Virus record (IMG/VR): IMGVR_UViG_2534681675_000025 | Location: 1 to 57,091 of that record | Reading direction: 5' to 3' (one strand) | DNA from: a virus | Taxonomy: Duplodnaviria > Heunggongvirae > Uroviricota > Caudoviricetes | Length of the DNA: 57,091 bases | In this document: piece by piece, positions 1 through 57,091 of the stretch | How the letters are laid out: the number at the start of each line of letters is the position of its first letter | How positions within the stretch are numbered: the stretch's first letter is position 1 | The notes under the pieces: generated by a model | What the model saw: the letters and a program-made list of their open reading frames with translations, nothing else | Database searches by the model: none | What the model was told of the DNA's origin: nothing | Program-made: the position numbers and the translations under genes

Positions 1-3000
1 AGCAGTAAGGGGCATACCCCGCGCGAAGCGAAGGATAACCTGAAGTCCACGCAGTTGCTGAGTGTGATCGATGCCATCAGCGAAGGGCCGGTTGAAGGTC
101 CGGTGGATGGATTAAAAAGCGTGCTGCTGAACAGTACGCCGGTGCTGGACAGTGAGGGGAATACCAATATCTCCGGTGTCACGGTGGTGTTCCGTGCAGG
201 TGAGCAGGAGCAGACACCGCCGGAGGGATTTGAATCCTCCGGCTCCGAGACGGTGCTGGGTACGGAAGTGAAGTACGACACGCCGATTACCCGGACCATC
301 ACGTCTGCAAACATCGACCGTCTGCGCTTTACCTTCGGTGTGCAGGCACTGGTGGAAACCACCTCAAAAGGGGGGACCCGAATCCGTCGGAAGTCCGCCT
401 GCTGGTTCAGATACAACGTAACGGTGGCTGGGTGACGGAAAAAGACATCACCATTAAGGGAAAAACCACCTCACAGTATCTGGCCTCGGTGGTGGTGGGT
501 AACCTGCCGCCGCGCCCGTTCAGTATCCGGATGCGCAGGATGACGCCGGACAGCACTACAGACCAGCTGCAGAACAAAACGCTCTGGTCGTCATACACCG
601 AAATCATCGATGTGAAACAGGGCTACCCGAACACGGCACTGGTCGGTGTACAGGTGGACTCGGAGCAGTTCGGCAGCCAGCAGGTGAGTCGTAATTATCA
701 TCTTCGCGGGCGCATTCTGCAGGTGCCGTCGAACTATAACCCGCAGACGCGGCAATACAGCAGTATCTGGGACGGAACGTTTAAACCGGCATACAGCAAC
801 AACATGGCCTGGTGTCTGTGGGATATGCTGACCCATCCGCGCTACGGCATGGGGAAACGTCTTGGTGCGGCGGATGTGGATAAATGGGCGCTGTATGTCA
901 TCGGCCAGTACTGCGACCAGTCAGTGCCGGACGGCTTTGGCGGCACGGAGCCGCGCATCACCTGTAATGCTTACCTGACAACACAGCGTAAGGCGTGGGA
1001 TGTGCTCAGTGATTTCTGCTCGGCGATGCGCTGTATGCCGGTATGGAACGGGCAGACGCTGACGTTCGTGCAGGACCGACCGTCGGATAAGGTGTGGACC
1101 TATAACCGCAGTAATGTGGTGATGCCGGATGATGGCGCGCCGTTCCGCTACAGCTTCAGCGCCCTGAAAGACCGCCATAATGCCGTTGAGGTGAACTGGA
1201 TTGACCCGAACAACGGCTGGGAGACGGCGACAGAGCTTGTGGAGGACACGCGGGCCATTGCCCGTTACGGTCGTAATGTCACGAAGATGGATGCTTTTGG
1301 CTGTACCAGCCGGGGGCAGGCACACCGCGCCGGGCTGTGGCTGATTAAAACAGAACTGCTGGAAACGCAGACCGTGGACTTCAGCGTGGGCGCAGAAGGG
1401 CTTCGCCATGTGCCGGGCGATGTCATTGAAATCTGTGATGATGACTATGCCGGTATCAGCATCGGCGGGCGCGTGCTGGCGGTAAACAGCCAGACCCGGA
1501 CGCTGACGCTCGACCGTGAAATCACTCTGCCATCCTCCGGTACCACGCTGATAAGCCTGGTTGACGGAAGTGGCAATCCGGTCAGCGAGGAGGTTCAGTC
1601 CGTCACCGACGGCGTGAAGGTGAAAGTGAGCCGTGTTCCTGACGGCGTTGCTGAATACAGCGTGTGGGGGCTGAAGCTGCCGACGCTGCGCCAGCGCCTG
1701 TTCCGCTGCGTGAGTATCCGTGAGAACGACGACGGCACGTATGCCATCACTGCCGTGCAGCATGTACCGGAAAAGAAGCCATCGTGGATAACGGGGCGCA
1801 CTTTGACGGCGACCAGAGCGGCACGGTGAATGGTGTCACACCGCCAGCGGTGCAGCACCTTACCGCCGAAGTCACCGCAGACAGCGGGGATATCAGGTAC
1901 TGGCCCGCTGGGACACGCCGAAGGTGGTGAAGGGCGTGAGCTTCATGCTTCGCCTGACCGTGGCAGCGGACGACGGCAGTGAGCGGCTGGTCAGCACAGC
2001 CCGGACAACGGAAACCACATACCGCTTCAGACAACTGGCGCTGGGGCGTTATATGCTGACGGTCCGGGCGGTAAATGCCCGGGGGCAGCAGGGTGATCCG
2101 GCGTCGGTATCGTTCCGGATTGCGGCACCGGCAGCGCCTGTCACTATTGAACTGATACCGGGGTATTTTCAGATAACGGCAGTCCCGCGTCTTGCGGTGT
2201 ATGACCCGACGGTGCAGTTTGAGTTCTGGTTCTCGGAAAATCAGATTACGGATATCCGGCAGGTTGAAACCACAGCCCGCTATCTCGGTACGGCGATGTA
2301 CTGGACAGCTGCCAGTATTAATATCAGGCCGGGCCATGATTATTACTTTTATATCCGCAGTGTGAACATCGTCGGTAAATCAGCGTTTGTGGAAGCTGTC
2401 GGCCAGCCGGTTAATGATGCTGAGGTGTATCTCAATTTTTTTGAAGGGAAAATAAACAGCACCCTGCTGGGGCAGGAGCTGAACGATCGTATTAATGCCT
2501 CGGCATTGCGCAGTGAAGTTGAGCAACTGGAGGATGAGATCAATCAGCAGATAGAGAGTGATATTGCTGAAGTGACCCAAAAAATCGGGGAGACAGAAAA
2601 CAGCCTCACGCAGCTGGTTGCGAAAAAAAATGATGAGCTGTCACTGGGTATATCACAGGTGAGCCAGAGAGTGGATAACGTCAGCAGCGAACTCACGCAG
2701 ACGGTCAGTCAGAGTAATGAGGAGAATGCACGCCAGATAGCGCAGGTTCGCCAGTATGTGGATCAAAAAAGCAGTGAAATCATGACGACAACGGACCAGA
2801 AGCTGGGAGATCAGGAGGCCACCATCCAGCAGATACAAAAGGTTCAGACGGACACCAGTAATAACCTGAACAGTATGTGGGCCGTGAAACTGCAGCAGAT
2901 GCAGGATGGTCGCCTTTATATTGCGGGTATCGGTGCCGGTATTGAGAACACCCCCGACGGCATGCAGAGTCAGGTGCTGCTGGCGGCAGACAGGATTGCG

Positions 3001-3690
3001 ATGATTAATCCTGCAAATGGCAACACAAAACCGATGTTTGTTGGTCAGGGTGATCAGATATTCATGAATGAAGTGTTCCTGAAATATCTGACGGCTCCCA
3101 CCATTACCAGCGGCGGTAATCCTCCTGCATTTTCCCTGACACCGGACGGAAAGCTGACCGCTAAAAATGCCGATATCAGCGGTAACGTGAATGCGAACTC
3201 CGGGACGCTCAACAACGTCACGATAAATGAGAACTGTCAGATTAAGGGGAAACTGTCAGCCAATCAGATTGAAGGCGATATTGTCAAAACGGTGGGAAAA
3301 TCCTTTCCGAGAAATGGCAGTTATGCCAGCGGTACAATAACGGTCACTGTGTACGATGACCAGGCTTTTGACCGTCAGATAGTAATCCCACCCGTTCTGT
3401 TTCGCGGTGGTAAGCATGAAAACTTTAACAGCAACAACCAACAGTCATACTGGTACTCAACCTGTAAGCTGCAGGTGCTGAAGAACGGACAGGAAATCTT
3501 TCAGCAACCCGCGACGGATGTCAGCAGGGTATTTTCATCCGTCATCGATATGCCTGCCGGACACGGGCATGTCACCCTGACTTTCAATGTTTCTTCATAT
3601 GGTGCTAATAACTGGACGCCAACGACCAGTATCAGCGACCTTCTTGTTGTCGTGATGAAGAAATCAACAGCCGGTATCAGTATCAGCTGA
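1..3690 (+). pseudogene. J: Lambda J-like host specificity (tail tip) gene, 5' end outside window, reading frame broken at about 372-395, 1771-1774 and 1890
   Basis: Three consecutive ORFs (55-435, 432-1829, 1924-3690) in frames 1/0/1 together read as one J-like protein (SVIDAISEGP..., KTTSQYLASVV..., C-terminal fibre domain); frame switches sit at G/A homopolymer runs. Confidence 0.8.
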
Positions 3691-3708
3691 ATTTTATAAC
3701 CCCAATAC

Positions 3709-3732
3709 GGGCGCCAGAAATGGCGCTTTTTT
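3709..3732 (+). terminator. Putative rho-independent terminator after J
   Basis: GC stem (gggcgcc/ggcgc) followed by a T-run. Confidence 0.45.
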
Positions 3733-3756
3733 ATTGCAGAAAAGCGAGAGGTAATT

Positions 3757-4356
3757 ATGCGTAAATTATGTGCTGTTATTCTGTCTGCAGTAGTCTGGCT
3801 GGTCGCCGCTGGTACGCCAGCGAGTGCAGCAGAGCATCAGTCCACACTAAGCGGCGGGTATCTTCAGTCCCATACTGATATGCCCGGAAACGATGACCTG
3901 AAGGGCATTAACGTGAAATACCGTTATGAATTTACGGACACGCTGGGGCTGGTGACGTCATTCAGCTATGCAGGAGACAAGAATCGCCAGCTGACCCGTT
4001 ACAGTGATACCCGCTGGCATGAAGATTCCGTTCGTAACCGCTGGTTCAGCGTAATGGCGGGGCCGTCTGTGCGCGTGAATGAATGGTTCAGCGCGTATGC
4101 GATGGCGGGTGTGGCTTACAGCCGTGTATCGACTTTCTCCGGGGATTATCTCCGCGTAACTGACAATAAGGGGAAAACGCACGATGTGCTGACCGGAAGT
4201 GATGACGGTCGCCGCAGCAACACGTCTCTGGCGTGGGGAGCTGGCGTGCAGTTTAACCCGACCGAATCCGTGGCTATTGATGTCGCTTATGAAGGCTCCG
4301 GCAGTGGCGACTGGCGCACTGACGGTTTCATCGTGGGTGTCGGTTATAAATTCTGA
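3757..4356 (+). CDS. lom: Lom/Ail-family outer membrane beta-barrel protein
   Basis: 199 aa, signal peptide, aromatic C-terminal YKF, position between J and stf as in lambda. Confidence 0.85.
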   Translation: MRKLCAVILSAVVWLVAAGTPASAAEHQSTLSGGYLQSHTDMPGNDDLKGINVKYRYEFTDTLGLVTSFSYAGDKNRQLTRYSDTRWHEDSVRNRWFSVMAGPSVRVNEWFSAYAMAGVAYSRVSTFSGDYLRVTDNKGKTHDVLTGSDDGRRSNTSLAWGAGVQFNPTESVAIDVAYEGSGSGDWRTDGFIVGVGYKF

Positions 4357-4382
4357 TTAGCCAGGTAACACAGTGTTATGAC

Positions 4383-4409
4383 AGCCCGCCGGTTCAGGCG
4401 GGCTTTTTT
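4383..4409 (+). terminator. Rho-independent terminator after lom
   Basis: agcccgcc-ggttcag-gcgggc stem followed by tttttt. Confidence 0.6.
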
Positions 4410-4414
4410 GTGGG

Positions 4415-6510
4415 GTGAATATGGCAGTAAAGATTTCAGGTGTCCTGAAGGACGGAGCGGGTGAGCCTGTCGTAAACTGTGCGATTGAATTGCGTGCCAG
4501 AAGAACCAGTCCGACAGTTGTGGTTAATATTGTGGCAACCTGTCTTACGGGAAGTGATGGCGGGTATACTATTAATGCTGAGCCGGGATTTTATGATGTA
4601 TTTTTGTCCCGCTCAGGGCATCCTCCTGTAAAGGCGGGGGAAATTTATGTTGCACCGACAGATGAGCCGGATACGCTGAATGCTTTTCTGGATGCACCAA
4701 AGGAGGGTGATTTACGCCCTGAGGTAATGAAGCGTTTTGAGGAAATGATAAATACCGTTTTTCGCTTGTCTGAGCAGGTGGTCAGTGACAGGGAGAGAGC
4801 AGAAACAGCTGCTGATGATGCAATCAATGCAGCAACATCTGCGGCGGTTAGTAAGGATGAGGCAGAAGAGCTAAAAAATCAGACACAGCAGAGCGCCGAA
4901 GCTGCAGCCGGAAACGCACAGCAGACGGCACAGGATGTGACGACAACCGCAACGGCCCGTGATGATGCGGAACGTTTTGCGGGTGAGGCAGAAAACAGCG
5001 CACAGTCATCAGGCACATCGCGGGATGAATCAGTCGATGCCGCCGAACGTGCCCGCCTTTATCATAATGCCGCATCATCAGCTGCAACCAGCGCGGAAAA
5101 TGCAGCAAATGCTGCACTCGGGCATGAAAACAGCGCCGCTGAATACGCCCGACAGGCTAAAGCCAGCCAGGATGCAGGTGCAGACAATGCGCAGGAAGCG
5201 AAACAGTACAGGGATGAGGCGCAGCAGATAGTTGATGACCTGAATGCAACAAATGCCTCCACGACAGAAAAAGGTCTGGTGCAACTGTGTAGTGATACGG
5301 ACAACGACAGCGAGGAACTGGCTGCCACGCCAAAGGCTGTCAAAACCGTCATGGACGAGACGAAACAAAAGCGCCACTGGACAGCCCGGCCTTCACCGGC
5401 ACCCCAACCACCCCAACCCCACCGGATGATGCCGCCGGTCTGGAAGCAGCGAACGCAGCGTTTGTGCGCAAACTGCTTGCTGCGCTGGTTGGCTCATCGC
5501 CGGAAGTTCTGGACACCCTGAACGAGCTGGCAGCGGCGCTGGGCAATGACCCGAACTTTGCGACGACAATCACAAACGCGCTGGCAGGCAAACAACCGCT
5601 TAATGACGTCTTAACGGCAATCAGCGCACTGACGCAACGGGCAGATAATCTTCTGTACTTCAATACAGACGGGAATGCCTCACTGTCTCTGCTGTCAGAG
5701 AAGGGCCGCGCATTGCTGGCGCATGACACGGCTGAAGCCATGCGCACGGAGCTTGAGCTGAGCGCGGCTGCGACGATGGAACCCCAGAGTGATATCCGTG
5801 ACCGCACACCGGGCAGGCTGGCCCTGTCCGGGATGTATGGGTTTGGACAGGCATTCACCAGCGCCGAAGCTCTGTCATTTAACGGACAGGCTGATTTCGT
5901 TATATGGCTGCAGACAGTCACCCCGGGGCGTTATGCGGTCAGTATTGCGGACTCCTCCACGCTGCTGGTGGGCACCACGAAATTTAACGGTATCATTGAT
6001 GTGATGTGGTCACCCTCTGATAACGATGGTTCAGACTCAGCGCGTAAATTCAAAACGCTGCTGTACTACAACCAGTATTACGAGGATGAGCACAGCATAC
6101 ATTGTATGCGTTATCGCTACAGTGGTAACAGCTGGAATGCAACATCAAGCCTTATTGTGTATGACGGCAACTCCCTGGCATATCTGATGTCCTCAACCGC
6201 CGGTAATGGTCCGTTCTCATATTACCAATACCCGGCCGTCGGTGTGCCGATTATGGCGGTATATCAGGGAGAAAGTTTTGGTGAAAATGCTTCTCTGGGA
6301 CTCGGTGATACTGTGCCGGGTTCCCGTCTTGGTCCTCTGGCCATGAGTGCACAGGTTAGTGATACAGGGACATACGCATCCTCACCGCAGGTTGTGATTG
6401 GCGGTGCCGGTGAATACAACTTCCCCGGTCGTTACACGGCGCTTTCGGGCCTGGGTAACAATTATGGTACTCAGCGTGGCTTTATCGGTCTTTTTGTACG
6501 CATTGAGTAA
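4415..6510 (+). pseudogene. stf: Side tail fibre gene (lambda Stf-like), single frameshift in an A-run at 5367-5370
   Basis: ORFs 4415-5521 and 5464-6510 are N- and C-terminal parts of one fibre; frame 1 upstream of 5464 reads KAPLDSPAFTGTPTTP..., continuous with the downstream ORF; A4 where A5 would keep the frame. Confidence 0.75.
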
Positions 6511-7097
6511 TGAGGAAATCAGGCATGAAAATCAGAGCGGTGAAAGGTATCAGAAACGCACATTATCTTGAAAATGGTGCGGTTGACTGCGAGGTGTTAT
6601 TTGAAGGTGAAACGGAGTTTGCCCTGTATACCGCCATACAGGATGACACGGCCCCGACAGGCCAGCACATCTGGCAGGAGCTGCAAAGCGGGAAATGGGG
6701 CGAAATCGCCCCGTTCACTGTCACGCCTGAACTTATTGCAGCGGCAAAGGATGCCAAAAGGCGGGAAATTGAGGCATGGCGCGACAGTCAGGAAAACGTT
6801 GAGTTTATTTTCACGTTTGATGGCCGTCGTTTTGATGGCGGAAAAACCTCGCAGTCACGCCTTGCGCCCGTGGTTGCAACAGCGCAGGCCGGACTGCTTC
6901 CGGATGGTTTTTTCTGGACTGATGCGGATAATAACAACGTCGTACTGACCAGGGAGAAACTTATTGCGCTGAACGATGCCATGATGGTGGCCATGGTGGC
7001 GGAGGGCTTTAAAATCCACGAACGCCAGCGCGAGATGAAGGAACAACTGAATAATCTGGATGATTTGCGTTCAATCAGAGCGTTTGACGTGACGTAA
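6510..7097 (+). CDS. tfa: Tail fibre assembly protein (Tfa)
   Basis: 195 aa, start overlaps stf stop, Tfa-like sequence, position after stf. Confidence 0.85.
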   Translation: MRKSGMKIRAVKGIRNAHYLENGAVDCEVLFEGETEFALYTAIQDDTAPTGQHIWQELQSGKWGEIAPFTVTPELIAAAKDAKRREIEAWRDSQENVEFIFTFDGRRFDGGKTSQSRLAPVVATAQAGLLPDGFFWTDADNNNVVLTREKLIALNDAMMVAMVAEGFKIHERQREMKEQLNNLDDLRSIRAFDVT

Positions 7098-7143
7098 TTG
7101 GTAGGTTGCGTCATGTTGAATTGTTACTCTTAGTTACAAATAG

Positions 7144-7177
7144 AAAAGCCTCTGACTTCACAATCAGAGGCTTTTTT
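7144..7177 (+). terminator. Rho-independent terminator after tfa
   Basis: aaaagcctctga...tcagaggctttttt hairpin plus T-run. Confidence 0.6.
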
Positions 7178-7295
7178 GAAATGCACGTGCATTTTGCGTG
7201 TATATTTTTGTCTTTTTTAAGTCCGCTTACTGTCTGGTCAGTGTCCGTAAGTGGCTGTTTTTATTGCCGCTGTCCGGTTGCAGTCCTATCAAAAG

Positions 7296-7340
7296 TGGTG
7301 GAGCTGGCGGGAGTTGAACCCGCGTCCGAAATTCCTACAT
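7296..7340 (-). other. ssrA: 3'-terminal 45 nt of ssrA (tmRNA) only; prophage attachment-site core, not a full tmRNA gene
   Basis: Reverse complement reads ATGTAGGAATTTCGGACGCGGGTTCAACTCCCGCCAGCTCCACCA (T-arm, acceptor 3' strand, CCA); upstream sequence diverges from tmRNA. Confidence 0.75.
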
Positions 7341-7472
7341 ACCATTTTTACTATAACAAAAACATGAACTTATGTTTAAAATCAGTATGTTAGTATTATT
7401 TTGTGTTTGTCTGTTTTACGCATTTTTAATGCTCTGCCGCCAAAATGCCGCCACTGGTTTTGCTTGGGAGAC

Positions 7473-8993
7473 TTATTCAGGCTTTAATTTATTGATAATA
7501 GAATCTACCATTTTAATGCCTGCCTCATTGACTATGACTGAATTGACTACTCTATCAAAATAGTCTTCTATATGGTGGGAAAATAGGAAAGCAGCACTTG
7601 ATGGTTTTTTGTTCTTTTCAACAGCAGATTGCAAGACTTCATGAGGCGGAATTTTAAACCTTTTGCATGATGCAATGAGATATTCAAACTCTTCAAATGA
7701 TAGACAAAAAATATTCTCTGTAGGGATATGATAGTTATGTTTAAACTTGTCATATATCTTATTCATCTCATCTTTAGCATAAGTATTAGCTAGGATACTA
7801 CCATTGCCTAAGAAAAGGTTTTTATATGTAATGCAAATGATATATGAGTTAGCCCTGAATGGAGCTATTATTCGCTCATTAGAGTATATTTCTCGATTAA
7901 CTTCGTGAGATTGTTCGATTGCTTTTAATACCGATTTCTTTATTTTTCCTGCAATATCCTCAGGGCGTAATGTTACCATGCCTTTTTGGTGTATCTCAAC
8001 GCCTTTAGCATCAATGAAAATATTTGCCTCAGTATGTGGAATGAAATAATCAACTACTTTATTATCTTTAGGTAGTCGTTCTTTAAGGTATTTTTCGTTA
8101 TGAAAATCAATTTCGCTTTCTTTTAGTATTAATTCCAGTGCATTTTCAAATACATTTCCAAAGCTATCCATGAACTTCTCGGCATCAGTTCTTCTTAAAA
8201 GATCATATATGAACGTCTGTATGCTTGTTGAAGTCAGTTGTGTGTGTATCTGAAAATACTCTGAACCTTTTTTTATTAATGGTTTTTCAAGGAAAGGTGA
8301 TGATGAGTAGTATTCAAGCAAAGGTTTATCATAGGTTTTTGATTTGCAAAATGTAGATAGTTCATTGTAATTTATTGATATTGCATCAAGAAATTTCTCA
8401 ATGGTATTTCTAGGAATGATGTCAAATAATATAGTAAATGTATCTACATTCATTTTTCTCACGGGATGCTCTTCTGTTATGTGAGTTATTAATATGTAAG
8501 ATAGCTTAAGAAAGTCTTCGATAGATACATTCGTGATAGTAAAAAAACTTGTCTTTATTTTATGGTTTTTTTCAAGTTCTGAAAATAGAAAGACTTGTCT
8601 GCTAATTGTGTTTAGAGCGTCAATTTTCTGGTAGATTCCTTGTTGGTATAGATTATTTCTAATGAAGAAATGCATGCCATTCTTCCTCTCAAGACCGATA
8701 GGAATAATGTTCAAGGTTTCATAAGTTTTTTGGAAGAGTTTTATTGCTTGATTTTTATCGAGGATTTTGAATTTTTTATTCTTGCCAGTTACTGACGCAG
8801 ACCACTTTAGACATAAATTAACAATCCAAGGCATGTGTCGTAACATGTGGATATTATCTTCAAATTTTTGTAAGTTATATTGCATACAGAATTCGATAAA
8901 TAAATCAGGGGAATAACCTTGGATTTCTGAACGAATAGCATCCATTCTTAACTTTGCAACCGCATCAGATTGAATATCTAATTTTTGAATCAC
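7473..8993 (-). CDS. Hypothetical protein, 506 aa, strongly AT-rich cargo gene between att remnant and int
   Basis: Long uninterrupted ORF; composition much more AT-rich than flanking phage genes; no motif I can recognise by eye. Confidence 0.7.
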   Translation of the reverse strand: MIQKLDIQSDAVAKLRMDAIRSEIQGYSPDLFIEFCMQYNLQKFEDNIHMLRHMPWIVNLCLKWSASVTGKNKKFKILDKNQAIKLFQKTYETLNIIPIGLERKNGMHFFIRNNLYQQGIYQKIDALNTISRQVFLFSELEKNHKIKTSFFTITNVSIEDFLKLSYILITHITEEHPVRKMNVDTFTILFDIIPRNTIEKFLDAISINYNELSTFCKSKTYDKPLLEYYSSSPFLEKPLIKKGSEYFQIHTQLTSTSIQTFIYDLLRRTDAEKFMDSFGNVFENALELILKESEIDFHNEKYLKERLPKDNKVVDYFIPHTEANIFIDAKGVEIHQKGMVTLRPEDIAGKIKKSVLKAIEQSHEVNREIYSNERIIAPFRANSYIICITYKNLFLGNGSILANTYAKDEMNKIYDKFKHNYHIPTENIFCLSFEEFEYLIASCKRFKIPPHEVLQSAVEKNKKPSSAAFLFSHHIEDYFDRVVNSVIVNEAGIKMVDSIINKLKPE

Positions 8994-9005
8994 AATAGGT
9001 CTCCA

Positions 9006-10019
9006 CTACAAATTATAAAGAGGATTTTTAGTCACCGCGTCTTCAAGGTGATCGGGCGAAAAGTGGGCGTAAATCATGGTCATTTTTATATCGGCATGAC
9101 CCAAAATATCACGCAGTACCAGTATGTTTCCGCCGTTCATCATAAAGTGACTGGCGAATGTATGGCGAAGCACGTGGGTGCATTGGCCCTCCGGTAGGTC
9201 AATACCGGCCCGCTTTACTGCCCGCTCAAAGGCTTTTCTGCATGGCGTGAATAACTTTCTTCTGTTTTTGGGGAGTTCATCATACAGATCCTGAGATATC
9301 GGCACAGTACGGTTTTTCTTGCCTTTTGTTTTTGTATAAGTAATTCGGTATTTCGATATTTGATGGCCCTGCAGATTTTCGGCTTCACTCCACCGTGCGC
9401 CAGTAGCCAGGCATATTTTTGCAATCATTAGTAAGCTAGGGCTTTGAGATTCAGCACATGCCGCCAACAGGCGCTTGATTTCGTCCGTGGAAAGAAAAGC
9501 CAGCTCACCTTCGGCAATTTTGAAGGTCGGAAGTCCTGCCAGCGGGTTTGGTGCTGACCAGTGTCCTAGTTTTTTTAATGTACCGAACACAGATGATAGA
9601 TTGCGCTGTTCAAGGTTTACCGTGCGGGGCTTAACGGGCGACATCAGCGTGCCATCTTCATTTCGCACTTCACCTTTTAGCCGTGCTTCGCGGTATTTCG
9701 TAAAGTCACCGGCAGTCAGCTCTGAAGCGATGGGATCGCCCAGACCATTACAGATAATTCCAAGTTTCGCCATGAGTCGCTTGGGGTCTGCGAGTGTTTG
9801 ACCATACAGGGAATACCACAGCTCAATTAATTCTGATAGGTGTCGCCGATCTTCCTTTTCTCCCAGCCAAGGTTTCTTGTTTACCTCGTCCATGGTGAAA
9901 TTCTCAAACGCAATGGCTTCGCCTTTCGTCGCAAATTGTTTGCGTACGCGTTTGCCATCTCGCCCGTTTGGGTAGCATTCACATAACCACTTTCCGTTCG
10001 GCTGTTTTCTGATGGTCAT
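9006..10019 (-). CDS. int: Tyrosine integrase (P2 Int family)
   Basis: 337 aa; C-terminal HVLRHTFASHF...GH...MIYAH catalytic region; adjacent to repressor. Confidence 0.9.
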   Translation of the reverse strand: MTIRKQPNGKWLCECYPNGRDGKRVRKQFATKGEAIAFENFTMDEVNKKPWLGEKEDRRHLSELIELWYSLYGQTLADPKRLMAKLGIICNGLGDPIASELTAGDFTKYREARLKGEVRNEDGTLMSPVKPRTVNLEQRNLSSVFGTLKKLGHWSAPNPLAGLPTFKIAEGELAFLSTDEIKRLLAACAESQSPSLLMIAKICLATGARWSEAENLQGHQISKYRITYTKTKGKKNRTVPISQDLYDELPKNRRKLFTPCRKAFERAVKRAGIDLPEGQCTHVLRHTFASHFMMNGGNILVLRDILGHADIKMTMIYAHFSPDHLEDAVTKNPLYNL

Positions 10020-10020
10020 A

Positions 10021-10653
10021 TCAAAGGCTCTTAATGATTTTCAGTGCGCGGCCTATTACCTCAATGTCATCCAGTTCGCACTCAAACGATGAATCATCCT
10101 GATGCACTACTAATCTGTTTCCCGGGAGTCGTGTCAATTTTACAATGCTTTTTATCCCGTCGATGTCCACTAACCACGTACCATTTACTGGTGGTGTTTG
10201 GTTGCGATCTATTAAATAAGAATCACCAGAAGTAGTCACCAGCAGCAGGTTGCTTGAGTCTGAGGGGAGTATGCTGCTATCAATGATTGCTTTTCCAGCA
10301 TCGATCAGCAAACCTCCGTTGAGAGTTGCCTTGTCAATTTCAGGAGATACAAGCTCCGAAAGAGGTTTAACTTTGCTAGAGTTCACGGAATTGATATTTT
10401 TTTTAGGGTCAATGTTTGAACCTGGATCGCCCTGTCCGGTAGTTAGCCACAGTAAAGAAACTCCTGTTTCCAAAGCGCACTGAATCACCCATTCTGCAGG
10501 AAAACTATCTCTTAAGTATCTGTTTGCCATAGTGCTTTTTGATGCGCCCAAGTGATCGCAAAGTTGCTGTCTGGACTTGAAATCATAGGCTGCCATTAGC
10601 CTATGGATAGCCTCTCTTCCCCCTGTATTCTCGCCAGCTTTTACTTGTATCAT
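10021..10653 (-). CDS. cI: CI-type prophage repressor (186 CI-like, two-domain)
   Basis: 210 aa, N-terminal HTH-like region, divergent from the lytic promoter, immediately upstream of int. Confidence 0.75.
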   Translation of the reverse strand: MIQVKAGENTGGREAIHRLMAAYDFKSRQQLCDHLGASKSTMANRYLRDSFPAEWVIQCALETGVSLLWLTTGQGDPGSNIDPKKNINSVNSSKVKPLSELVSPEIDKATLNGGLLIDAGKAIIDSSILPSDSSNLLLVTTSGDSYLIDRNQTPPVNGTWLVDIDGIKSIVKLTRLPGNRLVVHQDDSSFECELDDIEVIGRALKIIKSL

Positions 10654-10665
10654 TTTTTAATCCTG

Positions 10666-10717
10666 TTGACGTATCAAATATTGGATCGTAGTATCTTGGT
10701 GTATCAAATATTGAATC
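10666..10717 (+). promoter_or_regulatory. Rightward lytic promoter (pR-like) with two 17-bp direct-repeat operator copies
   Basis: TTGACG (10666-10671), 17-nt spacer, TAGTAT (10689-10694); repeats gtatcaaatattgRatc at 10671-10687 and 10701-10717. Confidence 0.55.
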
Positions 10718-10772
10718 AAATAAAACAAGATAAAACGACGTAAACCAAACCTTAATCGAGAGATACTGCACT

Positions 10773-11021
10773 ATGAGCAACGACATTTCAATTCGTGTAC
10801 CAAAAGTGATGGCGACACCAGCTGAGTTCGCGGAATGGGAAGGCCGCTCTCGCGGTTCGGTATATCAAATGATTCATAATGGTAAACTCGCTAAATTCTT
10901 GGAAAGAAAAGAAAAACCGAAAGACAGAGTATGTATACGTTACCTTGAGTACAAAAAGGAACAAGTCAGGAAAAACATGGGCCAATCCAATTTCAACTTT
11001 AATGTCATCGTTGGTGACTAA
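10773..11021 (+). CDS. Apl/Cox-like small DNA-binding protein (excision/transcriptional control)
   Basis: 82 aa, first gene of the rightward operon opposite the repressor, as apl in 186 or cox in P2. Confidence 0.55.
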   Translation: MSNDISIRVPKVMATPAEFAEWEGRSRGSVYQMIHNGKLAKFLERKEKPKDRVCIRYLEYKKEQVRKNMGQSNFNFNVIVGD

Positions 11022-11053
11022 GTTCAATTATGAGAACTTTCTAAGGGGGCAGC

Positions 11054-11563
11054 ATGTTTGATTACAAGATTTCCAAACATCCGCATTTTGATGAAGCCTG
11101 TAGAGCTTTTGCACTACGTCACAATATGGCAAAGCTGGCAGAACGTGCAGGAATGAATGTTCAGACACTGCGAAACAAACTCAATCCAGAGCAACCGCAT
11201 CAGCTCACCGCACCAGAAATCTGGTTGCTTACCGATCTGACTGAAGATTCAACGTTGGTAGACGGTTTTCTGGCACAGATTCATTGTCTGCCATGTGTTC
11301 CGATTAATGAGGTGGCAAAAGAGAAACTGCCGCATTACGTCATGAGTGCAACTGCAGAGATCGGGCGTGTTGCTGCAGGTGCGGTATCTGGCGATGTAAA
11401 AACCAGTGCAGGTCGTCGTGATGCTATCAGCAGCATTAACTCTGTAACACGACTGATGGCGCTGGCGGCTGTTTCATTGCAGGCCCGTTTACAGGCTAAT
11501 CCTGCGATGGCAAGTGCAGTTGATACTGTAACTGGCCTCGGTGCGTCATTCGGTTTGCTGTGA
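11054..11563 (+). CDS. cII: Phage 186 CII-like regulatory protein
   Basis: 169 aa, begins MFDYKISKHPHFDEACRAFALRHNMAKLAERAGMNVQTLRNKLNPEQPH, matching 186 CII as I recall it. Confidence 0.75.
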   Translation: MFDYKISKHPHFDEACRAFALRHNMAKLAERAGMNVQTLRNKLNPEQPHQLTAPEIWLLTDLTEDSTLVDGFLAQIHCLPCVPINEVAKEKLPHYVMSATAEIGRVAAGAVSGDVKTSAGRRDAISSINSVTRLMALAAVSLQARLQANPAMASAVDTVTGLGASFGLL

Positions 11564-11570
11564 GGTGCTT

Positions 11571-11771
11571 ATGCTGACGAAAGAACCATCATTTGCATCG
11601 CTGCTGGTAAAACAAAGCCCGGCAATGCACTACGGTCACGGCTGGATCATGGGGGAGGATGGTAAACGCTGGCATCCGTGCCGTTCACAAGATGAATTGC
11701 TGGCAGAACTATCTACGAAAAAACGGGGGAACAAATGGCTATTGAAGGCGCTGCGGCGACTGTTCCATTAA
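11571..11771 (+). CDS. Hypothetical early protein
   Basis: ATG at 11571 directly after cII stop; 66 aa. Confidence 0.45.
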   Translation: MLTKEPSFASLLVKQSPAMHYGHGWIMGEDGKRWHPCRSQDELLAELSTKKRGNKWLLKALRRLFH

Positions 11772-12076
11772 GCCCCGGTGAACGCCTGAATGGACTTAAC
11801 CATATTGCGGAGTTAAGGGCGAAAGTATTTGGCCTGAATATTGAGTCAGAGCTTGAGCGGTTTATTAAAGATATGCGTGATCCACGGGATATCAATAACG
11901 AACAAAATAAACGGGCACTGGCTGCTATATTCTTTATGGCAAAAATTCCAGCTGAACGTCATAGCATCAGCATTAATGAGCTGACCACTGACGAAAAGCG
12001 GGAGTTGATTAAAGCAATGAATCATTTTCGTGCAGTGGTGAGCTTATTTCCCAGACGGCTAACCATGCCGAATTAA
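11735..12076 (+). CDS. Hypothetical early protein
   Basis: 113-aa ORF in the early operon. Confidence 0.5.
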   Translation: MAIEGAAATVPLSPGERLNGLNHIAELRAKVFGLNIESELERFIKDMRDPRDINNEQNKRALAAIFFMAKIPAERHSISINELTTDEKRELIKAMNHFRAVVSLFPRRLTMPN

Positions 12077-12143
12077 CCAACTAATGAAATTAATGGCGTA
12101 AACCCGCCGGGTATCCCTTTATCTAAATTCAGGAGAATTGATT

Positions 12144-12377
12144 ATGCGTAATATTGAAACCCTCACGACTAAAACCGGACCGGATGATGCAGGGCTTAAT
12201 ATTTTACTGACAGAGGCTCGTCTGGAAGAACGCCGGGCAAGGGCTGAAGCAATGGCAGCTCGCCTTGATAGCCTGGCGTGTCATATCACATCCCGCCAGC
12301 TAAACCACGTCGAAGCAGCAGAACTACTGCGTGTAACTGCTGAAGCAATCCAGAACGAAGCGCAGGAGATCCACTAA
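12144..12377 (+). CDS. Hypothetical early protein
   Basis: ATG at 12144 preceded by AGGAGA; 77 aa. Confidence 0.5.
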   Translation: MRNIETLTTKTGPDDAGLNILLTEARLEERRARAEAMAARLDSLACHITSRQLNHVEAAELLRVTAEAIQNEAQEIH

Positions 12378-12604
12378 TGGCTGATGCAATGGATCTTGTA
12401 CAGCAGCGCGTTGAAGAAGAACGCCAGCGCCATATCCGTGCTGCCCGTGCCAAAACGCCGGGCGTGTCCCGCGTGCTTTGCATTGAGTGTGAAGCGCCAA
12501 TTCCGCCAGCACGCCGCCGCGCCATTCCAGGTGTGCAGCTTTGCATTACCTGTCAGGAAATCGCAGAACTGAAAGGCAAACATTACAACGGAGGTGCTGT
12601 ATGA
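12377..12604 (+). CDS. TraR/DksA-family C4 zinc-finger protein
   Basis: 75 aa with CIECEAPI...CITCQ (four Cys); common small early gene in P2-like phages. Confidence 0.7.
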   Translation: MADAMDLVQQRVEEERQRHIRAARAKTPGVSRVLCIECEAPIPPARRRAIPGVQLCITCQEIAELKGKHYNGGAV

Positions 12605-13458
12605 GCACCATCCTGAAATGGGCGGGAAATAAAACCGCCATTATGTCCGAACTGAAAAAACACCTTCCTGCTGGCCCGCGACTGGTTGAACCTTTCGCGG
12701 GTTCCTGTGCTGTGATGATGGAGACGGATTACCCCAGCTATCTGGTTGCGGATATTAATCCTGATTTAATCAACCTCTATAAAAAGGTTGCCGCTGATTG
12801 TGAATCGTTTATATCTCGCGCCAGAGTTTTATTTGAGATCGCAAACAGGGAGGTGGCTTATTACAACATAAGGCAGGAGTTTAATTACTCCACTGAAATT
12901 ACTGATTTCATGAAAGCGGTATATTTCCTGTATCTCAATCGTCACGGTTACCGTGGTTTATGTCGCTATAACAAGAGCGGGCATTTCAACATTCCCTACG
13001 GTAATTATAAAAATCCGTATTTCCCTGAAAAAGAAATTCGCGCATTTGCAGAAAAAGCCCAGCGGGCAACGTTTATCTGCGCCAGCTTTGATGAAACGCT
13101 GGCGATGTTGAAGGCGGGGGATGTGGTGTATTGCGATCCGCCGTATGACGGCACGTTTTCCGGTTATCACACTGACGGCTTCACTGAAGATGACCAGTAT
13201 CACCTGGCATCCGTTCTTGAACATCGGTCATCAGAAGGACATCCGGTCATTGTTTCTAACAGTGACACATCCCTGATCCGTTCGCTGTATCGCAATTTTA
13301 CTCACCACTACATCAAGGCAAAACGCAACATCGGTGTGGCAGCTGGCGAGGGTAAATCAGCAACAGAAATCATTGCTGTTTCCGGGCCGCGCTGCTGGGT
13401 GGGATTTGATTATTCGCGTGGCGTGGACAGTTCTGCCGTGTACGGAGTACGTGCATGA
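12601..13458 (+). CDS. dam: DNA adenine methyltransferase (Dam-like, N6-adenine)
   Basis: Begins [11 protein letters not shown]; contains DPPY motif ([10 protein letters not shown]) and N-terminal SAM-binding region FAGSCAV. Confidence 0.85.
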
Positions 13459-15869
13459 GTCATGCCGATATGAACAACTGCTGCGGCTTTAACGAGGCTA
13501 CCGCAGCATTCTCATGGAACAGCCCGAAAAAGGCCATTAACCCTTATCTGGACCCGGCGGAAGTTGCGCCGGTTTCTGCGCTTTCAAACCTGATCACTCT
13601 GTACGCTGCCGATAACGAGCAGGAACAACTGCGCCGTGAGGCACTGAGTGATCAGGTCTGGGAGCGTTATTTCTTTAATGAATCCCGTGATCCTGTCCAG
13701 CGCGAAATGGAGCAGGATAAGCTAATTAGCCGGGCAAAGCTGGCGCATGAGCAGCAGCGTTTTAATCCAGACATGGTCATTCTGGCGGATGTCAACGCCC
13801 AGCCTTCCCATATCAGCAAGCCGCTGATGCAACGTATTAAATACTTCAGCAACCTGGGCAGGCCAAAGGCTTATTCCCGCTATTTGCGTGAGACGATTAA
13901 GCCATGCTTGGAACGACTGGAGCATGTACGCGACAGCCAGCTATCTGCATCTTTTCGTTTTATGGCAAGCCATGAAGGGCTGGACGGTCTGCTGATCCTG
14001 CCTGAAATGAGTCAGGATCAGGTGAAACGCCTGTCCACCCTTGTCGCTGCGCATATGAGCATGTGTCTTGATGCCGCTTGTGGTGATTTGTACGCCTCCG
14101 ATGATGTTAAGCCGGAAGAAATCCGCAAGACATGGGAAAAGGTGGCAGCAGAAACCCTGCGACTGGATGTCATACCGCCTGCGTTTGAGCAACTCCGCCG
14201 GAAAAGAAACCGCCGCAAACCTGTGCCCTATGAACTCATTCCGGGTTCGCTGGCGCGTATGCTGTGCGCCGACTGGTGGTATCGGAAATTATGGAAGATG
14301 CGTTGCGAATGGCGGGAAGAGCAGTTGCGTGCTGTCTGTCTGGTCAGCAAAAAAGCATCTCCCTATGTCAGCTATGAAGCCGTGATGCATAAACGTGAGC
14401 AGCGCCGTAAGTCGCTGGAGTTTTTCCGTTCTCATGAACTGGTGAACGAAGACGGCGACACGCTGGACATGGAGGATGTGGTAAACGCCAGCAGCAGCAA
14501 CCCTGCGCATCGCCGCAATGAGATGATGGCCTGTGTTAAAGGCCTGGAGCTTATCGCGGAAATACGCGGTGACTGCGCCGTTTTCTACACCATCACCTGT
14601 CCGTCACGTTTCCATTCCACGCTAAATAACGGCAGGCCCAACCCGACCTGGACAAATGCGACGGTAAGACAAAGCAGTGATTATCTGGTTGGCATGTTTG
14701 CTGCATTTCGTAAGGCGATGCACAAAGCCGGATTGCGCTGGTATGGCGTGCGGGTGGCTGAGCCGCATCATGACGGTACAGTTCACTGGCACCTGTTGTG
14801 TTTTATGCGCAAAAAAGATCGCCGCGCCATTACTGCTTTGTTGCGTAAGTTTGCCATTCGTGAAGACCGCGAGGAGCTGGGGAATAACACGGGACCACGC
14901 TTTAAGTCTGAGTTGATTAACCCGCGCAAAGGAACGCCGACAAGCTACATCGCGAAATATATCAGTAAGAACATTGACGGGCGTGGTCTGGCTGGCGAGA
15001 TCAGCAAGGAAACGGGTAAATCCCTGCGTGATAACGCTGAATACGTGAATGCCTGGGCGTCTCTGCATCGTGTTCAGCAATTCCGCTTCTTTGGCATTCC
15101 GGGGCGTCAGGCTTACCGTGAACTGCGATTGCTGGCTGGTCAGGCGGCAAGGCAACAGGGTGACAAAAAAGCAGGTGCGCCGGTACTGGATAACCCGCGC
15201 CTTGATGCAATCCTGGCTGCTGCTGATGCTGGTTGTTTTGCCACCTACATCATGAAGCAGGGCGGCGTACTGGTTCCCCGTAAATATCACCTCATCAGAA
15301 CCGCTTATGAAATCAACGAAGAGCCAACCGCCTATGGCGATCACGGTATTCGTATTTATGGCATCTGGTCACCCATTGCAGAGGGCAAGATCTGCACTCA
15401 TGCAGTGAAGTGGAAAATGGTTCGTAAGGCCGTTGACATTCAGGAGGCGGCAGCCGACCAGGGCGCTTGCGCCCCTTGGACTCGTGGCAATAACTGTCCC
15501 CTTGCTGAAAATTTGAACCAACAGGAGAAAGATAAATCAGCTGATGGGGGCCCCAGAACGGACTTTACCCGCATGGATGACAAGGAGTTGCACGATTACC
15601 TGCACAGTATGAACAAAAAGGGGCGCCGGGAACTGGCTGCAAGGTTACGTCTGGTGAAACCGAAACGGCGTAGAGACTACAAACAGCGAATTACAGACCA
15701 TCAACGACAGCAGCTCGTCTATGAACTGAAATCCAGAGGATTTGATGGCAGCGAGAAAGAGGTCGATTTACTCCTTCGCGGCGGCAGTATTCCGTCAGGA
15801 GCAGGCCTGCGTATCTTCTATCGGAACCAGCGTTTGCAGGAAGATGATAAGTGGCGGAACCTGTATTAA
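13455..15869 (+). CDS. A: Replication initiation endonuclease (P2 gene A family, rolling-circle initiator)
   Basis: 804 aa; conserved region [16 protein letters not shown] and HxH region HWHLLCF typical of P2/186 A proteins. Confidence 0.9.
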
Positions 15870-15962
15870 TTACGCTGGTTAACAATTCGTGCTCTTAATA
15901 ATACCAGGCATATCAGGCTGATAAGCGTAAAAAAAACGTTTTACATCAGTAAGATTATTATA

Positions 15963-15982
15963 TACTGTAAATATAAACAGTG
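15963..15982. promoter_or_regulatory. Candidate LexA (SOS) box upstream of the DinI-like module
   Basis: tactgtaaatataaacagtg = CTGT-N8-ACAG consensus, about 45 bp upstream of the 16024 ORF. Confidence 0.55.
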
Positions 15983-16023
15983 GTTATACATACAGCATTG
16001 CGTGTGGTGTCATAGGAGGAAAG

Positions 16024-16212
16024 ATGCAGGACTATTTTTTGGAGTCTTTGAAGCTCCAGCGCATTGATTTTTTTCTTAAGCTTGTAGCGGCTAGTGAGTG
16101 TAGTGATGAAGAGAAGGGGCTGGCTCTGCAGTGGGTTTCTGAATTGACTGATGAACTCATGGCAAAAATCAGAAGCCACGAATACAACCGCTCAATGGAT
16201 GTCATCAGCTGA
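16024..16212 (+). CDS. Hypothetical small protein, possibly Tum-like antirepressor N-terminal part
   Basis: 62-aa ORF downstream of the LexA box and immediately upstream of the DinI-like gene. Confidence 0.4.
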   Translation: MQDYFLESLKLQRIDFFLKLVAASECSDEEKGLALQWVSELTDELMAKIRSHEYNRSMDVIS

Positions 16213-16222
16213 GGTGACTTTT

Positions 16223-16456
16223 ATGCGCATTGAAATAATGATCGATAAAGAGCAGAAGATTAGCCAGTCTACCCTGGACGCCCTTGAATCCGAGCTTTAC
16301 CGCAATCTGCGCCCCCTGTATCCCAAAACGGTAATCCGTATCCGTAAAGGTAGCTCTAACGGTGTGGAACTGACCGGACTGCAACTGGACGAAGAAAGAA
16401 AACAAGTGATGAAAATTATGCAGAAGGTGTGGGAAGACGACAGCTGGCTGTATTGA
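16223..16456 (+). CDS. DinI-family protein
   Basis: 77 aa, MRIEIMIDKEQ...VWEDDSWLY, resembles DinI (MRIEVTI...WESADDWF). Confidence 0.75.
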   Translation: MRIEIMIDKEQKISQSTLDALESELYRNLRPLYPKTVIRIRKGSSNGVELTGLQLDEERKQVMKIMQKVWEDDSWLY

Positions 16457-16569
16457 TTTTGTCAATAGACGCTTGTTTTTACTAATCAAAAAGGGTTACA
16501 TATGAGTGAGAGGCGATGTCAATCAGATATCGCCTTGTTTTTTGTCAAGAAAAGAATAATAGGCTAAAA

Positions 16570-17247
16570 ATGAAAATTAATAATGTAGCGTTACCAATAT
16601 CTCTTGCTGTAATCCTAACTGGTTGCGTGCCACATGCTTCTAACCGAAATATCACTGCTATTGAAGTGGTGAAGCCTGCTATTGGGCAAAGTGCTACCGC
16701 CTACATGGGCGATCCCATTATCACATCTGCTACTGGATTTAAAACGGACGTACTAGAACTTGGTGCGGCTAATGGTGCATTGTCTTCTATCGCTGCTGGT
16801 ACATATTGCAGTGAGGGGAATGGAATTTACCGCAATTATCATAACCCTCAAGCTGTTGCGTTAAAAAATCTCTATGGGCAAATCGGTAACTATGTTGATT
16901 ATGTTAGTTACGATGCTGCAAAAAATGAGATATCACCGCCAAATGGTACTTCTTATACTGCATCAGAAATTTCTATCAAACGTGTTCCTGATGGGCTGTG
17001 TCGAGTTAGTAACTCATTGGTTAAGACTATCGAATACAATGGAAATGCAGGCGGTGTAATGAAGTTCACCTATCGTGAATTTGCAAACGATATGGCTCGT
17101 GCAGCATTTACAACAGATTTTTCTGTAGATTCTAAGGGAAGTGACGTTATCGCTTACAAAGGTGCCAAGTTCAAAGTGAACAAGGCTGATAACTCGTCTA
17201 TTTCTTATACAATTATTTCTGGCTTTGACAAGGCTGTCACGTTCTAG
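16570..17247 (+). CDS. Predicted lipoprotein, function unknown (cargo)
   Basis: MKINNVALPISLAVILTGC lipobox signal; 225 aa; lies between the replication gene and cos. Confidence 0.7.
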   Translation: MKINNVALPISLAVILTGCVPHASNRNITAIEVVKPAIGQSATAYMGDPIITSATGFKTDVLELGAANGALSSIAAGTYCSEGNGIYRNYHNPQAVALKNLYGQIGNYVDYVSYDAAKNEISPPNGTSYTASEISIKRVPDGLCRVSNSLVKTIEYNGNAGGVMKFTYREFANDMARAAFTTDFSVDSKGSDVIAYKGAKFKVNKADNSSISYTIISGFDKAVTF

Positions 17248-17350
17248 GTTTCACGCTTACTGAGTATGTTACGATTTTGCACATTCTGCATAAGCGCGCA
17301 TGTCTATGCTGCATGAGATCGCATGATCGTTTGAGGATCTTTTGTGTTAA

Positions 17351-17375
17351 GGCCCGCCAGTTCTGGCGGGCTTTT
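17351..17375 (+). terminator. Putative terminator after the lipoprotein gene
   Basis: ggcccgccag-ttc-tggcgggc stem followed by tttt. Confidence 0.5.
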
Positions 17376-17420
17376 GCGTAGATCATGCAGGTGCATGAAA
17401 ACCACTACATAAAGCGGGCA

Positions 17421-17439
17421 GGCGTGGCGGGGATACGAG
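17421..17439 (+). other. Candidate cos (cohesive end) site of prophage 1
   Basis: ggcgtggcggggatacgag followed by cgcgcgct; resembles the P2/186 cohesive-end sequence as I recall it (GGCGAGGCGGGGAAAGCAC then TGCGCGCT). Confidence 0.5.
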
Positions 17440-17549
17440 CGCGCGCTCATGGTTGAATTAATGAAATTATGGTGTTAAATAGGCTAGCTTTTTAAGTCGT
17501 GAATATTCAATTTTTCAACTCATTTTTTTCATAGGGAGGAGTAATTGAC

Positions 17550-18248
17550 ATGGTTATGTTAGTGGATGACTGTCCACGATGTGGATCACAAAAAATAGCG
17601 TTTGATGTTAATGGGCTGAATTGCACTAGGGTTTACAATGCATTGGGCGGGGGTAAAACATACGAGTACGAGGTCTATTGTGTTTGCCGAGAGTGTCATA
17701 AAACGACAATGTTTCTTTGCAGACCTTTAACGAAAAATAAAACTTTAGATGGCTATAATTGGGAAAGTGGAATATTCGGCTTAAAGGAAGTTGCAGAGGT
17801 TGTTAGGCCTATATCACCGGCAGACTTAGCAGTAGAGGAGCCACCAGAGTTCTTACCTGAGCATATCAATAGTGCATATGAGGAAGGGGCGAAATGTTTG
17901 GCTATAGGTTGTTATAATGCAGCAGCAACCATGTTTAGGCTTTGCCTTGATTATGCCACAAAAGGACTTCTTCCTGATGGGGAGCAAGGGCCTGCGCAAA
18001 AAATAAGGAGAAGCCTAGGGTTAAGAATGGAGTGGTTATTTGATAATCATCTACTGCCTGAAGCTTTAAGGGAACTAGCTGAATGCGTTAAAGATGACGG
18101 AAATGATGGAGCGCATGAAGGTATTTTGGATAAAGCTGCTGCTGAGGATCTTGAAGATTTTACCTATCTTTTTTTAGAACGGCTTTACACTGAACCTCAA
18201 CGCCTTATCGAAGCCAAGACAAGGCGTGAACAAAGAAGAAACAAATAA
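17550..18248 (+). CDS. Zinc-ribbon plus alpha-helical domain protein (possibly DUF4145-like), inserted between cos and Q
   Basis: 232 aa; N-terminal CPRCG...CVCRECH four-Cys ribbon; RBS gggagga before ATG; convergent with Q, 3' ends 8 bp apart. Confidence 0.7.
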   Translation: MVMLVDDCPRCGSQKIAFDVNGLNCTRVYNALGGGKTYEYEVYCVCRECHKTTMFLCRPLTKNKTLDGYNWESGIFGLKEVAEVVRPISPADLAVEEPPEFLPEHINSAYEEGAKCLAIGCYNAAATMFRLCLDYATKGLLPDGEQGPAQKIRRSLGLRMEWLFDNHLLPEALRELAECVKDDGNDGAHEGILDKAAAEDLEDFTYLFLERLYTEPQRLIEAKTRREQRRNK

Positions 18249-18256
18249 GTTCGGAA

Positions 18257-19294
18257 TTATTCTTCTGAAAGAATATAGGGCGTAAATTTAATCACTTCTT
18301 CGCCCAGCCAGTCGTTCAGCTCTTGTAGCCTTTTTTGCAAGGGAGTTAATTCATTACGTACAAATACGCGACTGGCCTTCTCCACATCCCCAAACCCTCC
18401 AACATTATTAGGCATAATCCCCATCATTTGCGGCGGCACGCGGTGCGCAGCCATCATGTCGTCGCGGCTGACATTTTTGATATTCAAAAACTCATCCTTC
18501 GCCGCGACTTCTGACAATGGGATGATCTGAAGCCCGTCTTTTTTGCCGTTAGGCGAGTACATAAACAGGTTGCGGAAGTTGCCTGGACCTTTGGCGCTTT
18601 TCATCGCATTGCGGAGGTTGTTCACATCCTCCTGGTTTTGCGCGGCATCGGTCATGTACATGATAAAGCCCGCATGACTGCCGTTAATGTAATACTTGCG
18701 ACGGAACAGCGTGGCGGACTCGTTGAGCAGGGCTGACGGAATGGCAGAAAGATAACCGGGCAGGCCGTAGATCTCCTGATTAATATCCGGTTCCATCAGA
18801 TGAAAAATGCTGCCTTTCGTGAACTGATACGGCTGGGTTGTCATACCGTATTGCACAAACCAGTAGGTATCCAGGTCTAACCCGCGTCGGGTGTATTTTG
18901 CCAGTGCAGGCTCAAGGGCGATAACTTCACCGAAGCGGTTCGTGCGTTTCTCCAGGTAGGCGTTACCAAAAACCAGATAGTCCTGCACAAAACGCGAAAA
19001 AGCCTGCTGGCTGAGCAGCGGGTGAGGGATGTAGGTGCTGGTCAGAATGTTGCACTTTACTGCAATCGGGGAACTATGATGCACGGCAGCGCGGAAGGTG
19101 CGCGCCAGTCCGTCAAAGCTGACGGGCGGCTCATACCAGCGGTCCATCTGTACGCATTCCACATAATCCAGCAGTTCTCGGCGGTCCAGAACAGGAACGG
19201 GATCGCCGAAGCTGAATGCTTCGGCTGTAGTTTGACTTTTAAGCTGGATCTGTTTCGTCGCCGCAGCGCGGTTCTTCTTACTCTTTCCCATCAA
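18257..19294 (-). CDS. Q: Portal protein (P2 gpQ family)
   Basis: 345 aa, P2 Q-like sequence and position next to terminase P. Confidence 0.9.
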   Translation of the reverse strand: MMGKSKKNRAAATKQIQLKSQTTAEAFSFGDPVPVLDRRELLDYVECVQMDRWYEPPVSFDGLARTFRAAVHHSSPIAVKCNILTSTYIPHPLLSQQAFSRFVQDYLVFGNAYLEKRTNRFGEVIALEPALAKYTRRGLDLDTYWFVQYGMTTQPYQFTKGSIFHLMEPDINQEIYGLPGYLSAIPSALLNESATLFRRKYYINGSHAGFIMYMTDAAQNQEDVNNLRNAMKSAKGPGNFRNLFMYSPNGKKDGLQIIPLSEVAAKDEFLNIKNVSRDDMMAAHRVPPQMMGIMPNNVGGFGDVEKASRVFVRNELTPLQKRLQELNDWLGEEVIKFTPYILSEE

Positions 19295-21057
19295 AAAATC
19301 TCCACAATATTGCTGGTATTGGCGGATTCGCCCTGCAGCGGTTCGTTAAACAGTGCGTGCATCGTTGCCCAGGCCAGATCGGCGTGGCTGGCTTCTTCGC
19401 TGCGGCTGGCTTCATAGGTCGGGCGGTTGCCACTGGCGGTGGTGGCGCGACGGATTGCCATAAAGGACTGCGCTATGTCGGTGTGTCCGGCGTCAAACTC
19501 CAGACGGCGGTGGCTGATAATGTCGTAGGCCTTGAGTACCAGGGCGTTTTTAACGTTGGGGTTGTAGACAAACTCCCGGACGGCAGGAAAAAACGCTTTC
19601 ACGTTCTCGTAAACCCCGTGACCAACGCCGGTTGAGTCGATACCGATATAGGTCACGTTGTACTGTTCGGTCAGTTTTTTGATGGCGTCAGCCTGGGCGC
19701 GGAAGTCCATTCCGCGCCACTGGTGACGCTCAAGAATGCGGAACTTACCGCCCGGCACGGCTGGCGGCGCCACCACCACGCATCCGGCGCTGTCGCCGTT
19801 CTGCGTACCTTTCGCCGGGTCATATCCGATCCACACTTCGCGCCAGCCAAACGGGCGCAGGGCCAGTGCATGAAAGTCGGTCCAGACTTCCCAACTGTCC
19901 ACCATGCACGCCTGCAGCTCGCTGAGCGGGAACACGGACGCGAGATCGTCCACGAACTCGCACATCAGCAGGTTCTGGTATTCGTCCGGGCTGTACTCCA
20001 TGCGCAACTGGTCAAGGTCGAACAGGTTACAGCCGCCGCGCACCGCATCTTCCACGGTGACTATCTGGCGGTACTGCCCGTCTGCGCACAGCAGGCCGGG
20101 GGCCAGATTGCTGTGGGACAGGTCGATGTCCACCTTATCGGCTTTGTTGCGCCCTCGGTTGAACAGCGCACCGGACCAGAACGGATAAGCACTGTGTGTC
20201 AGGCTGGATGGCGTGGAAAAATAGGTTTGTCGCCATTTTTTGTGAATAGCCATACCGGAAGCCACTTTGCGCAGCTCCTGGAATTTCGGTATCCAGAAAT
20301 ATTCATCCAGATACAGGTTGCCGTGGTAACTCTGGGCCGTGCGGGCATTGGTGCCGAGGAAGTAAAGCGTGGCCCCGTTAGGAAGCACCATCGGATCGCC
20401 TTTCAGCTCCACCTCGACTTCTTTGGCGAAGTCGATGATGTACTGCTTAAAGACGTGGGCCTGTGCCTTACTGGCGGAAAGGAAAATCTGGTTACGTCCG
20501 GTCAGCAGGGCGTCAATCAGGGCTTCACGGGCAAAGTAAAAGGTCGCGCCGATCTGGCGAGACTTCAGCAGGTTGCGGATGCGATTGGTTTTTCCGGCTT
20601 CCCACCAGTGGCGCTGGTAGTTGAACATGGAGGAATGGAAGATTTCTTCCAGCTTCTCAATCTGTTCATCGGTGAAAACATTCTTTTCCGGCTGACGGCG
20701 CGGCCCTTTGTTGCGGTTGGCGACGTTAGGGTTTAAGTCGGCTTCGTTGCCGCCATTGTTAAACTTGCCGATCCGCGCGTGGCGCTCCGACTGGCGCGCC
20801 AGCAGGTCAATTTCTTTGAAATCTTTCCCTTCTTTGTGCTCCTTCATAATGAGCTGGCAGTAGCGGGCGGCGGTGGTGAGCTGCATCTGATCCAGCGGCC
20901 CATAGTCACCCCACTTGTCGCGTTTTTTCCAGCTGTGAACGGTTGCAACTTTCTCGCCCAGCATTTCAGCAATGCGGGCTACGCGGTATCCCTGAAAGTA
21001 CAGCAGCATGGCCTGCCGACGGGGATCGAGATCTGCGGGTGTCAGTGTGGTGTTCAT
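19291..21057 (-). CDS. P: Terminase large (ATPase) subunit (P2 gpP family)
   Basis: 588 aa, overlaps Q start, divergent from capsid operon. Confidence 0.9.
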   Translation of the reverse strand: MNTTLTPADLDPRRQAMLLYFQGYRVARIAEMLGEKVATVHSWKKRDKWGDYGPLDQMQLTTAARYCQLIMKEHKEGKDFKEIDLLARQSERHARIGKFNNGGNEADLNPNVANRNKGPRRQPEKNVFTDEQIEKLEEIFHSSMFNYQRHWWEAGKTNRIRNLLKSRQIGATFYFAREALIDALLTGRNQIFLSASKAQAHVFKQYIIDFAKEVEVELKGDPMVLPNGATLYFLGTNARTAQSYHGNLYLDEYFWIPKFQELRKVASGMAIHKKWRQTYFSTPSSLTHSAYPFWSGALFNRGRNKADKVDIDLSHSNLAPGLLCADGQYRQIVTVEDAVRGGCNLFDLDQLRMEYSPDEYQNLLMCEFVDDLASVFPLSELQACMVDSWEVWTDFHALALRPFGWREVWIGYDPAKGTQNGDSAGCVVVAPPAVPGGKFRILERHQWRGMDFRAQADAIKKLTEQYNVTYIGIDSTGVGHGVYENVKAFFPAVREFVYNPNVKNALVLKAYDIISHRRLEFDAGHTDIAQSFMAIRRATTASGNRPTYEASRSEEASHADLAWATMHALFNEPLQGESANTSNIVEIF

Positions 21058-21199
21058 GGCACAAACCTACAGCCTTGAATGAAGGCTTTCCCCGCCTGCG
21101 GTTTGTGTGGTTGTCGGTACAAATACCGCGCATTGTTTCACTGCCCCCATCACCGCAACCATAAGGCTCCAGTAAGTTTTTTCTAACGGAGCACGGCTC

Positions 21200-22033
21200 A
21201 TGACAGTGAAAGCAAAGCGTTTTCGCATCGGGGTGGAAGGTGCCACTACCGACGGACGCGAAATCCAGCGTGAATGGCTGGAACAGATGGCAGCCAGCTA
21301 CAACCCGGCGGTGTATACCGCGCTGATTAACCTTGAGCACATTAAGTCTTATCTGCCGGACAGCACGTTTAACCGCTACGGCAAGGTGACGGCGCTGTTT
21401 GCTGAAGAAATCGCGGAAGGTCCGCTGGCAGGCAAGATGGCACTGTATGCCGACGTTGAGCCAACGGAGTCCCTGGTGGAACTGGTGAAAAAAGGCCAGA
21501 AATTATTCACCTCTATGGAAGTCAGCCCGAAGTTTGCTGATACGGGCAAAGCCTACCTGGTCGGCCTGGCTGCCACTGATGATCCCGCCAGTCTGGGTAC
21601 GGAAATGCTGACATTCAGCGCCAGTGCAGCCCATAACCCGCTGGCAAACCGCAAGCAGAATCCTGCCAATCTTTTTACCGCTGCAGAGGAAACGGTGATC
21701 GAACTGGAAGAAATCCAGGAGGACAAGCCGTCCCTGTTTGCCCGCGTCACGGCGCTGTTTACCAAAAAAGAGCAGTCCGATGACGTCCGGTTCTCTGATG
21801 TGCATAAGGCCGTGGAACTGGTCGCCACTGAGCAGCAGAACCTGAGCACGCGCACCGAAAAATCCCTGTCTGAGCAGGAAGAACGCCTGTCTGAGCTGGA
21901 GACTGCTCTGCAGGAGCAGCAAACCGCCTTTAACGAACTGGTGGATAAGCTGAGTCATGAAGACAGCCGCCAGGACTACCGCCAGCGTGCAACAGGCGGC
22001 AACGCCCCCGCTGACACTCTGACCAATTGCTGA
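21200..22033 (+). CDS. O: Capsid scaffolding protein (P2 gpO family)
   Basis: 277 aa; FRIGVEG...INLEH...YLVGLAATDDPASLGTE matches gpO. Confidence 0.85.
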   Translation: MTVKAKRFRIGVEGATTDGREIQREWLEQMAASYNPAVYTALINLEHIKSYLPDSTFNRYGKVTALFAEEIAEGPLAGKMALYADVEPTESLVELVKKGQKLFTSMEVSPKFADTGKAYLVGLAATDDPASLGTEMLTFSASAAHNPLANRKQNPANLFTAAEETVIELEEIQEDKPSLFARVTALFTKKEQSDDVRFSDVHKAVELVATEQQNLSTRTEKSLSEQEERLSELETALQEQQTAFNELVDKLSHEDSRQDYRQRATGGNAPADTLTNC

Positions 22034-22049
22034 TGGAGCATAAAACCCA

Positions 22050-23108
22050 ATGAAGAAGAATACCCGTTTTGCTTTTAACGCTTACCTGCAGCAACTGGCG
22101 CGTCTGAACGGTGTGGCAGTTGAGGAACTGTCCAGCAAGTTCACCGTAGAGCCGTCTGTGCAGCAGACGCTGGAAGACCAGATCCAGCAGTCCGCCGCTT
22201 TCCTGACGCTGATTAACGTCACGCCAGTGACTGAGCAGTCCGGTCAGCTGCTTGGATTGGGTGTTGGCAGCACCATTGCCGGAACCACTGACACCACCGC
22301 GAAAGAGCGTGAACCTGTCGATCCGACGCTGATGATCGATGTGGAATACAAATGCGAACAGACCAACTTTGACACGGTGCTGACCTACGCGAAGCTGGAC
22401 CTGTGGGCGAAGTTTCAGGATTTCCAGGTGCGTATCCGTGACGCCATCGTGAAACGCCAGGCACTGGACCGCATCATGATCGGCTTTAACGGCGTGAAGC
22501 GTGCGAAAACCTCCAACCGTAGCGAAAACCCGCTGCTGCAGGATGTGAACAAAGGCTGGCTGCAGAAAATCCGTGAGGATGCACCGGATCACGTCATGGG
22601 CAGCACCACCACGGGCGGTGAAACCACACCGGGTGCGGTGAAAGTCGGGAAAGGTGGCGAATATGCCAACCTGGACGCCGTGGTGATGGATGCGGTCAAT
22701 GAGCTTATCGACGTGGTCTACCAGGACGATGACGATCTGGTGGTGATTTGCGGTCGTGAGCTGCTGTCTGACAAGTATTTCCCGCTGGTCAACAAAGAGC
22801 AGGAAAACAGTGAAAAACTGGCTGCCGATATGATCATCAGTCAGAAACGCATGGGTGGCCTGCAGGCCGTGCGTGCGCCGTTCTTCCCGCCGAATGCGCT
22901 GCTGATCACCCGTCTGGATAACCTGTCCATTTACTGGCAGGAAGACACCCGCCGCCGTTCGGTTATCGACAACCCGAAACGTGACCGGATTGAAAATTTT
23001 GAATCCGTTAACGAAGCCTATGTGGTTGAGGACTACCGCTGCGCCGCACTGGTGGAAAACATCCAGATTGGCGACTTCAGCGCCGCCGCAGCAGAAACCG
23101 GAGCGTAA
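22050..23108 (+). CDS. N: Major capsid protein (P2 gpN family)
   Basis: 352 aa, position after O. Confidence 0.9.
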   Translation: MKKNTRFAFNAYLQQLARLNGVAVEELSSKFTVEPSVQQTLEDQIQQSAAFLTLINVTPVTEQSGQLLGLGVGSTIAGTTDTTAKEREPVDPTLMIDVEYKCEQTNFDTVLTYAKLDLWAKFQDFQVRIRDAIVKRQALDRIMIGFNGVKRAKTSNRSENPLLQDVNKGWLQKIREDAPDHVMGSTTTGGETTPGAVKVGKGGEYANLDAVVMDAVNELIDVVYQDDDDLVVICGRELLSDKYFPLVNKEQENSEKLAADMIISQKRMGGLQAVRAPFFPPNALLITRLDNLSIYWQEDTRRRSVIDNPKRDRIENFESVNEAYVVEDYRCAALVENIQIGDFSAAAAETGA

Positions 23109-23111
23109 ACC

Positions 23112-23762
23112 ATGAGCCTGAGTCCCGCACGGCAGCATCGCCTGCGCGTTCAGGCTGAACAGGCCGCCCGCGAGGGCGGCAGCGTTCGCCACGCGTCGGG
23201 CTATGACCTGATGCTGCTGCAACTGGCAGAAGACCGCCGCCGTCTCAAGGGCGTTCAGTCCACGGTCAAAAAAGCGGAAATCAAGGTGGAGCTGCTGCCG
23301 AAATACGCCGCCTGGGCGGAGGGTGTCCTGGCTGCCGGAGGCGCTCAACAGGATGACGTGCTGATGTACGTGATGCTGTGGCGCATTGATGCCGAAGATT
23401 ATGTCGGAGCGCTGGAGATCGGGCGTCATGCCCTGCGTCATGGCTGGGTGATGCCGCTGGGTAACCGCAACGTGCAGACCGTGCTGGCAGAGGAAATGGC
23501 AGACGCAGCGCAGAGCGCAATGCTTGCCACTACCGGCTTTGATGTCGATCTGCTGCTGCAGACGCTGGAGCTGACAGACGGTCTGGATATGCCGGACCAG
23601 TCACGGGCGCGTCTGCATAAAGCGATTGGCGCTGTCCTGAGTGAAAGTAATCCGGCTTCCGCCCTTAATCATCTCAACCATGCGTTACAGCTCGATCCCC
23701 GCTGTGGCGTGAAAAAAGACAAACAGCAGCTGGAGCGCAGACTGCGCAATGACAGCCGCTGA
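23112..23762 (+). CDS. M: Terminase small/endonuclease subunit (P2 gpM family)
   Basis: 216 aa, position after N. Confidence 0.8.
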   Translation: MSLSPARQHRLRVQAEQAAREGGSVRHASGYDLMLLQLAEDRRRLKGVQSTVKKAEIKVELLPKYAAWAEGVLAAGGAQQDDVLMYVMLWRIDAEDYVGALEIGRHALRHGWVMPLGNRNVQTVLAEEMADAAQSAMLATTGFDVDLLLQTLELTDGLDMPDQSRARLHKAIGAVLSESNPASALNHLNHALQLDPRCGVKKDKQQLERRLRNDSR

Positions 23763-23857
23763 CAGAACGTGCCCCCGCGCACGGGCGGCACGGGGTGGCG
23801 AAAGGCACTGCCACATCAAAACCCCGTCCACCGCCCTTTATTTCAGGAGAAAGCAGC

Positions 23858-24322
23858 ATGAAGTTTGTTGCGCCAGAACAGGCACCGGAACAGGCGGAAA
23901 TCATCAGAAATACGCCGTTCTGGCCTGATGTGGACCTGTCGGAGTTTCGCAGTGTCATGCGCACTGACGGCACGGTGACGCAGCCGCGTTTAAAGCAGGT
24001 TGCGCTGTCGGCAATTTCGGAGGTCAACGCAGAGCTGTATGAGTTTCGCAGACGCCAGCAGATGCTGGGGTATGCCTCGCTGGCAGAAGTCCCGGCGGAA
24101 CAACTGGACGGCAAAAGCGAGCGCATTCAGCACTATTTCAACGCGGTTTACTGCTGGGCACGCGCCATGCTCAACGAACGTTACCAGGACTATGACGCCA
24201 CGGCATCCGGTGCGAAGCGAGGCGAGGAACTGGCGGAAGCAAGCGGTGATTTATGGCGTGACGCCCGCTGGGCCATCAGCCGGGTGCAGGATGCGCCGCA
24301 CTGCACAGTGGAGCTTATCTGA
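23858..24322 (+). CDS. L: Head completion protein (P2 gpL family)
   Basis: ATG at 23858 (MKFVAPEQ...) with upstream AGGAGA; position after M. Confidence 0.8.
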   Translation: MKFVAPEQAPEQAEIIRNTPFWPDVDLSEFRSVMRTDGTVTQPRLKQVALSAISEVNAELYEFRRRQQMLGYASLAEVPAEQLDGKSERIQHYFNAVYCWARAMLNERYQDYDATASGAKRGEELAEASGDLWRDARWAISRVQDAPHCTVELI

Positions 24323-24525
24323 TGAAAGTGCGTGCGCATCAGTATGACACGGTGGACGCACTTTGCTGGCGTCATTACGGGCGCACGCAGGGTGTCACGG
24401 AGCAGGTACTGAAGGCAAATCCGGGGCTTGCCGAATACGGCCCCTTTTTACCTCTCGGGCTGCAGGTGGAGCTGCCGGACATTCCGACAACCACCACCGT
24501 GCAGACCGTCCAGCTATGGGACTGA
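24322..24525 (+). CDS. X: Tail protein X (P2 gpX family)
   Basis: 67 aa, MKVRAHQYDTVDALCWRHYG...; homologous copy in prophage 2. Confidence 0.8.
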   Translation: MKVRAHQYDTVDALCWRHYGRTQGVTEQVLKANPGLAEYGPFLPLGLQVELPDIPTTTTVQTVQLWD

Positions 24526-24528
24526 ATT

Positions 24529-24744
24529 ATGACGCTTGAGCGAATCAGCGCCTTTATCACGTATTGCATCGCCGTCGTGCTGGCCTGGCTGGGCGATTTG
24601 TCCATCAAGGATGCCTCAACGCTGGGCGGCCTGATGATTGGTGTGCTGATGCTGGCTATCAACTGGTACTACAAACACAAAGCCTACCAGCTTCTGCGCG
24701 ACGGGCAGATTTCGCGGGAGGACTATGAATCCATCAATCGTTAA
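24529..24744 (+). CDS. Putative holin
   Basis: 71 aa, two hydrophobic segments, directly upstream of the endolysin. Confidence 0.6.
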   Translation: MTLERISAFITYCIAVVLAWLGDLSIKDASTLGGLMIGVLMLAINWYYKHKAYQLLRDGQISREDYESINR

Positions 24745-25240
24745 ACGCTGCCTTGTCGGAGCCGTGCTGGCTATTGCTGCCACGCTGCCGGGGTTTCAGC
24801 AGCTTCACACCTCCGTGGAGGGGCTGAAACTGATTGCCGATTACGAAGGTTGTCGTCTGCAGCCGTATCAGTGCAGCGCGGGTGTCTGGACCGACGGCAT
24901 TGGAAATACGTCGGGCGTCATTCCCGGCAAAACAATCACGGAACGACAGGCAGCAGAAGGGCTTATTTCCAACGTGCTGCGTGTGGAGCGGGCGCTGGAA
25001 AGGTGTGTGAAGCAACAGCCGCCGCAGAAGGTATATGACGCTACGGTGTCGTTTGCCTTCAACGTGGGAACGGGCAATGCCTGCAGTTCTACGCTGGTGA
25101 AATTGCTCAATCAGCGGCGCTGGGCAGAAGCGTGCCGACAGTTGCCGCGCTGGGTTTATGTGAAAGGTGTGTTTAATCAGGGGCTGGATAACCGCCGTGC
25201 GCGGGAGATGGCCTGGTGCCTTAAAGGAGCTGGATTATGA
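24725..25240 (+). CDS. K: Endolysin, phage lysozyme type (P2 gpK-like)
   Basis: 171 aa; YEGCRLQPYQCSAGVWTDGIGNT lysozyme-type catalytic region. Confidence 0.85.
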   Translation: MNPSIVKRCLVGAVLAIAATLPGFQQLHTSVEGLKLIADYEGCRLQPYQCSAGVWTDGIGNTSGVIPGKTITERQAAEGLISNVLRVERALERCVKQQPPQKVYDATVSFAFNVGTGNACSSTLVKLLNQRRWAEACRQLPRWVYVKGVFNQGLDNRRAREMAWCLKGAGL

Positions 25241-25665
25241 CGCGTGCGCTGGCGGTAGTGGCGGCGCTGGCACTCGTTGCGCTGGGCTGGCAGTCGTGGC
25301 GGCTTAACAGCGCCAGCCACACCATCGAAACGCAGCGCGCGGCGCTGAAAAGTAAAGCGCACGAACTAACGAAGAAAAATAGCCAGCTGATCAGTCTGTC
25401 CATTCTGGCTGAAACCAATAACAGGGAGCAGGCGCGGCTCTATGCCGAAGCAGAACAGACCAGCGCGCTGCTGAGACAACGACAACACCGGATCGAGGAA
25501 CTGAAACGTGAGAACGAGGATTTACGCCGCTGGGCTGATACTCCTTTGCCTGCTGACATTATCCGGCTGCGGGAACGTCCGGCACTCACCGGAGGTGCAG
25601 CTTACCGTCAGTGGTTGTCCGCGAGTGACGCCGTGTCGGCTGGAGCAGGCAGCGCCGCGCACTAA
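25237..25665 (+). CDS. Rz-like i-spanin (LysB-like)
   Basis: 142 aa, N-terminal transmembrane segment then coiled-coil-like region, after the endolysin. Confidence 0.65.
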   Translation: MTRALAVVAALALVALGWQSWRLNSASHTIETQRAALKSKAHELTKKNSQLISLSILAETNNREQARLYAEAEQTSALLRQRQHRIEELKRENEDLRRWADTPLPADIIRLRERPALTGGAAYRQWLSASDAVSAGAGSAAH

Positions 25666-25798
25666 CGGTGATCTGAACGCATTGCTGGATGAAACGGAGG
25701 CCGCCTGGGCGGTCTGTGCAGACAAAGTGGACATGATTATTGCGTGTCAGGAGCGAAACAGTGAACAAACCACAATCCCTGCGCCACGCCCTCAATAA
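25508..25798 (+). CDS. Rz1-like o-spanin lipoprotein (LysC-like), overlapping LysB in another frame
   Basis: Lipobox LTLSGC, Pro-rich; embedded/overlapping arrangement typical of spanin pairs. Confidence 0.5.
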   Translation: MRTRIYAAGLILLCLLTLSGCGNVRHSPEVQLTVSGCPRVTPCRLEQAAPRTNGDLNALLDETEAAWAVCADKVDMIIACQERNSEQTTIPAPRPQ

Positions 25799-26192
25799 AG
25801 CAGTGCCTTATGTCCGCAATAACCCGGATAAGCTGCATCTGTTTGTGGATAACGGTTCGCTGGTTGCCACGGGGGCCAGCTCCATGTCATGGGAGTACCG
25901 TTATACCCTCAACGTGGTGATTGAGGATTTCAGCGGCGACCAGAATCTGCTGATGGCCCCGGTTTTGCTGTGGCTGCGTGATAACCAGCCCGATGCCATC
26001 AATAATCCGGCGTTACGGGAAAAGTTATTCACCTTTGAGGTGGATATTCTGCGCAACGATGTCTGTGATATCAGCCTCAACCTGCAACTGACGGAACGTG
26101 TGCTGGTCAGCACTGACGGAAGTGTGTCGAGCGTTGAAGCAGTAGCGGAACCCGATGAACCTGAAGAAATGTGGACGGTGAAACGTGGCTGA
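25761..26192 (+). CDS. R: Tail completion protein (P2 gpR family); start uncertain (TTG 25740 or GTG 25761)
   Basis: Position and sequence similar to prophage 2 R; RBS-like caggag before GTG 25761. Confidence 0.7.
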   Translation: MNKPQSLRHALNKAVPYVRNNPDKLHLFVDNGSLVATGASSMSWEYRYTLNVVIEDFSGDQNLLMAPVLLWLRDNQPDAINNPALREKLFTFEVDILRNDVCDISLNLQLTERVLVSTDGSVSSVEAVAEPDEPEEMWTVKRG

Positions 26193-26637
26193 ACTGCAGA
26201 AGGTGGACGACTGGCTGAGTGCTTTGCTGGCGAATCTGGAACCAGCCGCAAGAAGCCGAATGATGCGCCAGCTGGCGCAGGAACTGCGCCGGACACAGCA
26301 GCAGAATATCAGGATGCAGCGCAATCCAGATGGCAGCAGTTATGAGCCGCGCAGGGTAACAGCACGCAGCAAGAAGGGGCGCATCAAACGTCAGATGTTT
26401 GCAAAGCTGCGCACCACAAAATACCTGAGAACTGCCGCCAGCGCGGATTCTGCCAGCGTACAGTTTGAAGGTAAGGTACAGCGTATTGCCCGTGTTCATC
26501 ACTACGGTCTGCGCGATCGCGTCAGTCCAAAGGGGGGAGTCATTAAGTATCCATCCCGAAAATTGCTGGGTTTAAATGAACATACTGAAAATGAAGTAAG
26601 AGATTTACTTTTAAAGTATTTATTGATGAAAAATTAG
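26185..26637 (+). CDS. S: Tail completion/virion morphogenesis protein (P2 gpS family)
   Basis: 150 aa, GTG start overlapping R. Confidence 0.8.
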   Translation: MAELQKVDDWLSALLANLEPAARSRMMRQLAQELRRTQQQNIRMQRNPDGSSYEPRRVTARSKKGRIKRQMFAKLRTTKYLRTAASADSASVQFEGKVQRIARVHHYGLRDRVSPKGGVIKYPSRKLLGLNEHTENEVRDLLLKYLLMKN

Positions 26638-26642
26638 AATGT

Positions 26643-27212
26643 TTACGCTCTTAATAAACTTAAATAACTTTTTATGCTTTGGCAAAAAGGGAAAAGGTCT
26701 ATTTTAATTTTCCAGTTTTTTTTGTTTTGAACCCCAGAAGCAATAATAGAACCGTCCCAATATTTTATTCCATTTTTGCCGGTCTTTTTTGTTAACTCAA
26801 AACTTAATGCGTGAATAATTTTATTGCAGCATTCGCGTATAGAATCTTTAACATGACCATCTATAACAAAAAGTATATTTTCATGTTCTTCAAATGCTTC
26901 TTTCTCAGGTGAGTAATCTGGGTTCCACTCATGTTCACTAGTGTCTTGGAGAATTCGTAGTTTTGTACAAAGGCTAATAAGATTGTTGCTAATGGTATAT
27001 TCCAACCATCCGTTGTACGATAACTCCTCCATTTCAAATTCAGTTACTATAGAACCATCATATACTTTCTGTGTGGAATATATACGCTGTAAATAAAATT
27101 CAGATGAACAGCATAATTGCTCAATTATTCTTGCGTGTTCTTCTATAGCGTAATAATCAATTGGATGGCTCATTCTTTTACCTTTCTTTGATTGGAATTG
27201 TATTTGTGTCAT
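26643..27212 (-). CDS. Hypothetical AT-rich protein inserted between S and V; start 27212 or 27173
   Basis: 189-aa (or 176-aa) ORF on the opposite strand to the flanking tail genes; AT-rich; no recognisable motif. Confidence 0.6.
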   Translation of the reverse strand: MTQIQFQSKKGKRMSHPIDYYAIEEHARIIEQLCCSSEFYLQRIYSTQKVYDGSIVTEFEMEELSYNGWLEYTISNNLISLCTKLRILQDTSEHEWNPDYSPEKEAFEEHENILFVIDGHVKDSIRECCNKIIHALSFELTKKTGKNGIKYWDGSIIASGVQNKKNWKIKIDLFPFCQSIKSYLSLLRA

Positions 27213-27268
27213 TTACCACACAAGGACGTATTGATGCCATAGATTCAAGGTCCGTGCAACCTAACCCT

Positions 27269-27847
27269 ATGAACGCACAACTAACCGAAATCATGCGCCT
27301 TATCACCAACCTGATCCGCACTGGTGTAGTCACCGAAGTGGACCGGGAAAACTGGCTTTGCCGGGTTAAAACGGGCGAGCTTGAAACCAACTGGATCAGC
27401 TGGCTGACGCTGCGTGCCGGGAATGCCCGCACATGGTGGCGACCATCGGAAGGTGAGCAGGTGGTGCTGCTGAGTCTGGGCGGCAATCTGGAAACTGCCT
27501 TTGCGCTGCCCGCTGTCTATTCGAATCAGTTCGCACCACCGTCGACGTCGGCAGACGCCTGCGTGACAGAACATCCTGACGGCGGCTGGTTTGAATACGA
27601 ACCCACTACCGGGCGCTGGTATGTCAGGGGCATCAAATCAATGGTCATTGAGGCCGCTGACAACATCACCATGAAAACCAGTGAGTTTGTACTGGAGGCT
27701 GACCGCACGCGCATTAACAGCGAAGTGGTGATCAATGGTGGCGTTACCCAGGGCGGCGGAGCGATGAGTTCTAACGGGATCGTGGTTGATGCGCATCAGC
27801 ATACTGACGTCCTGAAAGGCGGCGACACAACCGGAGGCCCGGTATGA
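27269..27847 (+). CDS. V: Baseplate spike/assembly protein (P2 gpV family)
   Basis: Begins MNAQLTEIMRLITNLIRTG, similar to P2 V N-terminus as recalled. Confidence 0.85.
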   Translation: MNAQLTEIMRLITNLIRTGVVTEVDRENWLCRVKTGELETNWISWLTLRAGNARTWWRPSEGEQVVLLSLGGNLETAFALPAVYSNQFAPPSTSADACVTEHPDGGWFEYEPTTGRWYVRGIKSMVIEAADNITMKTSEFVLEADRTRINSEVVINGGVTQGGGAMSSNGIVVDAHQHTDVLKGGDTTGGPV

Positions 27848-28203
27848 CGCTTTATAGCGGGATGAACAATACCAGCGGTAAAGCCATTACTGATATTGAT
27901 CATCTGCGCCAGTCGGTGCGGGACATTTTGCTGACGCCGCAGGGTAGCCGCATTGCCCGTCGGGAATATGGTTCCCTGCTGTCGGCACTGATAGACCAGC
28001 CACAAAATCCGGCATTACGCCTGCAGGTCATGTCGGCAGTGTATGTGGCGCTGAGTCGCTGGGAGCCACGGCTGACGCTGGATTCCATCACCATTAACAG
28101 CAATTTTGACGGTTCAATGGTGGTGGAGCTGACCGGGCGGCGTAATAACGGTGTGCCTGTTTCCCTTTCCGTATCAACAGGAGCAGAGAATGGCAGTGAT
28201 TGA
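27844..28203 (+). CDS. W: Baseplate protein (P2 gpW family)
   Basis: 119 aa, overlaps V stop. Confidence 0.85.
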   Translation: MTLYSGMNNTSGKAITDIDHLRQSVRDILLTPQGSRIARREYGSLLSALIDQPQNPALRLQVMSAVYVALSRWEPRLTLDSITINSNFDGSMVVELTGRRNNGVPVSLSVSTGAENGSD

Positions 28204-29098
28204 CCTTTCGCAGTTGCCTGCGCCGCAGATTGTGGATGTGCCGGACTTTGAGACGCTGCTTGCCGAACGCAAGGCAGAATTTGTGGCGCTTCATCCGAAA
28301 GATGAGCAGGAAGCAGTGATCCGCACGCTGGAACTGGAATCTGAACCCGTCACCAAATTGTTGCAGGAGAATGCTTACCGTGAGTTGCTTCTGCGCCAGC
28401 GCATTAACGAAGCCGCGCAGGCGGTGATGGTGGCTTATGCCATAGGGGGCGATCTGGACCAGCTCGCCGCCAACTACAACGTGAAACGCCTGACGGTGAC
28501 GCCTGCTGATAATGACGCTGTGCCGCCCGTTGCAGCTGTGATGGAAAGCGATGAAGCGTTACGCCTGCGTGTGCCTGCAGCCTTTGAAGGGCTTTCAGTT
28601 GCGGGGCCAACTGCAGCTTATGAATTTCATGCCCGAAGCGCCGACGGTCGGGTGGCGGATGCCAGTGCAACCAGCCCAGCACCTGCAGAGGTGGTGCTGA
28701 CTGTCCTTAGCCGCGAAGGCGATGGAACTGCAGAAAAAGACCTGCTGGACGTGGTGAAAAAAGCTCTGAACAGTGAGAACGTCCGCCCGGTGGCTGACCG
28801 TCTTACGGTTCGCAGCGCAGAAATCATCCCGTATCGCGTGGAAGCCACCATTTTTCTCTATCCGGGACCGGAAGCAGAGCCGGTAATGGCAGCGGCAAAA
28901 GCCAGTCTGCAGAAGTACATTGCCAGCCAGACGAGGCTTGGTCGGGATATTCGCCGTAGCGCCATCTTTGCTGCTCTGCATGTTGAGGGTGTTCAACGTG
29001 TGGAACTGGCTTCTCCGCTGGCGGATGTGGTCCTGAACAAAACACAGGCGGCATCATGTACGCAGTGGAGCGTAACCAACGGAGGAACGGATGAATAG
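28190..29098 (+). CDS. J: Baseplate protein (P2 gpJ family)
   Basis: ATG 28190 (MAVIDLSQLP...); 302 aa. Confidence 0.85.
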   Translation: MAVIDLSQLPAPQIVDVPDFETLLAERKAEFVALHPKDEQEAVIRTLELESEPVTKLLQENAYRELLLRQRINEAAQAVMVAYAIGGDLDQLAANYNVKRLTVTPADNDAVPPVAAVMESDEALRLRVPAAFEGLSVAGPTAAYEFHARSADGRVADASATSPAPAEVVLTVLSREGDGTAEKDLLDVVKKALNSENVRPVADRLTVRSAEIIPYRVEATIFLYPGPEAEPVMAAAKASLQKYIASQTRLGRDIRRSAIFAALHVEGVQRVELASPLADVVLNKTQAASCTQWSVTNGGTDE

Positions 29099-29696
29099 TC
29101 TGCTGCCACCGGGTTCAACTTCACTGGAGCGCCGACTGGCGCAAACCTGTAGCGGGATTTCTGATCTGCAGGTGCCGCTGCGTGACTTGTGGAATCCGGC
29201 TACCTGTCCGGTCAGCTTCCTGCCTTATCTCGCCTGGGCGTTCTCTGTGGATCGCTGGGACGAGGGCTGGACAGAAAGCGTCAAACGCCAGGTAGTGAAG
29301 GATGCTTTTTATATTCATCAGCATAAAGGAACTACCAGTGCCGTGCGGCGGGTGGTGGAACCGTTCGGATTCCTGATCCGCATTATTGAGTGGTGGCAGA
29401 CCGGAGAAACACCGGGCACGTTTCGCCTGGATATCGGCGTGCAGGACCAGGGCATCACTGAAGATACCTATCTGGAACTTGAGCGGCTGATAAGCGATGC
29501 CAAACCATGTAGCCGTCACATGATCGGCATGTCCATCAATCTGCAGACCAGCGGTCCGCATTGGGTGGGGGCCGCCAGCTATCTTGGCGAAGAAATCACG
29601 ATCTATCCGTATATCAACGAAACAATTATTTCCGGCGGCACCGCGCATGAAGGCGGGGCGGTCCATGTTATTGACACAATGAGAGTGAATCCATGA
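29091..29696 (+). CDS. I: Baseplate protein (P2 gpI family)
   Basis: 201 aa, begins MNSLLPPGSTSLERRL. Confidence 0.85.
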   Translation: MNSLLPPGSTSLERRLAQTCSGISDLQVPLRDLWNPATCPVSFLPYLAWAFSVDRWDEGWTESVKRQVVKDAFYIHQHKGTTSAVRRVVEPFGFLIRIIEWWQTGETPGTFRLDIGVQDQGITEDTYLELERLISDAKPCSRHMIGMSINLQTSGPHWVGAASYLGEEITIYPYINETIISGGTAHEGGAVHVIDTMRVNP

Positions 29697-31210
29697 GCAC
29701 AAAATTTTATACCCTGCTGACGGATATTGGCGCGGCGAAACTTGCCAGCGCCGCCGCGCTCGGTGTGCCGCTAAAAATTACCCATATGGCGGTGGGCGAT
29801 GGCGGCGGAACATTGCCAACGCCGGACGCCAAGCAGACAGCATTGGTAAATGAGAAACGCCGGGCTGCGCTGAATATGCTCTATATCGACCCGCAGAACA
29901 GCAGCCAGATTATTGCTGAACAGGTGATCCCTGAAAACGAGGGCGGTTGGTGGATACGTGAAGTGGGCCTGTTTGATGAGTCCGGGGCATTGATTGCCGT
30001 GGGCAACTGCCCGGAAAGCTATAAGCCGCAACTGGCTGAAGGCAGCGGGCGTACCCAGACCGTGCGCATGGTGCTGATTACCAGCAGCACGGACAATATC
30101 ACCCTGAAAATCGACCCTGCCGTAGTGCTGGCAACCCGCAAGTATGTGGATGACAAGGTACTGGAGCTGAAGGTGTACGTGGATGATCAGATGGCAAAAC
30201 ATCTTGCCGCACCGGACCCGCATTCACAGTATGCACCCAAAGAAAGTCCGACGTTTACCGGGACACCAAAAGCGCCAACTCCAGCGGCAGGGAATAACAC
30301 CACGCAGGTTGCGACCACCGCGTTTGTTCAGGCGGCACTGACGGCTCTTATTAATGGTGCGCCAGCCACGCTGGACACGCTGAAAGAAATAGCCGCAGCC
30401 ATTAACAATGATCCGAATTTCAGTACCACCATTAACAATGCGCTGGCACTGAAAGCGCCGTTGTCGAGTCCGGCACTCACCGGAACGCCAACAGCCCCCA
30501 CTGCTGCACAGTCGGTCAACAATACACAGATTGCCACCACGGCTTTTGTGAAATCGGCGATTGCAGCAATGGTAGGTTCTGCACCTGCGGCACTGGATAC
30601 ACTGAACGAACTGGCGTCGGCGTTGGGGAATGATCCGAACTTTGCCACGACAATGCTTAATGCGCTGGCAGGTAAACAACCGCTGGACAATACGCTGACT
30701 AATTTGAGTGGAAAGGATGTCGCTGGTCTTCTCGCATACCTTGGTTTGGGAGAAGGTGCTCCAGCTATTGGCGTTCCGTTCTTCTGGCCGTCCGCCGCAA
30801 TGCCAGATACCGTAATCGAAAGCTGGTCCGGCATGGTGTTTTTGAAGTTCAACGGCGCGAAATTCTCTGCCACTGATTACCCTGTGCTGGCGAAAGTGTT
30901 TCCTTCGCTGGTATTACCTGAAGCCCGCGGTGATTTCATTCGTATCTGGGATGATGGCCGTGGTGTTGATAGTGGCCGTGCGTTACTTTCCGCGCAATCA
31001 GACGATTTCAAAACGCACGAGCATAAAATTTTAGGGCTAAATGGAAGTGGCAGTAATGTAGTGTTTGGCACCGTTTCGAATGCTTCTCCATTATATACCA
31101 GCGGCGTTAGTCAGCCGGGTGGAAGTGCTTTGCCCGCTTTTCAAAACCCAGGCGGTACTGAAACGCGTCCCCGTAACATCGCATTCAACTTTTTAGTAAG
31201 GGCTAAATAA
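29693..31210 (+). CDS. H: Tail fibre protein (P2 gpH family)
   Basis: 505 aa; conserved N-terminus; internal repeats of the LDTLxELAxALGNDPNF motif. Confidence 0.85.
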   Translation: MSTKFYTLLTDIGAAKLASAAALGVPLKITHMAVGDGGGTLPTPDAKQTALVNEKRRAALNMLYIDPQNSSQIIAEQVIPENEGGWWIREVGLFDESGALIAVGNCPESYKPQLAEGSGRTQTVRMVLITSSTDNITLKIDPAVVLATRKYVDDKVLELKVYVDDQMAKHLAAPDPHSQYAPKESPTFTGTPKAPTPAAGNNTTQVATTAFVQAALTALINGAPATLDTLKEIAAAINNDPNFSTTINNALALKAPLSSPALTGTPTAPTAAQSVNNTQIATTAFVKSAIAAMVGSAPAALDTLNELASALGNDPNFATTMLNALAGKQPLDNTLTNLSGKDVAGLLAYLGLGEGAPAIGVPFFWPSAAMPDTVIESWSGMVFLKFNGAKFSATDYPVLAKVFPSLVLPEARGDFIRIWDDGRGVDSGRALLSAQSDDFKTHEHKILGLNGSGSNVVFGTVSNASPLYTSGVSQPGGSALPAFQNPGGTETRPRNIAFNFLVRAK

Positions 31211-31803
31211 TGAAACCTGTTTTTGATGAAAATGGACTGGCTACAGTGCCGGGTGATATGCGTTGTTTTTATTATGATGCAGTAACGTATGAATATACGG
31301 GCTGGTCTGATGAATATATTAATACTGGTATAAGTATGCCCGCCTGTTCCACTGGTATTGACCCTGGCGAAAACATTCCGGGAAAAGTGGCTGTATTTAC
31401 AGGTAAGGGATGGAGCCATGAAGAGGACCATCGCAATGAGACTGTTTACTCAATCGAAAATGGCGCAGCTGTTACAGTGGATTATATCGGTGCCATCAAA
31501 AACGGTTATGTCACGCTTTCACCGTTAACGCCATATGATAAATGGGATGGTGAGAAATGGGTGACAGATACTGAGGCACAACACGGTGCCGCAGTAGAAG
31601 CGGCAGAAGCACAGCGTCAGCCACTGATTGATGCTGCAATGGCTTCCATCAGTCTGATTCAGCTGAAATTACAGGCCGGGCGGAAGCTGACGCAGGCAGA
31701 AACCACCCGGCTTAACGCCGTGCTTGATTACATTGACGCGGTGACGGCAACAGATACGAGCACCGCTCCGGATGTCATCTGGCCTGAACTGCCGGAGGCG
31801 TAG
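31210..31803 (+). CDS. G: Tail fibre assembly protein (P2 gpG family)
   Basis: 197 aa, start overlaps H stop. Confidence 0.8.
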   Translation: MKPVFDENGLATVPGDMRCFYYDAVTYEYTGWSDEYINTGISMPACSTGIDPGENIPGKVAVFTGKGWSHEEDHRNETVYSIENGAAVTVDYIGAIKNGYVTLSPLTPYDKWDGEKWVTDTEAQHGAAVEAAEAQRQPLIDAAMASISLIQLKLQAGRKLTQAETTRLNAVLDYIDAVTATDTSTAPDVIWPELPEA

Positions 31804-32209
31804 GCCATTCAATATCTGGAGCACTGGAGGTATCAACCAGTTCCAGTGCGTCCAGATAATCCAGCCACAAATTATATTGCGCCAGTTCCTCACCTTTCAG
31901 ACGACCAATAGCCGCTTTACCAGGCCATTGCTTGGTATTCATATATTCGTTGGACTGATTAATCAATTGCTGTTTTTTCAATTCGGCTGCGGCAATCTGT
32001 TCCTCATGTGTTGGTGGTGGAATTTCAGACCATGCAGGAAAACCATTTTCCCCAGCGATACGGATTTTTCCTTTCGGCGGTAATCCGGAAAACTCAATAT
32101 ACACCTGCTCATCAACTTCAACAGCATCATCTGGCCATGAATTTACATTGATGTAGTCATCCTTAAGCGCAGGATTCACAAAAATATTTAAAGATGGACT
32201 AAAAAACAC
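31775..32209 (-). CDS. G: Tail fibre assembly protein (gpG family), prophage 2
   Basis: 144 aa; Tfa-like C-terminus; 3' end overlaps prophage 1 G by 29 bp, convergent. Confidence 0.75.
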   Translation of the reverse strand: MFFSPSLNIFVNPALKDDYINVNSWPDDAVEVDEQVYIEFSGLPPKGKIRIAGENGFPAWSEIPPPTHEEQIAAAELKKQQLINQSNEYMNTKQWPGKAAIGRLKGEELAQYNLWLDYLDALELVDTSSAPDIEWPTPPAVQAR

Positions 32210-32210
32210 A

Positions 32211-33692
32211 TCACCCTCCTATAGCAACATAACAGCCCGATACAGGATTTGCGGCAGTCGCTACGCTGGAAAAACCACGAAAGCCGCTTTTTGTGATTGC
32301 GGAGGCAGATAGTATTCCGGCACCCGAAGGTGTATGCCCCACGTGGCTGGCAACCATCACGTAGCACGCCGACGGAAAAGCGAAAGGGAAATTGTTTAAA
32401 TATCCCGCATCATCCCCCAGACTTCCCCCAAACTGCCCCACTCCCCACTGGATAATAAGTGGTCTCCGAACGCCAGAAATAATTAATGGAATTGCTACAT
32501 ACCCATTCACCAACATAGCGCCGGTTGTTGCGCCAGCCAGAGCCAATTCCCCCAAACCAAGGTAATCAAGAACTCCCTGAGTGCTGGTTTTACCAAGAAT
32601 GGCACGTCCAACACTTGTCAACGCGGTTAACGCGGCACGATCTGCCCCTGTAAAATATGGGAGTTTATCTGCTGATGTAGCAAGCTCCGCCAGCGCCGTC
32701 AGGGTGGCATCCTTCGGTTGCTTACCCGCAAGCGCGTTAGTCATGGTGGTCGCAAAATTCGGGTCATTGCCCAGCGCCGCAGCCAGTTCGTTCAGCGTGT
32801 TCAGTGCATCAGGTGACGAATCTACAAGTGCGGCAATCGCGGCCATAACGAAAGCCGTGCTTGCGATCTGGGTACTATTAGTCCCCTGTGGCGCTGTTGG
32901 TGTTGTTGGCGTTCCGGTCAGTGCCGGGCTGTTTAATGGTGCTTTCTTGCTCGTTTCATCCATTACCGCCTTAACAGCTTTTGGTGTCGCTGCCAGCGTT
33001 TCAGACGTGCTGTTCGTGGCGCTACTGAGCTGAACAATCCCTTTTTGTGTAGTGGTGGCGTTCTGGGCGGTATATTTCCCGTTAGCCAGGTCATATGCAG
33101 CCTTAACCGCTTTCGGTGTTGCGGCCAGTGTTTCTGATTCACTGTTAATTGCACTGCTTAACTGAGTAAAACCTTTTACGGTCAGCGAGGCGTCCGGGTG
33201 ACGTCGTGACTGTTCGTGCTCTGATATTTTATCATCCACATATTTGCGGGTTGCCAGAACCACAGACGGGTCGATTTTCAGCGTGATGGCTTCGGTGTTC
33301 GTGACAACCAGAATCATGCGGATAGTCTGGGTGCGTCCACTGCCTTCCTGCAACTGCGGTTTGTACGTTTCCGGGCAGTTTGCCACCGCAATGAGTACAC
33401 CTTCATCATCATAAAGCCCAATCTCACGGATCCAGAATCCTCCCTCGTTTTCAGGGATGATTTGCTCCGCAATAATCTGGCTCTGATTGTTAGGGTCAAC
33501 ACTCAGAAGATTCAGCGGTGCAATGCGTTTCTGGTTAATCAGTTTTGTTTGTGCAGGGTCTGGTGTTGGTAACACACCATTTGCATCACCAACGGCCATT
33601 TGCGTCAGATTCAGCTTACTGCCGAGCATCGTCGCGTTAGCCAGTCGTGCCGCGCCCTGATTAGTCAGAATGGCGTAGTATTTCACTGTCAT
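32211..33692 (-). CDS. H: Tail fibre protein (gpH family), prophage 2
   Basis: 493 aa; N-terminus homologous to prophage 1 H; contains LNTLNELAAALGNDPNFATT motif. Confidence 0.85.
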   Translation of the reverse strand: MTVKYYAILTNQGAARLANATMLGSKLNLTQMAVGDANGVLPTPDPAQTKLINQKRIAPLNLLSVDPNNQSQIIAEQIIPENEGGFWIREIGLYDDEGVLIAVANCPETYKPQLQEGSGRTQTIRMILVVTNTEAITLKIDPSVVLATRKYVDDKISEHEQSRRHPDASLTVKGFTQLSSAINSESETLAATPKAVKAAYDLANGKYTAQNATTTQKGIVQLSSATNSTSETLAATPKAVKAVMDETSKKAPLNSPALTGTPTTPTAPQGTNSTQIASTAFVMAAIAALVDSSPDALNTLNELAAALGNDPNFATTMTNALAGKQPKDATLTALAELATSADKLPYFTGADRAALTALTSVGRAILGKTSTQGVLDYLGLGELALAGATTGAMLVNGYVAIPLIISGVRRPLIIQWGVGQFGGSLGDDAGYLNNFPFAFPSACYVMVASHVGHTPSGAGILSASAITKSGFRGFSSVATAANPVSGCYVAIGG

Positions 33693-34297
33693 GCGTTTAC
33701 TCTCAGATTATCAATTAAATGAATGGCCGGGGCAGGGAAATAATCCCCTTCGACAATAATGGACTCCGGGGTGTAGGGATAAACCGTCAGGGCATCGCCG
33801 TGATAGCATCCCGTACCAACGAAAATCTTTCCGTTCACACTCAGGCTGATCGCCAGCCCCGTCAGATGGCGACTTACTGGTTTTGCATCCGCAATAAGGC
33901 GCTCAAGTTCCTGATACATTTCATCGGTGATGCCCTGATCAAGTACTCCGACAACAATGCGAAATGTTCCTGGCTCCTCGTTGAGTTGCCACCACTCCTT
34001 TACTTCAATCAGGTAGCCGAGAGGCTCCACGGCTCTTCGCAGTGCGCTGATGGTCCCTTTGTGTCGGTGTATCAGCCATGCATCACGAATCACCTGTCGC
34101 TTTGTCTCTTCCGGCCAGTTGCGATCCCAGCGGTCAACGGAAAACGCCCAGGCGAGATAAGGCAGCAGATGCACCGGGCAGGTGTCCGGCGACCACAGCG
34201 TGTTGAGGTCTACCGGAATGTCTGTAATGCGTGTTCCGACGGCTTCGGCACAACGCATGAAATTGCTGGCTGATGGTGGTAACAGTGAATTACTCAT
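33689..34297 (-). CDS. I: Baseplate protein (gpI family), prophage 2; start likely at MSNSLLPP
   Basis: Homologous to prophage 1 I. Confidence 0.8.
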   Translation of the reverse strand: MSNSLLPPSASNFMRCAEAVGTRITDIPVDLNTLWSPDTCPVHLLPYLAWAFSVDRWDRNWPEETKRQVIRDAWLIHRHKGTISALRRAVEPLGYLIEVKEWWQLNEEPGTFRIVVGVLDQGITDEMYQELERLIADAKPVSRHLTGLAISLSVNGKIFVGTGCYHGDALTVYPYTPESIIVEGDYFPAPAIHLIDNLRVNA

Positions 34298-35186
34298 TGC
34301 GCCCACCTTCGCTGATGGTGAATGACTCACAGCGCGCTGCCTGTATGTCGCTGATGGCCATATTCTGTGTGGGTTCGATTATCTCCACGCGTTGCACACC
34401 GTGCACATGCAGTGCGGCAGCAATGGCGGACAACGCCACGTCCTGACCGATAAGCCCCTGCTCAGCCAGCCACTTCCTGAACGACGATTCAGCCGCGGCC
34501 AGAATAGGTTCGGATTCCGGGCCGGGGTAAAAGTACAGTTTTGCATTCAGCCGCCATGTCACGATTCTGGCGCTCTGTACGGTCAGGCGGTCGGCCACCG
34601 GGCGGGTATCCTCTGCATTCAGAACGGCGCGAACGGTATTAAGCAACGCCTCCGTTGCTGTGCCGTCGCCTTCAGTGGACAGGATGGAAACCGTCACGTT
34701 GGCCGGAGACGGGCTGATGGCCCGCGCATCGCGTACCAGACCGCTGGCGCTGCGGGCAAAATACTCGTATGCACCTGAAGGGCCAGCAACACTCAGACCG
34801 TCATATGCCCGTTGCGCCCGTAGTCTCAGCGAGGTGTCACTTTCCATCACTGCGTCGGTGGTATCCGTTGCCGGAGTGATGGTCAGGCGTTTTGTGTTCA
34901 TATTGCCCGTGAGGTTGTCCAGGTCTGTCCCGGCGCTGTGGCTTAACATGCAGGCGCGTGCCCCCTCATTGATCCGCTGGCGTAACAGCATTTCACGAAA
35001 AGACATGGTTTGAGCGATAACGTTCAGGGGTTCCGATTCCAGCTCCAGCGCGGCGGAGACGGCTTCACGCTGTTCGGCAGGATAGGACGCAATCATCATG
35101 GCCTTTGTGTCAGCCAGAATTGCTTCAAAGTCAGGCTCCGCGATGATGGCGGGTTCCGGTAACTGGGAAAGGTCAACGGCGGGCAT
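34290..35186 (-). CDS. J: Baseplate protein (gpJ family), prophage 2
   Basis: 298 aa, begins MPAVDLSQLPEP. Confidence 0.85.
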   Translation of the reverse strand: MPAVDLSQLPEPAIIAEPDFEAILADTKAMMIASYPAEQREAVSAALELESEPLNVIAQTMSFREMLLRQRINEGARACMLSHSAGTDLDNLTGNMNTKRLTITPATDTTDAVMESDTSLRLRAQRAYDGLSVAGPSGAYEYFARSASGLVRDARAISPSPANVTVSILSTEGDGTATEALLNTVRAVLNAEDTRPVADRLTVQSARIVTWRLNAKLYFYPGPESEPILAAAESSFRKWLAEQGLIGQDVALSAIAAALHVHGVQRVEIIEPTQNMAISDIQAARCESFTISEGGRNE

Positions 35187-35189
35187 GAT

Positions 35190-35540
35190 TTACTCCCTCA
35201 GCGTGATGGTTAACTCAACATTCTGCATGGTCTGCATGACAGTGCCCGACAGCGTCACCCCGGCGCGGCCTCCCGCTTTCCAGACAACGTCGATGGCATC
35301 CAGGGCAATGCGGGGTTCCCATCGTGTCAGCGCAATCACGGCAGCACTCATGCATTGCAGGCGCGTGGTGTTATTCATGGGTTCGTCAATCAAATCAGGC
35401 ACAAGGCTGCCATATTCCCGTCGCATAACCCGGCTTGCCAGCGGGGTGGTCAGGATATCCCTGACTGACTGTTTCAGGTGCTCCATATCGTTCAGGTTTC
35501 CCGTCCCGTCCGGATTCATTCCTGTGTAGCGGGTTGTCAC
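35190..35540 (-). CDS. W: Baseplate protein (gpW family), prophage 2
   Basis: 116 aa homologous to prophage 1 W. Confidence 0.85.
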   Translation of the reverse strand: MTTRYTGMNPDGTGNLNDMEHLKQSVRDILTTPLASRVMRREYGSLVPDLIDEPMNNTTRLQCMSAAVIALTRWEPRIALDAIDVVWKAGGRAGVTLSGTVMQTMQNVELTITLRE

Positions 35541-36118
35541 TGCGGGCCTCCTGTCGAATCGCTGCCGCCTTTCACGCCACCGTGTTTATGCGTATGCACT
35601 GTGATGCCGTTTGAGGTGAAGTTGCCGCCGCTGTGCGTGATATTGCCGCTCATCTTTCCTCCTTTTGTGACGTCAAGCGTCGCCGTTCTCAGAAGGTTTG
35701 TGCATTCCACGACGGGCGTATCCAGTTTCACGCTGACGGATGCCTGTAAAGTGGCCGTTTTAATGCCGCTGGCGCTCAGTGCGCCTGCGTCCGCGTCGTA
35801 GCGGAACACCGCGCCGTCCGGCGCGCTGATCACGATTTCTTTCAGGCTTTTGCCGGGGGCCGGATTGGCATCACTCCACAGGCTGCCAATTATCATGGCG
35901 GTTTCCGGGTTGCCGCCAATGCAGGCAATTACCACCTGTTCGCCTGGTGATGGCGGCAGCCACACATTGAAGGCTCCCGCGCGCGTGGTGTTCCAGCGCA
36001 ACCAGCCTGTTTCCAGTTCGCCGCTGCGAACGCGCACGCGCCAGGACTTCTCATCAACTTCAGAGATGATCCCGGTGCGGATGATATTGCTCAGCAGTCG
36101 CATGAGTTCTGCGCTCAC
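35537..36118 (-). CDS. V: Baseplate spike/assembly protein (gpV family), prophage 2
   Basis: 193 aa homologous to prophage 1 V. Confidence 0.85.
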   Translation of the reverse strand: MSAELMRLLSNIIRTGIISEVDEKSWRVRVRSGELETGWLRWNTTRAGAFNVWLPPSPGEQVVIACIGGNPETAMIIGSLWSDANPAPGKSLKEIVISAPDGAVFRYDADAGALSASGIKTATLQASVSVKLDTPVVECTNLLRTATLDVTKGGKMSGNITHSGGNFTSNGITVHTHKHGGVKGGSDSTGGPQ

Positions 36119-36759
36119 CGTACAGCCTCCGCAATCCGGCCCAGCACCGTGTTATAAATCAGGCGCTCATCTGCCTGGCTGATACCCAACAGCTCACGTA
36201 CCGGGTAATCGGTGAAAATGCCCGGCGCAACCTGATCGCGCTCACCGAACTGATGAACGCGGGCAATACGTGCGGCCACGCCGCTGTAACCCACCGTCAC
36301 ACCGGAAGCATCTGCACGGGCTTTCAGGTAGCGGGCGGTGCGCAGTTTTACGAACATGGGGACGCGCTTTGTGCTGTCCTGGTTGATGCGCCGGGTGCGT
36401 ATTTCCAGAAAACGGTCGATGTCATCCCGGTAAAACGTGCGGATATTGTTTTTATCCTCATCCCACCCGGTAATGGTTCGCCCGTATTTCCCCGTGTCGT
36501 GATGCCAGTTTTTCAGCGTGCGTGCTTCGTTATTCCAGATAAAGCGAATGCGCTCCTGTATCCGGGTTACGCGGCGTCTGCGTGGTGTCCATGCAGTCCC
36601 GTCCGGCGCTTTCTGTGACCGGATACGTGCCTGCTGGGCGCGACGTAAATCCTGTGCCAGCTTTCTGGCGATGTTATTGATGGCCTGCTGATTCAGGCTG
36701 TCGCGGATGGCCTCAAAGGTTTCATCCACACGGGTGAATGCCTTATCCATCGCTTTCAC
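36115..36759 (-). CDS. S: Tail completion/virion morphogenesis protein (gpS family), prophage 2
   Basis: 214 aa, homologous to prophage 1 S with internal extension. Confidence 0.75.
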   Translation of the reverse strand: MKAMDKAFTRVDETFEAIRDSLNQQAINNIARKLAQDLRRAQQARIRSQKAPDGTAWTPRRRRVTRIQERIRFIWNNEARTLKNWHHDTGKYGRTITGWDEDKNNIRTFYRDDIDRFLEIRTRRINQDSTKRVPMFVKLRTARYLKARADASGVTVGYSGVAARIARVHQFGERDQVAPGIFTDYPVRELLGISQADERLIYNTVLGRIAEAVR

Positions 36760-37210
36760 CCCACGTCACATCCTGGAATACATGTGACCAGTCGCCTTCG
36801 GAAGAGGGCAGACGGGGTTTTGGCTCCGGCAGGTGTTCTGCCTGCGGTGTGCCCTGACTGTTGCGCGTAATGCGAACGCGTTCCCGCAGGGGGAGCGTAA
36901 ACAGGAGATCGGCGCTGTCATCGTCATTGATAACGGCGGAAAATTTGATGTCCTGATTACGCTCCGGATTGAGCAACAACTGTGGCTGATTTTCGGATAA
37001 CCACGCCAGTAGTGGCAACGTGAGGTCGTCCAGCTCCCCGGCGTAATCCATGACAAACATCACCATCTGATAGCGGTAAACAAACGAGGGCGTTTCTCCG
37101 GTCGTTTCAATGTTGCCGCTCTCCACGAAAATGGTGAATTTTTCCGGGTTGGCCTGACACCATCGGCATGAACGGGTCATGGCTTCACGCAGGGAATCAG
37201 TTTTCAGCAT
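36743..37210 (-). CDS. R: Tail completion protein (gpR family), prophage 2
   Basis: 155 aa homologous to prophage 1 R. Confidence 0.75.
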   Translation of the reverse strand: MLKTDSLREAMTRSCRWCQANPEKFTIFVESGNIETTGETPSFVYRYQMVMFVMDYAGELDDLTLPLLAWLSENQPQLLLNPERNQDIKFSAVINDDDSADLLFTLPLRERVRITRNSQGTPQAEHLPEPKPRLPSSEGDWSHVFQDVTWGESDG

Positions 37211-37487
37211 GGTTGTTGTCCTCGTTGTTCAGTCGTTGCAGCCTGCGCTGTTCCAGTAATTCAATGGCCCGTTTATCCGCGTTACAGGTTTCCAGTGCAT
37301 CCAGAAGGCGGTCGCCCCATATACCGAGATTTCCCCATGTGGGAGTGTCAGGGAAGGGGGGAGGCGTTACCGGTATGGTCAGCGTCTGCGGTATAAGCCG
37401 GACTGACGGCGCTGGCCGTAGCGCGTTCTGCGTGCCTGCGCAGCCTGTCAGTAAAACGAGCGTCAGGCAAAGCGTGGGCGCATTCAT
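37197..37487 (-). CDS. Rz1-like o-spanin lipoprotein, prophage 2
   Basis: MNAPTLCLTLVLLTGC lipobox, Pro-rich; partly embedded in the i-spanin gene. Confidence 0.5.
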   Translation of the reverse strand: MNAPTLCLTLVLLTGCAGTQNALRPAPSVRLIPQTLTIPVTPPPFPDTPTWGNLGIWGDRLLDALETCNADKRAIELLEQRRLQRLNNEDNNHAEN

Positions 37488-37755
37488 CTTTTGCAATATC
37501 GTTGCGTAGCTGTTCACGTCTTGCCTCTCCGTCCTGATTGCGTTGCTGATTTTCCACGCGGAGTTGCGCCAGCACCTGCTGCATATCCTGTACCCCGGCG
37601 CTGATGATATTCAGGGTGTCGGCGGTACGTTTCAGGGTGCTGGCCTGCGCTTCGTTTCTGGCGTTCTCCCGGCCCAGCGACCATGACAGACGCATGGATG
37701 TTCCCCATCCGGCAATCAGAAGGAAAGCGACGCCAAGCGTTGGCCAGAGCTTCAT
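37348..37755 (-). CDS. Rz-like i-spanin, prophage 2; start taken at MKLWPTLGVAFLLIAGW
   Basis: N-terminal transmembrane segment, Q/R-rich coiled-coil region; ATGA overlap with endolysin stop. Confidence 0.6.
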   Translation of the reverse strand: MKLWPTLGVAFLLIAGWGTSMRLSWSLGRENARNEAQASTLKRTADTLNIISAGVQDMQQVLAQLRVENQQRNQDGEARREQLRNDIAKDECAHALPDARFTDRLRRHAERATASAVSPAYTADADHTGNASPLP

Positions 37756-38144
37756 GCCGGATAGGCTCCGTGTGGTAACTGAAAATGCGGTCCGTCTTTC
37801 AGGGTCTTCCAGTCGCCGCCCCATTCCACCGGAATATTCAGTTCCCGGCTGGCCTGTCTGAATGCGGCTGCGATTTTTTCGTACAGCGGCCATTCCCATG
37901 ACACCTGGCTGCCGATATAAGCCACAACATCCACGGCATGTCCCGTAAGGTGGCGGCTGTTCATGGTCTGGCTCTTACCTGTGGCCACAAGTTGCTTCTG
38001 GCGGTAACGGCTGCGCAACCCTTCGGTGATACCAAAATCCACTTCCGAAATTTCCAGTGCCCGTCGGGTCACTTTCACCAGATCAGGATTTACGCCCTGC
38101 AAATTCTTTTCGCTCCGGCTGCTGAATTTAAATGTGTTGCTCAT
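37752..38144 (-). CDS. Endolysin, peptidase M15-type (L-alanyl-D-glutamate peptidase-like)
   Basis: 130 aa; SRHLTGHAVDV and GPHFQ zinc-ligand motifs of M15 peptidases. Confidence 0.8.
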   Translation of the reverse strand: MSNTFKFSSRSEKNLQGVNPDLVKVTRRALEISEVDFGITEGLRSRYRQKQLVATGKSQTMNSRHLTGHAVDVVAYIGSQVSWEWPLYEKIAAAFRQASRELNIPVEWGGDWKTLKDGPHFQLPHGAYPA

Positions 38145-38464
38145 TCGTCCTTCTCCTTCACCCTGCGATTAAAGGCCGCAATAACCTTGTCGCGTGCTTT
38201 CTCTGCCCCCATAAAACCGATTGATGCGCCGATAAACGTCACGGCATCTTCAGGAAAACCGAAGAAGCGCAACGACCCGGCCACGGCCATGGCAAGAACG
38301 CCGCACGCCAGCGATCCCGTTACGGTCTGAACCAGTGTTCGTCCGTCATAAAGACTCATCAGCGCGGAAATGCTGACCGCCGCGCCTACTGCATACACCG
38401 TTGGCAGGTGGTCAAAGAGCCATGCAATAACCTGCTCTGTGATCCCTGTTTGAATGGTGCTCAC
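38141..38464 (-). CDS. Putative holin, prophage 2 (GTG start at 38464 assumed)
   Basis: About 107 aa with 2-3 hydrophobic helices; GGGGGGAG RBS before GTG; just upstream of endolysin. Confidence 0.5.
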   Translation of the reverse strand: MSTIQTGITEQVIAWLFDHLPTVYAVGAAVSISALMSLYDGRTLVQTVTGSLACGVLAMAVAGSLRFFGFPEDAVTFIGASIGFMGAEKARDKVIAAFNRRVKEKDE

Positions 38465-38466
38465 TG

Positions 38467-38667
38467 CTACTCCCCCCACAACTGAATCATTTCTCGTTTC
38501 TTCTTCTCCGGCTCCGGCATCTCCACTTCCTGCCCGGCGTCCAGAAATACCTGCTGACAGAGTCCGGGGTTGGCATCCAGCACCTTTTCGGTGACGCCCT
38601 GCGTCGTGCCGTAGTACCGGAAACAGAGCGAATCCACGGTGTCGCCTTCCAGTGCCTTCACTTTCAT
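38467..38667 (-). CDS. X: Tail protein X (gpX family), prophage 2
   Basis: MKVKALEGDTVDSLCFRYYGTTQG..., homologous to prophage 1 X. Confidence 0.8.
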   Translation of the reverse strand: MKVKALEGDTVDSLCFRYYGTTQGVTEKVLDANPGLCQQVFLDAGQEVEMPEPEKKKREMIQLWGE

Positions 38668-39170
38668 CAGCACAACTCCGCAAAGATTCGCGGGCGGCAC
38701 AGAATGTCAGAGATGGCCCAGCTCACATCGCGCCACAAATCCGATGTCTGTATATCCAGTGCGTCCGCCCGGCGGTCGCCCTTGTCCGTTGTGTCCGCAT
38801 CGCGGTAACGCTCCAGAATCAGGGCGCGTGTGGCGGTATAAACAGCATTGCGCCAGCGCCAGAGATTGACGCTTTCTCCGTTAATTACGGGTGCCGGAAC
38901 ATCGGCCAGCGTCTGATGGCCAGCCGCCTGCTGTTCCTGCTGCCACGCTTCCAGCTCGCGGGTAACGTGTGCCACGGCCCCGGTGGCGGTATGCAGCAGG
39001 CGGGAGGTGGTCACACGGCCCGGCAGTCGTATCGCCAGACGCAGCTCACGCAGCACAATATCCGGCCAGAATGCGCCCGCTGAAATACGGGTATCACCAT
39101 CATCGGTATCGGTGATGTCGTCCTCTGCGGGGCCGGGGTTGGTTCTGGCAACCATACTCATGGGGTTCAC
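38667..39170 (-). CDS. L: Head completion protein (gpL family), prophage 2
   Basis: 167 aa homologous to prophage 1 L. Confidence 0.8.
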   Translation of the reverse strand: MNPMSMVARTNPGPAEDDITDTDDGDTRISAGAFWPDIVLRELRLAIRLPGRVTTSRLLHTATGAVAHVTRELEAWQQEQQAAGHQTLADVPAPVINGESVNLWRWRNAVYTATRALILERYRDADTTDKGDRRADALDIQTSDLWRDVSWAISDILCRPRIFAELC

Positions 39171-39262
39171 TCCTGAAAAAATCGGGCGGTGGGTATGCGG
39201 TGTAAACGGTCACGGAGTCAAACTGGAACACCGCGCACGCCGCCCGCTGACGGGGTCAGTCG

Positions 39263-40063
39263 TTAACCGCGCTTCGCCTTCTGCGTCGCGGTGGTTTTTC
39301 GTGTTGCAGGCTTCCGCGTTGTCTTTTTACTTTTGCTGCTTTCGTCCTGCGCCTGCGGTGTGCTGGCATCTTCTGGTGCGGCTGCGGAATCGGCTTTTTT
39401 CAGGGCGCGGGAAAGGGTTGCAATCTCGCGTTTCACACCTGCGTTCGGGTTCAGGTGCATCGCTTCGCGCAGCAGCTTCAGTGATGAGGCCATGCTGTCC
39501 GCATCGGTCAGGCCACGACGGGCAAAGGCGCACGCCTTGCATAATTTGGCGCGCACTTCGTCCGGCATGTCCTGGTCGGTGACAATCTCCCGGAGGGTGT
39601 CCAGTGGTTCGATAAAGGCGGACAAATCCGCGTCGGCATCCGCCCCGGCCTGCGTCAGTACCGGGTTGCAGATTTCTTCGGTCAGCACTGTGGCAGCAGT
39701 ACGGCCAAAGTTATCCGGCATAATGAGGTTATGACGGACCACATACGCACCAATACGCAACGCCAGCGGAAGATCGCCGCAGTCAATCGCCCACACCATC
39801 AGCGTGGCAATCACTTCATCCTGCTGCCCGCCGTCAGCCTCCAGCGTTCCCTCAATCCAGCCGGAAAAATCCGGCAACAACTCTTTTTTGATGGCGGCTT
39901 TCGCGCTTCTGGCCTGTACGCCCTTAAGCCGGGCCTGTGCCAGACGCAGACGATACAGCACCTCTTCATGCGCGGTACGCGCGGCGTGGTCCACGCCTTC
40001 ATTCGCCCGGCCTGCGCGCTGTGCCATCACGTTCTGCCAGTGTTGCTGTGCAGGAGTAATCAT
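39263..40063 (-). CDS. M: Terminase small/endonuclease subunit (gpM family), prophage 2
   Basis: 266 aa homologous to prophage 1 M. Confidence 0.8.
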   Translation of the reverse strand: MITPAQQHWQNVMAQRAGRANEGVDHAARTAHEEVLYRLRLAQARLKGVQARSAKAAIKKELLPDFSGWIEGTLEADGGQQDEVIATLMVWAIDCGDLPLALRIGAYVVRHNLIMPDNFGRTAATVLTEEICNPVLTQAGADADADLSAFIEPLDTLREIVTDQDMPDEVRAKLCKACAFARRGLTDADSMASSLKLLREAMHLNPNAGVKREIATLSRALKKADSAAAPEDASTPQAQDESSKSKKTTRKPATRKTTATQKAKRG

Positions 40064-40108
40064 TTTTTCTCTCCGTTACAGGCGGGCATGATGCCCGCCG
40101 TGAGTTGA

Positions 40109-41161
40109 TTAGCTGTCGGCGAACTTCAGGCCAGTAACCATCGCGCACTTGCCATAGTCTTCAACGACATAAGCGTCATTGATGGACTGGTAGGTGGCGA
40201 TGCGGTTGTATTCCGGCTCGTCTTTCATCAGGCGACGCATTGAACCTTTCTGCCAGTAAATCGACAGGTTGTTGAACGAGGTGATCAGCATCATTGCATC
40301 CGGGAAGAACGGCGCAAGGAACACGCCCAGCCCGCCAATGGTGCGCGATGACAGGATGAGCTGCCCGGCGAGTAATTCCGCATTGGGATTCTGGCCGCTG
40401 ATGCTGTTCAGCACGGGCAGACGCAGCGAGTTAAACAGGTTGCGCCCCATAATCACCACGAGGTCGTCAGCTTCCTTGTGCCATTCATCCAGCAGGGATG
40501 AACGCGCGTCCTGTACCAGTGCATCAGCGTTCGCATACTTACCCGCGTGCGCCACGGTGTTGTCCATGTTGCGGGAGGTCAGCGTCACGTCATTCATAAC
40601 GCGTTCGCTGGCGTCGGTTCTGATGTGCTCCAGCCAGCCCACGTTAACGTCCTGAAGCAGCTTGTTGGTGCTGAAGTTGGACTCATCCGCGTGAGACGTG
40701 CCGTTGAAACCGATCATGATGCGGTCAAGCGCCACCTGTCGGGCAATCTGTGCGCTGATGCGGGACTGAAAATCAGGGTGTGCCGACCAGGCATCAAGCT
40801 TCGGATACGAAATAAACGTGTCGTAGTTCACCTGTTCGCACTGGTATTTGCGGTTTTTCAGATCAACCACGTTATTCGGGTTACGGCGTTTGGTGCCGTC
40901 ATAACTGGTATTCGTGCGCGCAATCGGTCCTGTGGTATCCGGGAGGATTTTTTCGCCTTTCTGGTCGGTCACGCCGATCACGTTAATTCTTTTCGTAAAT
41001 TCGGTACTTTCCTTTGAGGCGTTTTCAAAACGCTGCTGCACCGCGGGTTCCACGGTAAATCGCGATACCAGTGCAGATACCGGGATATTGTTAAGCGACG
41101 CCTGCTGCGCCATATAGCAACCCAGCTTGTTGCGGGTAATATCTGACATCACCAGATTCAT
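40109..41161 (-). CDS. N: Major capsid protein (gpN family), prophage 2
   Basis: 350 aa homologous to prophage 1 N. Confidence 0.9.
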   Translation of the reverse strand: MNLVMSDITRNKLGCYMAQQASLNNIPVSALVSRFTVEPAVQQRFENASKESTEFTKRINVIGVTDQKGEKILPDTTGPIARTNTSYDGTKRRNPNNVVDLKNRKYQCEQVNYDTFISYPKLDAWSAHPDFQSRISAQIARQVALDRIMIGFNGTSHADESNFSTNKLLQDVNVGWLEHIRTDASERVMNDVTLTSRNMDNTVAHAGKYANADALVQDARSSLLDEWHKEADDLVVIMGRNLFNSLRLPVLNSISGQNPNAELLAGQLILSSRTIGGLGVFLAPFFPDAMMLITSFNNLSIYWQKGSMRRLMKDEPEYNRIATYQSINDAYVVEDYGKCAMVTGLKFADS

Positions 41162-41184
41162 AAAAAATTTGCTCCTTTGTCTTA

Positions 41185-42021
41185 TCAGAAGTCAGCCAAC
41201 TGGTCGGAGGCTGCGCCCGTTGCGGGGAAGCGGTTCTGCGGATCGCCGTCCTGCGTGCGCAGTTTTTCCTTCAGTGCTGCCAGCTCTGTGGTCAGTGACG
41301 TGATTTTCTGGCGGTCCTGCTGATGGCGGGTTTCCAGCACATTAAAACGGTCGATAATGTCGGCCTGTGACGTTGCGACGCCTTCCACCGCTTCCTGAAT
41401 ACGGGAAAAACTGGCGTCATCCGCTTTGCGGCCACGGCCAATAATCCCCATTACGCGGTTAAACCACTGGGTGCCTTCTTCCTGGCGTTGTTCTGCCATT
41501 TCGATGATTTCAGACTCGATGGCTTCGGAGATAAGCGGTGCTTCACCCTGGATACTGTTGAACGTCATCACCGCCTGACGCTGCTGTGCCGTGAATTTCA
41601 GGCGCTCAGTGCCCAGGCTTGCCGGGGTGTCGGTCATCGCCAGCCCGACCAGATAGGCGCGCCCGTTAACGGAGAACTGCGGGTGCAGTTCGATACTGGA
41701 ATAGATTTTCTTGCCGTCAGCGACAAGCTGCTTCATGCGTTCGGTCGGTTCGATTTCTGCATACAGCGCAGTACGTCCGGCCAGCGGGCCTTCCGTAATA
41801 TCTTCCGTACTCAGCGCGGTGACATCGCCCATTGCGGAAAATTCGCTTGACGGGCATGGCGAGAGATAGTGCTCAACGTTCACGCGGGCAGCGTAAACAT
41901 CCGGGTTGAAGTTCTCGGCGGCTTCACGCAGATGTACCGGGCTGATTTCGCGGCCATCAACAGTTGATCCGGAGACAGCCACGCGAAACTTTTTGCGGGA
42001 TGTCTTTTTTTCATTAGCCAT
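41185..42021 (-). CDS. O: Capsid scaffolding protein (gpO family), prophage 2
   Basis: 278 aa; FRVAVSG...VNVEH...YLVGLAMTDTPASLGTE. Confidence 0.85.
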   Translation of the reverse strand: MANEKKTSRKKFRVAVSGSTVDGREISPVHLREAAENFNPDVYAARVNVEHYLSPCPSSEFSAMGDVTALSTEDITEGPLAGRTALYAEIEPTERMKQLVADGKKIYSSIELHPQFSVNGRAYLVGLAMTDTPASLGTERLKFTAQQRQAVMTFNSIQGEAPLISEAIESEIIEMAEQRQEEGTQWFNRVMGIIGRGRKADDASFSRIQEAVEGVATSQADIIDRFNVLETRHQQDRQKITSLTTELAALKEKLRTQDGDPQNRFPATGAASDQLADF

Positions 42022-42176
42022 AGTTTTTTGCCCCTCTGACTGGTTCTTCAGTCATGATGGCAAAGCGTAACAGGCTGATACAAAGGGCTTTTGTTGTAAG
42101 AAAACGGCCAGAACAGGGGGTTAAGGAGAACGGTTTCGCGCGCGGGTAATCTTCCTGTAATTACTCAGGGGGAGCA

Positions 42177-43928
42177 ATGATTCAGGACGCTTTTGTGCGC
42201 CAGCGTGCGCGGCAACTTTACTGGCAGGGGTATCCGCCCGCAGAAATATCACGTCTGATGGGAATAAACCCGAACACGATTTATGCGTGGAAAAAACGCG
42301 ACCAGTGGGATGAAACACCACCCGTGCAGCGTGTCACGCAGTCCATCGATGTGCGCCTCATCCAGCTTACTGAAAAACAGAATAAAACAGGCGGTGACTT
42401 TAAGGAAATAGACCTGCTGACCCGGCAGCTTAAAAAGCTGCATGATGGCCAGCCGGATGTGATGGCCGCAGGAAAGAAAGGCCGGGCGAAAAAACTCAAA
42501 AATCATTTCACGCCGGAACAGATTGCCGCACTGCGGGAAAAAATCATCAGCAGGCTGGAGTGGCATCAGCGGGGCTGGTTTGACTCCCTGACCCTTTGCA
42601 GGGAAGCCGGGATACGTAACAGGATGATCCTGAAATCCCGACAGATTGGGGCGACCTGGTATTTTGCACAGGAAGCACTGCTGATGGCGCTGCGTGACGA
42701 TGTGGCGCAGCCTTACCAGCGTAACCAGATTTTTTTGTCTGCGTCGCGTCGTCAGGCGTTCCAGTTTAAAAGCATTATTCAGAAGGCCGCGGCTGAAGTT
42801 GATGTGGAGCTGAAAGGGGGCGATAAAATCATCCTCTCCAACGGCGCAGAGCTGCATTTTCTCGGCACTTCTGCTGCGTCGGCACAGTCCTATACGGGCA
42901 ATTTTTATTTTGATGAATTTTTCTGGGTCAGTCGCTTTGCTGAACTGCGCAAGGTGGCTGGCGCTATGGCAACCCTCAGCGGACTGCGGCGCACCTACTT
43001 CTCCACGCCATCCACCGAAACGCACGAGGCATACGCCTACTGGAACGGCGACCGCTGGAACGAGAAAAAGGCCTCGCATAAACGCCAGCGTTTTTCTGTG
43101 GACTGGAAAACGCTGCATAACGGGCTTATCTGCCCTGACCGGACGTGGCGGCAAATTGTCACGCTGGAAGATGTGGTTAATCACGGCTGGAAACACACCG
43201 ATATCGACGAAATTCGTGATGAAAACACCGAAGACGAGTTCCTCAATCTCTATATGTGTGAGTTTGTCCGCGAAGGGGAATCGGCATTTAACCTGAATAT
43301 CCTGATTGGCTGCGGTGTTGACGGATACGACGACTGGAAAGACTGGAAACCTTTTGCTCCCCGCCCGATGGGGAATCGTCCGGTATGGATTGGGTATGAC
43401 GCAAACGGCAGCAGTGGCAACGGCGACAGCGGCGCTGTGTCCGTGGTGGTTCCTCCGGCTGTTCCTGGTGGCCGTTTTCGAACGGTGGAGACGCGACGCG
43501 TTCAGGGGCTGGAGTTTGAAGAACAGGCCAGAGTCATTGAAGATTTCACGTATCGCTACAACGTGGAACACATCGGCATTGATGTGACGGGCGGGAACGG
43601 GGAGGCTGTTTATCAGATAGTGAAACGGTTTTTCCCTGCCGCTATTCCGTACACCTTCACGCTGTCATCAAAACGGTCGCTGGTACTGAAAATGCTGCAA
43701 ATAATGCGTGCCGGGCGGTGGGAATACGATCGCGCCGAACGCGAGCTGGTCGCGGCCTTTAACGCCGTGCGTAAGGTGAAAACACCGGGCGGCTTTATCA
43801 CTTACGAAACGGACCGCGCGAGGGGGATCAGCCACGGCGACCTTGCGTGGGCAACCATGCTTGCTGTCATTAACGAACCAATTGGCGGCGAAGGAGAAAA
43901 CGAGCGTTTCACGGTTATGGAGTTCTGA
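42177..43928 (+). CDS. P: Terminase large (ATPase) subunit (gpP family), prophage 2
   Basis: 583 aa homologous to prophage 1 P. Confidence 0.9.
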   Translation: MIQDAFVRQRARQLYWQGYPPAEISRLMGINPNTIYAWKKRDQWDETPPVQRVTQSIDVRLIQLTEKQNKTGGDFKEIDLLTRQLKKLHDGQPDVMAAGKKGRAKKLKNHFTPEQIAALREKIISRLEWHQRGWFDSLTLCREAGIRNRMILKSRQIGATWYFAQEALLMALRDDVAQPYQRNQIFLSASRRQAFQFKSIIQKAAAEVDVELKGGDKIILSNGAELHFLGTSAASAQSYTGNFYFDEFFWVSRFAELRKVAGAMATLSGLRRTYFSTPSTETHEAYAYWNGDRWNEKKASHKRQRFSVDWKTLHNGLICPDRTWRQIVTLEDVVNHGWKHTDIDEIRDENTEDEFLNLYMCEFVREGESAFNLNILIGCGVDGYDDWKDWKPFAPRPMGNRPVWIGYDANGSSGNGDSGAVSVVVPPAVPGGRFRTVETRRVQGLEFEEQARVIEDFTYRYNVEHIGIDVTGGNGEAVYQIVKRFFPAAIPYTFTLSSKRSLVLKMLQIMRAGRWEYDRAERELVAAFNAVRKVKTPGGFITYETDRARGISHGDLAWATMLAVINEPIGGEGENERFTVMEF

Positions 43929-44974
43929 TGAGCAGAAAAAATAAAAAAGTGCGCATGAGTTCACGCATTGATCTCGCTGATGCACTCAGGAAAGAATCGT
44001 CGCTCAGTGCATTCACTTTTGATGGTCCTTATCGCCTGACCGGGCATGATTTGCTGGACAATATGTACTGTGCTGATAACGGGCGGTGGTATGAAACCCC
44101 GGTGGACTGGTACGGTCTGGCAAGAGCCGCCCGGCAAACGTCCTGGCATCAGTCTGCGCTTTACTTTAAGCGCAATGTATTGCTCGGTTGCTACATCCCG
44201 CACCCGCTGCTTTCCCGGCAGGATTTCTCGGCGCTGGCGCTGGACTGGTTTGTGTTCGGTAACGCATTCCTTGAGCTTCGAAGCAATATGCTCGGCGAAC
44301 CGCTTAAATTACGGCACGCCCTGGCGAAATACATGCGACGCGGAAGCGATCTTGAATCATGGTGGTATGTGCAGGATGGCAAGGACGCGTTTCAGTTTCG
44401 CCCAGGCAAAGTGTGCCACCTGATGAATCCTGACATTAACCAGGAAATCTACGGCATGCCGGAATATCTCGGCGCATTACTCTCGGCCAGCCTGTCTCAT
44501 TCGGCGGACATGTTCAGAAAACTGTATTACGACAACGGATCCCACGCCGGGTGCATCATCTACATCGGTGCAGCGCAGGTAAACCGTGAAAGCATGGACT
44601 CCCTGAAAGAAACGCTACAGGGTGCACGTGGTGGTGGTGCGTTTAAAAACGTGCTCATTCATGCGCCCAACGGGGGCAAAGAAGGTGTGCAAATTTTGCC
44701 GTTCCAGCAGATCACCGCAAAGGATGAGTTCATGAATGTTAAGTCGGCATCCCGTGATGATGTGCTGGCTGCGCACCGCGTTCCGCCGCAACTGATGGGG
44801 GCGATGCCGGGCGAAAAAAGTGCGTTTGGTGATGTGGAAAAGGCCGCGCGGGTTTACGCAATTAACGAGCTGATGCCTGTCATGGAGGCCATGAAGCACA
44901 TCAATGACTGGCTTGGCGAAGAGGTGATCCGTTTTAATTCTTATGCTCTTCTTGATGAAAAAACAGCCCCGTGA
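43928..44974 (+). CDS. Q: Portal protein (gpQ family), prophage 2
   Basis: 348 aa homologous to prophage 1 Q. Confidence 0.9.
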   Translation: MSRKNKKVRMSSRIDLADALRKESSLSAFTFDGPYRLTGHDLLDNMYCADNGRWYETPVDWYGLARAARQTSWHQSALYFKRNVLLGCYIPHPLLSRQDFSALALDWFVFGNAFLELRSNMLGEPLKLRHALAKYMRRGSDLESWWYVQDGKDAFQFRPGKVCHLMNPDINQEIYGMPEYLGALLSASLSHSADMFRKLYYDNGSHAGCIIYIGAAQVNRESMDSLKETLQGARGGGAFKNVLIHAPNGGKEGVQILPFQQITAKDEFMNVKSASRDDVLAAHRVPPQLMGAMPGEKSAFGDVEKAARVYAINELMPVMEAMKHINDWLGEEVIRFNSYALLDEKTAP

Positions 44975-44990
44975 TGGGGCTGTCCTTTTT
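44962..44990. terminator. Bidirectional hairpin between convergent Q and the adjacent inserted gene
   Basis: acagcccc-gtga-tggggctgt stem flanked by an A-run and a T-run; Q stop codon lies in the loop. Confidence 0.5.
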
Positions 44991-45513
44991 ACCAGAGTTG
45001 AACCATTTTCTGGGTGCCGTCAGGCTTGAGATTATCAATTTCAGAGAGAACGTAATATTGAATGGCTTCACAAACGGTGGTGTATGGTGAATTACCTTCT
45101 TTAAGTGGCACGATATTATTATTAACGCGAACCTGTATTTCATCGTTATACATTGCGATCGAAAGAGGAGTATGCACGAACGCGACTTCGCCAGGTGTGT
45201 CGTCAACCACTGTCTCAATGCTGAAAATCAGTTTTCGCTCATCATTGCTGCCTCTTGCTTTGGGGGTTGCGGCAGGAATCTGGGATAAAGGCATTCTGCG
45301 AAATCCTTCGGCCGTTTCCAGTCCGCATGAAACGTAATGCTGGCGATTACCGTCGATATCTGTCCACGTTTGTGACGGCAGATCCAGCGAGATTTCATAA
45401 GCATCAACAATTCCCTGGGCAAGGCGTACAAGCGGGGTCAGGTCTTCATTGCGGCGAAAGCTCTCCTTTACCTGCTCTCGTTTTTCTCTTAACTGCTTGT
45501 AATTAATGACCAT
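44989..45513 (-). CDS. Hypothetical protein inserted next to Q (convergent), prophage 2
   Basis: ATG at 45513 preceded by GGAGG; about 174 aa; no recognisable motif. Confidence 0.6.
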   Translation of the reverse strand: MVINYKQLREKREQVKESFRRNEDLTPLVRLAQGIVDAYEISLDLPSQTWTDIDGNRQHYVSCGLETAEGFRRMPLSQIPAATPKARGSNDERKLIFSIETVVDDTPGEVAFVHTPLSIAMYNDEIQVRVNNNIVPLKEGNSPYTTVCEAIQYYVLSEIDNLKPDGTQKMVQLW

Positions 45514-46010
45514 AAGACAGCCTCCATTGATTTCTTTGCTCGTATTTTGCACTTATGAAGTGTGGTCGGCAAGGTGCCGTATCGCTGACGCGCTTCGCTT
45601 GTCTGCTGCTTCGCCGGGGCATAAAAAATTTATGCCCCGACTCTCCAGCTCCTGTATCAATCAGATAATTTCACGACGTCTTCCAACTTATCGCCATCAT
45701 CGACGGCCAGACTCTTACGCAATCCCATCGCGCTGATAGCATGTTCTCACTGCCTCAGTGCGATTTTGACGGCCTTATCTGTTATCCCATCAAATCAGAC
45801 CCCTTACGTCTTTTTCACGCTCAGCGTGAGCGATACAGCCATTCTGTTGTGTCACTGCGACATCGTTCAGGGAATGCTATCCCCCCCCTGAAACGCGGGC
45901 TGTTCCCCCGTCACCTGCGCGCAGAAAAAACGCGTTTTTTTGTGCACGCACGGATCCTTGACGGATCCAGCCGCCACGGGGGCCGGAAGGGCAAAAAGTC
46001 GTTCAAAAAA

Positions 46011-46040
46011 ATTGTGCAAATTTGTGCACTATTGTGCATT
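46011..46040. repeat. Three TTGTGCA half-site repeats at about 10-bp spacing (candidate operator or packaging-recognition repeats)
   Basis: attgtgcaaatttgtgcactattgtgcatt; followed by a hairpin (aaacgccctggaagagggcgtttt, 46043-46068). Confidence 0.4.
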
Positions 46041-46078
46041 AAAATAAACGCCCTGGAAGAGGGCGTTTTGGCTCATTT

Positions 46079-46339
46079 CTATAGCTTTGATGCAGGCTGG
46101 GCTAGATGCAAGGGTTGGACATACCAGCCTTTTGATAACCAACTCTCTGCAACCTCTTTACTCCTTGTTATTGCTGGTATTCCGATGCCGTTATTTACAT
46201 GCATCCATGCTACTGGCTCTGCTTCCAGTGATGCCAGTGCAATTTCATAAGCACGGCGCTCAATATTGTCTCGAACGTCCAGGCTGCCTATGCGCTCTTT
46301 GATTTCTTTAATCAGTTCTTTGTCGGTGAAAGTTGTCAT
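46079..46339 (-). CDS. Hypothetical protein
   Basis: 86-aa ORF in the operon downstream of A. Confidence 0.5.
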   Translation of the reverse strand: MTTFTDKELIKEIKERIGSLDVRDNIERRAYEIALASLEAEPVAWMHVNNGIGIPAITRSKEVAESWLSKGWYVQPLHLAQPASKL

Positions 46340-46349
46340 GTGTTAGTCC

Positions 46350-46613
46350 TTATCCTGCTGTGCTTTCAACTGATGAGGGGAACAAAATCTTTTCATCAAA
46401 CCCTGCATTCATATCATGAACAGCAACACACCAATCCATTGACGAACGATTATCAAGAGCCTCCATGATTTCATCCATGCGGCGCAGGTCATACAGGTAA
46501 ATGCTTTTATCGCCAATGGTGTAAAAACCAATTTTTTTCGGTGATGGGCAGCGATCAAGAACGTCCTGTAATTCATTCAACCATGCCCGTTCTTTTTTTG
46601 TTAAAGTTGCCAT
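46350..46613 (-). CDS. Hypothetical protein
   Basis: 87-aa ORF, translationally coupled to the upstream gene. Confidence 0.5.
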   Translation of the reverse strand: MATLTKKERAWLNELQDVLDRCPSPKKIGFYTIGDKSIYLYDLRRMDEIMEALDNRSSMDWCVAVHDMNAGFDEKILFPSSVESTAG

Positions 46614-46614
46614 A

Positions 46615-47106
46615 TCACTCTCCTTTGATGCGAATGCCAGTGGTACTCATTCTCCTGATTTCCCAGAGCACACGAGGAACACCACCGTTTCCGACCGGAT
46701 CGCGTTTACTCCGCAGGGCGACGCTTGATTCCGCCCAGCTTTTTCTTGGAGGAAGCTCTTTCACACGAACAAAACCAGCTGCGCGAAGAGATGCTCCTGA
46801 TTCATCTGCCTGGGTGTACGTAATACAACGTTGATAACCCATAGCTTTTGCTGCCCGCCAGACAGCACCATAAAGCGCGCTGTTAGCGTTGCGTTCTCCT
46901 GTGGTACATGTGCGATTTACTTCAAGCGTTAATCCATCGTCCAAATGTCGTGCAACAGGTCGACCGGCTGTCGCCACACCTATCAATTCTCCGGCATCAT
47001 TTCTCAGACCAATGCTGAATTTATGCCCCACCGGGGGTTTATTGTGTCGGTGATGTCTGGATATAAACGCCTTCGCAACACGAAGAGTAACCGGTGAAAT
47101 TTGCAT
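46615..47106 (-). CDS. Hypothetical protein; start taken at MQISPVTL
   Basis: ATG at 47106 preceded by AAGGAGAG and overlapping the upstream stop. Confidence 0.5.
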   Translation of the reverse strand: MQISPVTLRVAKAFISRHHRHNKPPVGHKFSIGLRNDAGELIGVATAGRPVARHLDDGLTLEVNRTCTTGERNANSALYGAVWRAAKAMGYQRCITYTQADESGASLRAAGFVRVKELPPRKSWAESSVALRSKRDPVGNGGVPRVLWEIRRMSTTGIRIKGE

Positions 47107-47108
47107 TC

Positions 47109-47423
47109 TCACTCTCCTTTGATGCCAATGTTTACAGTCTGGCAAGCTTCTCTGAGCACCCAGTCAACAGCGTCTTTCCATGCTCCGGTTTCGGTTGGCG
47201 GATTCTCACGCTTTACCAGTTCATAGAAACGTACTGCTCTAACCAGTCCATCTGACGGTTTTGCCTGTAGTGCAGCCTGAGCTATACGGTATGCCTGGAG
47301 CATACGGGCGTCGTTGATATCCATTCCGAACGGAATTTCTGATGATCGTGATTCTGCATCTTCAAGCCTGGCAATTTCTTTACGTAAAAAGTATTTCAAC
47401 TCTTGTTTTTGTTTTCTGTTCAT
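47109..47423 (-). CDS. Hypothetical protein
   Basis: 104-aa ORF. Confidence 0.5.
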
Positions 47424-47752
47424 GTGTTTTTTCCCTTTTTGTCTGCCACTTCTCTCCTGATAATTTCATTGCACAAATCCACGCACTCATTGCAGATGTA
47501 AACAGACGGTCCAGCAATCACCTTTGTGACTTCGTACTGGGATTTATTGCAGAAGCTGCAATAAATCGTTTCCTCGCCTGAAGCCCATGTTTTGCTGGTT
47601 TTGCCAGACATCAGTTGTTTGAGGTCTTTTTCACGACGAAGAACTATCTGGCCACATTCAGCTATTTTTTGGATGTTGACATTTTCTTCTTGCGCCAGCG
47701 CTTCCATCCGCTCAATCAGTCGCTGCGCTTTTTCTCTGTCAATGTGTTGCAT
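47420..47752 (-). CDS. Small protein with ClpX-type C4 zinc-binding domain at C-terminus
   Basis: [39 protein letters not shown] closely resembles the ClpX N-terminal zinc-binding domain (recalled as [39 protein letters not shown]). Confidence 0.65.
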
Positions 47753-47815
47753 TGTGTCCCCCTTGTTTATGTTCCCGGGTTAAAGTCATCAGGGCGGATG
47801 CGCCCTGATGTTGTG

Positions 47816-48127
47816 TTATTCGGGAAATAACGCCCGGATATTTCCGGCCATCTGACTGGTTATCTGTGCGGTTGGTGCTGGCTGTGACACGGGGCGTTCT
47901 GTCCTGGTTTGTGTCAGGGATAACGCTTCATCGTCAGCCCATGCAGCCAGTCGGTAAGCCTCTGCCGGATTAATTTTCATAAGTGCCAGTCCGGCCAGAA
48001 AAGCCACACGTTGACCACTTTTGCGGGCTTCTGGTGTAAGGCTGTCCAGCCAGGCGCATGCTTTGCCTTCGTTCTTGACGGCGGCGGGCTTCAGATAGAA
48101 ACTTATCCGTCTGGTTGGTGTCGTCAT
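47816..48127 (-). CDS. parR: ParR-like ribbon-helix-helix partition adaptor
   Basis: Start ATG 48127 after AAGGAG, overlapping parM stop; RRISFYLKP...LDSLTPEARKSGQRVAFLAGLAL parallels plasmid R1 ParR (RTIAFKLNP...LDSIPQGERSRLNRAALTAGLAL). Confidence 0.65.
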   Translation of the reverse strand: MTTPTRRISFYLKPAAVKNEGKACAWLDSLTPEARKSGQRVAFLAGLALMKINPAEAYRLAAWADDEALSLTQTRTERPVSQPAPTAQITSQMAGNIRALFPE

Positions 48128-48131
48128 TGGT

Positions 48132-49091
48132 TTACTCCTTGTCCATTGCGTACAGCCCATTAACCAGAGCAAACTGTGGCACCCCGTCCGCGATGAAAGT
48201 CGCATTAACTCCGCAGGCTTCGCGGATAGCGGGTGCCACAATCTCCGCCCCGCCACCGACAACCATCACCCGCCCGTAACCCGAAAAACCCGCCAGCGCG
48301 CGGATCACGCGTTGTTTCAGTGTTTCTTCCTTTTCACGAATAACCGCCATCAGGCTGTTGTAATGCGCGTCATTGTGGATGTGCTGGCGCAGCCAGGCTT
48401 CATCATGGCGATGTTCGATAATGGTATTGGCGATGTGGTGACTGGTACGCATACCGTTAGTGGCCATCACCGACAGTACGGCATCGGCCATCAGGGAAAC
48501 GCCTACGTGTGGATCGCAAAACACCTGGCTGATACCTGCCAGTTGTCCCTGAACCTTTGCCACATCCAGCGTGGTTCCGCCTAAATCCACAATCAGCAGG
48601 GATTCAAACGGACTCATGTCAGCCAGTGCTTTAAAGCCAGCCGGAATGGATTCAGGCATAACCCGCACGTTACGGATAGTGAATGCCTCACCGTTCTGGT
48701 ACTCCACCGGGCGCATAACGTTCGCTTTTTTGCGGTTGATGTTGGCCATGTCCGGCTGTGCGTTTGTGTCGAAATACTCGCTCAGTGGCAGGGTGACAAC
48801 CACATCCACCTCCTGTGGTGTGATGCCTGATTTGACCAGCGCGTGGTGAATGGCGATTACATTCACATCGCTGTACTGGTATTGCGTGTCGGTCGTCTGG
48901 ACAAAGCGATCGCTGACCGGATCAAAACCATAGCGCACGCCATCAAGCATGTAGTTCGCAGGCTGCGAGCCACCGAACGGCGCAGACCATTCCGACTTGA
49001 AGCTGTTCGGGCTGATGGCGTTGCGGCGTTCGCTGTTCTCAGTCCATGCCAGCTTGATGTTGGTGGAGCCGTCGTCGATACAAATTTTCAT
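48132..49091 (-). CDS. parM: ParM/StbA-like actin-type segregation ATPase
   Basis: 319 aa; MKICIDDGSTNIKLAW..., SDVNVIAIHHAL, IRNVRVMPESIPAG, LLIVDLGGTTLD, VMVVGGGAE match plasmid R1 ParM throughout. Confidence 0.85.
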   Translation of the reverse strand: MKICIDDGSTNIKLAWTENSERRNAISPNSFKSEWSAPFGGSQPANYMLDGVRYGFDPVSDRFVQTTDTQYQYSDVNVIAIHHALVKSGITPQEVDVVVTLPLSEYFDTNAQPDMANINRKKANVMRPVEYQNGEAFTIRNVRVMPESIPAGFKALADMSPFESLLIVDLGGTTLDVAKVQGQLAGISQVFCDPHVGVSLMADAVLSVMATNGMRTSHHIANTIIEHRHDEAWLRQHIHNDAHYNSLMAVIREKEETLKQRVIRALAGFSGYGRVMVVGGGAEIVAPAIREACGVNATFIADGVPQFALVNGLYAMDKE

Positions 49092-49120
49092 GTCGCTTTT
49101 CCTTATGTTGATTAATTAAT

Positions 49121-49231
49121 CGTTTACGGGGTTTTTAAATCCCGTTTTTGCCTGTTTTATGCGCGCTTCATATATCGCGGCGCGTTTTTTGCTCATTTAC
49201 GGGATTTGTGAATCCCGTTTCTGTCTGTTTT
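49121..49231. repeat. Two 38-bp repeat units each containing an 8-bp-arm palindrome (ACGGGRTT-N4-AATCCCGT), upstream of parM; candidate parC-like centromere
   Basis: Units at 49121-49158 and 49194-49231 (cgtttacggggtttttaaatcccgtttttgcctgtttt and catttacgggatttgtgaatcccgtttctgtctgtttt). Confidence 0.45.
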
Positions 49232-52020
49232 TTGTTTCCATTGGTCAGGCCACCCCGCAGCAGGTCTGCTTTGCGGCGGGCGCGTTCAGTGGTTTCACTG
49301 ATTCTCTGTGCGTGCTCTGCGTCACGGATGGCGCGCAGCATGTCAGAAAGCACGGTAACGGGTGTCTTCATGGTGTTCTGGTCTTGCTGAAGTGTGGATG
49401 CCAGGCGTGCGGCGGCTTCGGGGTCTGATGCCCCCAGCTGTTCCAGATAACTGGCGACCGGGTTATGGCGGATCTCCGTGCTGCTTACGCCGTGATTACG
49501 GCTCAGGCGCTGCCAGAGCTGCGTGATTCGGTTGTCCGGGCGGGTATCCGGTTTGCGTACAATTTCAAATCCCTGCGGTGCAATGATGCTGCCGTCAACG
49601 TACAGACTGCCGCCCCGTAACAGGTGCTGCATCTGCTGTTCACCGATATGCAGGCCGAGAGATTCAGCAGACTCCCGCCATTCTTTAGCGAGTAATTCGT
49701 GGTTATCAGGCAAAGGCCGCTGCTGTTTGCGGCTCTGTGTCCAGCTCTGCATTTCATCACTGCTGTTTTTTGCCTGTTTGTCACGAAGCGAACGCATCAG
49801 CGCCCGGCGTTCGTGCCGTTTCAGTGAGCGCATCCATTCGTTCACTTCAACGCCGTCAGGGAGCTGCGGCCACGGTGCTGGCCGTTCTTCCGGCTGTTCT
49901 GTCCCGTTGTTGTCCGTTTCCTGTACACGGGGACAGTTATTGCCACGAGTCCAAGGGGCGGCAGGGCCGCCCTGAAGGTCAAAACCATTTTCGCGGGCGC
50001 TGTCTTCCGCTTCCGGTTTACGTCTTACCAGCTTCCAGTTATCCGGATGCGTGCACACACGGGAGGATTCCCCGATGAATGGCGACCAGATCCCGTAAAT
50101 CTGTACACTCTGTTCGCCGTAATCGTTCAGCTCATCTGCGAGGTCGTAGGCTGTGCGAATCAGGTAGTCCTTGCGCGGAACAAGTACGCCACCCTGTTTT
50201 TCAATGTAGGTGGCAAAACATCCGGCATCAGCGGCAGCGAGTACCGCATCCATTGCGTCATCCTTCAGCCGTTGCGGGCCTTCCGGGTTGCGTGCCATCT
50301 GGCTGGCAAGGCGGCGCAGTTCACGCCACACCTGACGGGAGGGGATGCCAAAGAACTGGAACTGGCGGACCCGATGAAGGCGCGCCCAGCCGATGGCGCG
50401 CTCCACGCTCTCGGCCATTGATTTTCCGGTTTCGTGGTCAACGCGTGGTTTGCCCGTTTTCGGGTCGATTCCATCCACGGCGCGGCTGTCCAGGTTTTTT
50501 CCGATGTAGGTGGCGATGTAGCTGGTTGGCGTGCCTTTGGAGCCGTCGACGTACTCCACCTTAAAGCGCGGAGTAATATCATTGCCCAGCTCGTGGCGGT
50601 CTTCCTGAATGGCAATATCGCGGGTGATGGCCACGATGCTGTCGATTTCTTCCGGATGAGCAAAGACCATCATATGCCAGTGCACGGTGCCGTCATGGTG
50701 AGGCTCCACCGTGCGGATGCCATACCAGCGCAGGCCGTCGCGGTTCAGTTTTTTGCGGACCGCCGCAAAAAACGTGTTAACCAGGTAATCGCTGGAGTCG
50801 CGCATGGTGGCCCCGTTCCATTTGGGATTCGGATGACCGTTCTCTGTTGTGGCGTGGTATTTTGACGGGCAGGTGACAGTCAGAAACACCGCTTTGTCGC
50901 CACGGGCTTCGGCCAGAAGTTCCAGTCCCTTCATGGTGGCCATCATTTCTGCCTTACGGTGAACCGGGTTACTTACTCCCGCGTAATACACTGTCTCGAG
51001 ATCAATCGTGAAACCGTCTTCGTTTTCCAGTTCGAAGCTCTTCAGGAAGTCGCGGGTTTTCTCGCGCTGTGCGCGAAACTCGCTTAACGCGTCCTGGCTC
51101 AGATAGGGTGATGTTTTTCTGGAAACCAGACAGGCGGCGCGGAGTTGTTCTTCTCTCCACTCACAACGTAACAGCCACAGTTTGCGTTTCCACCAGTCCG
51201 CACAGGTCAGGCGAAGGATTGCGCCCGGCAGCAGTTCCGTATCCGGTTCGCTCTTGTTCAGGGCTTCGTAATGTGGCGGCATGATGTGCAGGCGTAATGC
51301 GATACGAGCCAGCATCCGGTAAGCCTTCAACATTACATCCATGGTCAGCTCGCCATCTCTGGCACCAAAGCCATCGCAGAGTGTTTCGAAGGTGCTGCTG
51401 AACATCGCCGCGGTCATGGTGGCCAGCGTCTGTATCTGGTGCTTGTTGAGCTGCGGCAGGTAAAGCAAATCGTCCAGGCGTTCGCGCCCGGCAAGGGAGC
51501 GATAACCCGGTGTCAGCCAGCGTCCGTCAGTGCGATCCAGACGTTCGAATATTTTGCGCAGGGTTCCGCGTGCATAGCGTTCCGCCTGCCAGCTCTTTTT
51601 GCCTTTCTGGCGATCGGCTTCCTGTTTTTTGCGCAGGAAAGAGAGGTGGCGGCTCAGTGGTTCACGCAGATAAACAGGTAGTGCCTTTAGTGTGGCAAAG
51701 GCACGGGCTACCGGGTCTTGTTCTGTTGCCCGGCGCTTACTGATGATGCTCTGTGCCAGCTTTTCACGCTGTCCGGCTTCCTCAAGGGATGCCATGAGTT
51801 TTTTACCCATGGCGGATTGTGCGAAAAAGGCTTCTTCCTTCGCTTCCTGTTCTTCCTGTGCCCTTTTGTCCGCCTCAAGGTAGTAACGGATGGCGCGTTG
51901 CAGGTCGGTTTCAGTTTCCTGCCTGCGCTCCGTAAATCTGGCCGGATCAATGGCTGGCCGTGGTTCATTCCAGCTCCATGCAAACTCACTCATGGCTGGT
52001 ATCCCGTCACGCGCTGCCAC
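49168..52020 (-). CDS. A: Replication initiation endonuclease (P2 gene A family), prophage 2
   Basis: 950 aa; conserved TPTSYIATYIGKNLD and HWHMMVF regions shared with prophage 1 A; long C-terminal extension. Confidence 0.9.
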   Translation of the reverse strand: MAARDGIPAMSEFAWSWNEPRPAIDPARFTERRQETETDLQRAIRYYLEADKRAQEEQEAKEEAFFAQSAMGKKLMASLEEAGQREKLAQSIISKRRATEQDPVARAFATLKALPVYLREPLSRHLSFLRKKQEADRQKGKKSWQAERYARGTLRKIFERLDRTDGRWLTPGYRSLAGRERLDDLLYLPQLNKHQIQTLATMTAAMFSSTFETLCDGFGARDGELTMDVMLKAYRMLARIALRLHIMPPHYEALNKSEPDTELLPGAILRLTCADWWKRKLWLLRCEWREEQLRAACLVSRKTSPYLSQDALSEFRAQREKTRDFLKSFELENEDGFTIDLETVYYAGVSNPVHRKAEMMATMKGLELLAEARGDKAVFLTVTCPSKYHATTENGHPNPKWNGATMRDSSDYLVNTFFAAVRKKLNRDGLRWYGIRTVEPHHDGTVHWHMMVFAHPEEIDSIVAITRDIAIQEDRHELGNDITPRFKVEYVDGSKGTPTSYIATYIGKNLDSRAVDGIDPKTGKPRVDHETGKSMAESVERAIGWARLHRVRQFQFFGIPSRQVWRELRRLASQMARNPEGPQRLKDDAMDAVLAAADAGCFATYIEKQGGVLVPRKDYLIRTAYDLADELNDYGEQSVQIYGIWSPFIGESSRVCTHPDNWKLVRRKPEAEDSARENGFDLQGGPAAPWTRGNNCPRVQETDNNGTEQPEERPAPWPQLPDGVEVNEWMRSLKRHERRALMRSLRDKQAKNSSDEMQSWTQSRKQQRPLPDNHELLAKEWRESAESLGLHIGEQQMQHLLRGGSLYVDGSIIAPQGFEIVRKPDTRPDNRITQLWQRLSRNHGVSSTEIRHNPVASYLEQLGASDPEAAARLASTLQQDQNTMKTPVTVLSDMLRAIRDAEHAQRISETTERARRKADLLRGGLTNGNKKQTETGFTNPVNEQKTRRDI

Positions 52021-52379
52021 TCCTGCGAGAAGATGGCGGAAAGGCGGTTAAATTCAGCGGTGTATTCACTCAGCGAGGCACACCCGCCAGCAGTGCGATG
52101 CGCCAGCATTGCCGCAAATACGGAGGCCGGGGAGTCATGATACGCCAGCAGTGATTCGCCGTGTGGTGTCAGGCAGTGCAACGCCAGCCCGTGTGGTGTG
52201 AAATCCACGCGGTAGCAGTCGTCTACTGTGAAATAAAGGGTGTCCGCATTCTCCGGTTTTGTGGTGCGTGCTCTGTTGTCACGACCACGGATGTAGAGAT
52301 CAAATAATCCCTGAAGAATGGGAGCCAGACGGGTGTCCTGTGTGCGCACCCATCTTGTGAAGTCATGAGCGTCAATCAT
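51990..52379 (-). CDS. Hypothetical early protein
   Basis: 129-aa ORF immediately upstream of A. Confidence 0.5.
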   Translation of the reverse strand: MIDAHDFTRWVRTQDTRLAPILQGLFDLYIRGRDNRARTTKPENADTLYFTVDDCYRVDFTPHGLALHCLTPHGESLLAYHDSPASVFAAMLAHRTAGGCASLSEYTAEFNRLSAIFSQEWQRVTGYQP

Positions 52380-52451
52380 GCTGCAATTCTCTTTACTACA
52401 GGTGTGCGAAGGCCTCCCGCCGCAAGGTGCAGGAAAGGCCTGGAACAGGAA

Positions 52452-52682
52452 TTAATGGGGTTTGTTTTGCTGCTGAAAGAGCTGCTGAAGCTCGCGCAGA
52501 TCATCCGCCAGATAGCTGAAAACAGCGGATGAATAGAGGTTTGAAAGTTCGCAGCTACGCTCATGCAGCATATTGATGTGCATGATTTTAGCGACGCGGA
52601 ATGCGCGGGAAAGTCTGCGGTTGATTTCAGTCTGGATGTGACGACGCTCCGCGATAGCGCGGTGCTGTTTGCGGTTTGCCAT
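52452..52682 (-). CDS. Hypothetical early protein
   Basis: 76-aa basic ORF. Confidence 0.45.
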   Translation of the reverse strand: MANRKQHRAIAERRHIQTEINRRLSRAFRVAKIMHINMLHERSCELSNLYSSAVFSYLADDLRELQQLFQQQNKPH

Positions 52683-53007
52683 GGTGTTTGGCCTCTTCGT
52701 TTGTGAGTTTTTGGATACTCACCAACCAGAGTTGAGAATCTCGGGGTGGCGAGACGTACGGGGTTCTCAACACCGGCAAACGAAGAAACCGGCCCGACCG
52801 AAGTCGGCCCCGTACGCCCCACCATAATTCGTGTGCGAAAAAGACGTGGCAATACAGTACGCACAAAAAAACCGCTGGCGCGGTTGTGCGCTTCGTTTGT
52901 CAGCAGGTTGAGAATCCCGGCACCCGTTTTATGAGGTGCAGCAGAAATGTAACCTGACTGATTGCGGCATGGCAAGCGGTTTTTTTGTGTGTGCATGCTC
53001 TGATTTC

Positions 53008-53307
53008 TTACTGGTTCAGAAAAAAATCAAAAACCTTGTCAATGCGTTGCAACAGCTCTTGCTGTATTGCTTCCGGCGTTTCCGGTTCGCCTGGCGCCTC
53101 CAATGTCGCGCAGAAATCAGCGATTTCATGATGGAGCGTCAGGCGAATGGCAGGAGCCGTGGTTCTGGCGTGCTCCAGCTCATCCAGCAATGCCAGCACC
53201 GCAGACGGCGAGAGCATTGCGCGAAATGCCAGTAATTTTTGAGGTGTTGCCATTCGTTGCAGGGCAAATGCCAGTTCGCGTAGCTTCTGGTGGTTGATGG
53301 TGCTCAT
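53008..53307 (-). CDS. Hypothetical early protein
   Basis: 99-aa ORF. Confidence 0.5.
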   Translation of the reverse strand: MSTINHQKLRELAFALQRMATPQKLLAFRAMLSPSAVLALLDELEHARTTAPAIRLTLHHEIADFCATLEAPGEPETPEAIQQELLQRIDKVFDFFLNQ

Positions 53308-53570
53308 GTTCTGGCTTCCTTCAGTAGCTGGTTAAACATGTGAGTCAGTGGATTGCTACACCCGAACGGCATCGGGTTTACGTGGTAAGAAGCCTGGCCT
53401 CCAGTTTTGCGAGCGCGACCACCTGTGCTGCGGTTTGTTCTGATGACTAAGCCGCCGCGCCAAAGTTGGCGTAACTCAGCATTAATGGCTGTGGTTGGAG
53501 TATTCAGTGCTGCTGCGATTTCTCCGCCGCTACAACCCGGATGGGTAGCGATGTAGTCCAGAATGGTCAT
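53304..53570 (-). CDS. Small winged-helix-like DNA-binding protein (hypothetical)
   Basis: 88 aa; MTILDYIATHPGCSGGEIAAAL... resembles a MarR/wHTH N-terminus. Confidence 0.5.
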   Translation of the reverse strand: MTILDYIATHPGCSGGEIAAALNTPTTAINAELRQLWRGGLVIRTNRSTGGRARKTGGQASYHVNPMPFGCSNPLTHMFNQLLKEART

Positions 53571-53770
53571 CTGCGTGGCTCCTGTACCTGTCGGATAAGA
53601 TTCACCCGCGCCACGTTGGTGGCGCAGAAATAAGTGCCGTCAGTGAGGTAGATGTGGTGTGCATCCTTTTCCGAACGATGTTTGTCGATAGTGGTAATCA
53701 GTCGTTCGTCGACCTCGTATTCGCGCCCTCTGGAGGTAAAGCGAACGACGGGAAAATGCTTAATTGCCAT
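53567..53770 (-). CDS. Hypothetical early protein
   Basis: 67-aa ORF overlapping the downstream start. Confidence 0.5.
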   Translation of the reverse strand: MAIKHFPVVRFTSRGREYEVDERLITTIDKHRSEKDAHHIYLTDGTYFCATNVARVNLIRQVQEPRR

Positions 53771-53904
53771 TGCGCCCCCCTTTGTCCAGTAACCCTATGC
53801 GTTAAATACGGTGTGTCGGGCGTCATCAATGAATGCAACTTGAGAGCGCTCTATCAGGCGGAGATTTGTCAGAAGCGCTGATTCCCTTATGGGGTGAGGA
53901 GTGA

Positions 53905-54204
53905 TCAGGTATTTGTCCTGTAATCCGGCAATAATGGTGATCGCTGTAGCTCCGAGCCAATTGTGTAAATAAGGCGTCCGGTGTTAGATAAATCCAGTCC
54001 GGTGACTGGTTGAGTTTTGAAAAGCGTAAGTTCCGCACCCTGTTCTTCGATGATTTTGGCGGCTTCTGCCGTGACTTTTGCGACTATCATTGTGTGGGTC
54101 GCGACGTCTATATGATTATTTGCTACGGCTTTTTTCGCTACTTCGCTTTCCATCTTTGAAATTTCTTTCAGTGCTCTGATGATACCTTCTTCTTTTGCGT
54201 GCAT
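53905..54204 (-). CDS. Hypothetical protein (uncertain)
   Basis: 99-aa ORF; an alternative-frame ORF overlaps it. Confidence 0.35.
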   Translation of the reverse strand: MHAKEEGIIRALKEISKMESEVAKKAVANNHIDVATHTMIVAKVTAEAAKIIEEQGAELTLFKTQPVTGLDLSNTGRLIYTIGSELQRSPLLPDYRTNT

Positions 54205-54297
54205 TTTTGTATCTCCGTTATCTGCGTGTGCGAATACCTCCGTTAATACGGATGGTTTTCACGTTTTCTTATTTAATTTGATGTTTTATTTGTATCG

Positions 54298-54411
54298 TTA
54301 TTCACCAGTGAAAAAACGTTCAATCTTTTTTACTGAATGAATAATTCGCATAATCCCAATGGCGCAGGCCACTGAAATAATCAGAGCAAGCCATGAAATA
54401 AATATACTCAT
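54298..54411 (-). CDS. Candidate small hydrophobic peptide (37 aa)
   Basis: MSIFISWLALIISVACAIGIMRIIHSVKKIERFFTGE; ATGA overlap with the upstream gene stop. Confidence 0.3.
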   Translation of the reverse strand: MSIFISWLALIISVACAIGIMRIIHSVKKIERFFTGE

Positions 54412-54650
54412 GCGATATTCCCCAGCTTATACGGTTCAATATGTTCCCCGCATTCTGCGGCACAGATTAGCTCGGAAAGTTCGTTAAGTGCATCCAGATC
54501 ATCAGCGTAAAAAGCCACGTCATACAGACTCCGGATTGCCCTGGTCAATGAGTCACGGGCTGCACGTTCAGCATGAGCGCCTGATGCACTTAAGCGAAAA
54601 TAAAAACGCTCAAGTGCTTTGTTAATGAGAGTTTTATATTCTTTGCCCAT
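54408..54650 (-). CDS. Hypothetical early protein
   Basis: 80-aa ORF. Confidence 0.5.
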   Translation of the reverse strand: MGKEYKTLINKALERFYFRLSASGAHAERAARDSLTRAIRSLYDVAFYADDLDALNELSELICAAECGEHIEPYKLGNIA

Positions 54651-54661
54651 CGCAACGCCCT

Positions 54662-54940
54662 TTAATCTGCTTTCTGAATTTCAGCTTCTGAATCCATACA
54701 AATAATTTCGATATATGGTTCATCGCCATTAACCTGACGTGCCTTTTCAGCTTCGCTAATGATTTCTCGCACGGTCTGGTACGGAAGCTCCACAGTCAAG
54801 CGCGTACCGTTCAGATAAACGTAAGTAGCTGCGTTTTTTTCGGATGGAACAACTCCGTCAATGGCTGATGCGCGTAATAACAGTTCACCGCGAAAATCAA
54901 TAAAACGGATAAATACACCTTGTGCATGCTCTTTGGTCAT
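54662..54940 (-). CDS. Hypothetical early protein; start taken at MTKEHAQG
   Basis: ORF in the early operon. Confidence 0.45.
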   Translation of the reverse strand: MTKEHAQGVFIRFIDFRGELLLRASAIDGVVPSEKNAATYVYLNGTRLTVELPYQTVREIISEAEKARQVNGDEPYIEIICMDSEAEIQKAD

Positions 54941-54950
54941 AAAGCACCTG

Positions 54951-55292
54951 TTATAAATCAGCCTGTTTAATAAAACTTTGCCCGCGAAGCAGACGATCAA
55001 CCGTGCGTAGTGCTTCGTATAATGTGAAATCCTGCCCGAACTGATTGTCGCCGCAGCTCAATGCAAAAATGCGGTTTCCGGTAAACGGATTGCGTGGACA
55101 TTTGCGGACCACGATTCCAGCTTTCTCAATCAGCCAGGCATGCTCGCCGATTTGTTTTACTGGGTAGCCATCCGGCGTTGCGTGTGTATCACTCAGGCTG
55201 TAGCGGATGTTGCTGCGTGATGCGCTGGTAGCGAAACGGTTAGCGTGGCGTTCAGCACCATTACGAAAGCGTGAATTACGTTGCTGTTTCAT
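54951..55292 (-). CDS. Hypothetical early protein
   Basis: 113-aa ORF downstream of cox-like gene. Confidence 0.5.
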   Translation of the reverse strand: MKQQRNSRFRNGAERHANRFATSASRSNIRYSLSDTHATPDGYPVKQIGEHAWLIEKAGIVVRKCPRNPFTGNRIFALSCGDNQFGQDFTLYEALRTVDRLLRGQSFIKQADL

Positions 55293-55310
55293 ATCAAAAC
55301 TCCCTGCATC

Positions 55311-55637
55311 TCATGCAGCAAAATTAAGAAAGCCTAATCCCAAATCTTCCGCCAGCTTCTTAGCTTTATTAAGCCAGTGGTTGCGCCAATCTTTACGCTC
55401 AGGAGGAAGCTGTTTCGTTGCGTCATAGACCATTTCGAGCCACTCGTTCCATAAGATGAGGAGGCGGCGTGAACTTCCTTCCTCGCCTAAAACTTCACGC
55501 TCAGTAGCCAGAGGGATGAGCCGACGTTCCACCAACTTTCTTACGGCTGATTCGGTCTTGCCCGTGCGGCGGGCAAATTCATCGACGGTGATGGGGTCTG
55601 GGATCTTAAACAATGCCCTCAATAGTTCTTCATTCAT
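55311..55637 (-). CDS. cox: Cox-like excisionase/transcriptional regulator
   Basis: First gene of the early operon, divergent from C; start ATG 55637 after GGGAG; 108 aa. Confidence 0.6.
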   Translation of the reverse strand: MNEELLRALFKIPDPITVDEFARRTGKTESAVRKLVERRLIPLATEREVLGEEGSSRRLLILWNEWLEMVYDATKQLPPERKDWRNHWLNKAKKLAEDLGLGFLNFAA

Positions 55638-55732
55638 GTGATAATCTCCCTGTTTGGGGTATTTCTTGCGACGGATGCCCCAAATCAAACTCATTTGTAT
55701 AAACATTAATACAGACGTTGGAGAATTGCAAC
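55638..55732. promoter_or_regulatory. Divergent early/repressor promoter-operator region (Pe/Pc-like)
   Basis: 95-bp gap between divergent cox and C; inverted repeat tttgggg...ccccaaa. Confidence 0.45.
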
Positions 55733-56035
55733 ATGCGTATGACTATTGGAGAGCGCATAAAAATCATGCGTGAAAGCGAGAGACTTACTAGCCTCCCGGA
55801 TACAGCAAAAATGCTTGGTTTAAACCGTGATGCTCTGTGGAGATATGAAAGCGGTAAAACTATCCCTAATGCTGAAGTAATTGAGCAAATACTAAACAAC
55901 CCCAGATTTGAGAAATATGCGTTGTGGTTTATGACTGGAAAAATTGCGCCTGAATCCGGGCAGATAGCTCCGGCTCTCGCACACTATGGGCAAGAGCCAA
56001 CGGACTTACCCCCATCCGAAAGGAAAATTGGTTAA
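55733..56035 (+). CDS. C: P2 C-type immunity repressor
   Basis: About 100 aa; C-terminal YALWFMTGKIAPESGQIAPALAHYGQ nearly matches P2 C (YTLWFMTNQIAPESGQIAPALAHFGQ) as recalled. Confidence 0.8.
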   Translation: MRMTIGERIKIMRESERLTSLPDTAKMLGLNRDALWRYESGKTIPNAEVIEQILNNPRFEKYALWFMTGKIAPESGQIAPALAHYGQEPTDLPPSERKIG

Positions 56036-56101
56036 CCCTTTATTATTCTTACGTTTTACAAACTGGAAATGTCTTTCCTCGTTTCACCGGAGGGCTTGCC
56101 A

Positions 56102-57091
56102 ATGGCAATTAAAGCGCTCGATGGTGGACGGTATAAAGTGGATGTTAGACCGCGTGGCCGAAGTGGACGTCGGATTCAGCGGATTTTTAAGAAAAAGGCA
56201 GATGCAGTGGCCTTTGAGCGTTATGTTCTCAGCCACATGCACGATAAGGAATGGCTTGAAAAGCCAACAGAGCAACGTCATCTCTCAGATCTGCTTCCGT
56301 TATGGTGGGAATTGGGTGGACGCAATAAGCCATATGCTAACGGCGTTCTAACCAGGTTGAAAAAAATCATCAAAGAAATGAATGATCCAAGGGTTAGCCA
56401 GATTAATGCTCGTTTCATGGCCGCTTATCGAAGCTCCCGTTTATCCTTGGGAGTAAAAGAGTCTACTGTTCGGCGTGATGAGTCGGATCTCGGAGGAATG
56501 TTTACACTCCTGGCAAATGCCGGGGAATTTCACGGAGAAAATCCGCTCCGCGCCCTCCCCTCTTTGAAACGAAAATCACCCGAAATGACGTATCTCACCA
56601 CGGAAGAAATCGCCAAATTACTGGATGCAGTAAGCGGTGATGCCCGGCGGATTACGCTACTTTGTCTCAGTACTGGTGCGAGATGGGGAGAAGCGAAAAA
56701 TCTGCGCGCGGAACACATCATCAATAACCGCGTGACGTTTAACAAAACTAAAAACGGAAAAGTTCGAATTATTCCTGTCTCTGATGAAGTTGTTAGTGAG
56801 ATCAAAACAAAGAAATCCGGCCTTTTGTTTGACGTCAATTATGAGGAATATCGCAAGGTGCTTCGCAGTGTTAAGCCTGACCTACCGAAAGGGCAGGCTG
56901 TACATGTTCTACGCCATACCTTTGCAGCTCACTTTATGATTAATGGAGGAAATATACTTACGCTCCAGCGAATTATGGGGCACGCCACGATCCAGCAAAC
57001 TATGACCTATGCGCACCTCGCTCCTGATTTCCTCCAGGATGCAATTTCACTTAATCCGTTAAAAGGAGGTATCCACATTTCATCCACATAA
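56102..57091 (+). CDS. int: Tyrosine integrase (P2 Int family), prophage 2
   Basis: Begins MAIKALDGGRYKVDVRP (P2 Int recalled as MAIKKLDDGRYEVDIRP); C-terminal HVLRHTFAAHF...GH...MTYAH; stop at window end. Confidence 0.9.
   Translation: MAIKALDGGRYKVDVRPRGRSGRRIQRIFKKKADAVAFERYVLSHMHDKEWLEKPTEQRHLSDLLPLWWELGGRNKPYANGVLTRLKKIIKEMNDPRVSQINARFMAAYRSSRLSLGVKESTVRRDESDLGGMFTLLANAGEFHGENPLRALPSLKRKSPEMTYLTTEEIAKLLDAVSGDARRITLLCLSTGARWGEAKNLRAEHIINNRVTFNKTKNGKVRIIPVSDEVVSEIKTKKSGLLFDVNYEEYRKVLRSVKPDLPKGQAVHVLRHTFAAHFMINGGNILTLQRIMGHATIQQTMTYAHLAPDFLQDAISLNPLKGGIHISST

What the first reader, a model, noticed from the sequence alone, without database searches (positions are those of the whole stretch)
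7296..7340. tmRNA 3' end fragment marks a prophage attachment site between two unrelated prophages
A 45-nt copy of the ssrA 3' end (T-arm, acceptor strand, CCA) lies on the minus strand with no upstream tmRNA body. ssrA is a known integration target for enterobacterial prophages (for example CP4-57 in E. coli K-12). Here the fragment sits between the lambdoid tail module on one side and the P2-family int-proximal cargo gene on the other, suggesting sequential or tandem integration at ssrA.
Basis: partly seen in the sequence, partly recalled or inferred. Interest (0 to 1): 0.5.

Follow-up and report, generated by a model that had tools for sequence, protein, structure and literature searches.

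The report
Shared prophage attachment scar at ssrA
A 45-base leftover of the tmRNA gene's 3' end is the shared attachment-site junction between a lambda-like and a P2-like prophage inserted one after the other at E. coli ssrA; this is a correct but ordinary finding.

Summary
Window 7296-7340 (minus strand) is an exact copy of the last 45 nt of E. coli ssrA (T-arm, 3' acceptor strand, CCA), with no tmRNA body. It occurs once in the window.

The left flank is the tail-side attP arm of ssrA-integrating lambdoid phages: 60/60 identical to free phage LMessi and 210/210 to an Stx2g prophage abutting intact ssrA. The right flank is the int-side attP arm of 186/Fels-2-like Peduoviridae (free phage Cartapus; a complete prophage in strain MFDS1019527). 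The lambdoid core is the terminal 27 nt, nested inside the P2-like phage's 45-nt core. The site is therefore a hybrid of lambdoid attR and P2-like attL. Each phage occupies ssrA alone in other strains, and four of 5,426 complete E. coli genomes carry the same hybrid junction.

No intact ssrA lies in the window. The P2-like prophage is joined, exactly at a 26-bp DNA-invertase crossover site in its tail-fibre gene, to a second P2-like prophage whose integrase always sits at the pheL site. This implies a ~55-kb inversion. The source contig continues into pheL-pheA, and ssrA is predicted ~18 kb beyond the window, in inverted orientation.

Tandem prophages at ssrA are already documented, so interest is low. 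The invertase-mediated inter-prophage inversion is the more unusual by-product.

The parts
7296..7340 (-). Orphan ssrA 3'-end fragment (T-arm, 3' acceptor strand, CCA; retains U357). It is the 45-nt att core of the P2-like phage and serves as a hybrid of lambdoid attR and P2-like attL.
   Evidence: Exact 45-nt identity to intact ssrA, ending abruptly. Partial Rfam tmRNA match. Single copy in the window.
7296..7322 (-). Nested 27-nt core used by the lambdoid phage (TGGTGGAGCTGGCGGGAGTTGAACCCG on the + strand).
   Evidence: A 27-nt repeat lies at the int-side end of the Stx2g lambdoid prophage (L006 10597-10623). The identity run in LMessi attP is also 27 nt.
7098..7295 (.). Tail-side attP arm of the lambdoid phage. 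It supplies the sequence downstream of ssrA when the phage sits next to the intact gene, and it contains a hairpin/T-run at about 7147-7180.
   Evidence: 100% identical over 210 nt to the lambdoid|ssrA junction in L001, and 60/60 to the attP arm of free phage LMessi. Window 7121-7340 (this arm plus the 45-nt core) is about 86% identical to CP-1639 and PhiR12 phages.
1..7097 (+). Lambdoid prophage tail end: J (runs off the left end; split into three reading frames), Lom 3757-4356, side tail fibre 4415-6510 (two overlapping frames), DUF4376 protein 6510-7097.
   Evidence: Pfam hits to the J domains, Ail_Lom and DUF4376. Colinear at 95% with the tail end of an Stx2g prophage at ssrA. About 91% identical to lambda-like phages.
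7341..7472 (.). Int-side attP arm of the P2/186-like phage.
   Evidence: Identical to the distal arm in L002 and L004. Homologous in free phages Cartapus, SEN8 and RE-2010. The phage record OK490395 starts exactly at window 7341.
7473..8993 (-). gapS1 cargo gene in the att-int slot of the P2-like prophage.
   Evidence: NCBIfam NF047931, 428.5 bits against a cutoff of 320. The same slot holds different genes in Cartapus, tcmA_3 and 2014C-3011.
9006..10019 (-). Tyrosine integrase of the ssrA-integrating P2-like prophage (P2#1).
   Evidence: Pfam Int_N and Phage_integrase. Same position as in the complete prophage in L004.
10021..10653 (-). 186-type CI repressor of P2#1.
   Evidence: Pfam PF07022 and PF16452.
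10654..30740 (.). Remainder of the retained half of P2#1: cII, fil, dam, replication endonuclease, portal, terminase, capsid, lysis, baseplate, and the tail-fibre constant part.
   Evidence: 100.0% identical to the MFDS1019527 prophage over window 7296-30754, apart from an IS21 present in that strain.
30729..30754 (.). Hybrid 26-bp invertase crossover site, TTCTCGCATACC|TTGGTTTGGGAGAA. The switch from P2#1 to P2#2 lies within 30741-30750.
   Evidence: The left half matches L004 37560-37571. The right half matches the invertase-proximal site of native P2#2 copies. It matches the documented 26-bp sites of EC958 (PMC4134206).
30755..32546 (.). Invertible tail-fibre segment of P2#2: variable end, tfa 31210-31803 (+), tfa' 31775-32209 (-), and the second variable end.
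   Evidence: 99.9% identical to L012, and up to 2676 nt of exact identity with L031.
32547..32572 (.). Second 26-bp crossover site (TTCCCCCAAACCAAGGTAATCAAGAA), inside the tail-fibre gene of P2#2.
   Evidence: Identical in L012.
32573..57091 (.). Int-proximal half of a second P2-like prophage (P2#2), inverted relative to its native orientation. Its integrase is at 56069-57091 (+).
   Evidence: 96-98% identical to prophages at raiA|pheL. The exact integrase lies next to pheL in 10 of 10 places shown. The source contig continues into pheL-pheA.

Best explanation
The 45-mer is the middle att junction of a tandem prophage array at the E. coli tmRNA gene.

How the junction forms. Both phages use tyrosine integrases that recombine an attP copy of the ssrA 3' end with the chromosomal gene. 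The incoming phage supplies a new 3' end to ssrA and displaces the old one to the far side of the prophage. The lambdoid phage uses the terminal 27 nt. The 186/Fels-2-like P2-family phage uses the terminal 45 nt, which contain those 27 nt.

What tandem integration leaves. After both integrations, one core copy sits between the two prophages. It is flanked by the lambdoid tail-side arm on one side and the P2-like int-side arm on the other, so it is at once lambdoid attR and P2-like attL. It is not a functional tmRNA.

Shown: the identity and extent of the core, both arm identities, each single-occupancy state, and recurrence of the hybrid junction.

Not resolved: which phage integrated first.

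Why the partner site is missing. The partner site of the P2-like phage (intact ssrA plus the ogr-side arm) is absent from the window because a serine DNA invertase recombined two sites. One is the crossover site in this phage's tail-fibre gene. The other is the invertase-proximal site of a second P2-like prophage at raiA|pheL, which natively lies about 18 kb away in direct orientation. The result is an inversion of about 55 kb that includes ssrA-smpB.

Shown: the crossover interval of 10 bp or less at the site centre, the native 'before' architectures, and the contig continuing into pheL-pheA.

Inferred: that the event was an inversion, and that ssrA lies at about 75.3-75.6 kb of the contig on the + strand.

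Inferred consequence. The lambdoid still has both of its att sites in direct orientation and could excise. The two att sites of P2#1 are now inverted and about 68 kb apart, so its integrase could only flip DNA and could not excise the prophage.
For: - Exact 45-nt identity to the ssrA 3' end, with abrupt divergence on both sides.
- Only the T-arm to CCA part of the tmRNA model is matched, and there is no tmRNA gene in the window.
- Free phage Cartapus has attP = [ogr-side arm]-45 nt-[int-side arm]. Free phage LMessi has attP = [tail-side arm, 60/60 identical to the window]-27 nt-[int arm].
- Single-occupancy states: the P2-like phage alone, with 45-nt direct repeats and intact ssrA (L004); an Stx2g lambdoid alone, with a 27-nt repeat and intact ssrA (L001/L006); CP-1639 at ssrA.
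- The same hybrid junction is present in 4 of 5,426 complete genomes, with the same gene order.
- Adjacent integrase, CI and GapS1 were verified.
- Literature: a 25-bp ssrA att in the P2-like phage PhiNP (PMC6456863); tandem prophages at ssrA in O157:H7 (PMC9997748); the tmRNA site hosts almost all prophage genera (PMC3603311).
- Inversion: switch point at 30741-30750 inside a 26-bp site; sites match EC958 Table 3; native P2#2 layout with invertase; int2 always next to pheL; the source contig continues pheL-pheA-tyrA-aroF-yfiL-yfiR.
Against: - The window holds only one core copy. Neither the lambdoid int-side 27-nt copy nor the intact ssrA was read from the source genome; both are inferred from other strains and from synteny.
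- The source is a draft contig (AEZI02000023.1), so an assembly error at the tail-fibre junction cannot be excluded absolutely. The only homology at that join is 26 bp.
- No experimental evidence for excision or integration of these particular phages was available.
- No complete E. coli genome in the collection has the H1-segment-H2 convergent tail-fibre junction.
Confidence: 0.88

Rival explanations
1. Assembly artefact. The lambdoid|core|P2 join, or the P2#1|P2#2 tail-fibre join, is a chimeric contig made by collapsing repeats (the 45-nt core; the ~1.4-kb similar invertible segments), and the real genome has ordinary, separate prophages.
For: The source is a draft WGS contig. The invertible segments of the two P2-like phages are 97% identical over 1.4 kb. 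No complete genome shows the convergent tail-fibre junction.
Against: The att hybrid junction is seen independently in 4 complete genomes. The tail-fibre switch is not inside the 1.4-kb repeat but exactly at the 26-bp crossover site. That site is followed by about 400 nt unique to P2#2, so only 26 bp of homology exist at the join. The contig then runs on consistently for 26 kb into pheL-pheA. The chimeric tail-fibre protein is on record in 3 contigs.
Confidence: 0.07
2. The rearrangement at the tail fibre is general homologous recombination between the two P2-like prophages (as described for prophage-mediated inversions in O157), not invertase-mediated site-specific recombination.
For: The two prophages share 65-75% similar tail-fibre constant regions and 97% similar invertible segments in inverted orientation.
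Against: The exchange point maps to 10 bp or less, spanning the central dinucleotide of a 26-bp invertase site. Flanking sequence on each side is unrelated between the two parents: the H1 constant region versus the invertase-gene flank. Homologous recombination would be expected inside the long 97% repeat.
Confidence: 0.08
3. The fragment is a decayed remnant of a duplicated or pseudogenised ssrA, or an old scar of a lost island, unrelated to the two flanking prophages.
For: Orphan tRNA or tmRNA 3' fragments can persist after island loss. The native ypjA-side flank shows weak similarity to the lambdoid arm.
Against: There is no host DNA on either side. Both flanks are phage attP arms to the base, and the 45 nt are 100% intact.
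Confidence: 0.01
4. The fragment plus the downstream lambdoid arm forms a two-piece (permuted) tmRNA gene.
For: A sub-threshold Rfam tmRNA_permuted match of 43.4 bits against a gathering score of 47, at 7193-7358.
Against: The match is below the curated threshold. Several acceptor-stem pairs are flagged as non-canonical. ARAGORN finds nothing. The same arm sits downstream of a normal one-piece ssrA in L001. Enterobacteria use one-piece tmRNA (general knowledge).
Confidence: 0.01

Closest known systems
ssrA-integrating P2-family phages (Fels-2/Felsduovirus, Citrobacter PhiNP, Escherichia phage Cartapus, Salmonella SEN8 and RE-2010)
   Same: The attP carries the ssrA 3' end next to int. Integration duplicates the core and reconstitutes ssrA. 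The int-side arm is 87-90% identical. PhiNP's published 25-bp core, TGGTGGAGCTGGCGGGAGTTGAACC, is contained in the fragment (PMC6456863).
   Different: The identity block here is 45 nt, not 25 nt. The cargo in the att-int slot is GapS1 rather than the 401-aa protein of Cartapus. The prophage is split by a later inversion.
Lambdoid prophages at ssrA (CP-1639, Stx2g prophage of MFDS1022581, PhiR12 phages, LMessi)
   Same: The tail end abuts ssrA through the same arm, which is 100% identical to MFDS1022581 and LMessi; window 7121-7340 (arm plus core) is about 86% identical to CP-1639. The core is 27 nt, and int lies at the far end.
   Different: Here the arm abuts only a 45-nt fragment followed by another phage, not the intact gene. 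Whether this lambdoid carries stx is unknown, because only its tail end is in the window.
Tandem prophage arrays at a shared attB in E. coli (described for thrW, ompW and ssrA in O157:H7; general model in Nakamura et al. 2021)
   Same: Two phages sharing one attB are integrated side by side with a core copy between them (PMC9997748; PMC8112680).
   Different: The two phages belong to different families, with nested cores of different length. The array has been partly dismantled by an inversion.
CP4-57 at ssrA in E. coli K-12
   Same: An integrative element downstream of ssrA, with a displaced 3'-end copy at its far end (PMC10107115).
   Different: CP4-57 has a P4-type integrase. Its excision leaves ssrA lacking T357, whereas the fragment here is wild type and includes T357.
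Din-family DNA invertase switches (Mu Gin, P1 Cin, e14 Pin; EC958 prophage tail-fibre switches)
   Same: 26-bp crossover sites with a central dinucleotide at the constant/variable boundary of the tail-fibre gene. A Resolvase+HTH_7 invertase gene lies adjacent in native copies.
   Different: The recombining sites belong to two different prophages about 55 kb apart, so the product is a chromosomal inversion that splits both prophages, not a 2-3 kb host-range switch.

Membership tests
Intact tmRNA gene (ssrA, Rfam RF00023) | 5' acceptor strand and tRNA-like domain, tag reading frame and pseudoknots upstream of the T-arm | tested here: not met
   ARAGORN finds no tmRNA. Rfam aligns only T-arm to CCA, at 30.5 bits against a gathering score of 47. 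Identity to ssrA stops after 45 nt.
Intact tmRNA gene (ssrA, Rfam RF00023) | T-arm, 3' acceptor strand and CCA end | tested here: met
   45/45 identity to E. coli ssrA positions 319-363.
Prophage att junction in a tRNA/tmRNA gene | The core is an exact copy of the 3' end of the target gene | tested here: met
Prophage att junction in a tRNA/tmRNA gene | The same core with the same arm is present in the attP of free phage genomes | tested here: met
   Cartapus (45 nt plus int-side arm) and LMessi (27 nt plus tail-side arm, 60/60 identical).
Prophage att junction in a tRNA/tmRNA gene | A tyrosine integrase gene lies close to the junction | tested here: met
   Integrase at 9006-10019, Pfam Int_N and Phage_integrase. 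The lambdoid integrase lies outside the window but is present in the reference prophage L006.
Prophage att junction in a tRNA/tmRNA gene | A second core copy in direct orientation at the other end of the element, inside the intact gene | tested here: inconclusive
   Met in reference strain L004, with 45-nt repeats 36 kb apart. Not present in the window. Predicted at about 75 kb of the source contig in inverted orientation, but not read.
Tandem prophage array at a shared attB | Two different prophages flank one core copy with no host DNA between them | tested here: met
Tandem prophage array at a shared attB | Each element is found alone at the same attB in other strains | tested here: met
   L004 and L002 for the P2-like phage alone; L001/L006 and L008 for the lambdoid alone.
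Tandem prophage array at a shared attB | Three core copies in total in the genome (distal, middle, and the intact gene) | not testable with these tools
Din-family serine-invertase crossover (side finding) | A 26-bp imperfect palindrome with a central dinucleotide at the tail-fibre constant/variable boundary | tested here: met
   Sites at 30729-30754 and 32547-32572, compared with EC958 Table 3.
Din-family serine-invertase crossover (side finding) | An adjacent Resolvase+HTH_7 invertase gene | tested here: inconclusive
   Present next to the sites in native prophages. Absent from the window, as the inversion model predicts.
Din-family serine-invertase crossover (side finding) | Both orientations coexist, or the event depends on the invertase | not testable with these tools
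   This needs reads or an experiment.
GapS1 anti-phage protein family | Score above the NCBIfam NF047931 cutoff over the full model | tested here: met
   428.5 bits against a cutoff of 320, model positions 1-455 of 455. Defence activity was not tested.

The most novel reading that the evidence does not exclude
The ~55-kb interval between the tail-fibre invertase sites of the two P2-family prophages is a reversible, invertase-driven 'mega-switch'. The interval carries ssrA-smpB and the core genes between ssrA and pheL.

- In one orientation both prophages are whole and excisable.
- In the other orientation, the one sequenced, both are split and locked in. Each tail-fibre constant region is then paired with a different variable end.
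- In that second orientation the orphan 45-nt att core is also separated from ssrA.

Phage host-range invertases would then also control prophage mobility and local chromosome orientation.
Probability: 0.2. Interest if true: 0.5.

Novelty: already known. Interest (0 to 1): 0.2.

Why it matters
The finding itself is routine. It correctly delimits two prophages and shows that ssrA in E. coli is a shared landing pad for unrelated phage families with nested cores (27 nt inside 45 nt).

Practical value:
- It gives base-exact prophage boundaries: the lambdoid ends at 7295/7322 and the P2-like phage starts at 7296/7341.
- It explains why annotation pipelines sometimes call a partial 'tmRNA' at such scars.
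- The scar is wild type and includes U357. Excision using it would therefore not damage tmRNA, unlike CP4-57 excision in K-12.

The more instructive point is the secondary event. A tail-fibre DNA invertase appears to have recombined sites in two different prophages, inverting about 55 kb of chromosome including ssrA and locking both P2-like prophages in place. This illustrates how prophage-borne site-specific recombinases can reshape chromosomes and immobilise prophages.

Tried and rejected
- **Second core copy or intact ssrA in the window.** None was found at up to 3 mismatches for the 45-mer or a 20-mer, and ARAGORN and Rfam found no tmRNA gene. The explanation had to come from outside the window.
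- **Permuted (two-piece) tmRNA reading of 7193-7358.** The Rfam match of 43.4 bits is below the gathering score of 47. Rejected, because the same arm lies downstream of a normal ssrA in L001.
- **Exact lambdoid|core|gapS1 junction over 2.8 kb in complete genomes.** None was found. A shorter 281-nt query then found 4 genomes with the hybrid junction.
- **First idea that the invertible segment in the window belonged to P2#1.** Corrected: it is 99.9% identical to P2#2-type copies and only 97% to P2#1.
- **First guess that P2#2 in the source might sit at the leuZ locus, as in MFDS1019527.** Rejected, because the window's integrase is the pheL-site type.
- **Reading Williams 2002/2003 (PMC100330, PMC142792).** The papers are not held. 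What I say of them is from memory or from citing papers.
- **Look-up of the 950-aa replication protein.** It failed because of the wrong start codon; the 941-aa version worked.
- **Look-up of the reference tape-measure protein to reach ssrA on the source contig.** I ran no further search on this, because a 90%-cluster representative would probably not be the exact protein, and the local neighbourhood would be collapsed with ordinary loci.
- **Pfam search of the alternative cargo proteins.** No hits.

Full report
**1. Observation**

Window 7296-7340 reads TGGTGGAGCTGGCGGGAGTTGAACCCGCGTCCGAAATTCCTACAT. Its reverse complement is the last 45 nt of E. coli tmRNA: the T-arm, the 3' acceptor strand and CCA.

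- It is 45/45 identical to intact, annotated 363-nt ssrA genes fetched from three other E. coli records (L001, L004, L008). Identity ends abruptly at base 46.
- The Rfam tmRNA model aligns only its last ~45 positions, at 30.5 bits against a gathering score of 47.
- ARAGORN finds no tmRNA or tRNA in the 57-kb window. At gathering thresholds Rfam finds only C4 and isrK, far away.
- The 45-mer and an internal 20-mer occur once each, even with three mismatches allowed, against zero matches in shuffles.

The fragment is therefore real. It is not chance, and it is not part of a mis-delimited gene.

**2. Surroundings**

To the left, on the + strand, is the tail end of a lambdoid prophage:
- J, which runs off the window start.
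- Lom, 3757-4356.
- A side tail fibre, 4415-6510.
- A DUF4376 protein, 6510-7097.

This segment is about 91% identical to lambda-like phages. It is colinear at 95% with the tail end of an Stx2g prophage.

To the right, on the - strand, are:
- A GapS1-family gene, 7473-8993 (NCBIfam 428 bits against a cutoff of 320).
- A tyrosine integrase, 9006-10019.
- A 186-type CI, 10021-10653.

A 186/Fels-2-like early and late gene set follows.

**3. What the fragment is, at base level**

I anchored five loci on the 45-mer.
- The 210 nt to the left in the window are 100% identical to the junction 'lambdoid tail end | intact ssrA' of strain MFDS1022581 (L001).
- Everything to the right of base 45 is identical to the far (int-side) junction of the P2-like prophage in strains ETEC4089 and MFDS1019527 (L002, L004).
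- The only block common to all five loci is the 45 nt.

Free phage genomes settle the assignment.
- **Escherichia phage Cartapus (Peduoviridae).** Its attP is [ogr-side arm]-45 nt-[int-side arm]. The ogr-side arm equals the sequence downstream of intact ssrA in L004. The int-side arm equals the window sequence to the right of the fragment.
- **Escherichia phage LMessi.** Its attP is [tail-side arm]-27 nt-[int-side arm]. The tail-side arm is 60/60 identical to the window sequence to the left of the fragment.

The Stx2g lambdoid prophage of MFDS1022581 has exactly this 27-nt repeat (TGGTGGAGCTGGCGGGAGTTGAACCCG) at its int end, next to the ypjA-like gene.

The window site therefore consists of the lambdoid P' (tail-side) arm, a 27-nt lambdoid core nested in a 45-nt P2-like core, and the P2-like int-side arm. 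In conventional terms it is lambdoid attR and P2-like attL at once. There is no host DNA other than the core.

**4. Single and double occupancy in other strains**

- **P2-like phage alone (MFDS1019527, L004).** The order is ypjA-like gene | 45 nt | gapS1-int-CI … D-ogr | intact ssrA-smpB, with 45-nt direct repeats 36 kb apart. It is 100.0% identical to window 7296-30754, apart from an IS21 in that strain.
- **Lambdoid alone.** Examples are MFDS1022581 and the published CP-1639 record.
- **Both together.** A 281-nt query across the junction finds four of 5,426 complete E. coli genomes with the same hybrid junction. In tcmA_3 and 2014C-3011 the gene order is lambdoid tail | fragment | cargo-int-CI, with different cargo genes.

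The literature already records several of these points:
- A 25-bp ssrA 3'-end att for the P2-like phage PhiNP, contained in the present core (PMC6456863).
- Prophages integrated in tandem at ssrA in O157:H7 (PMC9997748).
- The textbook model that phages sharing an attB integrate in tandem (PMC8112680).
- The tmRNA locus as the most promiscuous prophage site in Escherichia and Salmonella (PMC3603311).

From my own knowledge, Williams (J Bacteriol 2003, 'Traffic at the tmRNA gene') described multiple and tandem islands at tmRNA genes. I could not retrieve that paper.

**5. Why there is no intact ssrA in the window**

*Where the first prophage stops.* The P2-like prophage (P2#1) is colinear with its complete relative only up to 30754, inside tail-fibre gene H. 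From about 32.5 kb to the window end lies the int-proximal half of a second, different P2-like prophage (P2#2) in the opposite orientation. Between the two lie two convergent full-length tail-fibre genes, 29693-31210 (+) and 32211-33692 (-), and two tail-fibre assembly genes.

*The switch point.* The switch is exact.
- Native P2#2 copies are identical to the window rightwards from 30741 for up to 2676 nt, and not at all leftwards.
- P2#1 is identical leftwards up to 30750.

The 10-bp interval TTGGTTTGGG begins at the central TT of a 26-bp site, TTCTCGCATACC|TTGGTTTGGGAGAA. Its left half is the site in H of P2#1. Its right half is the invertase-proximal site of P2#2 (TTTTCTTAAACG|TTGGTTTGGGAGAA).

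These sites match the 26-bp DNA-invertase crossover sites documented for P2-like prophage tail-fibre switches in EC958 (PMC4134206 Table 3). Native copies have a Resolvase+HTH_7 invertase next to the site.

*The 'before' state.* In four other assemblies the identical H2 protein is followed by tfa, tfa', a 169-aa variable fragment, the invertase and gpU. In the source contig that fragment is instead fused to the H constant region of P2#1.

*Geometry.*
- The exact P2#2 integrase lies next to pheL in 10 of 10 places shown, and in PEC178.
- From the shared gene yfjD in L001 and L005, a pheL-site prophage is natively in direct orientation with an ssrA-site prophage. The two are separated by about 18 kb of core genes.
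- Recombination between the H-site of P2#1 and the invertase-proximal site of P2#2, which are inverted repeats in that geometry, inverts about 55 kb. The product is exactly the order seen: P2#1 int→H | segment | H←…int of P2#2, followed by pheL.

*The source contig.* The window is positions 2-57092 of NCBI draft contig AEZI02000023.1 (85,107 bp). L013 and L024 are 100% identical to it. The contig continues pheL-pheA-tyrA-aroF-yfiL-yfiR, as predicted.

*Prediction for ssrA.* By synteny, ssrA should lie at about 75.26-75.62 kb on the + strand, followed by the ogr-side half of P2#1. The contig end at 85.1 kb then falls inside the predicted second invertible segment, which is a natural place for an assembly to break. 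This last step is inference, because I could not fetch that part of the contig.

**6. Mechanism and consequences**

Shown:
- The nested cores and both arms.
- Each single-occupancy state.
- Recurrence of the hybrid junction.
- The site-specific nature of the tail-fibre join.

Inferred:
- Either the lambdoid integrated first and the P2-like phage then entered the reconstituted ssrA, or the P2-like phage integrated first and the lambdoid then used the displaced 45-nt copy. That copy still contains its 27-nt core. Both routes give the same product, and nothing in the sequence distinguishes them.
- The lambdoid retains a direct-repeat partner and could excise, leaving the 45-mer next to the ypjA-side flank.
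- The two att sites of P2#1 are now inverted and about 68 kb apart, so its integrase cannot excise it. P2#2 is likewise split.

The fragment includes T357 of ssrA. Recombination with it would therefore restore a wild-type 3' end. This contrasts with CP4-57 excision in K-12, which yields ssrA lacking T357 (PMC10107115).

**7. Comparison with known systems and novelty**

The fragment fails the membership test for a tmRNA gene. It meets all locally testable criteria for a prophage att junction and for a tandem array at a shared attB. The 'second copy' criterion is met only in reference strains and is predicted for the source contig.

This is a correct reading of an already known phenomenon. I rate it 'already known', with low interest.

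The side finding is less common. It is an apparent invertase-mediated recombination between tail-fibre switch sites of two different prophages, inverting a core-genome segment that contains ssrA. No complete genome in the collection shows this junction. It rests on known enzymology: Din-family invertases act in trans and at secondary sites (Iida and Hiestand-Nauer 1986/87, as cited in PMC4134206). It also comes from a draft contig. Whether the inversion is reversible is open.

**8. Rivals**

- **Assembly chimera (0.07).** Unlikely, because only 26 bp of homology exist at the tail-fibre join and the att junction recurs in complete genomes.
- **Homologous recombination instead of invertase action (0.08).** Unlikely, because the exchange is at the site centre and not inside the 1.4-kb 97% repeat.
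- **Decayed ssrA duplicate (0.01) and permuted tmRNA (0.01).** Both are contradicted by the arm identities and by the sub-threshold, poorly paired Rfam match.

Noticed in passing
window 30729-30754 and 32547-32572 (junction region 29693-33692): Two P2-family prophages are fused head-to-head at a 26-bp DNA-invertase crossover site in their tail-fibre genes. This leaves two convergent full-length tail-fibre genes sharing one invertible segment and no invertase gene between them. It implies a ~55-kb chromosomal inversion including ssrA-smpB, or less likely an assembly chimera. No complete E. coli genome in the collection has this junction.
   Followed up: yes
window 7473-8993 (-); L007 2665-3870; L010 7281-8486; L011 7276-8307: The slot between att and int of these ssrA-integrating P2-like phages holds different cargo in relatives. 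It holds GapS1 here. Cartapus has a 401-aa protein (annotated RES) and tcmA_3 also has a 401-aa protein there; 2014C-3011 has a 343-aa protein. None of the three alternatives has a Pfam hit. The slot looks like a variable accessory or defence hotspot.
   Followed up: partly
window 52742-52829 (-) and 52865-52939 (-): C4 antisense RNA (79 bits) and isrK (62 bits) are matched above Rfam gathering scores. They lie side by side in the early region of the second P2-like prophage, between the ash/derepression-type genes.
   Followed up: no
window 1-3690 and 4415-6510: The lambdoid J gene is broken into three reading frames (up to 435, 432-1829, 1924-3690). The side tail-fibre gene is in two overlapping frames (4415-5521, 5464-6510). 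Either the lambdoid prophage is defective in tail genes, or the draft assembly has indel errors.
   Followed up: partly
L011 7115-7291 (NZ_CP027591.1): NCBI's annotation pipeline calls a 177-nt 'tmRNA ssrA' at the equivalent orphan fragment in strain 2014C-3011. This is an annotation artefact at att scars.
   Followed up: no
window 7341 onward; OK490395 and 11 sibling records: Twelve records labelled 'UNVERIFIED: Klebsiella phage Kp48xx' (35,561 bp each) are 99.8% identical to this E. coli prophage. They start exactly at the base after the 45-nt core. They are probably prophage predictions cut at att, and the Klebsiella host attribution is worth checking.
   Followed up: no
window ~47816-49091 (-); NZ_CP183151.1 (H69): The second P2-like prophage carries a ParM/StbA-type partition pair. 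A 129-kb record typed as a plasmid contains 90% of this region. This hints at a phage-plasmid lifestyle or a mis-typed record.
   Followed up: no
window 7255-7295 versus L002/L004 distal flank: The last ~45 nt of the lambdoid tail-side arm are about 70% similar to the native ypjA-side sequence downstream of the att core. This suggests the phage arm descends from captured host sequence downstream of ssrA.
   Followed up: partly
L006 27360-28601 (NZ_CP169399.1): The closest complete relative of the window's lambdoid tail end and att arm is an Stx2g-converting prophage. Whether the window's lambdoid carries stx cannot be seen, because only its tail end is present.
   Followed up: no

Follow-up and report, generated by a model that had tools for sequence, protein, structure and literature searches.

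A GapS1-family gene behind the integrase of an ssrA-integrated P2-family prophage, a very probable single-gene anti-phage defence cargo

We analysed a 57,091-nucleotide stretch of tailed-phage DNA (IMG/VR record IMGVR_UViG_2534681675_000025), referred to as the window below. Towards its left end, a remnant of the ssrA attachment site is followed by a single gene and by the integrase and repressor genes of a prophage:

7296-7340, minus strand: att core of 45 bp, a duplicate of the 3' end of ssrA (tmRNA), found as a unique exact match at the ssrA-distal prophage end
7341-7472, no strand: AT-rich spacer of 132 bp from the att core to the gapS1 stop codon, without a further gene and within the phage record
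7473-8993, minus strand: gapS1 coding sequence (ORF list, NCBIfam NF047931 match, identical RefSeq coding sequence)
8994-9005, minus strand: int-gapS1 spacer of 12 nt, carrying a GGAG ribosome-binding site at 9004-9001
9006-10019, minus strand: tyrosine integrase gene (int) of a P2-family prophage, the conserved anchor gene of the slot (ORF list, RefSeq)
10021-10653, minus strand: CI repressor gene of the 186/Fels-2 type (Pfam Phage_CI_repr and Phage_CI_C), with a 1-nt gap to int

The att core is the reverse complement of the last 45 nt of E. coli ssrA. An initial annotation had placed a 506-aa ORF on the int strand between an ssrA-derived att core and int, and the ORF list together with the exact 45-bp ssrA match confirms this arrangement. 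The prophage extends from 7341 to about 30.7 kb and is a P2-family (Peduoviridae) element of the 186/Fels-2 type with genes for CI, CII, Fil, Dam, replication endonuclease A, portal, terminase, capsid and tail fibre. It is 94-99% identical to twelve records named 'Klebsiella phage Kp48xx-2', and position 7341 is the exact start of all twelve. The same prophage in E. coli MFDS1019527 has the order att remnant, gapS1, int and CI, continuing to ogr, an intact ssrA and smpB. ARAGORN and Rfam detected no tmRNA gene in the window, so that the att core is no more than a remnant. An intact ssrA would be expected at the far end of the prophage, but at about 30.7 kb the window passes over into another prophage. 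The spacer 7341-7472 holds only short, implausible frames in the ORF list and is phage DNA, presumably an attP arm.

Positions 1-7295 of the window are the right end of a lambdoid prophage that abuts the ssrA att remnant, and two prophages thus lie side by side. The lambdoid right end contains:

432-3690: fragments of tip attachment protein J
3757-4356: Lom
4415-6510: side tail fibre
6510-7097: DUF4376 assembly protein

These correspond to the J, Lom, Stf and Tfa genes of a lambdoid prophage, and the J frame appears to be split (465 + 588 aa).

According to the ORF list of the window, gapS1 encodes 506 amino acids from a GTG start. The RefSeq coding sequence of E. coli MFDS1019527 has the same ends and shows 0 differences in 507 codons. 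The int stop codon (9008-9006) lies 12 nt upstream of the GTG, and the GGAG Shine-Dalgarno sequence (9004-9001) precedes it by 7 nt. In an alignment of 16 homologues the start position is common to relatives down to 50% identity. Support for the GTG start is limited to the Shine-Dalgarno sequence, the RefSeq annotation, the N-termini of homologues and helix 10-25 of the structural model. On the partial sequence available for the active homologue WP_152927281.1, that protein was cloned from an internal methionine, which is M17 of its longer allele and corresponds to the M16 region of the window protein (codons 1-16, 8946-8993). Because this clone is active, the first ~16 residues of GapS1 appear dispensable for defence. 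The plus-strand ORFs that overlap the locus (7106-7393, 7372-7563, 8225-8356 and others) were rejected as chance frames in AT-rich antisense.

The base composition of gapS1 sets it apart from its neighbours. Its GC content is 0.314 (GC3 0.278) as compared to 0.478 in int, 0.514 in the prophage and 0.519 in the window. More specifically, gapS1 is the lowest-GC 1521-bp stretch in the whole 57-kb window, about 3.6 SD under the mean, and the gene is indeed far more AT-rich than its surroundings, as had been noticed at the outset.

The NCBIfam model NF047931.1 (antiphage_GapS1) matched the protein over the entire model, with E=3.1e-128 and 428.5 bits (cut-off 320); residues 20-474 align with model positions 1-455 of 455. 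RefSeq holds the identical protein from E. coli as WP_000615103.1, under the gene name gapS1 and the product name 'GapS1 family protein'. A HMMER search of 1.84 billion cluster representatives returned 1,570 GapS1 clusters at E<=1e-3 and 638 at E<=1e-30 (clusters at 50% identity), nearly all of them with proteins of about 500 aa. The gene is therefore no orphan, as the initial annotation had called it. Other resources were less informative. Pfam gave only a sub-threshold TPD match (14.6 bits vs 27), which was dismissed; PADLOC-DB 2.0.0 (2023), a release older than GAPS1, gave no match; in PHROGs the protein belongs to phrog_14259, a family with no assigned function. Word-indexed protein searches with the single sequence and with a profile did not reach the Vibrio prototype of the family. 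Judged by sequence, the ORF is a member of the GapS1 (GAPS1) family and carries every family feature that can be examined in silico. The gene is already known: its exact product is named in RefSeq, and GAPS1 has been published and is already annotated.

GAPS1 was defined by Mahata et al. in their Gamma-Mobile-Trio (GMT) paper (bioRxiv 10.1101/2023.03.28.534373), with V. parahaemolyticus WP_005477165.1 as the prototype. The prototype is a single protein encoded in a Vibrio GMT island; it protects E. coli against many coliphages and requires D313 and K328 of its C-terminal PD-(D/E)xK site (bioRxiv 10.1101/2023.03.28.534373). T7 escapes through mutations in the major capsid gene, and co-expression of GAPS1 with the capsid protein leads to dormancy (bioRxiv 10.1101/2023.03.28.534373). 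About 78% of the homologues are found in K. pneumoniae, and functional ones are present in E. coli, three of them cloned and one endogenous; the E. coli homologues tested are only 24-29% identical to the Vibrio prototype (bioRxiv 10.1101/2023.03.28.534373). Moreover, DefenseFinder has detected GAPS1 in phage and Klebsiella surveys, and a 2025 meeting report describes protection against many phages by K. pneumoniae GAPS1.

Two of the E. coli homologues shown to block coliphages, EJP5250929.1 and WP_152927281.1 (Mahata et al., bioRxiv 10.1101/2023.03.28.534373), are close relatives of the window protein. GapS1 is 58% identical over 504 aa to EJP5250929.1 (member P0063 of our hit set) and 78% identical to P0004, whose residues 17-142 are 100% identical to the first 126 aa of WP_152927281.1. 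The value of ~78% for the WP_152927281.1 allele is thus derived through P0004 from the first 126 residues of WP_152927281.1.

In the 16-homologue alignment six residues are invariant: E283, E300, D315, D328, K330 and E333. The motif reads VVD(315)Y...IFID(328)AK(330)GVE, and the corresponding parts of the gene are the following:

7674-8186, minus strand: PD-(D/E)xK nuclease core, about residues 270-440
8051-8049, minus strand: catalytic codon D315
8012-8010, minus strand: catalytic codon D328
8006-8004, minus strand: catalytic codon K330
8147-8145, minus strand: further codon E283
8096-8094, minus strand: further codon E300
8187-8993, minus strand: N-terminal alpha-helical part with a probable winged-helix module, about residues 1-269

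In a diverse set of 123 family members, namely the window protein and 122 full-length representatives sharing only 20-39% identity with it, every member has D315, D/E328, K330 and Q361. The spacing of 15 residues between D315 and K330 is that of the prototype (D313, K328); judging from the HMM match, the identity of the motif and this equal spacing, the two pairs probably correspond. The nuclease core is the most conserved segment of the protein (0.64 vs 0.46-0.56 in the flanks). The AlphaFold2 model is confident (pLDDT 86.6, pTM 0.87). In it, a long helix is followed by consecutive strands that bear the catalytic residues, as in the PD-(D/E)xK topology. The superfamily core alpha-beta-beta-beta-alpha-beta, with D...(D/E)xK on strands 2 and 3, is likewise found in GapS1. 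In structure comparisons the model matched FokI/BspD6I-type restriction nucleases and the defence protein Upx. A sequence-profile search of the PDB gave nothing meaningful (DivIVA and PilX at E ~0.1-0.2), and the viral structure library BFVD contained no match at E<=0.001. The initial statement that no nuclease or other known motif could be seen does not hold, given the D315...D328-x-K330 PD-(D/E)xK site and the restriction-endonuclease fold. According to the model, GapS1 consists of an N-terminal part with helices and a winged helix (~1-269) and, joined to it, a FokI-like nuclease core (~270-440). The N-terminal part is predicted to be the sensor or to bind nucleic acid. The combination of a winged-helix module and a type IIS-like fold suggests that the nuclease substrate may be DNA.

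The same observations bear on whether gapS1 could be a decaying or silent remnant, that is, an acquired AT-rich gene that has lost its function or is fully silenced. Xenogeneic DNA open to silencing typically has a very low GC content, and the promoter scan, which performed at chance level, identified no promoter of gapS1's own. Against this, the frame is intact and has the full length of the family, all catalytic residues are in place, and >1000 contigs from E. coli, Klebsiella and Enterobacter encode the same protein or one that is >=99.6% identical. We hold decay or complete silencing to be the least probable of the readings considered here, with hardly any weight. The P2-family phage that carries gapS1 is shared by the three genera and is apparently mobile.

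GapS1 is encoded as a single gene, with int on one side, the att core on the other and no other plausible ORF between them. The neighbours differ in Photobacterium and metagenomic homologues. One Photobacterium homologue, 31% identical, has an AAA_15/AAA_21 ATPase gene pair and an integrase fragment as its neighbours.

The region behind int is variable among related prophages. In prophages whose integrases are 93-96% identical at the amino acid level, the post-int slot holds at least five unrelated AT-rich single-gene families: GapS1, a 401/418-aa family (Cartapus gp33, RE2010 gp01, tcmA_3, Ecol_316), a 331-aa HNH_2 protein, a 327/343-aa family and a 197-aa family. The cargos other than GapS1 all have a GC content of 0.33-0.35, and apart from GapS1 and the HNH protein none received a Pfam or NCBIfam assignment. 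The slot loci compared are:

7341-9005 in the window
1665-2870 in L004
204-1409 in L005
1713-2708 in L006
1837-2868 in L007
501-1757 in L016
503-1486 in L017
464-1057 in L018
511-1716 in L019

The GapS1 alleles found in the slot are only 41-50% identical to each other. The arrangement cI-int-gapS1 recurs in the Klebsiella prophage ST437-OXA245phi4.1 (48.6% identity; GapS1 model score 393 bits) and in a Salmonella 186-like prophage (50% identity). A related int (>=80% nucleotide identity) is present in 210 of 5,426 complete E. coli genomes, and 15 of these 210 carry the gapS1 allele of the window, to which the count was confined. The turnover of genes and the GC content of 0.33-0.35 support independent acquisition of the cargos into a cassette-like slot. 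Separate horizontal acquisition of gapS1, first suggested by composition, is borne out by the drop in GC content and by the swapping of unrelated genes behind near-identical integrases.

A role of GapS1 in the life cycle of the prophage rather than in defence (as a nuclease of recombination, excision or replication, or in exclusion of a P4-type satellite) has to be weighed here. The gene is codirectional with int and follows it after 12 nt, and recombination nucleases exist among PD-(D/E)xK enzymes. Its replacement by unrelated genes, the rarity of this allele among the roughly 210 genomes with related int, its foreign GC content and the protection conferred by homologues cloned alone all speak against such a role, and we regard it as very improbable. 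It is highly likely, in our assessment, that gapS1 encodes a stand-alone anti-phage defence enzyme that is accessory cargo of a 186/Fels-2-like P2-family prophage integrated in ssrA. The proposal of the initial annotation, a single-gene anti-phage or growth-arrest factor carried at a prophage end, agrees well with the full-length GapS1 match and with the protection of E. coli by homologues of 58% and ~78% identity. Reading the sequence alone can thus spot defence cargo from composition and position.

How would such an enzyme act in the lysogen? Family membership, the intact catalytic site, the nuclease fold, the single-gene organisation and the cargo slot come from the present analysis, and the mechanism is carried over from published homologues. 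In the lysogen GapS1 would be made but kept inactive. When another phage infects, a structural protein (the T7 major capsid protein in the case of the Vibrio prototype) would be sensed by the non-catalytic part of GapS1, and the C-terminal PD-(D/E)xK nuclease would be switched on. Activated GapS1 would then stop growth by dormancy or abortive infection, leaving the invading phage unable to multiply. Such a response would shield both the lysogen population and the resident prophage. The initial description of the mechanism as unknown was overstated, since the trigger (T7 capsid), the need for the nuclease site and the dormancy are all published for the family.

Expression of gapS1 probably occurs by read-through of the lysogenic cI-int transcript. 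We infer this because the gaps between the three genes are 1 and 12 nt with no intervening terminator. The spacing between int and the cargo is -4 to +71 nt in all relatives. On the minus strand from cI to the gapS1 stop codon no terminator-like site was seen, in a promoter and terminator scan that performed at chance level. From the gene spacing, cI, int and gapS1 probably form one lysogenic transcription unit. It is important to note that the resident prophage encodes its own major capsid protein (22050-23108) and makes its own capsid; a capsid-triggered GapS1 would therefore need a means of self-tolerance. Operon coupling might explain how the phage tolerates a capsid-sensing nuclease despite having a capsid of its own.

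For the gene itself little is new, the window adding one more correctly placed example of prophage-borne GAPS1. Its address may be: a single-gene exchange slot between int and the att site of ssrA-integrating 186/Fels-2-like Peduoviridae could be undescribed, a tentative suggestion with the chances somewhat against it. The description of P2 hotspots by Rousset et al. 2022 does not mention a post-int/pre-att slot. Should the slot cargos, like GapS1, be defence genes that are read from the lysogenic cI-int transcript, then new single-protein defence systems would be represented by the 401/418-aa, 327/343-aa and 197-aa families. Most of the other genes that occupy the slot between the conserved int and the ssrA att core are uncharacterised, and candidate defence genes can be mined there, which is a modest lead. 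GAPS1, with its high frequency in Klebsiella pneumoniae and its presence on a P2-family phage shared between hosts, is relevant to host-range failures in phage therapy.

Several other features of the window were noted. The cos-adjacent P2 hotspot of the gapS1 prophage (15870-18256) lies between replication gene A and portal Q, has a GC content of 0.40-0.43 and contains:

16151-16456: DinI-like gene
16516-17247: gene of a 243-aa protein of PHROG 1353, a family without function
17550-18248: gene of a 232-aa DUF4145 protein with a weak PD-T7-4 match (E=1e-6)

In the same hotspot Klebsiella phage Kp4845-2, otherwise 96-99% identical, carries Lamassu LmuA/LmuB. A pairing 'GAPS1 + Lamassu-Fam, n=12' has been reported for INPHARED phages, and the combination of Lamassu and gapS1 in Kp4845-2 matches it.

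The switch to another prophage takes place at about 30738-33692 (junction region 31210-32211), inside the tail-fibre gene H (29693-31210). In E. coli MFDS1019527 the DNA that follows the junction is ~0.93 Mb distant and belongs to the invertible tail-fibre segment of another P2-like prophage, which adjoins a DNA-invertase gene. Two convergent, overlapping tail-fibre assembly genes lie at the junction, 31210-31803 on the plus strand and 31775-32209 on the minus strand. Beyond them lies a complete second P2-like prophage, which is inverted and reaches as far as its int at 56069-57091. The genes from tail sheath to ogr are absent for both prophages in the window. This suggests that the junction is either an inter-prophage inversion, mediated by invertase or homology, or a misassembly. 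In the early region of the second prophage (52742-52939, minus strand) Rfam identified a C4 antisense RNA (79 bits) beside the Hfq-binding RNA isrK (62 bits), which suggests an antisense immunity element of the P1/P7 type. Further genes of the second prophage lie within 45741-52020:

46615-47145: XF1762-family protein
48132-49091: ParM/PRTRC-D-like actin-fold protein, weak match
49168-52020: 950-aa replication/nicking protein

None of these three proteins had a PADLOC match.

The fold raises the question whether GapS1 is instead a stand-alone restriction-type endonuclease (type IIS or type IV-like) that recognises incoming phage DNA and cleaves it directly, without needing a protein trigger or arresting growth. 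FokI and N.BspD6I/R.BspD6I, the type IIS enzymes matched by the model, resemble GapS1 in fold only; sequence identity is 8-14%, and GapS1 has no cognate methyltransferase. The linked methyltransferase gene that a type II/IIS restriction-modification system should have is missing next to gapS1 in the ORF list. Pairing with the prophage Dam (12541-13458) was considered and found unlikely, since Dam belongs to the backbone and occurs as well in phage Cartapus, where GapS1 is absent. Moreover, the published behaviour of the GapS1 family is trigger-dependent growth arrest, unlike the sequence-specific restriction of type IIS enzymes. Direct restriction is in our opinion improbable, if somewhat less so than a life-cycle role, and a triggered defence enzyme is the reading that we prefer.

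The closest solved structure found by Foldseek is the 2026 cryo-EM structure of Upx (PDB 9wuf), for which its authors reported no significant structural homologue. Like GapS1, Upx is a stand-alone PD-(D/E)xK defence protein activated by a phage protein, and its catalytic D1161, E1176 and K1178 mirror D315, D328 and K330. In contrast to the 506-aa GapS1 with its single site, Upx has about 1,270 aa and carries, besides its C-terminal nuclease, an atypical one at the N-terminus and a middle domain with a regulatory role. The triggers also differ, being capsid in the GapS1 family and terminase for Upx. The structural similarity is only partial (TM-score 0.35), and the PDB profile search gave no sequence match to 9wuf at E<=10. 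GapS1 was not assigned to Upx as a member, owing to the differences in size and domain set and the lack of sequence similarity. In size GapS1 is close to the C-terminal domain of Upx (residues 715-1272). The structural match and the similar size hint that the two phage-protein-sensing nucleases may share a module.

With the P2/P4 hotspots of Rousset et al. 2022 the gapS1 slot has in common a short, AT-rich locus of high turnover, conserved P2-family flanks and a content of defence genes. The E. coli P2 hotspot of these authors lies between the replication gene and portal/cos, whereas the gapS1 slot is located after int and before att; gapS1 itself sits at the att end, outside the cos-adjacent interval from replication gene A to portal Q/cos. 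The integrase-adjacent example in the same work is located between cI and int in Vibrio K139-like phages, whereas gapS1 follows int. As compared to the GAPS1 prototype, the window protein has the full-length HMM match, the organisation as a single protein of ~500 aa, the C-terminal PD-(D/E)xK site and the D and K residues 15 positions apart. It has an enterobacterial host, in keeping with a family reported mostly from K. pneumoniae, and shows 58% and ~78% identity to validated E. coli members. The two differ in location: the prototype belongs to a Vibrio GMT island, whereas the window copy is the cargo of a P2-family prophage, placed directly behind its integrase gene.

Follow-up and report, generated by a model that had tools for sequence, protein, structure and literature searches.

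A tumA-tumB-like operon behind LexA boxes, the probable switch for DNA-damage induction of an Escherichia coli prophage of the Fels-2/186 type

We analysed a stretch of 57,091 nucleotides (57 kb, the window) that carries a Fels-2-like prophage (Peduoviridae) of Escherichia coli. A short operon in this prophage is most probably its DNA-damage induction switch, an SOS operon that works like the p95-tum unit of coliphage 186; we put the probability of this reading at about 0.8. The operon combines a presumably LexA-repressed promoter with a small gene for a presumed antirepressor and a separate gene for a DinI-like protein. This arrangement is already known in kind, and nearly in sequence, because a split tum gene has been reported for Fels-2 and PSP3 (PMC3121763). 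As this layout is documented, the locus adds no new principle. The analysis adds three things: the 62-aa gene is assigned to the TumA antirepressor family, the promoter is found to carry a double LexA operator of the colicin type, and the divergence of TumA is found to be decoupled from that of the repressor CI. With this reading, damage sensing by an E. coli prophage is explained despite a repressor that is unable to cleave itself, which is of relevance for the induction of prophages by antibiotics and for the spread of prophage cargo genes. The switch and the genes to which it relates have the following coordinates.

9006-10019, minus strand: int of prophage 1
10021-10653, minus strand: cI, immunity repressor of the 186 type and presumed target of the antirepressor (from Pfam and identity to 186 CI)
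10773-11021: apl-like gene of prophage 1
11054-11563: cII (Pfam Phage_CP76)
15940-15945, plus strand: -35 hexamer TTTACA of the SOS promoter, the equivalent of 186 p95 (invariant in seven diverged relatives)
15963-15982, plus strand: LexA box 1, TACTGTAAATATAAACAGTG, overlapping the presumed -10 hexamer (weight matrix score 24.4 bits; conserved in all relatives)
15978-15997, plus strand: LexA box 2, CAGTGGTTATACATACAGCA, overlapping box 1 by 5 bp, that is, at a 15-bp offset (weight matrix score 15.8 bits)
16024-16212, plus strand: tumA-like gene (ATG to TGA) for a presumed antirepressor of 62 aa, with the Shine-Dalgarno (SD) sequence AGGAGG at 16014-16019 (from profile homology)
16223-16456, plus strand: tumB-like gene (ATG to TGA) for a DinI-family protein of 77 aa, with the SD sequence GAGG at 16211-16214 overlapping the tumA stop codon
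16510-16546, plus strand: hairpin resembling an intrinsic terminator (11-bp stem with 5 GC pairs) and a T run, GTTTTTTGTC, closing the operon

A preliminary description of this DNA had placed a near-consensus LexA box about 45 bp in front of the 62-aa ORF, with a DinI-family ORF next to it and the whole unit after the replication gene. These positions hold. The end of box 1 and the ATG of the 62-aa ORF are 41 nt apart, and the ORF directly upstream (13455-15869, 804 aa) is the P2/186 replication protein A (Pfam Phage_GPA, E=2.6e-127). Gene A ends at 15869 and the operon begins at about 15940, in the same orientation and at the end of the early region.

To score LexA sites we used a 20-bp weight matrix from 25 E. 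coli operators of the literature, whose own scores range from 13.8 to 27.9 bits; all scores are approximate. The preliminary description had proposed such a score as a check, and with this matrix box 1 is the best match of the window and exceeds all 100 random controls, where the best match per random 57-kb sequence averages 11.3 bits (sd 1.9, maximum 16.4). The second-best match adjoins it. This is box 2, which the preliminary description missed when it correctly noted box 1. All remaining matches reach at most 12.6 bits, which is within the random range, and the scan of the window thus detected no other strong LexA site in the prophage.

The LexA-like sequence could also be a chance AT-rich palindrome, with the ORFs expressed constitutively or by read-through from the gene A early operon. 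The bare pattern CTGT-N8-ACAG is indeed only marginally enriched in the window (3 sites compared to 0.81 expected, a count reached in 3/100 shuffles) and is by itself weak evidence for a LexA box. The two other sites with this pattern, at 5653 and 49921, lie inside ORFs and were discarded as operators: one scores 8.4 bits and the other, which is not among the twelve best matches, less than 6.8. However, the full 20-bp score of box 1 lies far above all random controls, both boxes are invariant though their flanks diverge, and 186, PSP3 and colicin promoters are built with an operator of the same design. We thus consider a chance palindrome effectively refuted.

The conservation of the promoter was followed in two sets of relatives. 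In an alignment of seven diverged promoters, the CTGT and ACAG cores of box 1 are unchanged; spacers and flanks have diverged, and the -35 hexamer, both boxes and the SD sequence stand out as invariant blocks (TTTACA; TATACTGTA, which is the -10 region with the left half of box 1; CAGT in the box overlap; ATACAG in the right half of box 2; and AGGAGG). TTTACA and TACTGT are in every case 17 nt apart, although the sequence between them varies. Box 2 occurs at the same 15-bp offset in 9/9 relatives with this type of ORF, with scores between 10.4 and 19.4 bits. These nine phages include Fels-2, RE2010, SopEPhi, SEN8 and E. coli phage 500465-1 as well as two Klebsiella phages of other genera and one Yersinia pestis phage.

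The promoter itself was assigned by this conservation and by analogy to 186 p95. The latter is annotated as TTCACA-18 nt-TACTGT with the LexA box beginning at the -10, and the arrangement TTTACA-N17-TACTGT mirrors this geometry. In 186, as in the window, the LexA box overlaps the -10 (TACTGT) directly after gene A, and a terminator follows the operon. A generic sigma-70 promoter scan did not call the SOS promoter, because TACTGT matches TATAAT at only 3/6 positions.

The double operator sets this promoter apart from those of 186, PSP3, ESSI-2, ev015 and a Yersinia enterocolitica phage, each of which has a single LexA box. A counterpart was found outside phages. When plasmids were searched with the 68-bp promoter, several hundred small mobilizable plasmids matched the operator only, with 83-88% identity over 41-42 nt. 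In the two plasmids that we inspected, a colicin gene follows the match at a distance of 45-85 nt, and the same two overlapping boxes align. Colicin promoters carry two 20-bp LexA boxes at a 15-bp offset, as in the window; however, their -35 sits 9 nt further upstream and their boxes lie just past the -10, whereas box 1 overlaps the -10 here, and the genes they control are unrelated to those of this operon. Judged by layout and sequence, the operator of the window is thus a colicin-type double SOS box. Overlapping box pairs in colicin operons are occupied by two LexA dimers, which prevents untimely expression (PMC2994835). By analogy, the window operator is probably bound by LexA, and sharing the double operator of colicin genes predicts that the tum promoter would be tightly repressed by two LexA dimers. 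Among the papers searched, none mentions the double box of this promoter or links the tum promoter to colicin-type double boxes.

The first gene behind this operator belongs to no Pfam or NCBIfam family. RefSeq lists it as 'hypothetical protein', as do the source names displayed with its homologue clusters. The preliminary description had proposed a comparison with 186 Tum. Pairwise BLASTP of the 62-aa ORF against 186 Tum and against PSP3 TumA gave no alignment, and in tblastn the only match on the side of Tum was a Yersinia 'tum protein' at E=4; because neither search gave a usable match, profiles were needed to detect the homology. The 62-aa ORF matches the PHROG profiles phrog_698 (E=5.9e-38), phrog_8554 (1.1e-8) and phrog_1993 (2e-3). 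The same three profiles are found with residues 1-70 of 186 Tum (phrog_1993 at 2e-23, phrog_8554 at 3.3e-12 and phrog_698 at 6.7e-6, the last over residues 7-44), and PSP3 TumA matches phrog_1993 at 2.7e-32. Furthermore, eight members of the window family were compared by hhalign with a profile of 186 Tum-N, PSP3 TumA and the 'tum protein' of Yersinia; residues 7-42 of the ORF fall on the same positions, 7-42, of 186 Tum (probability 85.5%, E=5.7e-6). In a joint alignment the sequences form a graded chain from the window over ESSI-2/ev015, Yersinia and 186 to PSP3, with the shared core C-x6-[LI]A[LI]-x-[WL]-[IVL]-x-E-[LIM]. The similarity of this ORF to Tum-like antirepressors is thus present in profiles and absent from pairwise BLASTP. 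We conclude, at the level of profiles and over about 36 residues, that the 62-aa ORF is distantly homologous to the N-terminal, non-DinI half of 186 Tum, which is the antirepressor half. The protein is therefore presumed to be an antirepressor, and the gene can now be named TumA-like, which closes an annotation gap.

A homologue search among 5.8 billion proteins gave 483 clusters, which span Escherichia, Salmonella, Raoultella, Enterobacter, Kosakonia, Citrobacter, Pectobacterium and Lonsdalea. Of these 483 clusters, the 120 best all have lengths of 55-109 aa, and none of the 120 is fused to a DinI domain. The alignment of the TumA family is shallow (82-100% identity), and no solved structure was matched by the TumA profile. 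TumA-like genes follow a LexA box even where a DinI gene is lacking, in ESSI-2, ev015 and the Yersinia enterocolitica phage, and the small TumA-like protein is thus the constant element of these operons. With PADLOC, nothing was found for either protein of the operon.

The second gene is more readily identified. Its product matches the Pfam family DinI (PF06183) over all 63 profile positions (1-63; E=6.6e-23, 81.3 bits compared to a cutoff of 24.2) and phrog_189 at positions 71-148 of 151, and it resembles the structure of E. coli DinI (1GHH, E=2.4e-6). With PSP3 TumB it shares 77% identity, and with the C-terminal half of 186 Tum (residues 71-145) 41%. The cutoff of the NCBIfam equivalog for chromosomal DinI (NF007893) is missed (42.6 compared to 111 bits); therefore, the gene is a phage paralogue of the tumB type and not a host dinI gene. 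A mechanically called ORF of 101 aa, beginning at 16151, is this gene read from an improbable start further upstream. The second half of 186 Tum is known to resemble DinI (PMC3121763). The preliminary description had related Tum as a whole to DinI; this applies to the C-terminal half and does not extend to the antirepressor half, which the 62-aa ORF represents. From its homologues, a role of TumB in binding RecA filaments and tuning the SOS response would be expected.

The two genes occupy different reading frames. The preliminary description had asked whether they represent a split or a naturally bipartite gene. Seven relatives from five genera have a stop codon (TGA, TAA or TAG) between the two genes and an SD sequence 6-9 nt before the DinI ATG. 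As judged from this conservation in at least five phage genera, with a ribosome-binding site of its own for the second gene, the split of tum is natural and not a lesion. Third codon positions take up 107/168 of the substitutions compared to relatives in the 62-aa ORF and 138/222 in the DinI-like ORF, and this excess in both indicates that the plus strand frames are those under selection. The antirepressor and DinI modules are found fused, adjacent or alone and are thus independent units; 186 itself also makes the DinI part separately, from internal starts. We considered whether translation of the two genes is coupled by a hairpin at 16201-16218, which sequesters the tumB ribosome-binding site and folds in the window and in Fels-2. 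This idea was dropped because the hairpin is not conserved in five other relatives. The terminator hairpin recurs in the RNA fold of 16457-16560, and 186 has the partial terminator t95a at the equivalent position. Rfam gave no match in 15500-18300.

The closest known relative is Fels-2 (NC_010463), where STM2728 and STM2726.1 lie downstream of gpA and the DNA is 96.8% identical over a region of 691 bp. Fels-2 shares the double LexA operator, the gene order, the terminator sequence and the downstream ORF of 243 aa, and STM2728 is 96.8% identical to TumA of the window at the protein level. STM2728 is annotated as hypothetical and STM2726.1 as DinI family, 'similar to TumB of PsP3'. The two prophages differ in their hosts (Salmonella for Fels-2, E. 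coli here), in the immunity type of CI, in the cargo genes past the 243-aa ORF and at three positions of box 2, which reads ...ACATACAGCA in the window and ...ATGTACAGTA in Fels-2. In Salmonella LT2, a lexA null mutation is lethal through the induction of Fels-2 (PMC8072944).

PSP3 has the same two-gene layout after gene A, with a LexA box followed by tumA (about 60 aa) and a DinI-like tumB (77 aa). It differs from the window in its single LexA box, in having both genes in the same frame with a stop codon between them, and in its TumA, which belongs to phrog_1993, a profile that the window ORF reaches only at E=2e-3. A passage in PMC3121763, citing Bunny 2002, describes tum as split in two in Fels-2 and PSP3, and a personal communication cited there attributes antirepressor activity to the upstream gene of PSP3. 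In 186, both modules are fused in one protein of 146 aa behind a single LexA box, and the N-terminal module resembles the window ORF at the profile level only. The 186 Tum protein binds its repressor CI and blocks the binding of CI to its operators (Lemire 2011, PMC3121763). This target is a CI of the Phage_CI_repr/Phage_CI_C type, as is the CI of the window.

We examined the immunity repressor of prophage 1. CI matches Phage_CI_repr (PF07022, E=6e-31) and Phage_CI_C (PF16452, E=4.8e-28) and is 32% identical to 186 CI over its full length (E=6e-34). A Pfam scan with E-values up to 0.01 gave no match of CI to the S24 peptidase. Without an S24 self-cleavage domain, CI cannot answer RecA directly, and prophage induction thus needs an antirepressor. 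The TumA-CI interaction would follow the pattern of its homologues, namely the biochemistry of 186 Tum, the genetics of PSP3 and the lethality of the lexA null mutation with Fels-2. The preliminary description had read the locus as the induction switch of prophage 1, present as two separate ORFs, and this is supported by synteny, since gene A, LexA box, tumA, tumB/DinI and terminator succeed each other as they do in PSP3 and 186, as well as by the identity to TumB, the profile homology to Tum-N and the 186-type CI. A repressor-like ORF of the second prophage in the window (52376-52996) was considered as a second target of TumA and rejected, being unrelated to the 186-type CI.

Both genes could instead form an SOS-modulating accessory module (a moron), in which the DinI-like protein modulates host RecA, the 62-aa partner is unrelated to Tum and induction is triggered in another way. 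Precedent comes from the Gifsy prophages, where DinI homologues are LexA-controlled prophage genes with a RecA-modulating role of their own (PMC3121763), and such a module would also fit the failure of BLASTP to connect the 62-aa ORF with Tum and its status in databases, which hold it only as a hypothetical protein outside Pfam and NCBIfam families. However, the profile homology to the antirepressor half of Tum is in the same register, and TumA-like genes occur behind a LexA box in the three phages that lack the DinI gene. Furthermore, a CI with no match to S24 requires some antirepressor, and the prophage has no other strong LexA site. We thus regard an accessory module as quite improbable and prefer the induction switch. 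The Gifsy prophages of Salmonella are themselves a parallel to this switch: their dinI-gfoA/gftA operons combine a LexA-controlled DinI homologue with a small antirepressor that acts against a non-cleavable repressor (PMC3121763). They differ in that dinI comes first, in the reverse of the order seen here, and in that Gifsy phages are lambdoid phages with unrelated repressors.

Taken as an induction switch, the operon may work as follows. In the undamaged lysogen, two LexA dimers on the overlapping operator (15963-15997) would cover the -10 region and the transcription start and keep the operon silent. Upon DNA damage, RecA-stimulated cleavage of LexA would open the TTTACA-N17-TACTGT promoter. 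The TumA-like protein would then be made, bind the 186-type CI and keep it off its operators. The loss of CI would derepress the early lytic operon (apl, cII ... A), with which lytic development starts. The co-transcribed TumB is expected to bind RecA filaments and to tune the strength or duration of the SOS response, and not to act as an antirepressor. The hairpin terminator would end the transcription unit.

When comparing TumA to CI across phages, we find that the two do not diverge together. Phages that share TumA at 85-98% identity carry CI proteins with only 37-58% identity to that of the window. For instance, the identities of TumA and CI are 98.4% and 40.4% in 4LV2017, 96.8% and 51.9% in the Fels-2-like phage RE2010, and 90.3% and 37.0% in ST13-OXA48phi12.1. 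A specific antagonist would not be expected to stay near-invariant beside divergent CI proteins, except where the surface of CI that it contacts is itself conserved. Among these CI proteins, the segment 36-76, which forms the second half of the helix-turn-helix domain, has 70-90% identity, compared to 16-63% in the linker and the C-terminal domain; in 186 CI, the segment is 41% identical. From this pattern, residues 36-76 may be the surface that TumA contacts. Alternatively, this part of the fold may just be under the strongest constraint.

We tentatively extend this observation to a proposal that we consider somewhat unlikely as a whole: Fels-2-type TumA could be a 'master key' antirepressor directed at a conserved surface in the N-terminal domain of CI (residues ~36-76), such that one cassette would act in trans on P2-like prophages of several immunity types and induce them, and the double operator would set a high damage threshold that is absent from the single-box promoters of 186 and PSP3. 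The pairing of one antirepressor with many CI variants predicts cross-induction between co-resident P2-like prophages.

Lastly, we considered the prophage to which the switch is attached. The segment 7296-18300 is 100% identical to E. coli strain MFDS1019527, except for an IS21 insertion in that strain. Prophage 1 runs in the order Q, P, O, N ... H, G up to 31803; beyond this point lies a mirrored P2-like prophage, whose genes G', H', I, J ... N, O (minus strand) are followed by P, Q, an A-like gene and, at 56069, int. PHROG profiles were consulted for H, G, G', H', I, J, the A-like gene and a few cargo ORFs of this map, and the rest was assigned by ORF size and position. The prophage that carries the switch may thus be rearranged, and because prophage 1 joins a second, inverted P2-like prophage at the tail-fibre genes, the switch may no longer yield phage.

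It is possible, though we do not favour it, that the switch is intact and disconnected: prophage 1 would have been split by inversion or recombination with the second P2-like prophage, TumA would still derepress the early genes, no complete phage would be excised, and the response would be cryptic or suicidal. Such a split is suggested by the position of H and G of prophage 1 (29693-31803, plus strand), which abut G', H', I and J of the mirrored prophage (31775-35186, minus strand), and by the lack of any ORF of the size of the tail sheath, tube, tape-measure or D genes in either half, where identification is mostly by size and position. MFDS1019527 is the only genome with 100% identity over 7296-18300, and there about 0.9 Mb separate the junction segment from the tum segment; an att repeat of the segment 7050-7500 was not found elsewhere in the window. 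However, E. coli prophages commonly carry tail-fibre-assembly genes in head-to-head orientation (matches with 75% coverage in many genomes), such genes can belong to invertible segments, and the junction could be a misassembly across repeated prophage DNA. Every component of the switch is intact. A disconnection of this kind would bear on the output of the switch and not on its identity.

The ORF of 243 aa downstream of the terminator was also examined. It has the same length as 186 orf97 (243 aa) but is unrelated to it (E=4.5), and its assignment as an orf97 homologue was rejected. It starts with the ATG at 16571, matches phrog_1353 and is lipoprotein-like.

When we compared the tumA-like antirepressor gene of prophage 1 with its relatives, we found that a DinI gene does not always lie behind it. 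Three phages (Escherichia phage ESSI2_ev015, Cronobacter phage ESSI-2 and Yersinia phage vB_YenM_06.16-2) have one LexA box followed by a TumA-like gene and no DinI gene. These genes, and a further homologue from Escherichia phage 500465-1, are located as follows, each in the coordinates of its own locus:

L010, 701-913: solo TumA-like gene
L011, 701-925: solo TumA-like gene
L012, 674-859: solo TumA-like gene
L013, 701-886: TumA homologue of phage 500465-1

Given these solo genes, we therefore conclude that the antirepressor module occurs in fused, adjacent and solo forms. In the homologue of 500465-1, RGWLCSG takes the place of the KGLALQW or KRLAIQW found in all others; judged from the sequence, this looks like a compensated double frameshift within the conserved core. 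The second LexA box of its promoter (box 2) is also weaker, at 12.7 bits.

We also compared the presumed target, the repressor CI, between the window (10021-10653) and the phage loci L017-L022. Among CI proteins that are paired with a near-invariant TumA, residues 36-76 are 70-90% identical, the remainder of the proteins being 16-63% identical. The common segment reads SKSTMANRYLRDSFPA[ED]W[VI]IQCALETG.SL.WL.TGQG. In contrast, 186 CI is only 41% identical in the matching segment. On this sequence comparison, residues 36-76 may form the contact surface for the antirepressor.

Prophage 1 carries cargo genes at two positions. One gene separates int from the end of the prophage, and the others belong to a variable region (16516-18248) that is bordered by the SOS operon on one side and the portal gene on the other:

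7473-8993, minus strand: gapS1, 506 aa, named in RefSeq (GapS1 family protein)
likely start ATG at 16571 (MKINNVALPISLAVILTGC): probable lipoprotein, phrog_1353
within 16516-18248: DUF4145 protein, weak PADLOC match to PD-T7-4 (E 1.2e-6)

The GapS1 protein has no match in Pfam or PADLOC, and we consider gapS1 a candidate anti-phage gene. In P2, the position equivalent to the variable region is occupied by tin/old. The genes that E. coli strain WEC and the phages Fels-2 and RE2010 have there differ from those of the window.

Further along the window, two P2-like prophage halves in opposite orientations meet tail-fibre to tail-fibre:

29693-35186: plus-strand H and G followed by minus-strand G', H', I and J, junction near 31775-31803

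In either half, we found no ORF whose size would fit sheath, tube, tape-measure or D, part of the ORFs being judged from their size and position alone. In E. coli strain MFDS1019527, which is otherwise identical, the junction segment lies ~0.9 Mb away from the tum segment. This suggests either an inversion that involved both prophages or a faulty assembly.

A second P2-like prophage, in which we found neither a strong LexA site nor a 186-type CI, has a gene group at 46615-52020 (minus strand), in this order:

within 46615-52020, minus strand: A-type replication protein, unusually long (950 aa), phrog_91/6857
48132-49091, minus strand: ParB-like partition protein
47816-48262, minus strand: Plasmid_stab_B protein
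46615-47145, minus strand: weak Mom-like ORF

At the left, positions 1-7100 hold the terminal part of another prophage, probably a lambdoid one, which directly adjoins the P2-like prophage; the genes of this terminal part were read from translations only:

within 1-7100: host-specificity (J-like) tail gene
within 1-7100: long tail-fibre gene
3757-4356: Lom-like outer-membrane protein
within 1-7100: tail-fibre and assembly genes

A 40-nt minus-strand match to the 3' end of tmRNA (ssrA) lies at 7296-7335. Its Rfam tmRNA score, 36.7 bits, falls short of the gathering score, ARAGORN detected no complete tmRNA in the window, and the 40 nt have no second copy elsewhere within it. This stretch is probably a displaced att fragment located at the left end of the prophage.

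Follow-up and report, generated by a model that had tools for sequence, protein, structure and literature searches.

What does a lipoprotein do for a P2-like prophage that carries its gene as the last one before cos? The question is raised by the viral sequence IMGVR_UViG_2534681675_000025 (Caudoviricetes), whose whole 57,091 nucleotides are here called the window, in which such a gene lies just 3′ of a LexA-controlled tum/dinI operon. The original prediction, made from the letters of the DNA, had placed the gene between the replication gene and cos and suggested a role in superinfection exclusion by masking or modifying receptors. The placement was confirmed, as gpA, the lipoprotein gene and the cohesive end follow one another in this order (Table 1). 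The genome that carries the gene is a 186/Fels-2-type P2-family prophage. Its gpA shares 88-100% identity with the gpA of P2-like viral contigs, and its cohesive end GGCGTGGCGGGGATACGAG agrees with the cos ends published for Smp131 and P2 in 18 and 13 of 19 positions, respectively. The sequence GGCGNGGCGGGG was matched only once in the window, at cos. The block around cos stays conserved even in loci whose lipoprotein gene has diverged to 79-88% identity, with similarity ending at 17448, and the terminator hairpin downstream of the gene is kept in all P2-like loci aligned. In the upstream operon the 62-aa ORF, which in P2-like loci is always found directly 5′ of the DinI-like gene, is probably a Tum-type antirepressor partner. 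The hairpin that follows is either the terminator of the tum/dinI operon or an attenuator 5′ of the lipoprotein gene; in one locus (L040) a C:G pair of its stem is replaced by U:A and the stem is kept.

Table 1. Features of the window from gpA to gpQ.
Feature	Position	Strand	Remarks
Replication endonuclease gpA (804 aa)	13455..15869	+	left boundary of the accessory region; same annotation in the matching E. coli and Fels-2 records
LexA (SOS) box TACTGTAAATATAAACAGTG	15963..15982	+	CTGT-N8-ACAG match at 15965-15980, 44 nt upstream of ATG 16024; heads the tum/dinI operon
62-aa ORF, first gene of the SOS-controlled operon	16024..16212	+	phrog_698, E = 6e-38
DinI-like gene (TumB in PsP3)	16223..16456	+	Pfam DinI, E = 1e-22; phrog_189; Fels-2 annotation: DinI family protein, similar to TumB of PsP3
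Hairpin and T-run	16510..16546	+	11-bp stem (16510-16536), then GTTTTTTG; -17.1 kcal/mol, z = -3.6
Lipoprotein gene (225 aa)	16570..17247	+	signal peptide 1-18, lipidated Cys19 (predicted), flexible tether ~20-30, all-beta domain ~31-220 (model)
Signal peptide and lipobox (MKINNVALPISLAVILTG, then C)	16570..16626	+	read directly from the sequence
Conserved cos region	17298..17448	.	19-nt cohesive end GGCGTGGCGGGGATACGAG at 17421-17439
GC-rich hairpin terminator	17349..17379	+	GGCCCGCCAG-TTCT-CTGGCGGGC, then TTTTG; hairpin 17349-17374, -23 kcal/mol, z = -4.6
Zinc-ribbon and DUF4145 protein	17550..18248	+	Pfam DUF4145, E = 4.5e-7; PADLOC PD-T7-4, E = 1.2e-6; across cos
Portal protein gpQ (345 aa)	18257..19294	-	right boundary of the accessory region; portal annotation in the matching records

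The + strand open reading frame of the lipoprotein has a length of 243 aa (16516-17247), and an internal ATG at 16570 opens a protein of 225 aa (MKINNVALPISLAVILTGC...). The start at 16570 is favoured because the alignment of the homologues begins at the Met encoded there, the RefSeq annotation of the gene measures 678 nt, and the alternative upstream ATG (16516) sits within the stable hairpin 16510-16536. In view of the alignment and the position of that ATG in the hairpin, the 243-aa reading was rejected. From the internal start the N-terminus reads MK-INNVALPISLAVI-LTG and then C, with Lys2, a hydrophobic core, the lipobox LTGC, Cys19 and a Val at position +2. Among close homologues (n = 22), Gly18 and Cys19 are invariant and Cys80 and Cys144 are conserved; Cys19 is likewise invariant across 110 homologues, and a strict lipobox pattern is passed by 135 of the 165 family members. 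By the Lol sorting rule of Enterobacteriaceae, an Asp at +2 after the lipidated Cys causes retention in the inner membrane. None of the 135 lipobox-bearing relatives has Asp at this position. As judged from its sequence, the protein bears a canonical lipoprotein signal, predicted to be a substrate of Lgt and LspA, and its signal peptide, LTGC motif, Cys19 and lack of Asp at +2 are the features of the outer-membrane-sorted type. The claim of a 225-aa protein with a clear lipobox signal peptide was thus correct.

Between diverged copies of the gene the dN/dS ratio amounts to 0.04-0.09, and the middle and C-terminal parts are likewise under purifying selection. These values, a full-length match to PHROG 1353 and the large number of related clusters (see below) indicate that the ORF is a real gene and not a chance reading frame. 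No fast-evolving patch was detected in the dN/dS analysis, and diversifying selection in the variable middle region was ruled out by the ratio of 0.02-0.04 found there.

Matches to the lipoprotein occur in 33 of 50,697 phage records, and neither P2 nor 186 is among them. The gene is present in 54 of 5426 E. coli genomes, while its flanks are common to 1282; E. coli relatives have in its place an HNH endonuclease, a 433-aa protein, or a pair of 86-aa and 203-aa proteins. Its absence from P2 and 186 and the presence of other genes in the same slot of relatives indicate that the gene is accessory and dispensable for the phage. The GC content drops to 39-43% over positions 15750-18300, compared with 52-58% in gpA and the terminase gene, and the lipoprotein gene is bracketed by the two hairpins listed in Table 1. 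The P2 gpA-gpQ hotspot has been defined previously (Rousset et al., 2022; Vassallo et al., 2022; PMC9122126 and PMC9519451), and the gene lies between A and Q and varies among related prophages. This fits the accessory old/tin position of P2 to which the gene had been assigned, as it occupies the same gpA-cos slot, is optional, and differs from core genes in base composition. However, Old and Tin, a nuclease/ATPase and a poison of T-even replication, are cytoplasmic and have no sequence similarity to the lipoprotein, which is predicted to be exported and lipidated. The gene resembles also the phage ‘morons’ described by Hendrix and colleagues in being a single, terminator-flanked gene of lower GC content that is present or absent in close relatives and found in varied slots, but an own promoter is not evident in the window clade and transcription seems to be coupled to the upstream SOS operon. 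We conclude that the lipoprotein gene is an optional, horizontally exchanged single-gene module.

The hypervariable defence slot of these phages lies on the opposite side of cos. In a clustering of 50 loci, this cos-to-Q slot contained 39 other protein families besides that of the DUF4145 protein, and the slot of the lipoprotein is much less variable. The defence neighbours found there in P2-like phages are AbiU, ShosA, bSEFIR, NsnA, AbiLi, PDC-M03 and PDC-M11. In the window the position is taken by the DUF4145 protein, by sequence a candidate defence gene resembling PD-T7-4. By same-strand tblastn it was found 3′ of the lipoprotein gene in three loci (L002, L028 and L060), all of which the slot clustering assigned to a 232-aa family (3 of 50 loci), and many E. 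coli genomes contain it without the lipoprotein. A two-gene system of both neighbours was ruled out, as cos lies between them and the pairing is limited to these three loci; the DUF4145 gene is an independent module and not a partner of the lipoprotein.

The original prediction had recognised no homology and had proposed a homology and structure search. Homologues proved to be plentiful, although none has been characterised. The protein matches PHROG 1353 (function unknown) with E = 3.1e-105, its residues 1-223 aligning to the entire profile (positions 1-230 of 230). With STM2726 of Fels-2 it shares 99% identity, and the DNA of the gene has 100% identity with that of the copy in the DuoHS prophage of E. 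coli HS (ECHS_RS25360, WP_000700647.1). STM2726, ECHS_RS25360 and PHROG 1353 represent the same protein in the same gene order (gpA, small ORF, DinI-like gene, lipoprotein, cos), with no difference of substance. A profile search revealed 2434 related clusters at 50% identity, and the distant homologues appear from their sequences to be nearly all secreted and mostly lipoproteins. For STM2726, the related accessions and PHROG 1353 we found no functional study in the literature; the annotations read hypothetical or ‘lipoprotein’. Two observations concern the searches as such: the 90% sequence cluster that contains the identical lipoprotein is wrongly merged with IlvE aminotransferases, and a contig scan with narrow peptide patterns derived from the protein returned a single locus.

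No family was matched at E ≤ 1 in scans of the lipoprotein against Pfam or the PADLOC 2.0 defence models, the NCBIfam scan gave no significant match, and ten distant family members did not match Pfam either. Profile searches of PDB sequences with close and broad alignments of the family returned chance matches only (E ≥ 0.67). The AlphaFold model is confident (pLDDT 85.8), and its comparison with solved structures in the PDB and with BFVD, the two sets to which the lack of a known fold applies, revealed no relative. In this model a compact all-beta domain of ~195 residues follows a short flexible tether in the mature lipoprotein. The two conserved cysteines would fit an oxidising periplasm, and R169, E170, R177, D187, K197 and N208 form an invariant polar cluster.

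The family is carried in at least five kinds of mobile context. In Acinetobacter prophages the homologue directly precedes the tape-measure gene (52 of 58 viral loci), and one of these tape-measure genes carries a lytic transglycosylase domain. Homologues of Moraxellaceae are located within the late tail operon, one is found in a Moraxella phage, and another phage type has it upstream of its terminase gene. Further homologues accompany an integrase and a DUF3987 protein in a satellite-like island of Psychrobacter, serine recombinases and a putative AbiC in an island of K. pneumoniae, and, in Halomonas, a type IV restriction-like HNH protein and PDC-S06. In Vibrio the homologue belongs to an array resembling integron cassettes, Methylotuvimicrobium provides an environmental homologue, and in Neisseria subflava the gene is stably placed between nrdA and nrdB in many assemblies. 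The family moves beside known defence genes in several unrelated elements.

As to its transcription, the sole candidate for an own promoter of the gene in the window is a 9/12 match whose -10 element overlaps the start codon. The T-run of the upstream hairpin is separated from the ATG by 24 nt only, which leaves little room for a separate promoter. Plausible promoters are present in the clade with 79% identity and in the copy of the K. pneumoniae island. In the Fels-2 operon STM2726-STM2727-STM2728 all three genes were upregulated 2.6- to 14.8-fold (p ≤ 0.01, microarray) after treatment with the SOS-inducing mutagen MX (PMC2225428), which suggests that the lipoprotein gene is co-induced with the SOS operon. 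A tum gene under LexA control has been described for DuoHS as well. Since the own promoter is weak or absent in the window clade, expression in a quiescent lysogen is only putative.

We tentatively favour the view that the lipoprotein is a stand-alone envelope factor excluding heterologous phages, based on its genomic association. It would act alone in the cell envelope by binding something conserved across enterobacterial hosts, and would protect the cell or the resident phage, most likely by blocking the entry of heterologous phages. It might block a protein receptor on its periplasmic face or, alternatively, capture the ejected tail-tip or tape-measure machinery within the periplasm; an action after adsorption, against the incoming tail machinery, would be similar to that of Ltp of the Streptococcus phage TP-J34. 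The LPS receptor of its own phage would not be masked. The target should be conserved among hosts, as the protein is 99-100% identical in phages of E. coli, Salmonella and Klebsiella. Read-through of the leaky hairpin from the SOS promoter would account for at least a part of the transcription, and in that case the lipoprotein level would rise on prophage induction, when repressor immunity is lost.

As no match was obtained with PADLOC, Pfam or solved structures, it is the genomic association that has to carry the exclusion function. The alternative cargo of the slot gave no PADLOC match either, so the slot is not demonstrably a defence slot. P2-like cargo near cos is not always defence, an example being the cytotoxin gene ctx of phiCTX. 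The exclusion reading is weakened further by the strong purifying selection and the lack of a fast-evolving patch, since an arms-race interface with phage proteins usually differs, and by the Neisseria subflava copy between nrdA and nrdB, which could mean a housekeeping role in the envelope. The failure of DuoHS lysogens to ward off DuoHS adsorption and the weak or absent own promoter speak against it as well. A wider formulation is possible but doubtful, namely that the protein is the founding member of a large, structurally new family of stand-alone envelope lipoproteins, shuttled by phages, satellites, recombinase islands and integrons as single-gene cassettes. Such proteins would protect against phage entry or periplasm-acting toxins via a conserved envelope component and would here be deployed by the SOS response.

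Among the alternatives, a factor of host fitness or virulence conversion survives best, although we consider it unlikely. The protein would then be an outer-membrane lipoprotein that alters how the lysogen adheres, resists serum or tolerates envelope stress. Lambda Bor and plasmid TraT are lipoproteins of this kind, carried by mobile elements and conferring serum resistance or surface exclusion. Here, too, an outer-membrane-type lipoprotein is carried as a conversion gene by temperate phages of pathogens (the exact protein is found on at least 1000 contigs, mainly of K. pneumoniae and Salmonella) and TraT is of similar size. High conservation under purifying selection with no arms-race signature and the chromosomal copy fixed in N. 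subflava agree with it too. However, the scan at E ≤ 1 places the protein outside the TraT and Bor families of Pfam, and its predicted all-beta fold has no PDB relative. A role in host serum makes no sense for the environmental homologues of Psychrobacter, Halomonas, Methylotuvimicrobium and the Vibrio cassette arrays, and SOS-linked expression would be odd for a colonisation factor.

We regard it as rather improbable that the lipoprotein is an immunity or inhibitor protein, an orphan protective cassette directed against periplasm-acting toxins such as type VI effectors, bacteriocins, tailocins, lysozymes or transglycosylases. Many type VI immunity proteins are lipoproteins of the periplasm, as are the lysozyme inhibitors MliC and PliC, and immunity genes that occur as orphans are mobile. 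A stand-alone, periplasm-facing lipoprotein whose invariant polar cluster could form a binding surface is in line with this, as are its occurrence as a single-gene cassette in an integron-like array, islands and phages and the Acinetobacter copies beside tape-measure genes, one with a lytic transglycosylase domain. Yet no cognate toxin gene was adjacent in any context examined, and the protein resembles known families of immunity proteins or inhibitors neither in sequence nor in fold.

No better are the chances that the protein helps the induction cycle of its own prophage, as an SOS-timed envelope protein that prepares the cell for lysis or release or limits the loss of progeny on debris. A lipoprotein gene preceded by a LexA box, small genes and a leaky terminator recalls the layout of colicin operons with their lysis lipoprotein. 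The position directly downstream of the LexA-headed operon, the short distance from the T-run to the ATG, the induction of STM2726-STM2728 by an SOS mutagen and the late tail operon of the Moraxellaceae homologues point in the same direction. Nevertheless, P2, 186 and most relatives do without the lipoprotein, which shows that lysis and release do not require it; lysis genes of the P2 type are located elsewhere, in the late operon, and colicin lysis proteins have about one sixth of its size. Capsule-less lysogens and debris still trap DuoHS virions (PMC13622650), which means that the lipoprotein does not prevent re-adsorption there, and non-phage copies have no induction cycle to help.

The receptor masking proposed at the outset fared poorly where the phage's own receptor is concerned, and in its adsorption version it is largely refuted; we consider it very improbable. 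Exclusion lipoproteins that mask a receptor are known, namely Llp of T5 and Cor of phi80 and N15, and the Moraxellaceae homologues are encoded inside tail modules. Llp, Cor and Ltp, of roughly 60-140 residues, are phage-encoded envelope lipoproteins like the one described here, but the latter is much larger (206 mature residues, three times the size of Llp and Cor) and has no sequence similarity to them, as Pfam gave no match and PHROG only one strong match, to family 1353. P2-like phages use LPS as receptor. In phages with a 99-100% identical lipoprotein, the tail fibre matches that of the window over residues 1-343 only, residues 344-505 being unmatched, so that the same lipoprotein accompanies fibres whose receptor-binding C-terminal third does not align and does not co-vary with its own receptor-binding protein. 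DuoHS uses the O9 O-antigen as its receptor, and its virions still bind in large numbers to capsule-less DuoHS lysogens, which are killed by lysis from without (PMC13622650); the DNA-identical gene of DuoHS does not stop adsorption of its own phage to these cells. Least credible of all is a virion structural protein or a part of the lysis cassette, for which nothing specific speaks apart from some homologues among tail genes, since the Sec/Lsp signal peptide and lipobox direct the protein to the envelope and are unfit for cytoplasmic virion assembly, the gene is not part of the late operons, most P2-like phages lack it, and copies are found also in non-phage islands and chromosomes.

Most catalogued anti-phage systems are cytoplasmic. 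Single-gene cargo acting in the envelope is under-sampled, as clones with altered adsorption are often discarded in screens and the genes are devoid of recognisable domains. The family described here is large (2434 clusters) and has neither a Pfam entry nor a solved structural relative. Its function is directly testable, as the same protein is found in two tractable prophages, Fels-2 and DuoHS. Should the protein be inert against phages, it would still be a clear-cut case of lysogenic conversion of the envelope linked to the SOS response; should it change phage susceptibility, this would bear on phage therapy against Klebsiella. The identical lipoprotein is present in prophages of the epidemic K. 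pneumoniae clones ST258, ST11 and ST512.

The lipoprotein gene is an optional, horizontally exchanged cargo of outer-membrane type, located at the right end of the phage genome and linked to the SOS operon. It lies in an ORF at 16516–17247 (+), in which an internal ATG at 16570 starts a 225-aa protein beginning with MKINNVALPISLAVILTGC. We favoured this shorter form because the alignment of homologues begins at the Met of ATG 16570, RefSeq annotates the E. coli copy as a 678-nt gene, and the upstream ATG (16516) falls within a stable hairpin. At the N-terminus is a classic lipoprotein signal, with Lys2, a hydrophobic core and an L-T-G-C lipobox containing Cys19, and the original prediction of a lipobox protein of this length at 16570–17247 was thus confirmed. 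Under the Lol sorting rule, residue +2 after the lipidated cysteine bears on membrane destination; here it is Val, which predicts anchoring in the outer membrane. The gene is real. Between copies of 79–96% identity dN/dS values were 0.04–0.09, with the strongest constraint (0.02–0.05) in the middle and C-terminal parts.

This is a prophage of 186/Fels-2 type, carrying genes for integrase, CI-type repressor, CII, Dam methylase and gpA. The features around the lipoprotein gene are listed in the table, together with those at the junction with a second prophage half.

Features of the lipoprotein locus and of the tail-fibre junction
Feature	Coordinates	Strand	Score or match	Position or remark
LexA box TACTGTAAATATAAACAGTG, perfect	15963–15982			downstream of gpA, ahead of 62-aa ORF and DinI-like gene
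Two-gene operon with LexA box: 62-aa ORF, then DinI-like gene	15963–16456		phrog_698 (62-aa ORF)	
Hairpin, 11-bp, with T-run	16510–16546		z = -3.6	after DinI-like gene
GC-rich hairpin terminator	17349–17379		z = -4.6	past lipoprotein stop codon
cos end GGCGTGGCGGGGATACGAG	17421–17439			within ~150-bp conserved block
Zinc-ribbon and DUF4145 protein	17550–18248		PADLOC PD-T7-4 (weak, E = 1e-6), phrog_1305	cos-Q slot
H and G	29693–31803	+		convergent with G' and H'
G' and H'	31775–33692	-		3' ends overlap H/G by about 28 bp

The LexA-headed operon is an SOS-controlled antirepressor (Tum) module of the 186/Fels-2 type, as described for DuoHS, and therefore the prophage, unlike P2 itself, should be inducible by DNA damage. 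The lipoprotein ATG follows the first hairpin by 24 nt; this hairpin keeps its stem in a diverged relative, where a C:G pair is replaced by U:A. In S. Typhimurium TA100 (Fels-2+) exposed to MX, an SOS-inducing mutagen, for 30 min, all three genes of the predicted operon STM2726-STM2727-STM2728 were up (fold changes 2.6 to 14.8, p 0.01 to 3e-5), and this was the sole Fels-2 operon in the MX-induced list (PMC2225428). This induction, considered alongside the LexA box and the small distance from hairpin to ATG, suggests that the lipoprotein gene is transcribed by read-through from the SOS promoter. A promoter of its own appears weak or absent in the window's clade and is plausible in the clade of 79% identity and in a K. 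pneumoniae island copy.

Past the terminator, a block of ~150 bp (17298–17448) is conserved even where the coding sequence falls to 79%. The cos end within it agrees with published cohesive ends at 18/19 positions for the P2-like phage Smp131 and 13/19 for P2. On the basis of this match the gene order is A, tum/dinI, lipoprotein, cos, variable slot, Q, and the gene indeed sits, as had been proposed, between the replication gene and cos, where P2 carries old/tin. The GC content of 15750–18300 is 39–43%, vs 52–58% in the core genes. As cos separates the lipoprotein and DUF4145 genes, what the literature calls the 'gpA-gpQ hotspot' really comprises two slots, a right-end slot (A to cos) and a left-end slot (cos to Q), the second being far more variable in these phages. 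Among 50 P2-like loci with the lipoprotein, the order gpA, ORF62, DinI, lipoprotein was invariant, while the cos-Q stretch varied from ~0.3 to 3.4 kb and held 39 different protein families, including AbiU (also in Fels-2), ShosA, bSEFIR, NsnA, AbiLi, PDC-M03 and PDC-M11. It is the cos-Q slot that forms the real defence hotspot. The lipoprotein slot is exchangeable too, to a lesser degree; its flanks are common to 1282 E. coli genomes, and the other occupants in those examined were an HNH endonuclease, a 433-aa protein or a pair of 86-aa and 203-aa proteins, none with a PADLOC match. The zinc-ribbon/DUF4145 protein is, by its sequence, a candidate stand-alone defence gene, and many E. coli P2-like prophages carry it without the lipoprotein. 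As a partner of the lipoprotein it was rejected, since cos lies between the two and it follows the lipoprotein in 3 loci only (by same-strand match; 3/50 in slot clustering).

Scans of the lipoprotein against Pfam, NCBIfam and PADLOC gave no match; PHROG 1353 (annotated function unknown) matched end to end (E = 3e-105). Identity of the protein was 100% in 24 Klebsiella P2-like phage records (ST258, ST11, ST512 and other clones), 99% in Fels-2 (STM2726) and 98.7% in Salmonella phage RE2010. At the DNA level the E. coli HS gene was 100% identical; this copy also sits in a gpA ... portal context, and DuoHS is the sole P2-like prophage of HS. The gene was present in 54/5426 complete E. coli genomes, and the exact protein on at least 1000 contigs, where its only names are 'hypothetical protein' and 'Lipoprotein'. 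The gene is thus already in databases as a hypothetical protein, lipoproteins carried as prophage morons are a familiar kind, and no functional study of this one was found in the literature. In 90%-identity clustering the lipoprotein is grouped with many IlvE aminotransferases, one of which is the cluster representative. This merging is artefactual, and because of it our first homology search missed the identical protein. Of practical value is the presence of the same protein in two tractable lysogens (DuoHS/E. coli HS and Fels-2/LT2) and in epidemic K. pneumoniae clones.

A profile search returned 2434 clusters (50% identity) at E ≤ 1e-3 and 1256 at E ≤ 1e-10. Members are mostly 210–240 aa long and nearly all secreted; a strict lipobox pattern occurred in 135/165, with Asp at +2 in 0/135, and those checked had no Pfam domain or informative name. 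Conserved positions lie near the N-terminus in a short motif (P36, G47) and in a C-terminal module (Y156, G158, Y168-R169-E170-F171, R177, D187, Y196-K197-G198-A199, N208, Y213, F219), the middle part being variable; C80 and C144, common to enterobacterial members, probably form a disulfide there. An AlphaFold model from 110 homologues (pLDDT 85.8, >90 across most of the mature domain) consists of a disordered tether at about residues 20–30 and 17 beta strands, and an earlier model from 22 sequences had identical topology. Foldseek found no convincing relative in the PDB (best E 0.04, TM ≤ 0.19) and nothing in BFVD at E ≤ 0.001. The homology and structure searches proposed with the original prediction thus yielded homologues (PHROG 1353, the 2434 clusters) and no convincing structural relative in the PDB or BFVD; the family is large and uncharacterised, without a Pfam entry or solved structural relative.

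Distant homologues occur just upstream of the tape-measure gene in Acinetobacter prophages, in the tail region of a Moraxella phage, upstream of the terminase gene in another enterobacterial phage type, with an integrase and a DUF3987 protein in a Psychrobacter island, and, in the K. pneumoniae island, alongside a pair of serine recombinases and a putative AbiC. Others lie in an array resembling integron cassettes (Vibrio parahaemolyticus), beside a type IV restriction-like HNH protein and PDC-S06 (Halomonas), beside insertion sequences (Methylotuvimicrobium) or in an ordinary chromosomal setting (Erwinia). A 25%-identical member occupies a stable place between nrdA and nrdB (ribonucleotide reductase) in Neisseria subflava (metagenome contigs L063–L066, 7001–7678), an arrangement that recurs across numerous assemblies (399 index blocks); the copy may be fixed in the chromosome with a housekeeping role, or may mark an insertion hot spot. 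Given this range of contexts, the family is a self-sufficient single-gene module, mostly mobile and often adjoining defence genes. The chromosomal homologue of Erwinia sp. S63 is followed ~1 kb downstream by a 141-aa protein (L005, 9669–10094, -) that has a TolA C-terminal domain; this proximity could hint at a Tol link or be coincidence. Relatives were present on 180 IMG/VR contigs, from which 80 loci were retrieved; of the 58 with enough downstream sequence to judge, 52 had an ORF of at least 600 aa beginning within 2.5 kb downstream. In Moraxellaceae-type prophages (IMG/VR loci L089–L168; also L067–L070 and L080) the homologue had a constant position just upstream of the tape-measure gene, across 50–94% identity, with varying upstream neighbours (DUF3800, DUF4760, a toxin-antitoxin pair). 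This constant position may reflect a link to tape-measure function or a favoured insertion site.

As to function, we tentatively prefer exclusion of heterologous phages, a reading that is possible rather than probable and has genomic association as its basis. The lipoprotein would act alone in the envelope, and incoming phages would be stopped at a protein receptor or after adsorption. That the protein is nearly identical in phages of E. coli, Salmonella and Klebsiella and is under strong purifying selection implies that its target is conserved across all three. Against exclusion stand the other occupants of the exact slot, which are not known defence genes, and the lack of an arms-race signature in the sequence. 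A contribution to host fitness by lysogenic conversion, as with Bor or TraT, would be a less likely role; immunity to periplasm-acting toxins appears rather unlikely, as does a helper role in induction or egress of the phage itself. Masking of the receptor used by its own phage, the narrow form of the mechanism first proposed, is very improbable. Phages with the identical lipoprotein have tail fibres matching the window's over residues 1–343 only, with a different receptor-binding end. The receptor of DuoHS, a phage with the identical gene, is the O9 O-antigen, and DuoHS lysogens without capsule still bind many DuoHS virions and are killed by lysis from without (PMC13622650). Whereas Llp and Cor block the receptor of their own phage, these data disfavour such a block here, and the lipoprotein is, judged from the fibre sequences, independent of that receptor. 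A virion or lysis component is hardly credible.

Elsewhere in the window, two P2-family prophage halves, each with a separate set of genes for integrase, gpA, portal and terminase, meet tail-fibre to tail-fibre at 29693–33692 (junction about 31775–31803). Tail sheath, tube, D and ogr genes were not identified for either half among the annotated ORFs. The convergence suggests inversion by inter-prophage recombination or an assembly artefact. The cos-like GGCGNGGCGGGG motif was not found in the second prophage. Its A-Q accessory region (44989–49168, about 4.2 kb) holds at least 7 ORFs of 104–319 aa; the ORFs scanned had no PADLOC match, and the two scanned against Pfam (44989–45552 and 45741–46250) had none there. 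The second gpA (49168–52020) is unusually long, 950 aa vs 804 aa in the first, with the Phage_GPA domain limited to residues 194–513. At the prophage edge, a 506-aa ORF (7473–8993, -) with no Pfam or PADLOC match adjoins the integrase and may be additional cargo, at the end bearing the attachment site.

Follow-up and report, generated by a model that had tools for sequence, protein, structure and literature searches.

The window, by which we mean the whole 57,091-nt stretch of DNA analysed here, holds a P2-like prophage in which a gene for a 232-aa protein occupies the space between a putative cos site and the portal gene Q (Table 1). The cos-like 19-mer, GGCGTGGCGGGGATACGAG, is followed directly by CGCGCGCT and occurs once in the window even when up to four mismatches are tolerated. 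It aligns with the cosR/cosL junction of P2, and the flanks are kept on both sides (aggtgcatNaaaacc...aagcgggcNggcgNggcgggga...gcgcgct). The record of Escherichia phage Cartapus (OV696611), which is prophage 4 of the AIEC strain LF82, begins with the same bases, annotated there as 'putative cos site', and the alignment of window positions 17389-30755 with Cartapus 1-13367 shows 99.9% identity. The cos region is conserved across nine divergent loci. A stretch of about 35 nt to the right of cos is partly conserved and was considered as a promoter; judged by the alignments with P2 and with other loci, it looks like a part of cos instead.

The sequence-only reading had described the cos-like sequence, a gene convergent with Q and separated from it by 8 bp, and the absence of any gene at the corresponding place in P2. 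All three statements stand. The coordinates of the two genes agree with this arrangement, and in P2 the interval contains only cosL (1-19) and the terminator tQ (160-181) before the end of Q at position 187, a cos-Q space of only 167 bp. Relative to Cartapus the prophage is a mosaic: the near-identity extends from cos through the tail genes, the sequences are unalignable after position 30755 in the tail-fibre region, and the early region (7296-16450) is only 87-94% identical.

Table 1. Coordinates of genes, protein domains and sequence features around the cos site of the prophage
Feature	Position	Strand	Basis
P2-like prophage gene A (replication)	13455-15869	+	ORF
Cargo on the A-gene side: 62-aa ORF, DinI-family gene (16223-16456), 243-aa ORF (16516-17247)	16024-17247	+	ORFs
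Rho-independent-type terminator hairpin closing the A-side cargo operon	17349-17375	+	RNA fold
Conserved cos region, including the 19-nt cohesive-end sequence	17389-17465	.	P2 cosR/cosL alignment, Cartapus annotation
P2-type cos 19-mer	17421-17439		sequence
AT-rich leader of the cargo gene	17466-17549	+	sequence
Gene for the 232-aa RAZR-like protein (zinc ribbon and DUF4145/HEPN)	17550-18248	+	ORF, profile matches
Residues 1-57, Cys4 zinc-ribbon domain (C8, C11, C46, C49), presumed sensor	17550-17720	+	invariant Cys, AF2 model
Residues 58-95, hypervariable linker	17721-17834	+	column entropy, highest in the protein (2.57 bits)
Residues 96-215, HEPN (DUF4145) domain, presumed RNase effector	17835-18194	+	
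Codons K181-H189 (KDDGNDGAH), equivalent of RAZR R146-x7-H154	18090-18116	+	alignment to 9y9c chain OA and RAZR family
Spacer between the convergent stop codons of the 232-aa gene and Q	18249-18256	.	8 bp, sequence
Portal gene Q, conserved; bounds the slot on the right	18257-19294	-	Pfam Phage_portal E=3.6e-18; Cartapus annotation
Large terminase gene P	19291-21057	-	ORF

A strong Shine-Dalgarno sequence (GGGAGGAG, 17534-17541) lies 8 nt before the ATG of the gene, within a leader that is not conserved between alleles. A scan for the sigma-70 consensus upstream of the gene gave no site on the plus strand. Similarly, no terminator was found between the gene and Q, and the segment 18215-18300 folds no better than its shuffles on either strand (z = -0.24 and -0.32). 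In P2, in contrast, tQ follows Q, a signal that has no counterpart in the window, where the two convergent genes are so closely spaced. Given the 8-bp spacing and the lack of a stable hairpin, transcripts of the gene and of Q should run antisense into each other, and read-through from the late operon, converging on the gene, might lower its expression while the prophage itself grows lytically.

On the other side of cos, downstream of gene A, lies a second cargo module, in which the DinI-family gene is well matched (E=6.6e-23) and the 243-aa ORF has no Pfam or PADLOC match. The product of the latter carries a lipoprotein-type signal (…LAVILTGC…). The operon is closed by the hairpin GGCCCGCCAG-ttct-CTGGCGGGC followed by TTTT, with a folding energy of -26.3 kcal/mol (z = -4.7; none of 200 shuffles was as stable). 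The segment 17300-17447 is 98-100% conserved in Fels-2, RE2010 and P2-like phages of Klebsiella. Other prophages with an identical DUF4145 gene carry, to the left of cos, either a pair of genes for proteins of 86 and 203 aa or a gene for a 239-aa protein with a faint HNH match. Since different left-hand genes accompany an identical DUF4145 gene, the A-side and Q-side modules are exchanged independently.

Two further ORFs of the prophage were noted. A 505-aa ORF on the minus strand (7473-8990) adjoins the integrase gene (9006-10019) and has no Pfam or PADLOC match; Cartapus has a different gene at this site, for a putative RES/NAD+-binding protein, and cargo or defence genes may have a second site here, at the int-att end. 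A 188-aa ORF (26643-27209, minus strand), which lies on the opposite strand inside the late-gene block, corresponds to CARTA_14 of Cartapus, a 'hypothetical protein', and likewise has no Pfam or PADLOC match. Its position suggests another moron site.

We surveyed 80 IMG/VR loci with a portal at least 94% identical to that of the window; cos could be placed in 77 of the 80. The cos-Q gap varies from 174 to 3515 bp (median 1693 bp), the lower value corresponding to an empty, P2-like slot. These 77 loci represent 40 gene arrangements and 59 protein clusters. A plus-strand gene is present in the slot in 75 of the loci and a minus-strand ORF in one more; slot genes are nearly all on the strand convergent with Q. 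The gene of the window was found in only two of the 77 close relatives; at this site the others carry genes unrelated to it. Of the ten commonest cargo families, eight are known or candidate defence proteins, with strong matches to PADLOC models (retron I-C RT-Toprim, retron II-A NDT and RT, ShosA, PDC-M03A, PDC-S06, PDC-S49, and IetS), and in annotated E. coli genomes the same place is occupied by genes for a KAP-type P-loop NTPase, a PIN protein, and an AAA ATPase. The GC content of the cargo is 38-45%, against 50-63% in the core genes. Among 5426 complete E. coli genomes the cos core was found in 1253, where similarity to the window ends 6-20 bp to the right of the 19-mer, and the complete cos-gene-Q arrangement in 43.

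The cos-Q interval is the standard cargo site of this phage lineage, and P2 is the exception. The slot had been regarded as unusual in the sequence-only reading. The survey does not bear this view out, as most of the 77 related loci hold cargo there and the interval belongs to a gpA-gpQ hotspot already in the literature, where it is called 'adjacent to the cos site' (Rousset et al. 2022, PMC9122126) and listed as 'hotspot #1' (Vassallo et al. 2022, PMC9519451). DUF4145 arrangements at gpA-gpQ were already included in Table S5A of the former study (PMC9122126). The same reading had taken the gene for accessory cargo and a candidate for defence. Here it was well founded: the gene is rarely carried by close relatives and is not a core P2 function, it is replaced in them by unrelated, mostly defence-type genes, it lies between A and Q beside cos, and the composition of the cargo is atypical.

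Members of the protein family were identified on 75 viral contigs. In 50 of these the protein is at least 49% identical to that of the window, and 48 of the 50 carry a P2-type Q. On 45 of these 48 P2-like contigs, 14-48 bp separate the end of the gene from Q, with Q identities of 62-100%, and cos is usually found about 100-140 bp upstream of the gene. At Q identities of 87-92% the identity of the protein itself spans 57-88%; this variation at similar Q identity indicates that the alleles are shuffled or fast-evolving and not strictly co-inherited. The remaining 25, more distant members belong to other temperate phage types, where they are located upstream of the large terminase and portal genes, in Mu-like GemA neighbourhoods, or among tail genes. 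In Gordonia phage Meyran (ON724009) the homologue is gene 1 (94-783, plus strand), with the cohesive end of the genome on one side and the small terminase gene on the other, a position that parallels the cos-adjacent site of the P2-like phages. Burkholderia phage phiBt-TXDOH (OK095358) has a zinc-ribbon/DUF4145 homologue at 2501-3103 (plus strand) with 32% identity and the sequence VRLDGNDALH; the record gives instead a hypothetical protein on the opposite strand (2405-3310), probably a strand mis-call. The homologues POCJ13 gp20, phiBt-TXDOH, and Meyran gp1 all have weak scores with the PD-T7-4 model.

The constant location near cos and Q on the P2-like contigs, and the placement of the Meyran homologue beside the genome end and terminase, could be understood if the protein were a core or semi-core packaging accessory, sited by cos and the portal gene because it acts there. 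However, only two of the 77 closest relatives have the gene, the slot is empty in P2 and in one relative, the protein showed no similarity to known packaging proteins, and the fold is that of HEPN (see below). We consider this explanation extremely improbable.

The index of the public assembly collection lists the identical protein in 4680 blocks, and in all eight places shown it is encoded 8 bp from the portal gene. This widespread listing and the constant position indicate that the protein is maintained and not decaying. In E. coli A7 (NZ_CP028767; 1809-3460 of the extracted locus) an IS3 element stands in place of the 5' part of this gene, leaving a 116-aa 'DUF4145 domain-containing protein' beside the portal gene, which is the only disrupted copy seen. 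Being very common and present in the AIEC strain LF82, the identical protein may shape the phage susceptibility of clinical and gut E. coli.

The 232-aa protein is identical to CARTA_1 of Cartapus. It matches Pfam DUF4145 over residues 114-203 (E=4.5e-7; 30.3 bits against a gathering score of 23.1), has a single PADLOC match, to PD-T7-4, with a weak score of 26 bits (E=1.2e-6), and matches PHROG 1305 (phrog_1305; E=9.5e-53), labelled 'DNA binding protein'. A search of NCBIfam with the protein gave no match. A word-indexed search found 603 matches in its family of about 230-aa proteins, and the numbers of 50%-cluster representatives are 927, 334, and 137 at E-value thresholds of 1e-3, 1e-10, and 1e-30, respectively. 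The AF2 model built from the single sequence was unusable (pLDDT 39.5), and a model based on the family alignment, with pLDDT 91.9, was used instead.

Both domains that had been proposed from the sequence alone, an N-terminal four-Cys zinc ribbon and a possibly DUF4145-like C-terminal domain, are borne out by the family alignment and the model. The four cysteines are invariant in 36 of 36 close and 35 of 35 distant homologues, and the ribbon is modelled as beta-hairpins (strands 3-6, 16-30, 36-46, and 52-59) with pLDDT of 88-97. Fold searches with the model assigned the C-terminal domain to the HEPN fold, with its four-helix core. DUF4145 is a HEPN family in which the catalytic motif is 'mostly conserved (80%)', and a fusion with a zinc ribbon is among its described architectures (Anantharaman et al. 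2013). The other invariant residues are R130, R159, N185, and H189, and the signature reads C[VI][KR][DE]DGNDGAH. Mean column entropy is 1.90 bits in the zinc ribbon, 2.57 in the linker, and 0.95 in the HEPN domain.

The label of PHROG 1305 raises the question of whether the protein serves the phage itself, as a regulator or nucleic-acid-binding protein involved in lysogeny control, host takeover, or counter-defence, with no role as an immunity effector. Zinc ribbons are often nucleic-acid binders, HEPN domains also occur as non-catalytic modules, and homologues in several types of temperate phages are located near packaging or early genes. The label, however, is an annotation without experimental test, the catalytic histidine and the basic residue are conserved throughout the family, and the gene is dispensable in 75 of 77 sister prophages, which have defence genes in its place. 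A regulatory role is very unlikely.

The closest characterised relative of the protein is RAZR. This protein was described as PD-T7-4, a 'Zn finger-HEPN' defence protein (Vassallo et al. 2022, PMC9519451), and was later renamed ring-activated zinc-finger RNase (Zhang et al. Nature 2026, PMC13017515; PDB 9Y9C, 9Y6U). It consists of a Cys4 zinc-ribbon sensor and a DUF4145/HEPN RNase whose residues R146 and H154 are both needed for defence (PMC13017515). Linear RAZR oligomers curve into a 24-mer around the rings, about 170 Å across, formed by the phage portal or an Erf-like protein (Gp77); the activated enzyme cleaves single-stranded RNA nonspecifically, and abortive infection follows. The specificity of activation is set by the zinc-finger domain (PMC13017515).

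Alignment of profiles (hhalign) for 36 members of our family and 28 members of the RAZR family gave a match with 94% probability (E=1.5e-7) over 171 columns, extending from the CPxCG...CxxC ribbon through HEPN to the last C-terminal helix, with C8, C11, C46, and C49 aligned to C16, C19, C44, and C47 of RAZR. The RAZR family was gathered with the fragment aligned to 9y9c_OA. A profile of our family widened with three distant phage homologues matched this RAZR chain in PDB at E=2.2e-4, while phmmer with the single sequence and the narrow family profile both had no match in PDB. The identity to RAZR is 22-29% (25-29% by blastp, where one alignment covers residues 7-232). Fold searches with the AF2 model did not return 9Y9C. 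We are confident of homology to RAZR and of the HEPN fold; the relation is at the superfamily level and not a close one.

Examination of the alignment revealed a specific difference in the active site, where CRIVGNQAVH of RAZR (R146, H154) corresponds to VKDDGNDGAH (K181, H189). The usual motif of the HEPN superfamily is Rx4-6H, against K-x7-H in our protein; the wider spacing is that of the DUF4145 branch (R-x7-H in RAZR). Relative to RAZR the histidine and its distance are the same and arginine is replaced by Lys-181. This lysine is found in 36 of 36 close homologues, and among 35 representatives of 50% clusters the position is filled by Arg (22), Lys (12), or Gln (1); in the viral loci it is Lys in 63 and Arg in 8, and H189 is invariant. 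The R146A mutation abolishes defence by RAZR (PMC13017515), and a protein with Lys at this position might be taken for a catalytically dead relic without current function. Against this, Lys-181 is fixed in the close homologues and alternates almost only with Arg in the distant ones, the HEPN domain is strongly constrained, and the intact identical ORF is widespread, the sole disrupted copy seen being that cut by IS3. The nearly constant basic residue with interchange of Lys and Arg argues for a working active site, and a relic is highly improbable.

The second feature of RAZR that can be followed in the alignment is the inter-dimer salt bridge D179/D180-R184, which supports higher-order oligomers (PMC13017515). 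Residues aligned to D179, D180, and R184 are E210, R211, and E215, respectively, that is, opposite charges with reversed polarity. The pair D180/R184 is Asp/Arg in 20 of 28 RAZR-family members, and R211/E215 is Arg/Glu in 36 of 36 close and 19 of 35 distant homologues; charge-swapped exceptions occur at this pair in both families. These observations are compatible with a conserved salt bridge. They do not prove a RAZR-type oligomer, since the two residues stand at positions i and i+4 of one helix, and could form an intrahelical salt bridge instead of an interface.

Taken together, the location and the protein comparison lead us to propose that the gene is horizontally acquired cargo in a cos-proximal defence hotspot of a Cartapus/Fels-2-type prophage and encodes a single-protein, RAZR-like immunity factor, an interpretation that we consider on balance the probable one. 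The role in defence as such is rated somewhat higher, as probable, and the protein is most likely an abortive-infection RNase with a variable zinc-ribbon sensor. In the proposed mechanism, the variable Cys4 ribbon would recognise a protein of an invading phage, and the conserved DUF4145/HEPN domain would act as a latent RNase whose composite active site, formed by the dimer, includes K181 and H189. The trigger would lead to RNA cleavage, arrest of translation, and abortion of the infection, by which the lysogen population and the resident prophage would be protected. By analogy with RAZR we infer the RNase activity, abortive infection, higher-order oligomers, and assembly around a portal or Erf-like ring; the literature searched contained no experiments with this subfamily. 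Activation templated by a ring, as in RAZR, is the more doubtful part of this proposal and is put forward tentatively.

An alternative within the same general function is that the protein is a defence HEPN RNase with other sensing, the ribbon binding a monomeric phage protein or nucleic acid without ring-templated assembly. Its ribbon and linker are poorly conserved relative to RAZR, the linker being about 27 residues longer. The Zn finger of DS-38 (DefensePredictor, PMC13092281), a validated E. coli single-gene defence protein with the same two domain types, Zn finger and HEPN, reportedly does not superpose on that of PD-T7-4, and a distinct mechanism was proposed for it. The genomic niche also differs, as PD-T7-4 homologues usually overlap the integrase gene (PMC9519451). 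On the other hand, hhalign aligns the CPxCG...CxxC ribbon as well as the HEPN domain, and the charge pair at the RAZR inter-dimer contact is retained. We regard sensing of this different kind as unlikely.

Returning to ring-templated activation, the location of the gene 8 bp from a portal gene allows a more specific proposal. The hypervariable ribbon and linker would be tuned to portal or recombinase rings of foreign phages and blind to the resident gpQ, late transcription of P and Q would, for lack of a terminator between the convergent genes, silence the gene via antisense in the lytic cycle of the prophage itself, and the HEPN site would be of the Lys type. This combination is distinctly unlikely as a whole; if true, it would give a phage-borne portal detector an inbuilt means of telling self from non-self.

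Among known defence proteins, DS-38 (WP_001313577.1) was considered as a candidate for the same protein and was rejected, as it is encoded by 1101 bp and has about 366 aa against 232 aa. The 'putative HEPN' protein of pFR103 (Rousset) was rejected as well, having a different sequence. In BxaP (PMC10799925), Ishtar (bioRxiv 10.64898/2026.07.06.735840), and the type I R-M fusions (PMC3710099) the DUF4145/HEPN domain is likewise the presumed effector. There, however, DUF4145 is N-terminal, or is fused to HEAT, beta-rich, or REase/helicase modules, and the layout of zinc ribbon, linker, and HEPN occurs in none of them.

The genomic location resembles the P2 gpA-gpQ (old/tin) hotspot in being the same cos-adjacent interval with high turnover of cargo, low GC content, and many defence systems. 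It differs in that published studies treat A-Q as one interval, whereas here cargo flanks cos on both sides; in P2 the cargo (old, tin) is only on the A side. These results refine the view of the P2 hotspot: in this lineage most cargo is found between cos and the portal gene, and its exchange is independent of that on the A side. RAZR proper was not found in any of the 77 surveyed cos-Q slots.

With RAZR itself the protein shares the organisation as a single chain of about 220-230 aa with a zinc ribbon followed by DUF4145/HEPN, the basic residue, seven residues, and His within a GN..aH motif, and the combination of a variable zinc finger with a conserved HEPN domain. The linker of RAZR (residues 66-79) is short and conserved and packs on HEPN, and a deletion of three residues in it is harmful (PMC13017515). 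A short conserved linker was not found in our protein, where it is hypervariable and residues about 58-85 remain unaligned by hhalign. In addition, an 8-residue insert relative to RAZR holds the conserved R159, and the gene is located in the P2 cos-Q slot with no integrase overlap. With its Lys variant, long linker, reversed charge pair, and phage-borne niche, the 232-aa protein represents a distinct subfamily. To date RAZR, a sensor of phage portal rings, is the only zinc-ribbon/DUF4145 immunity protein that has been characterised. A divergent, phage-resident subfamily encoded beside a portal gene offers a natural test of how a foreign ring is discriminated from the phage's own, and of how much of the RAZR mechanism is essential with respect to Arg or Lys in the active site, the length of the linker, and the oligomer contacts.
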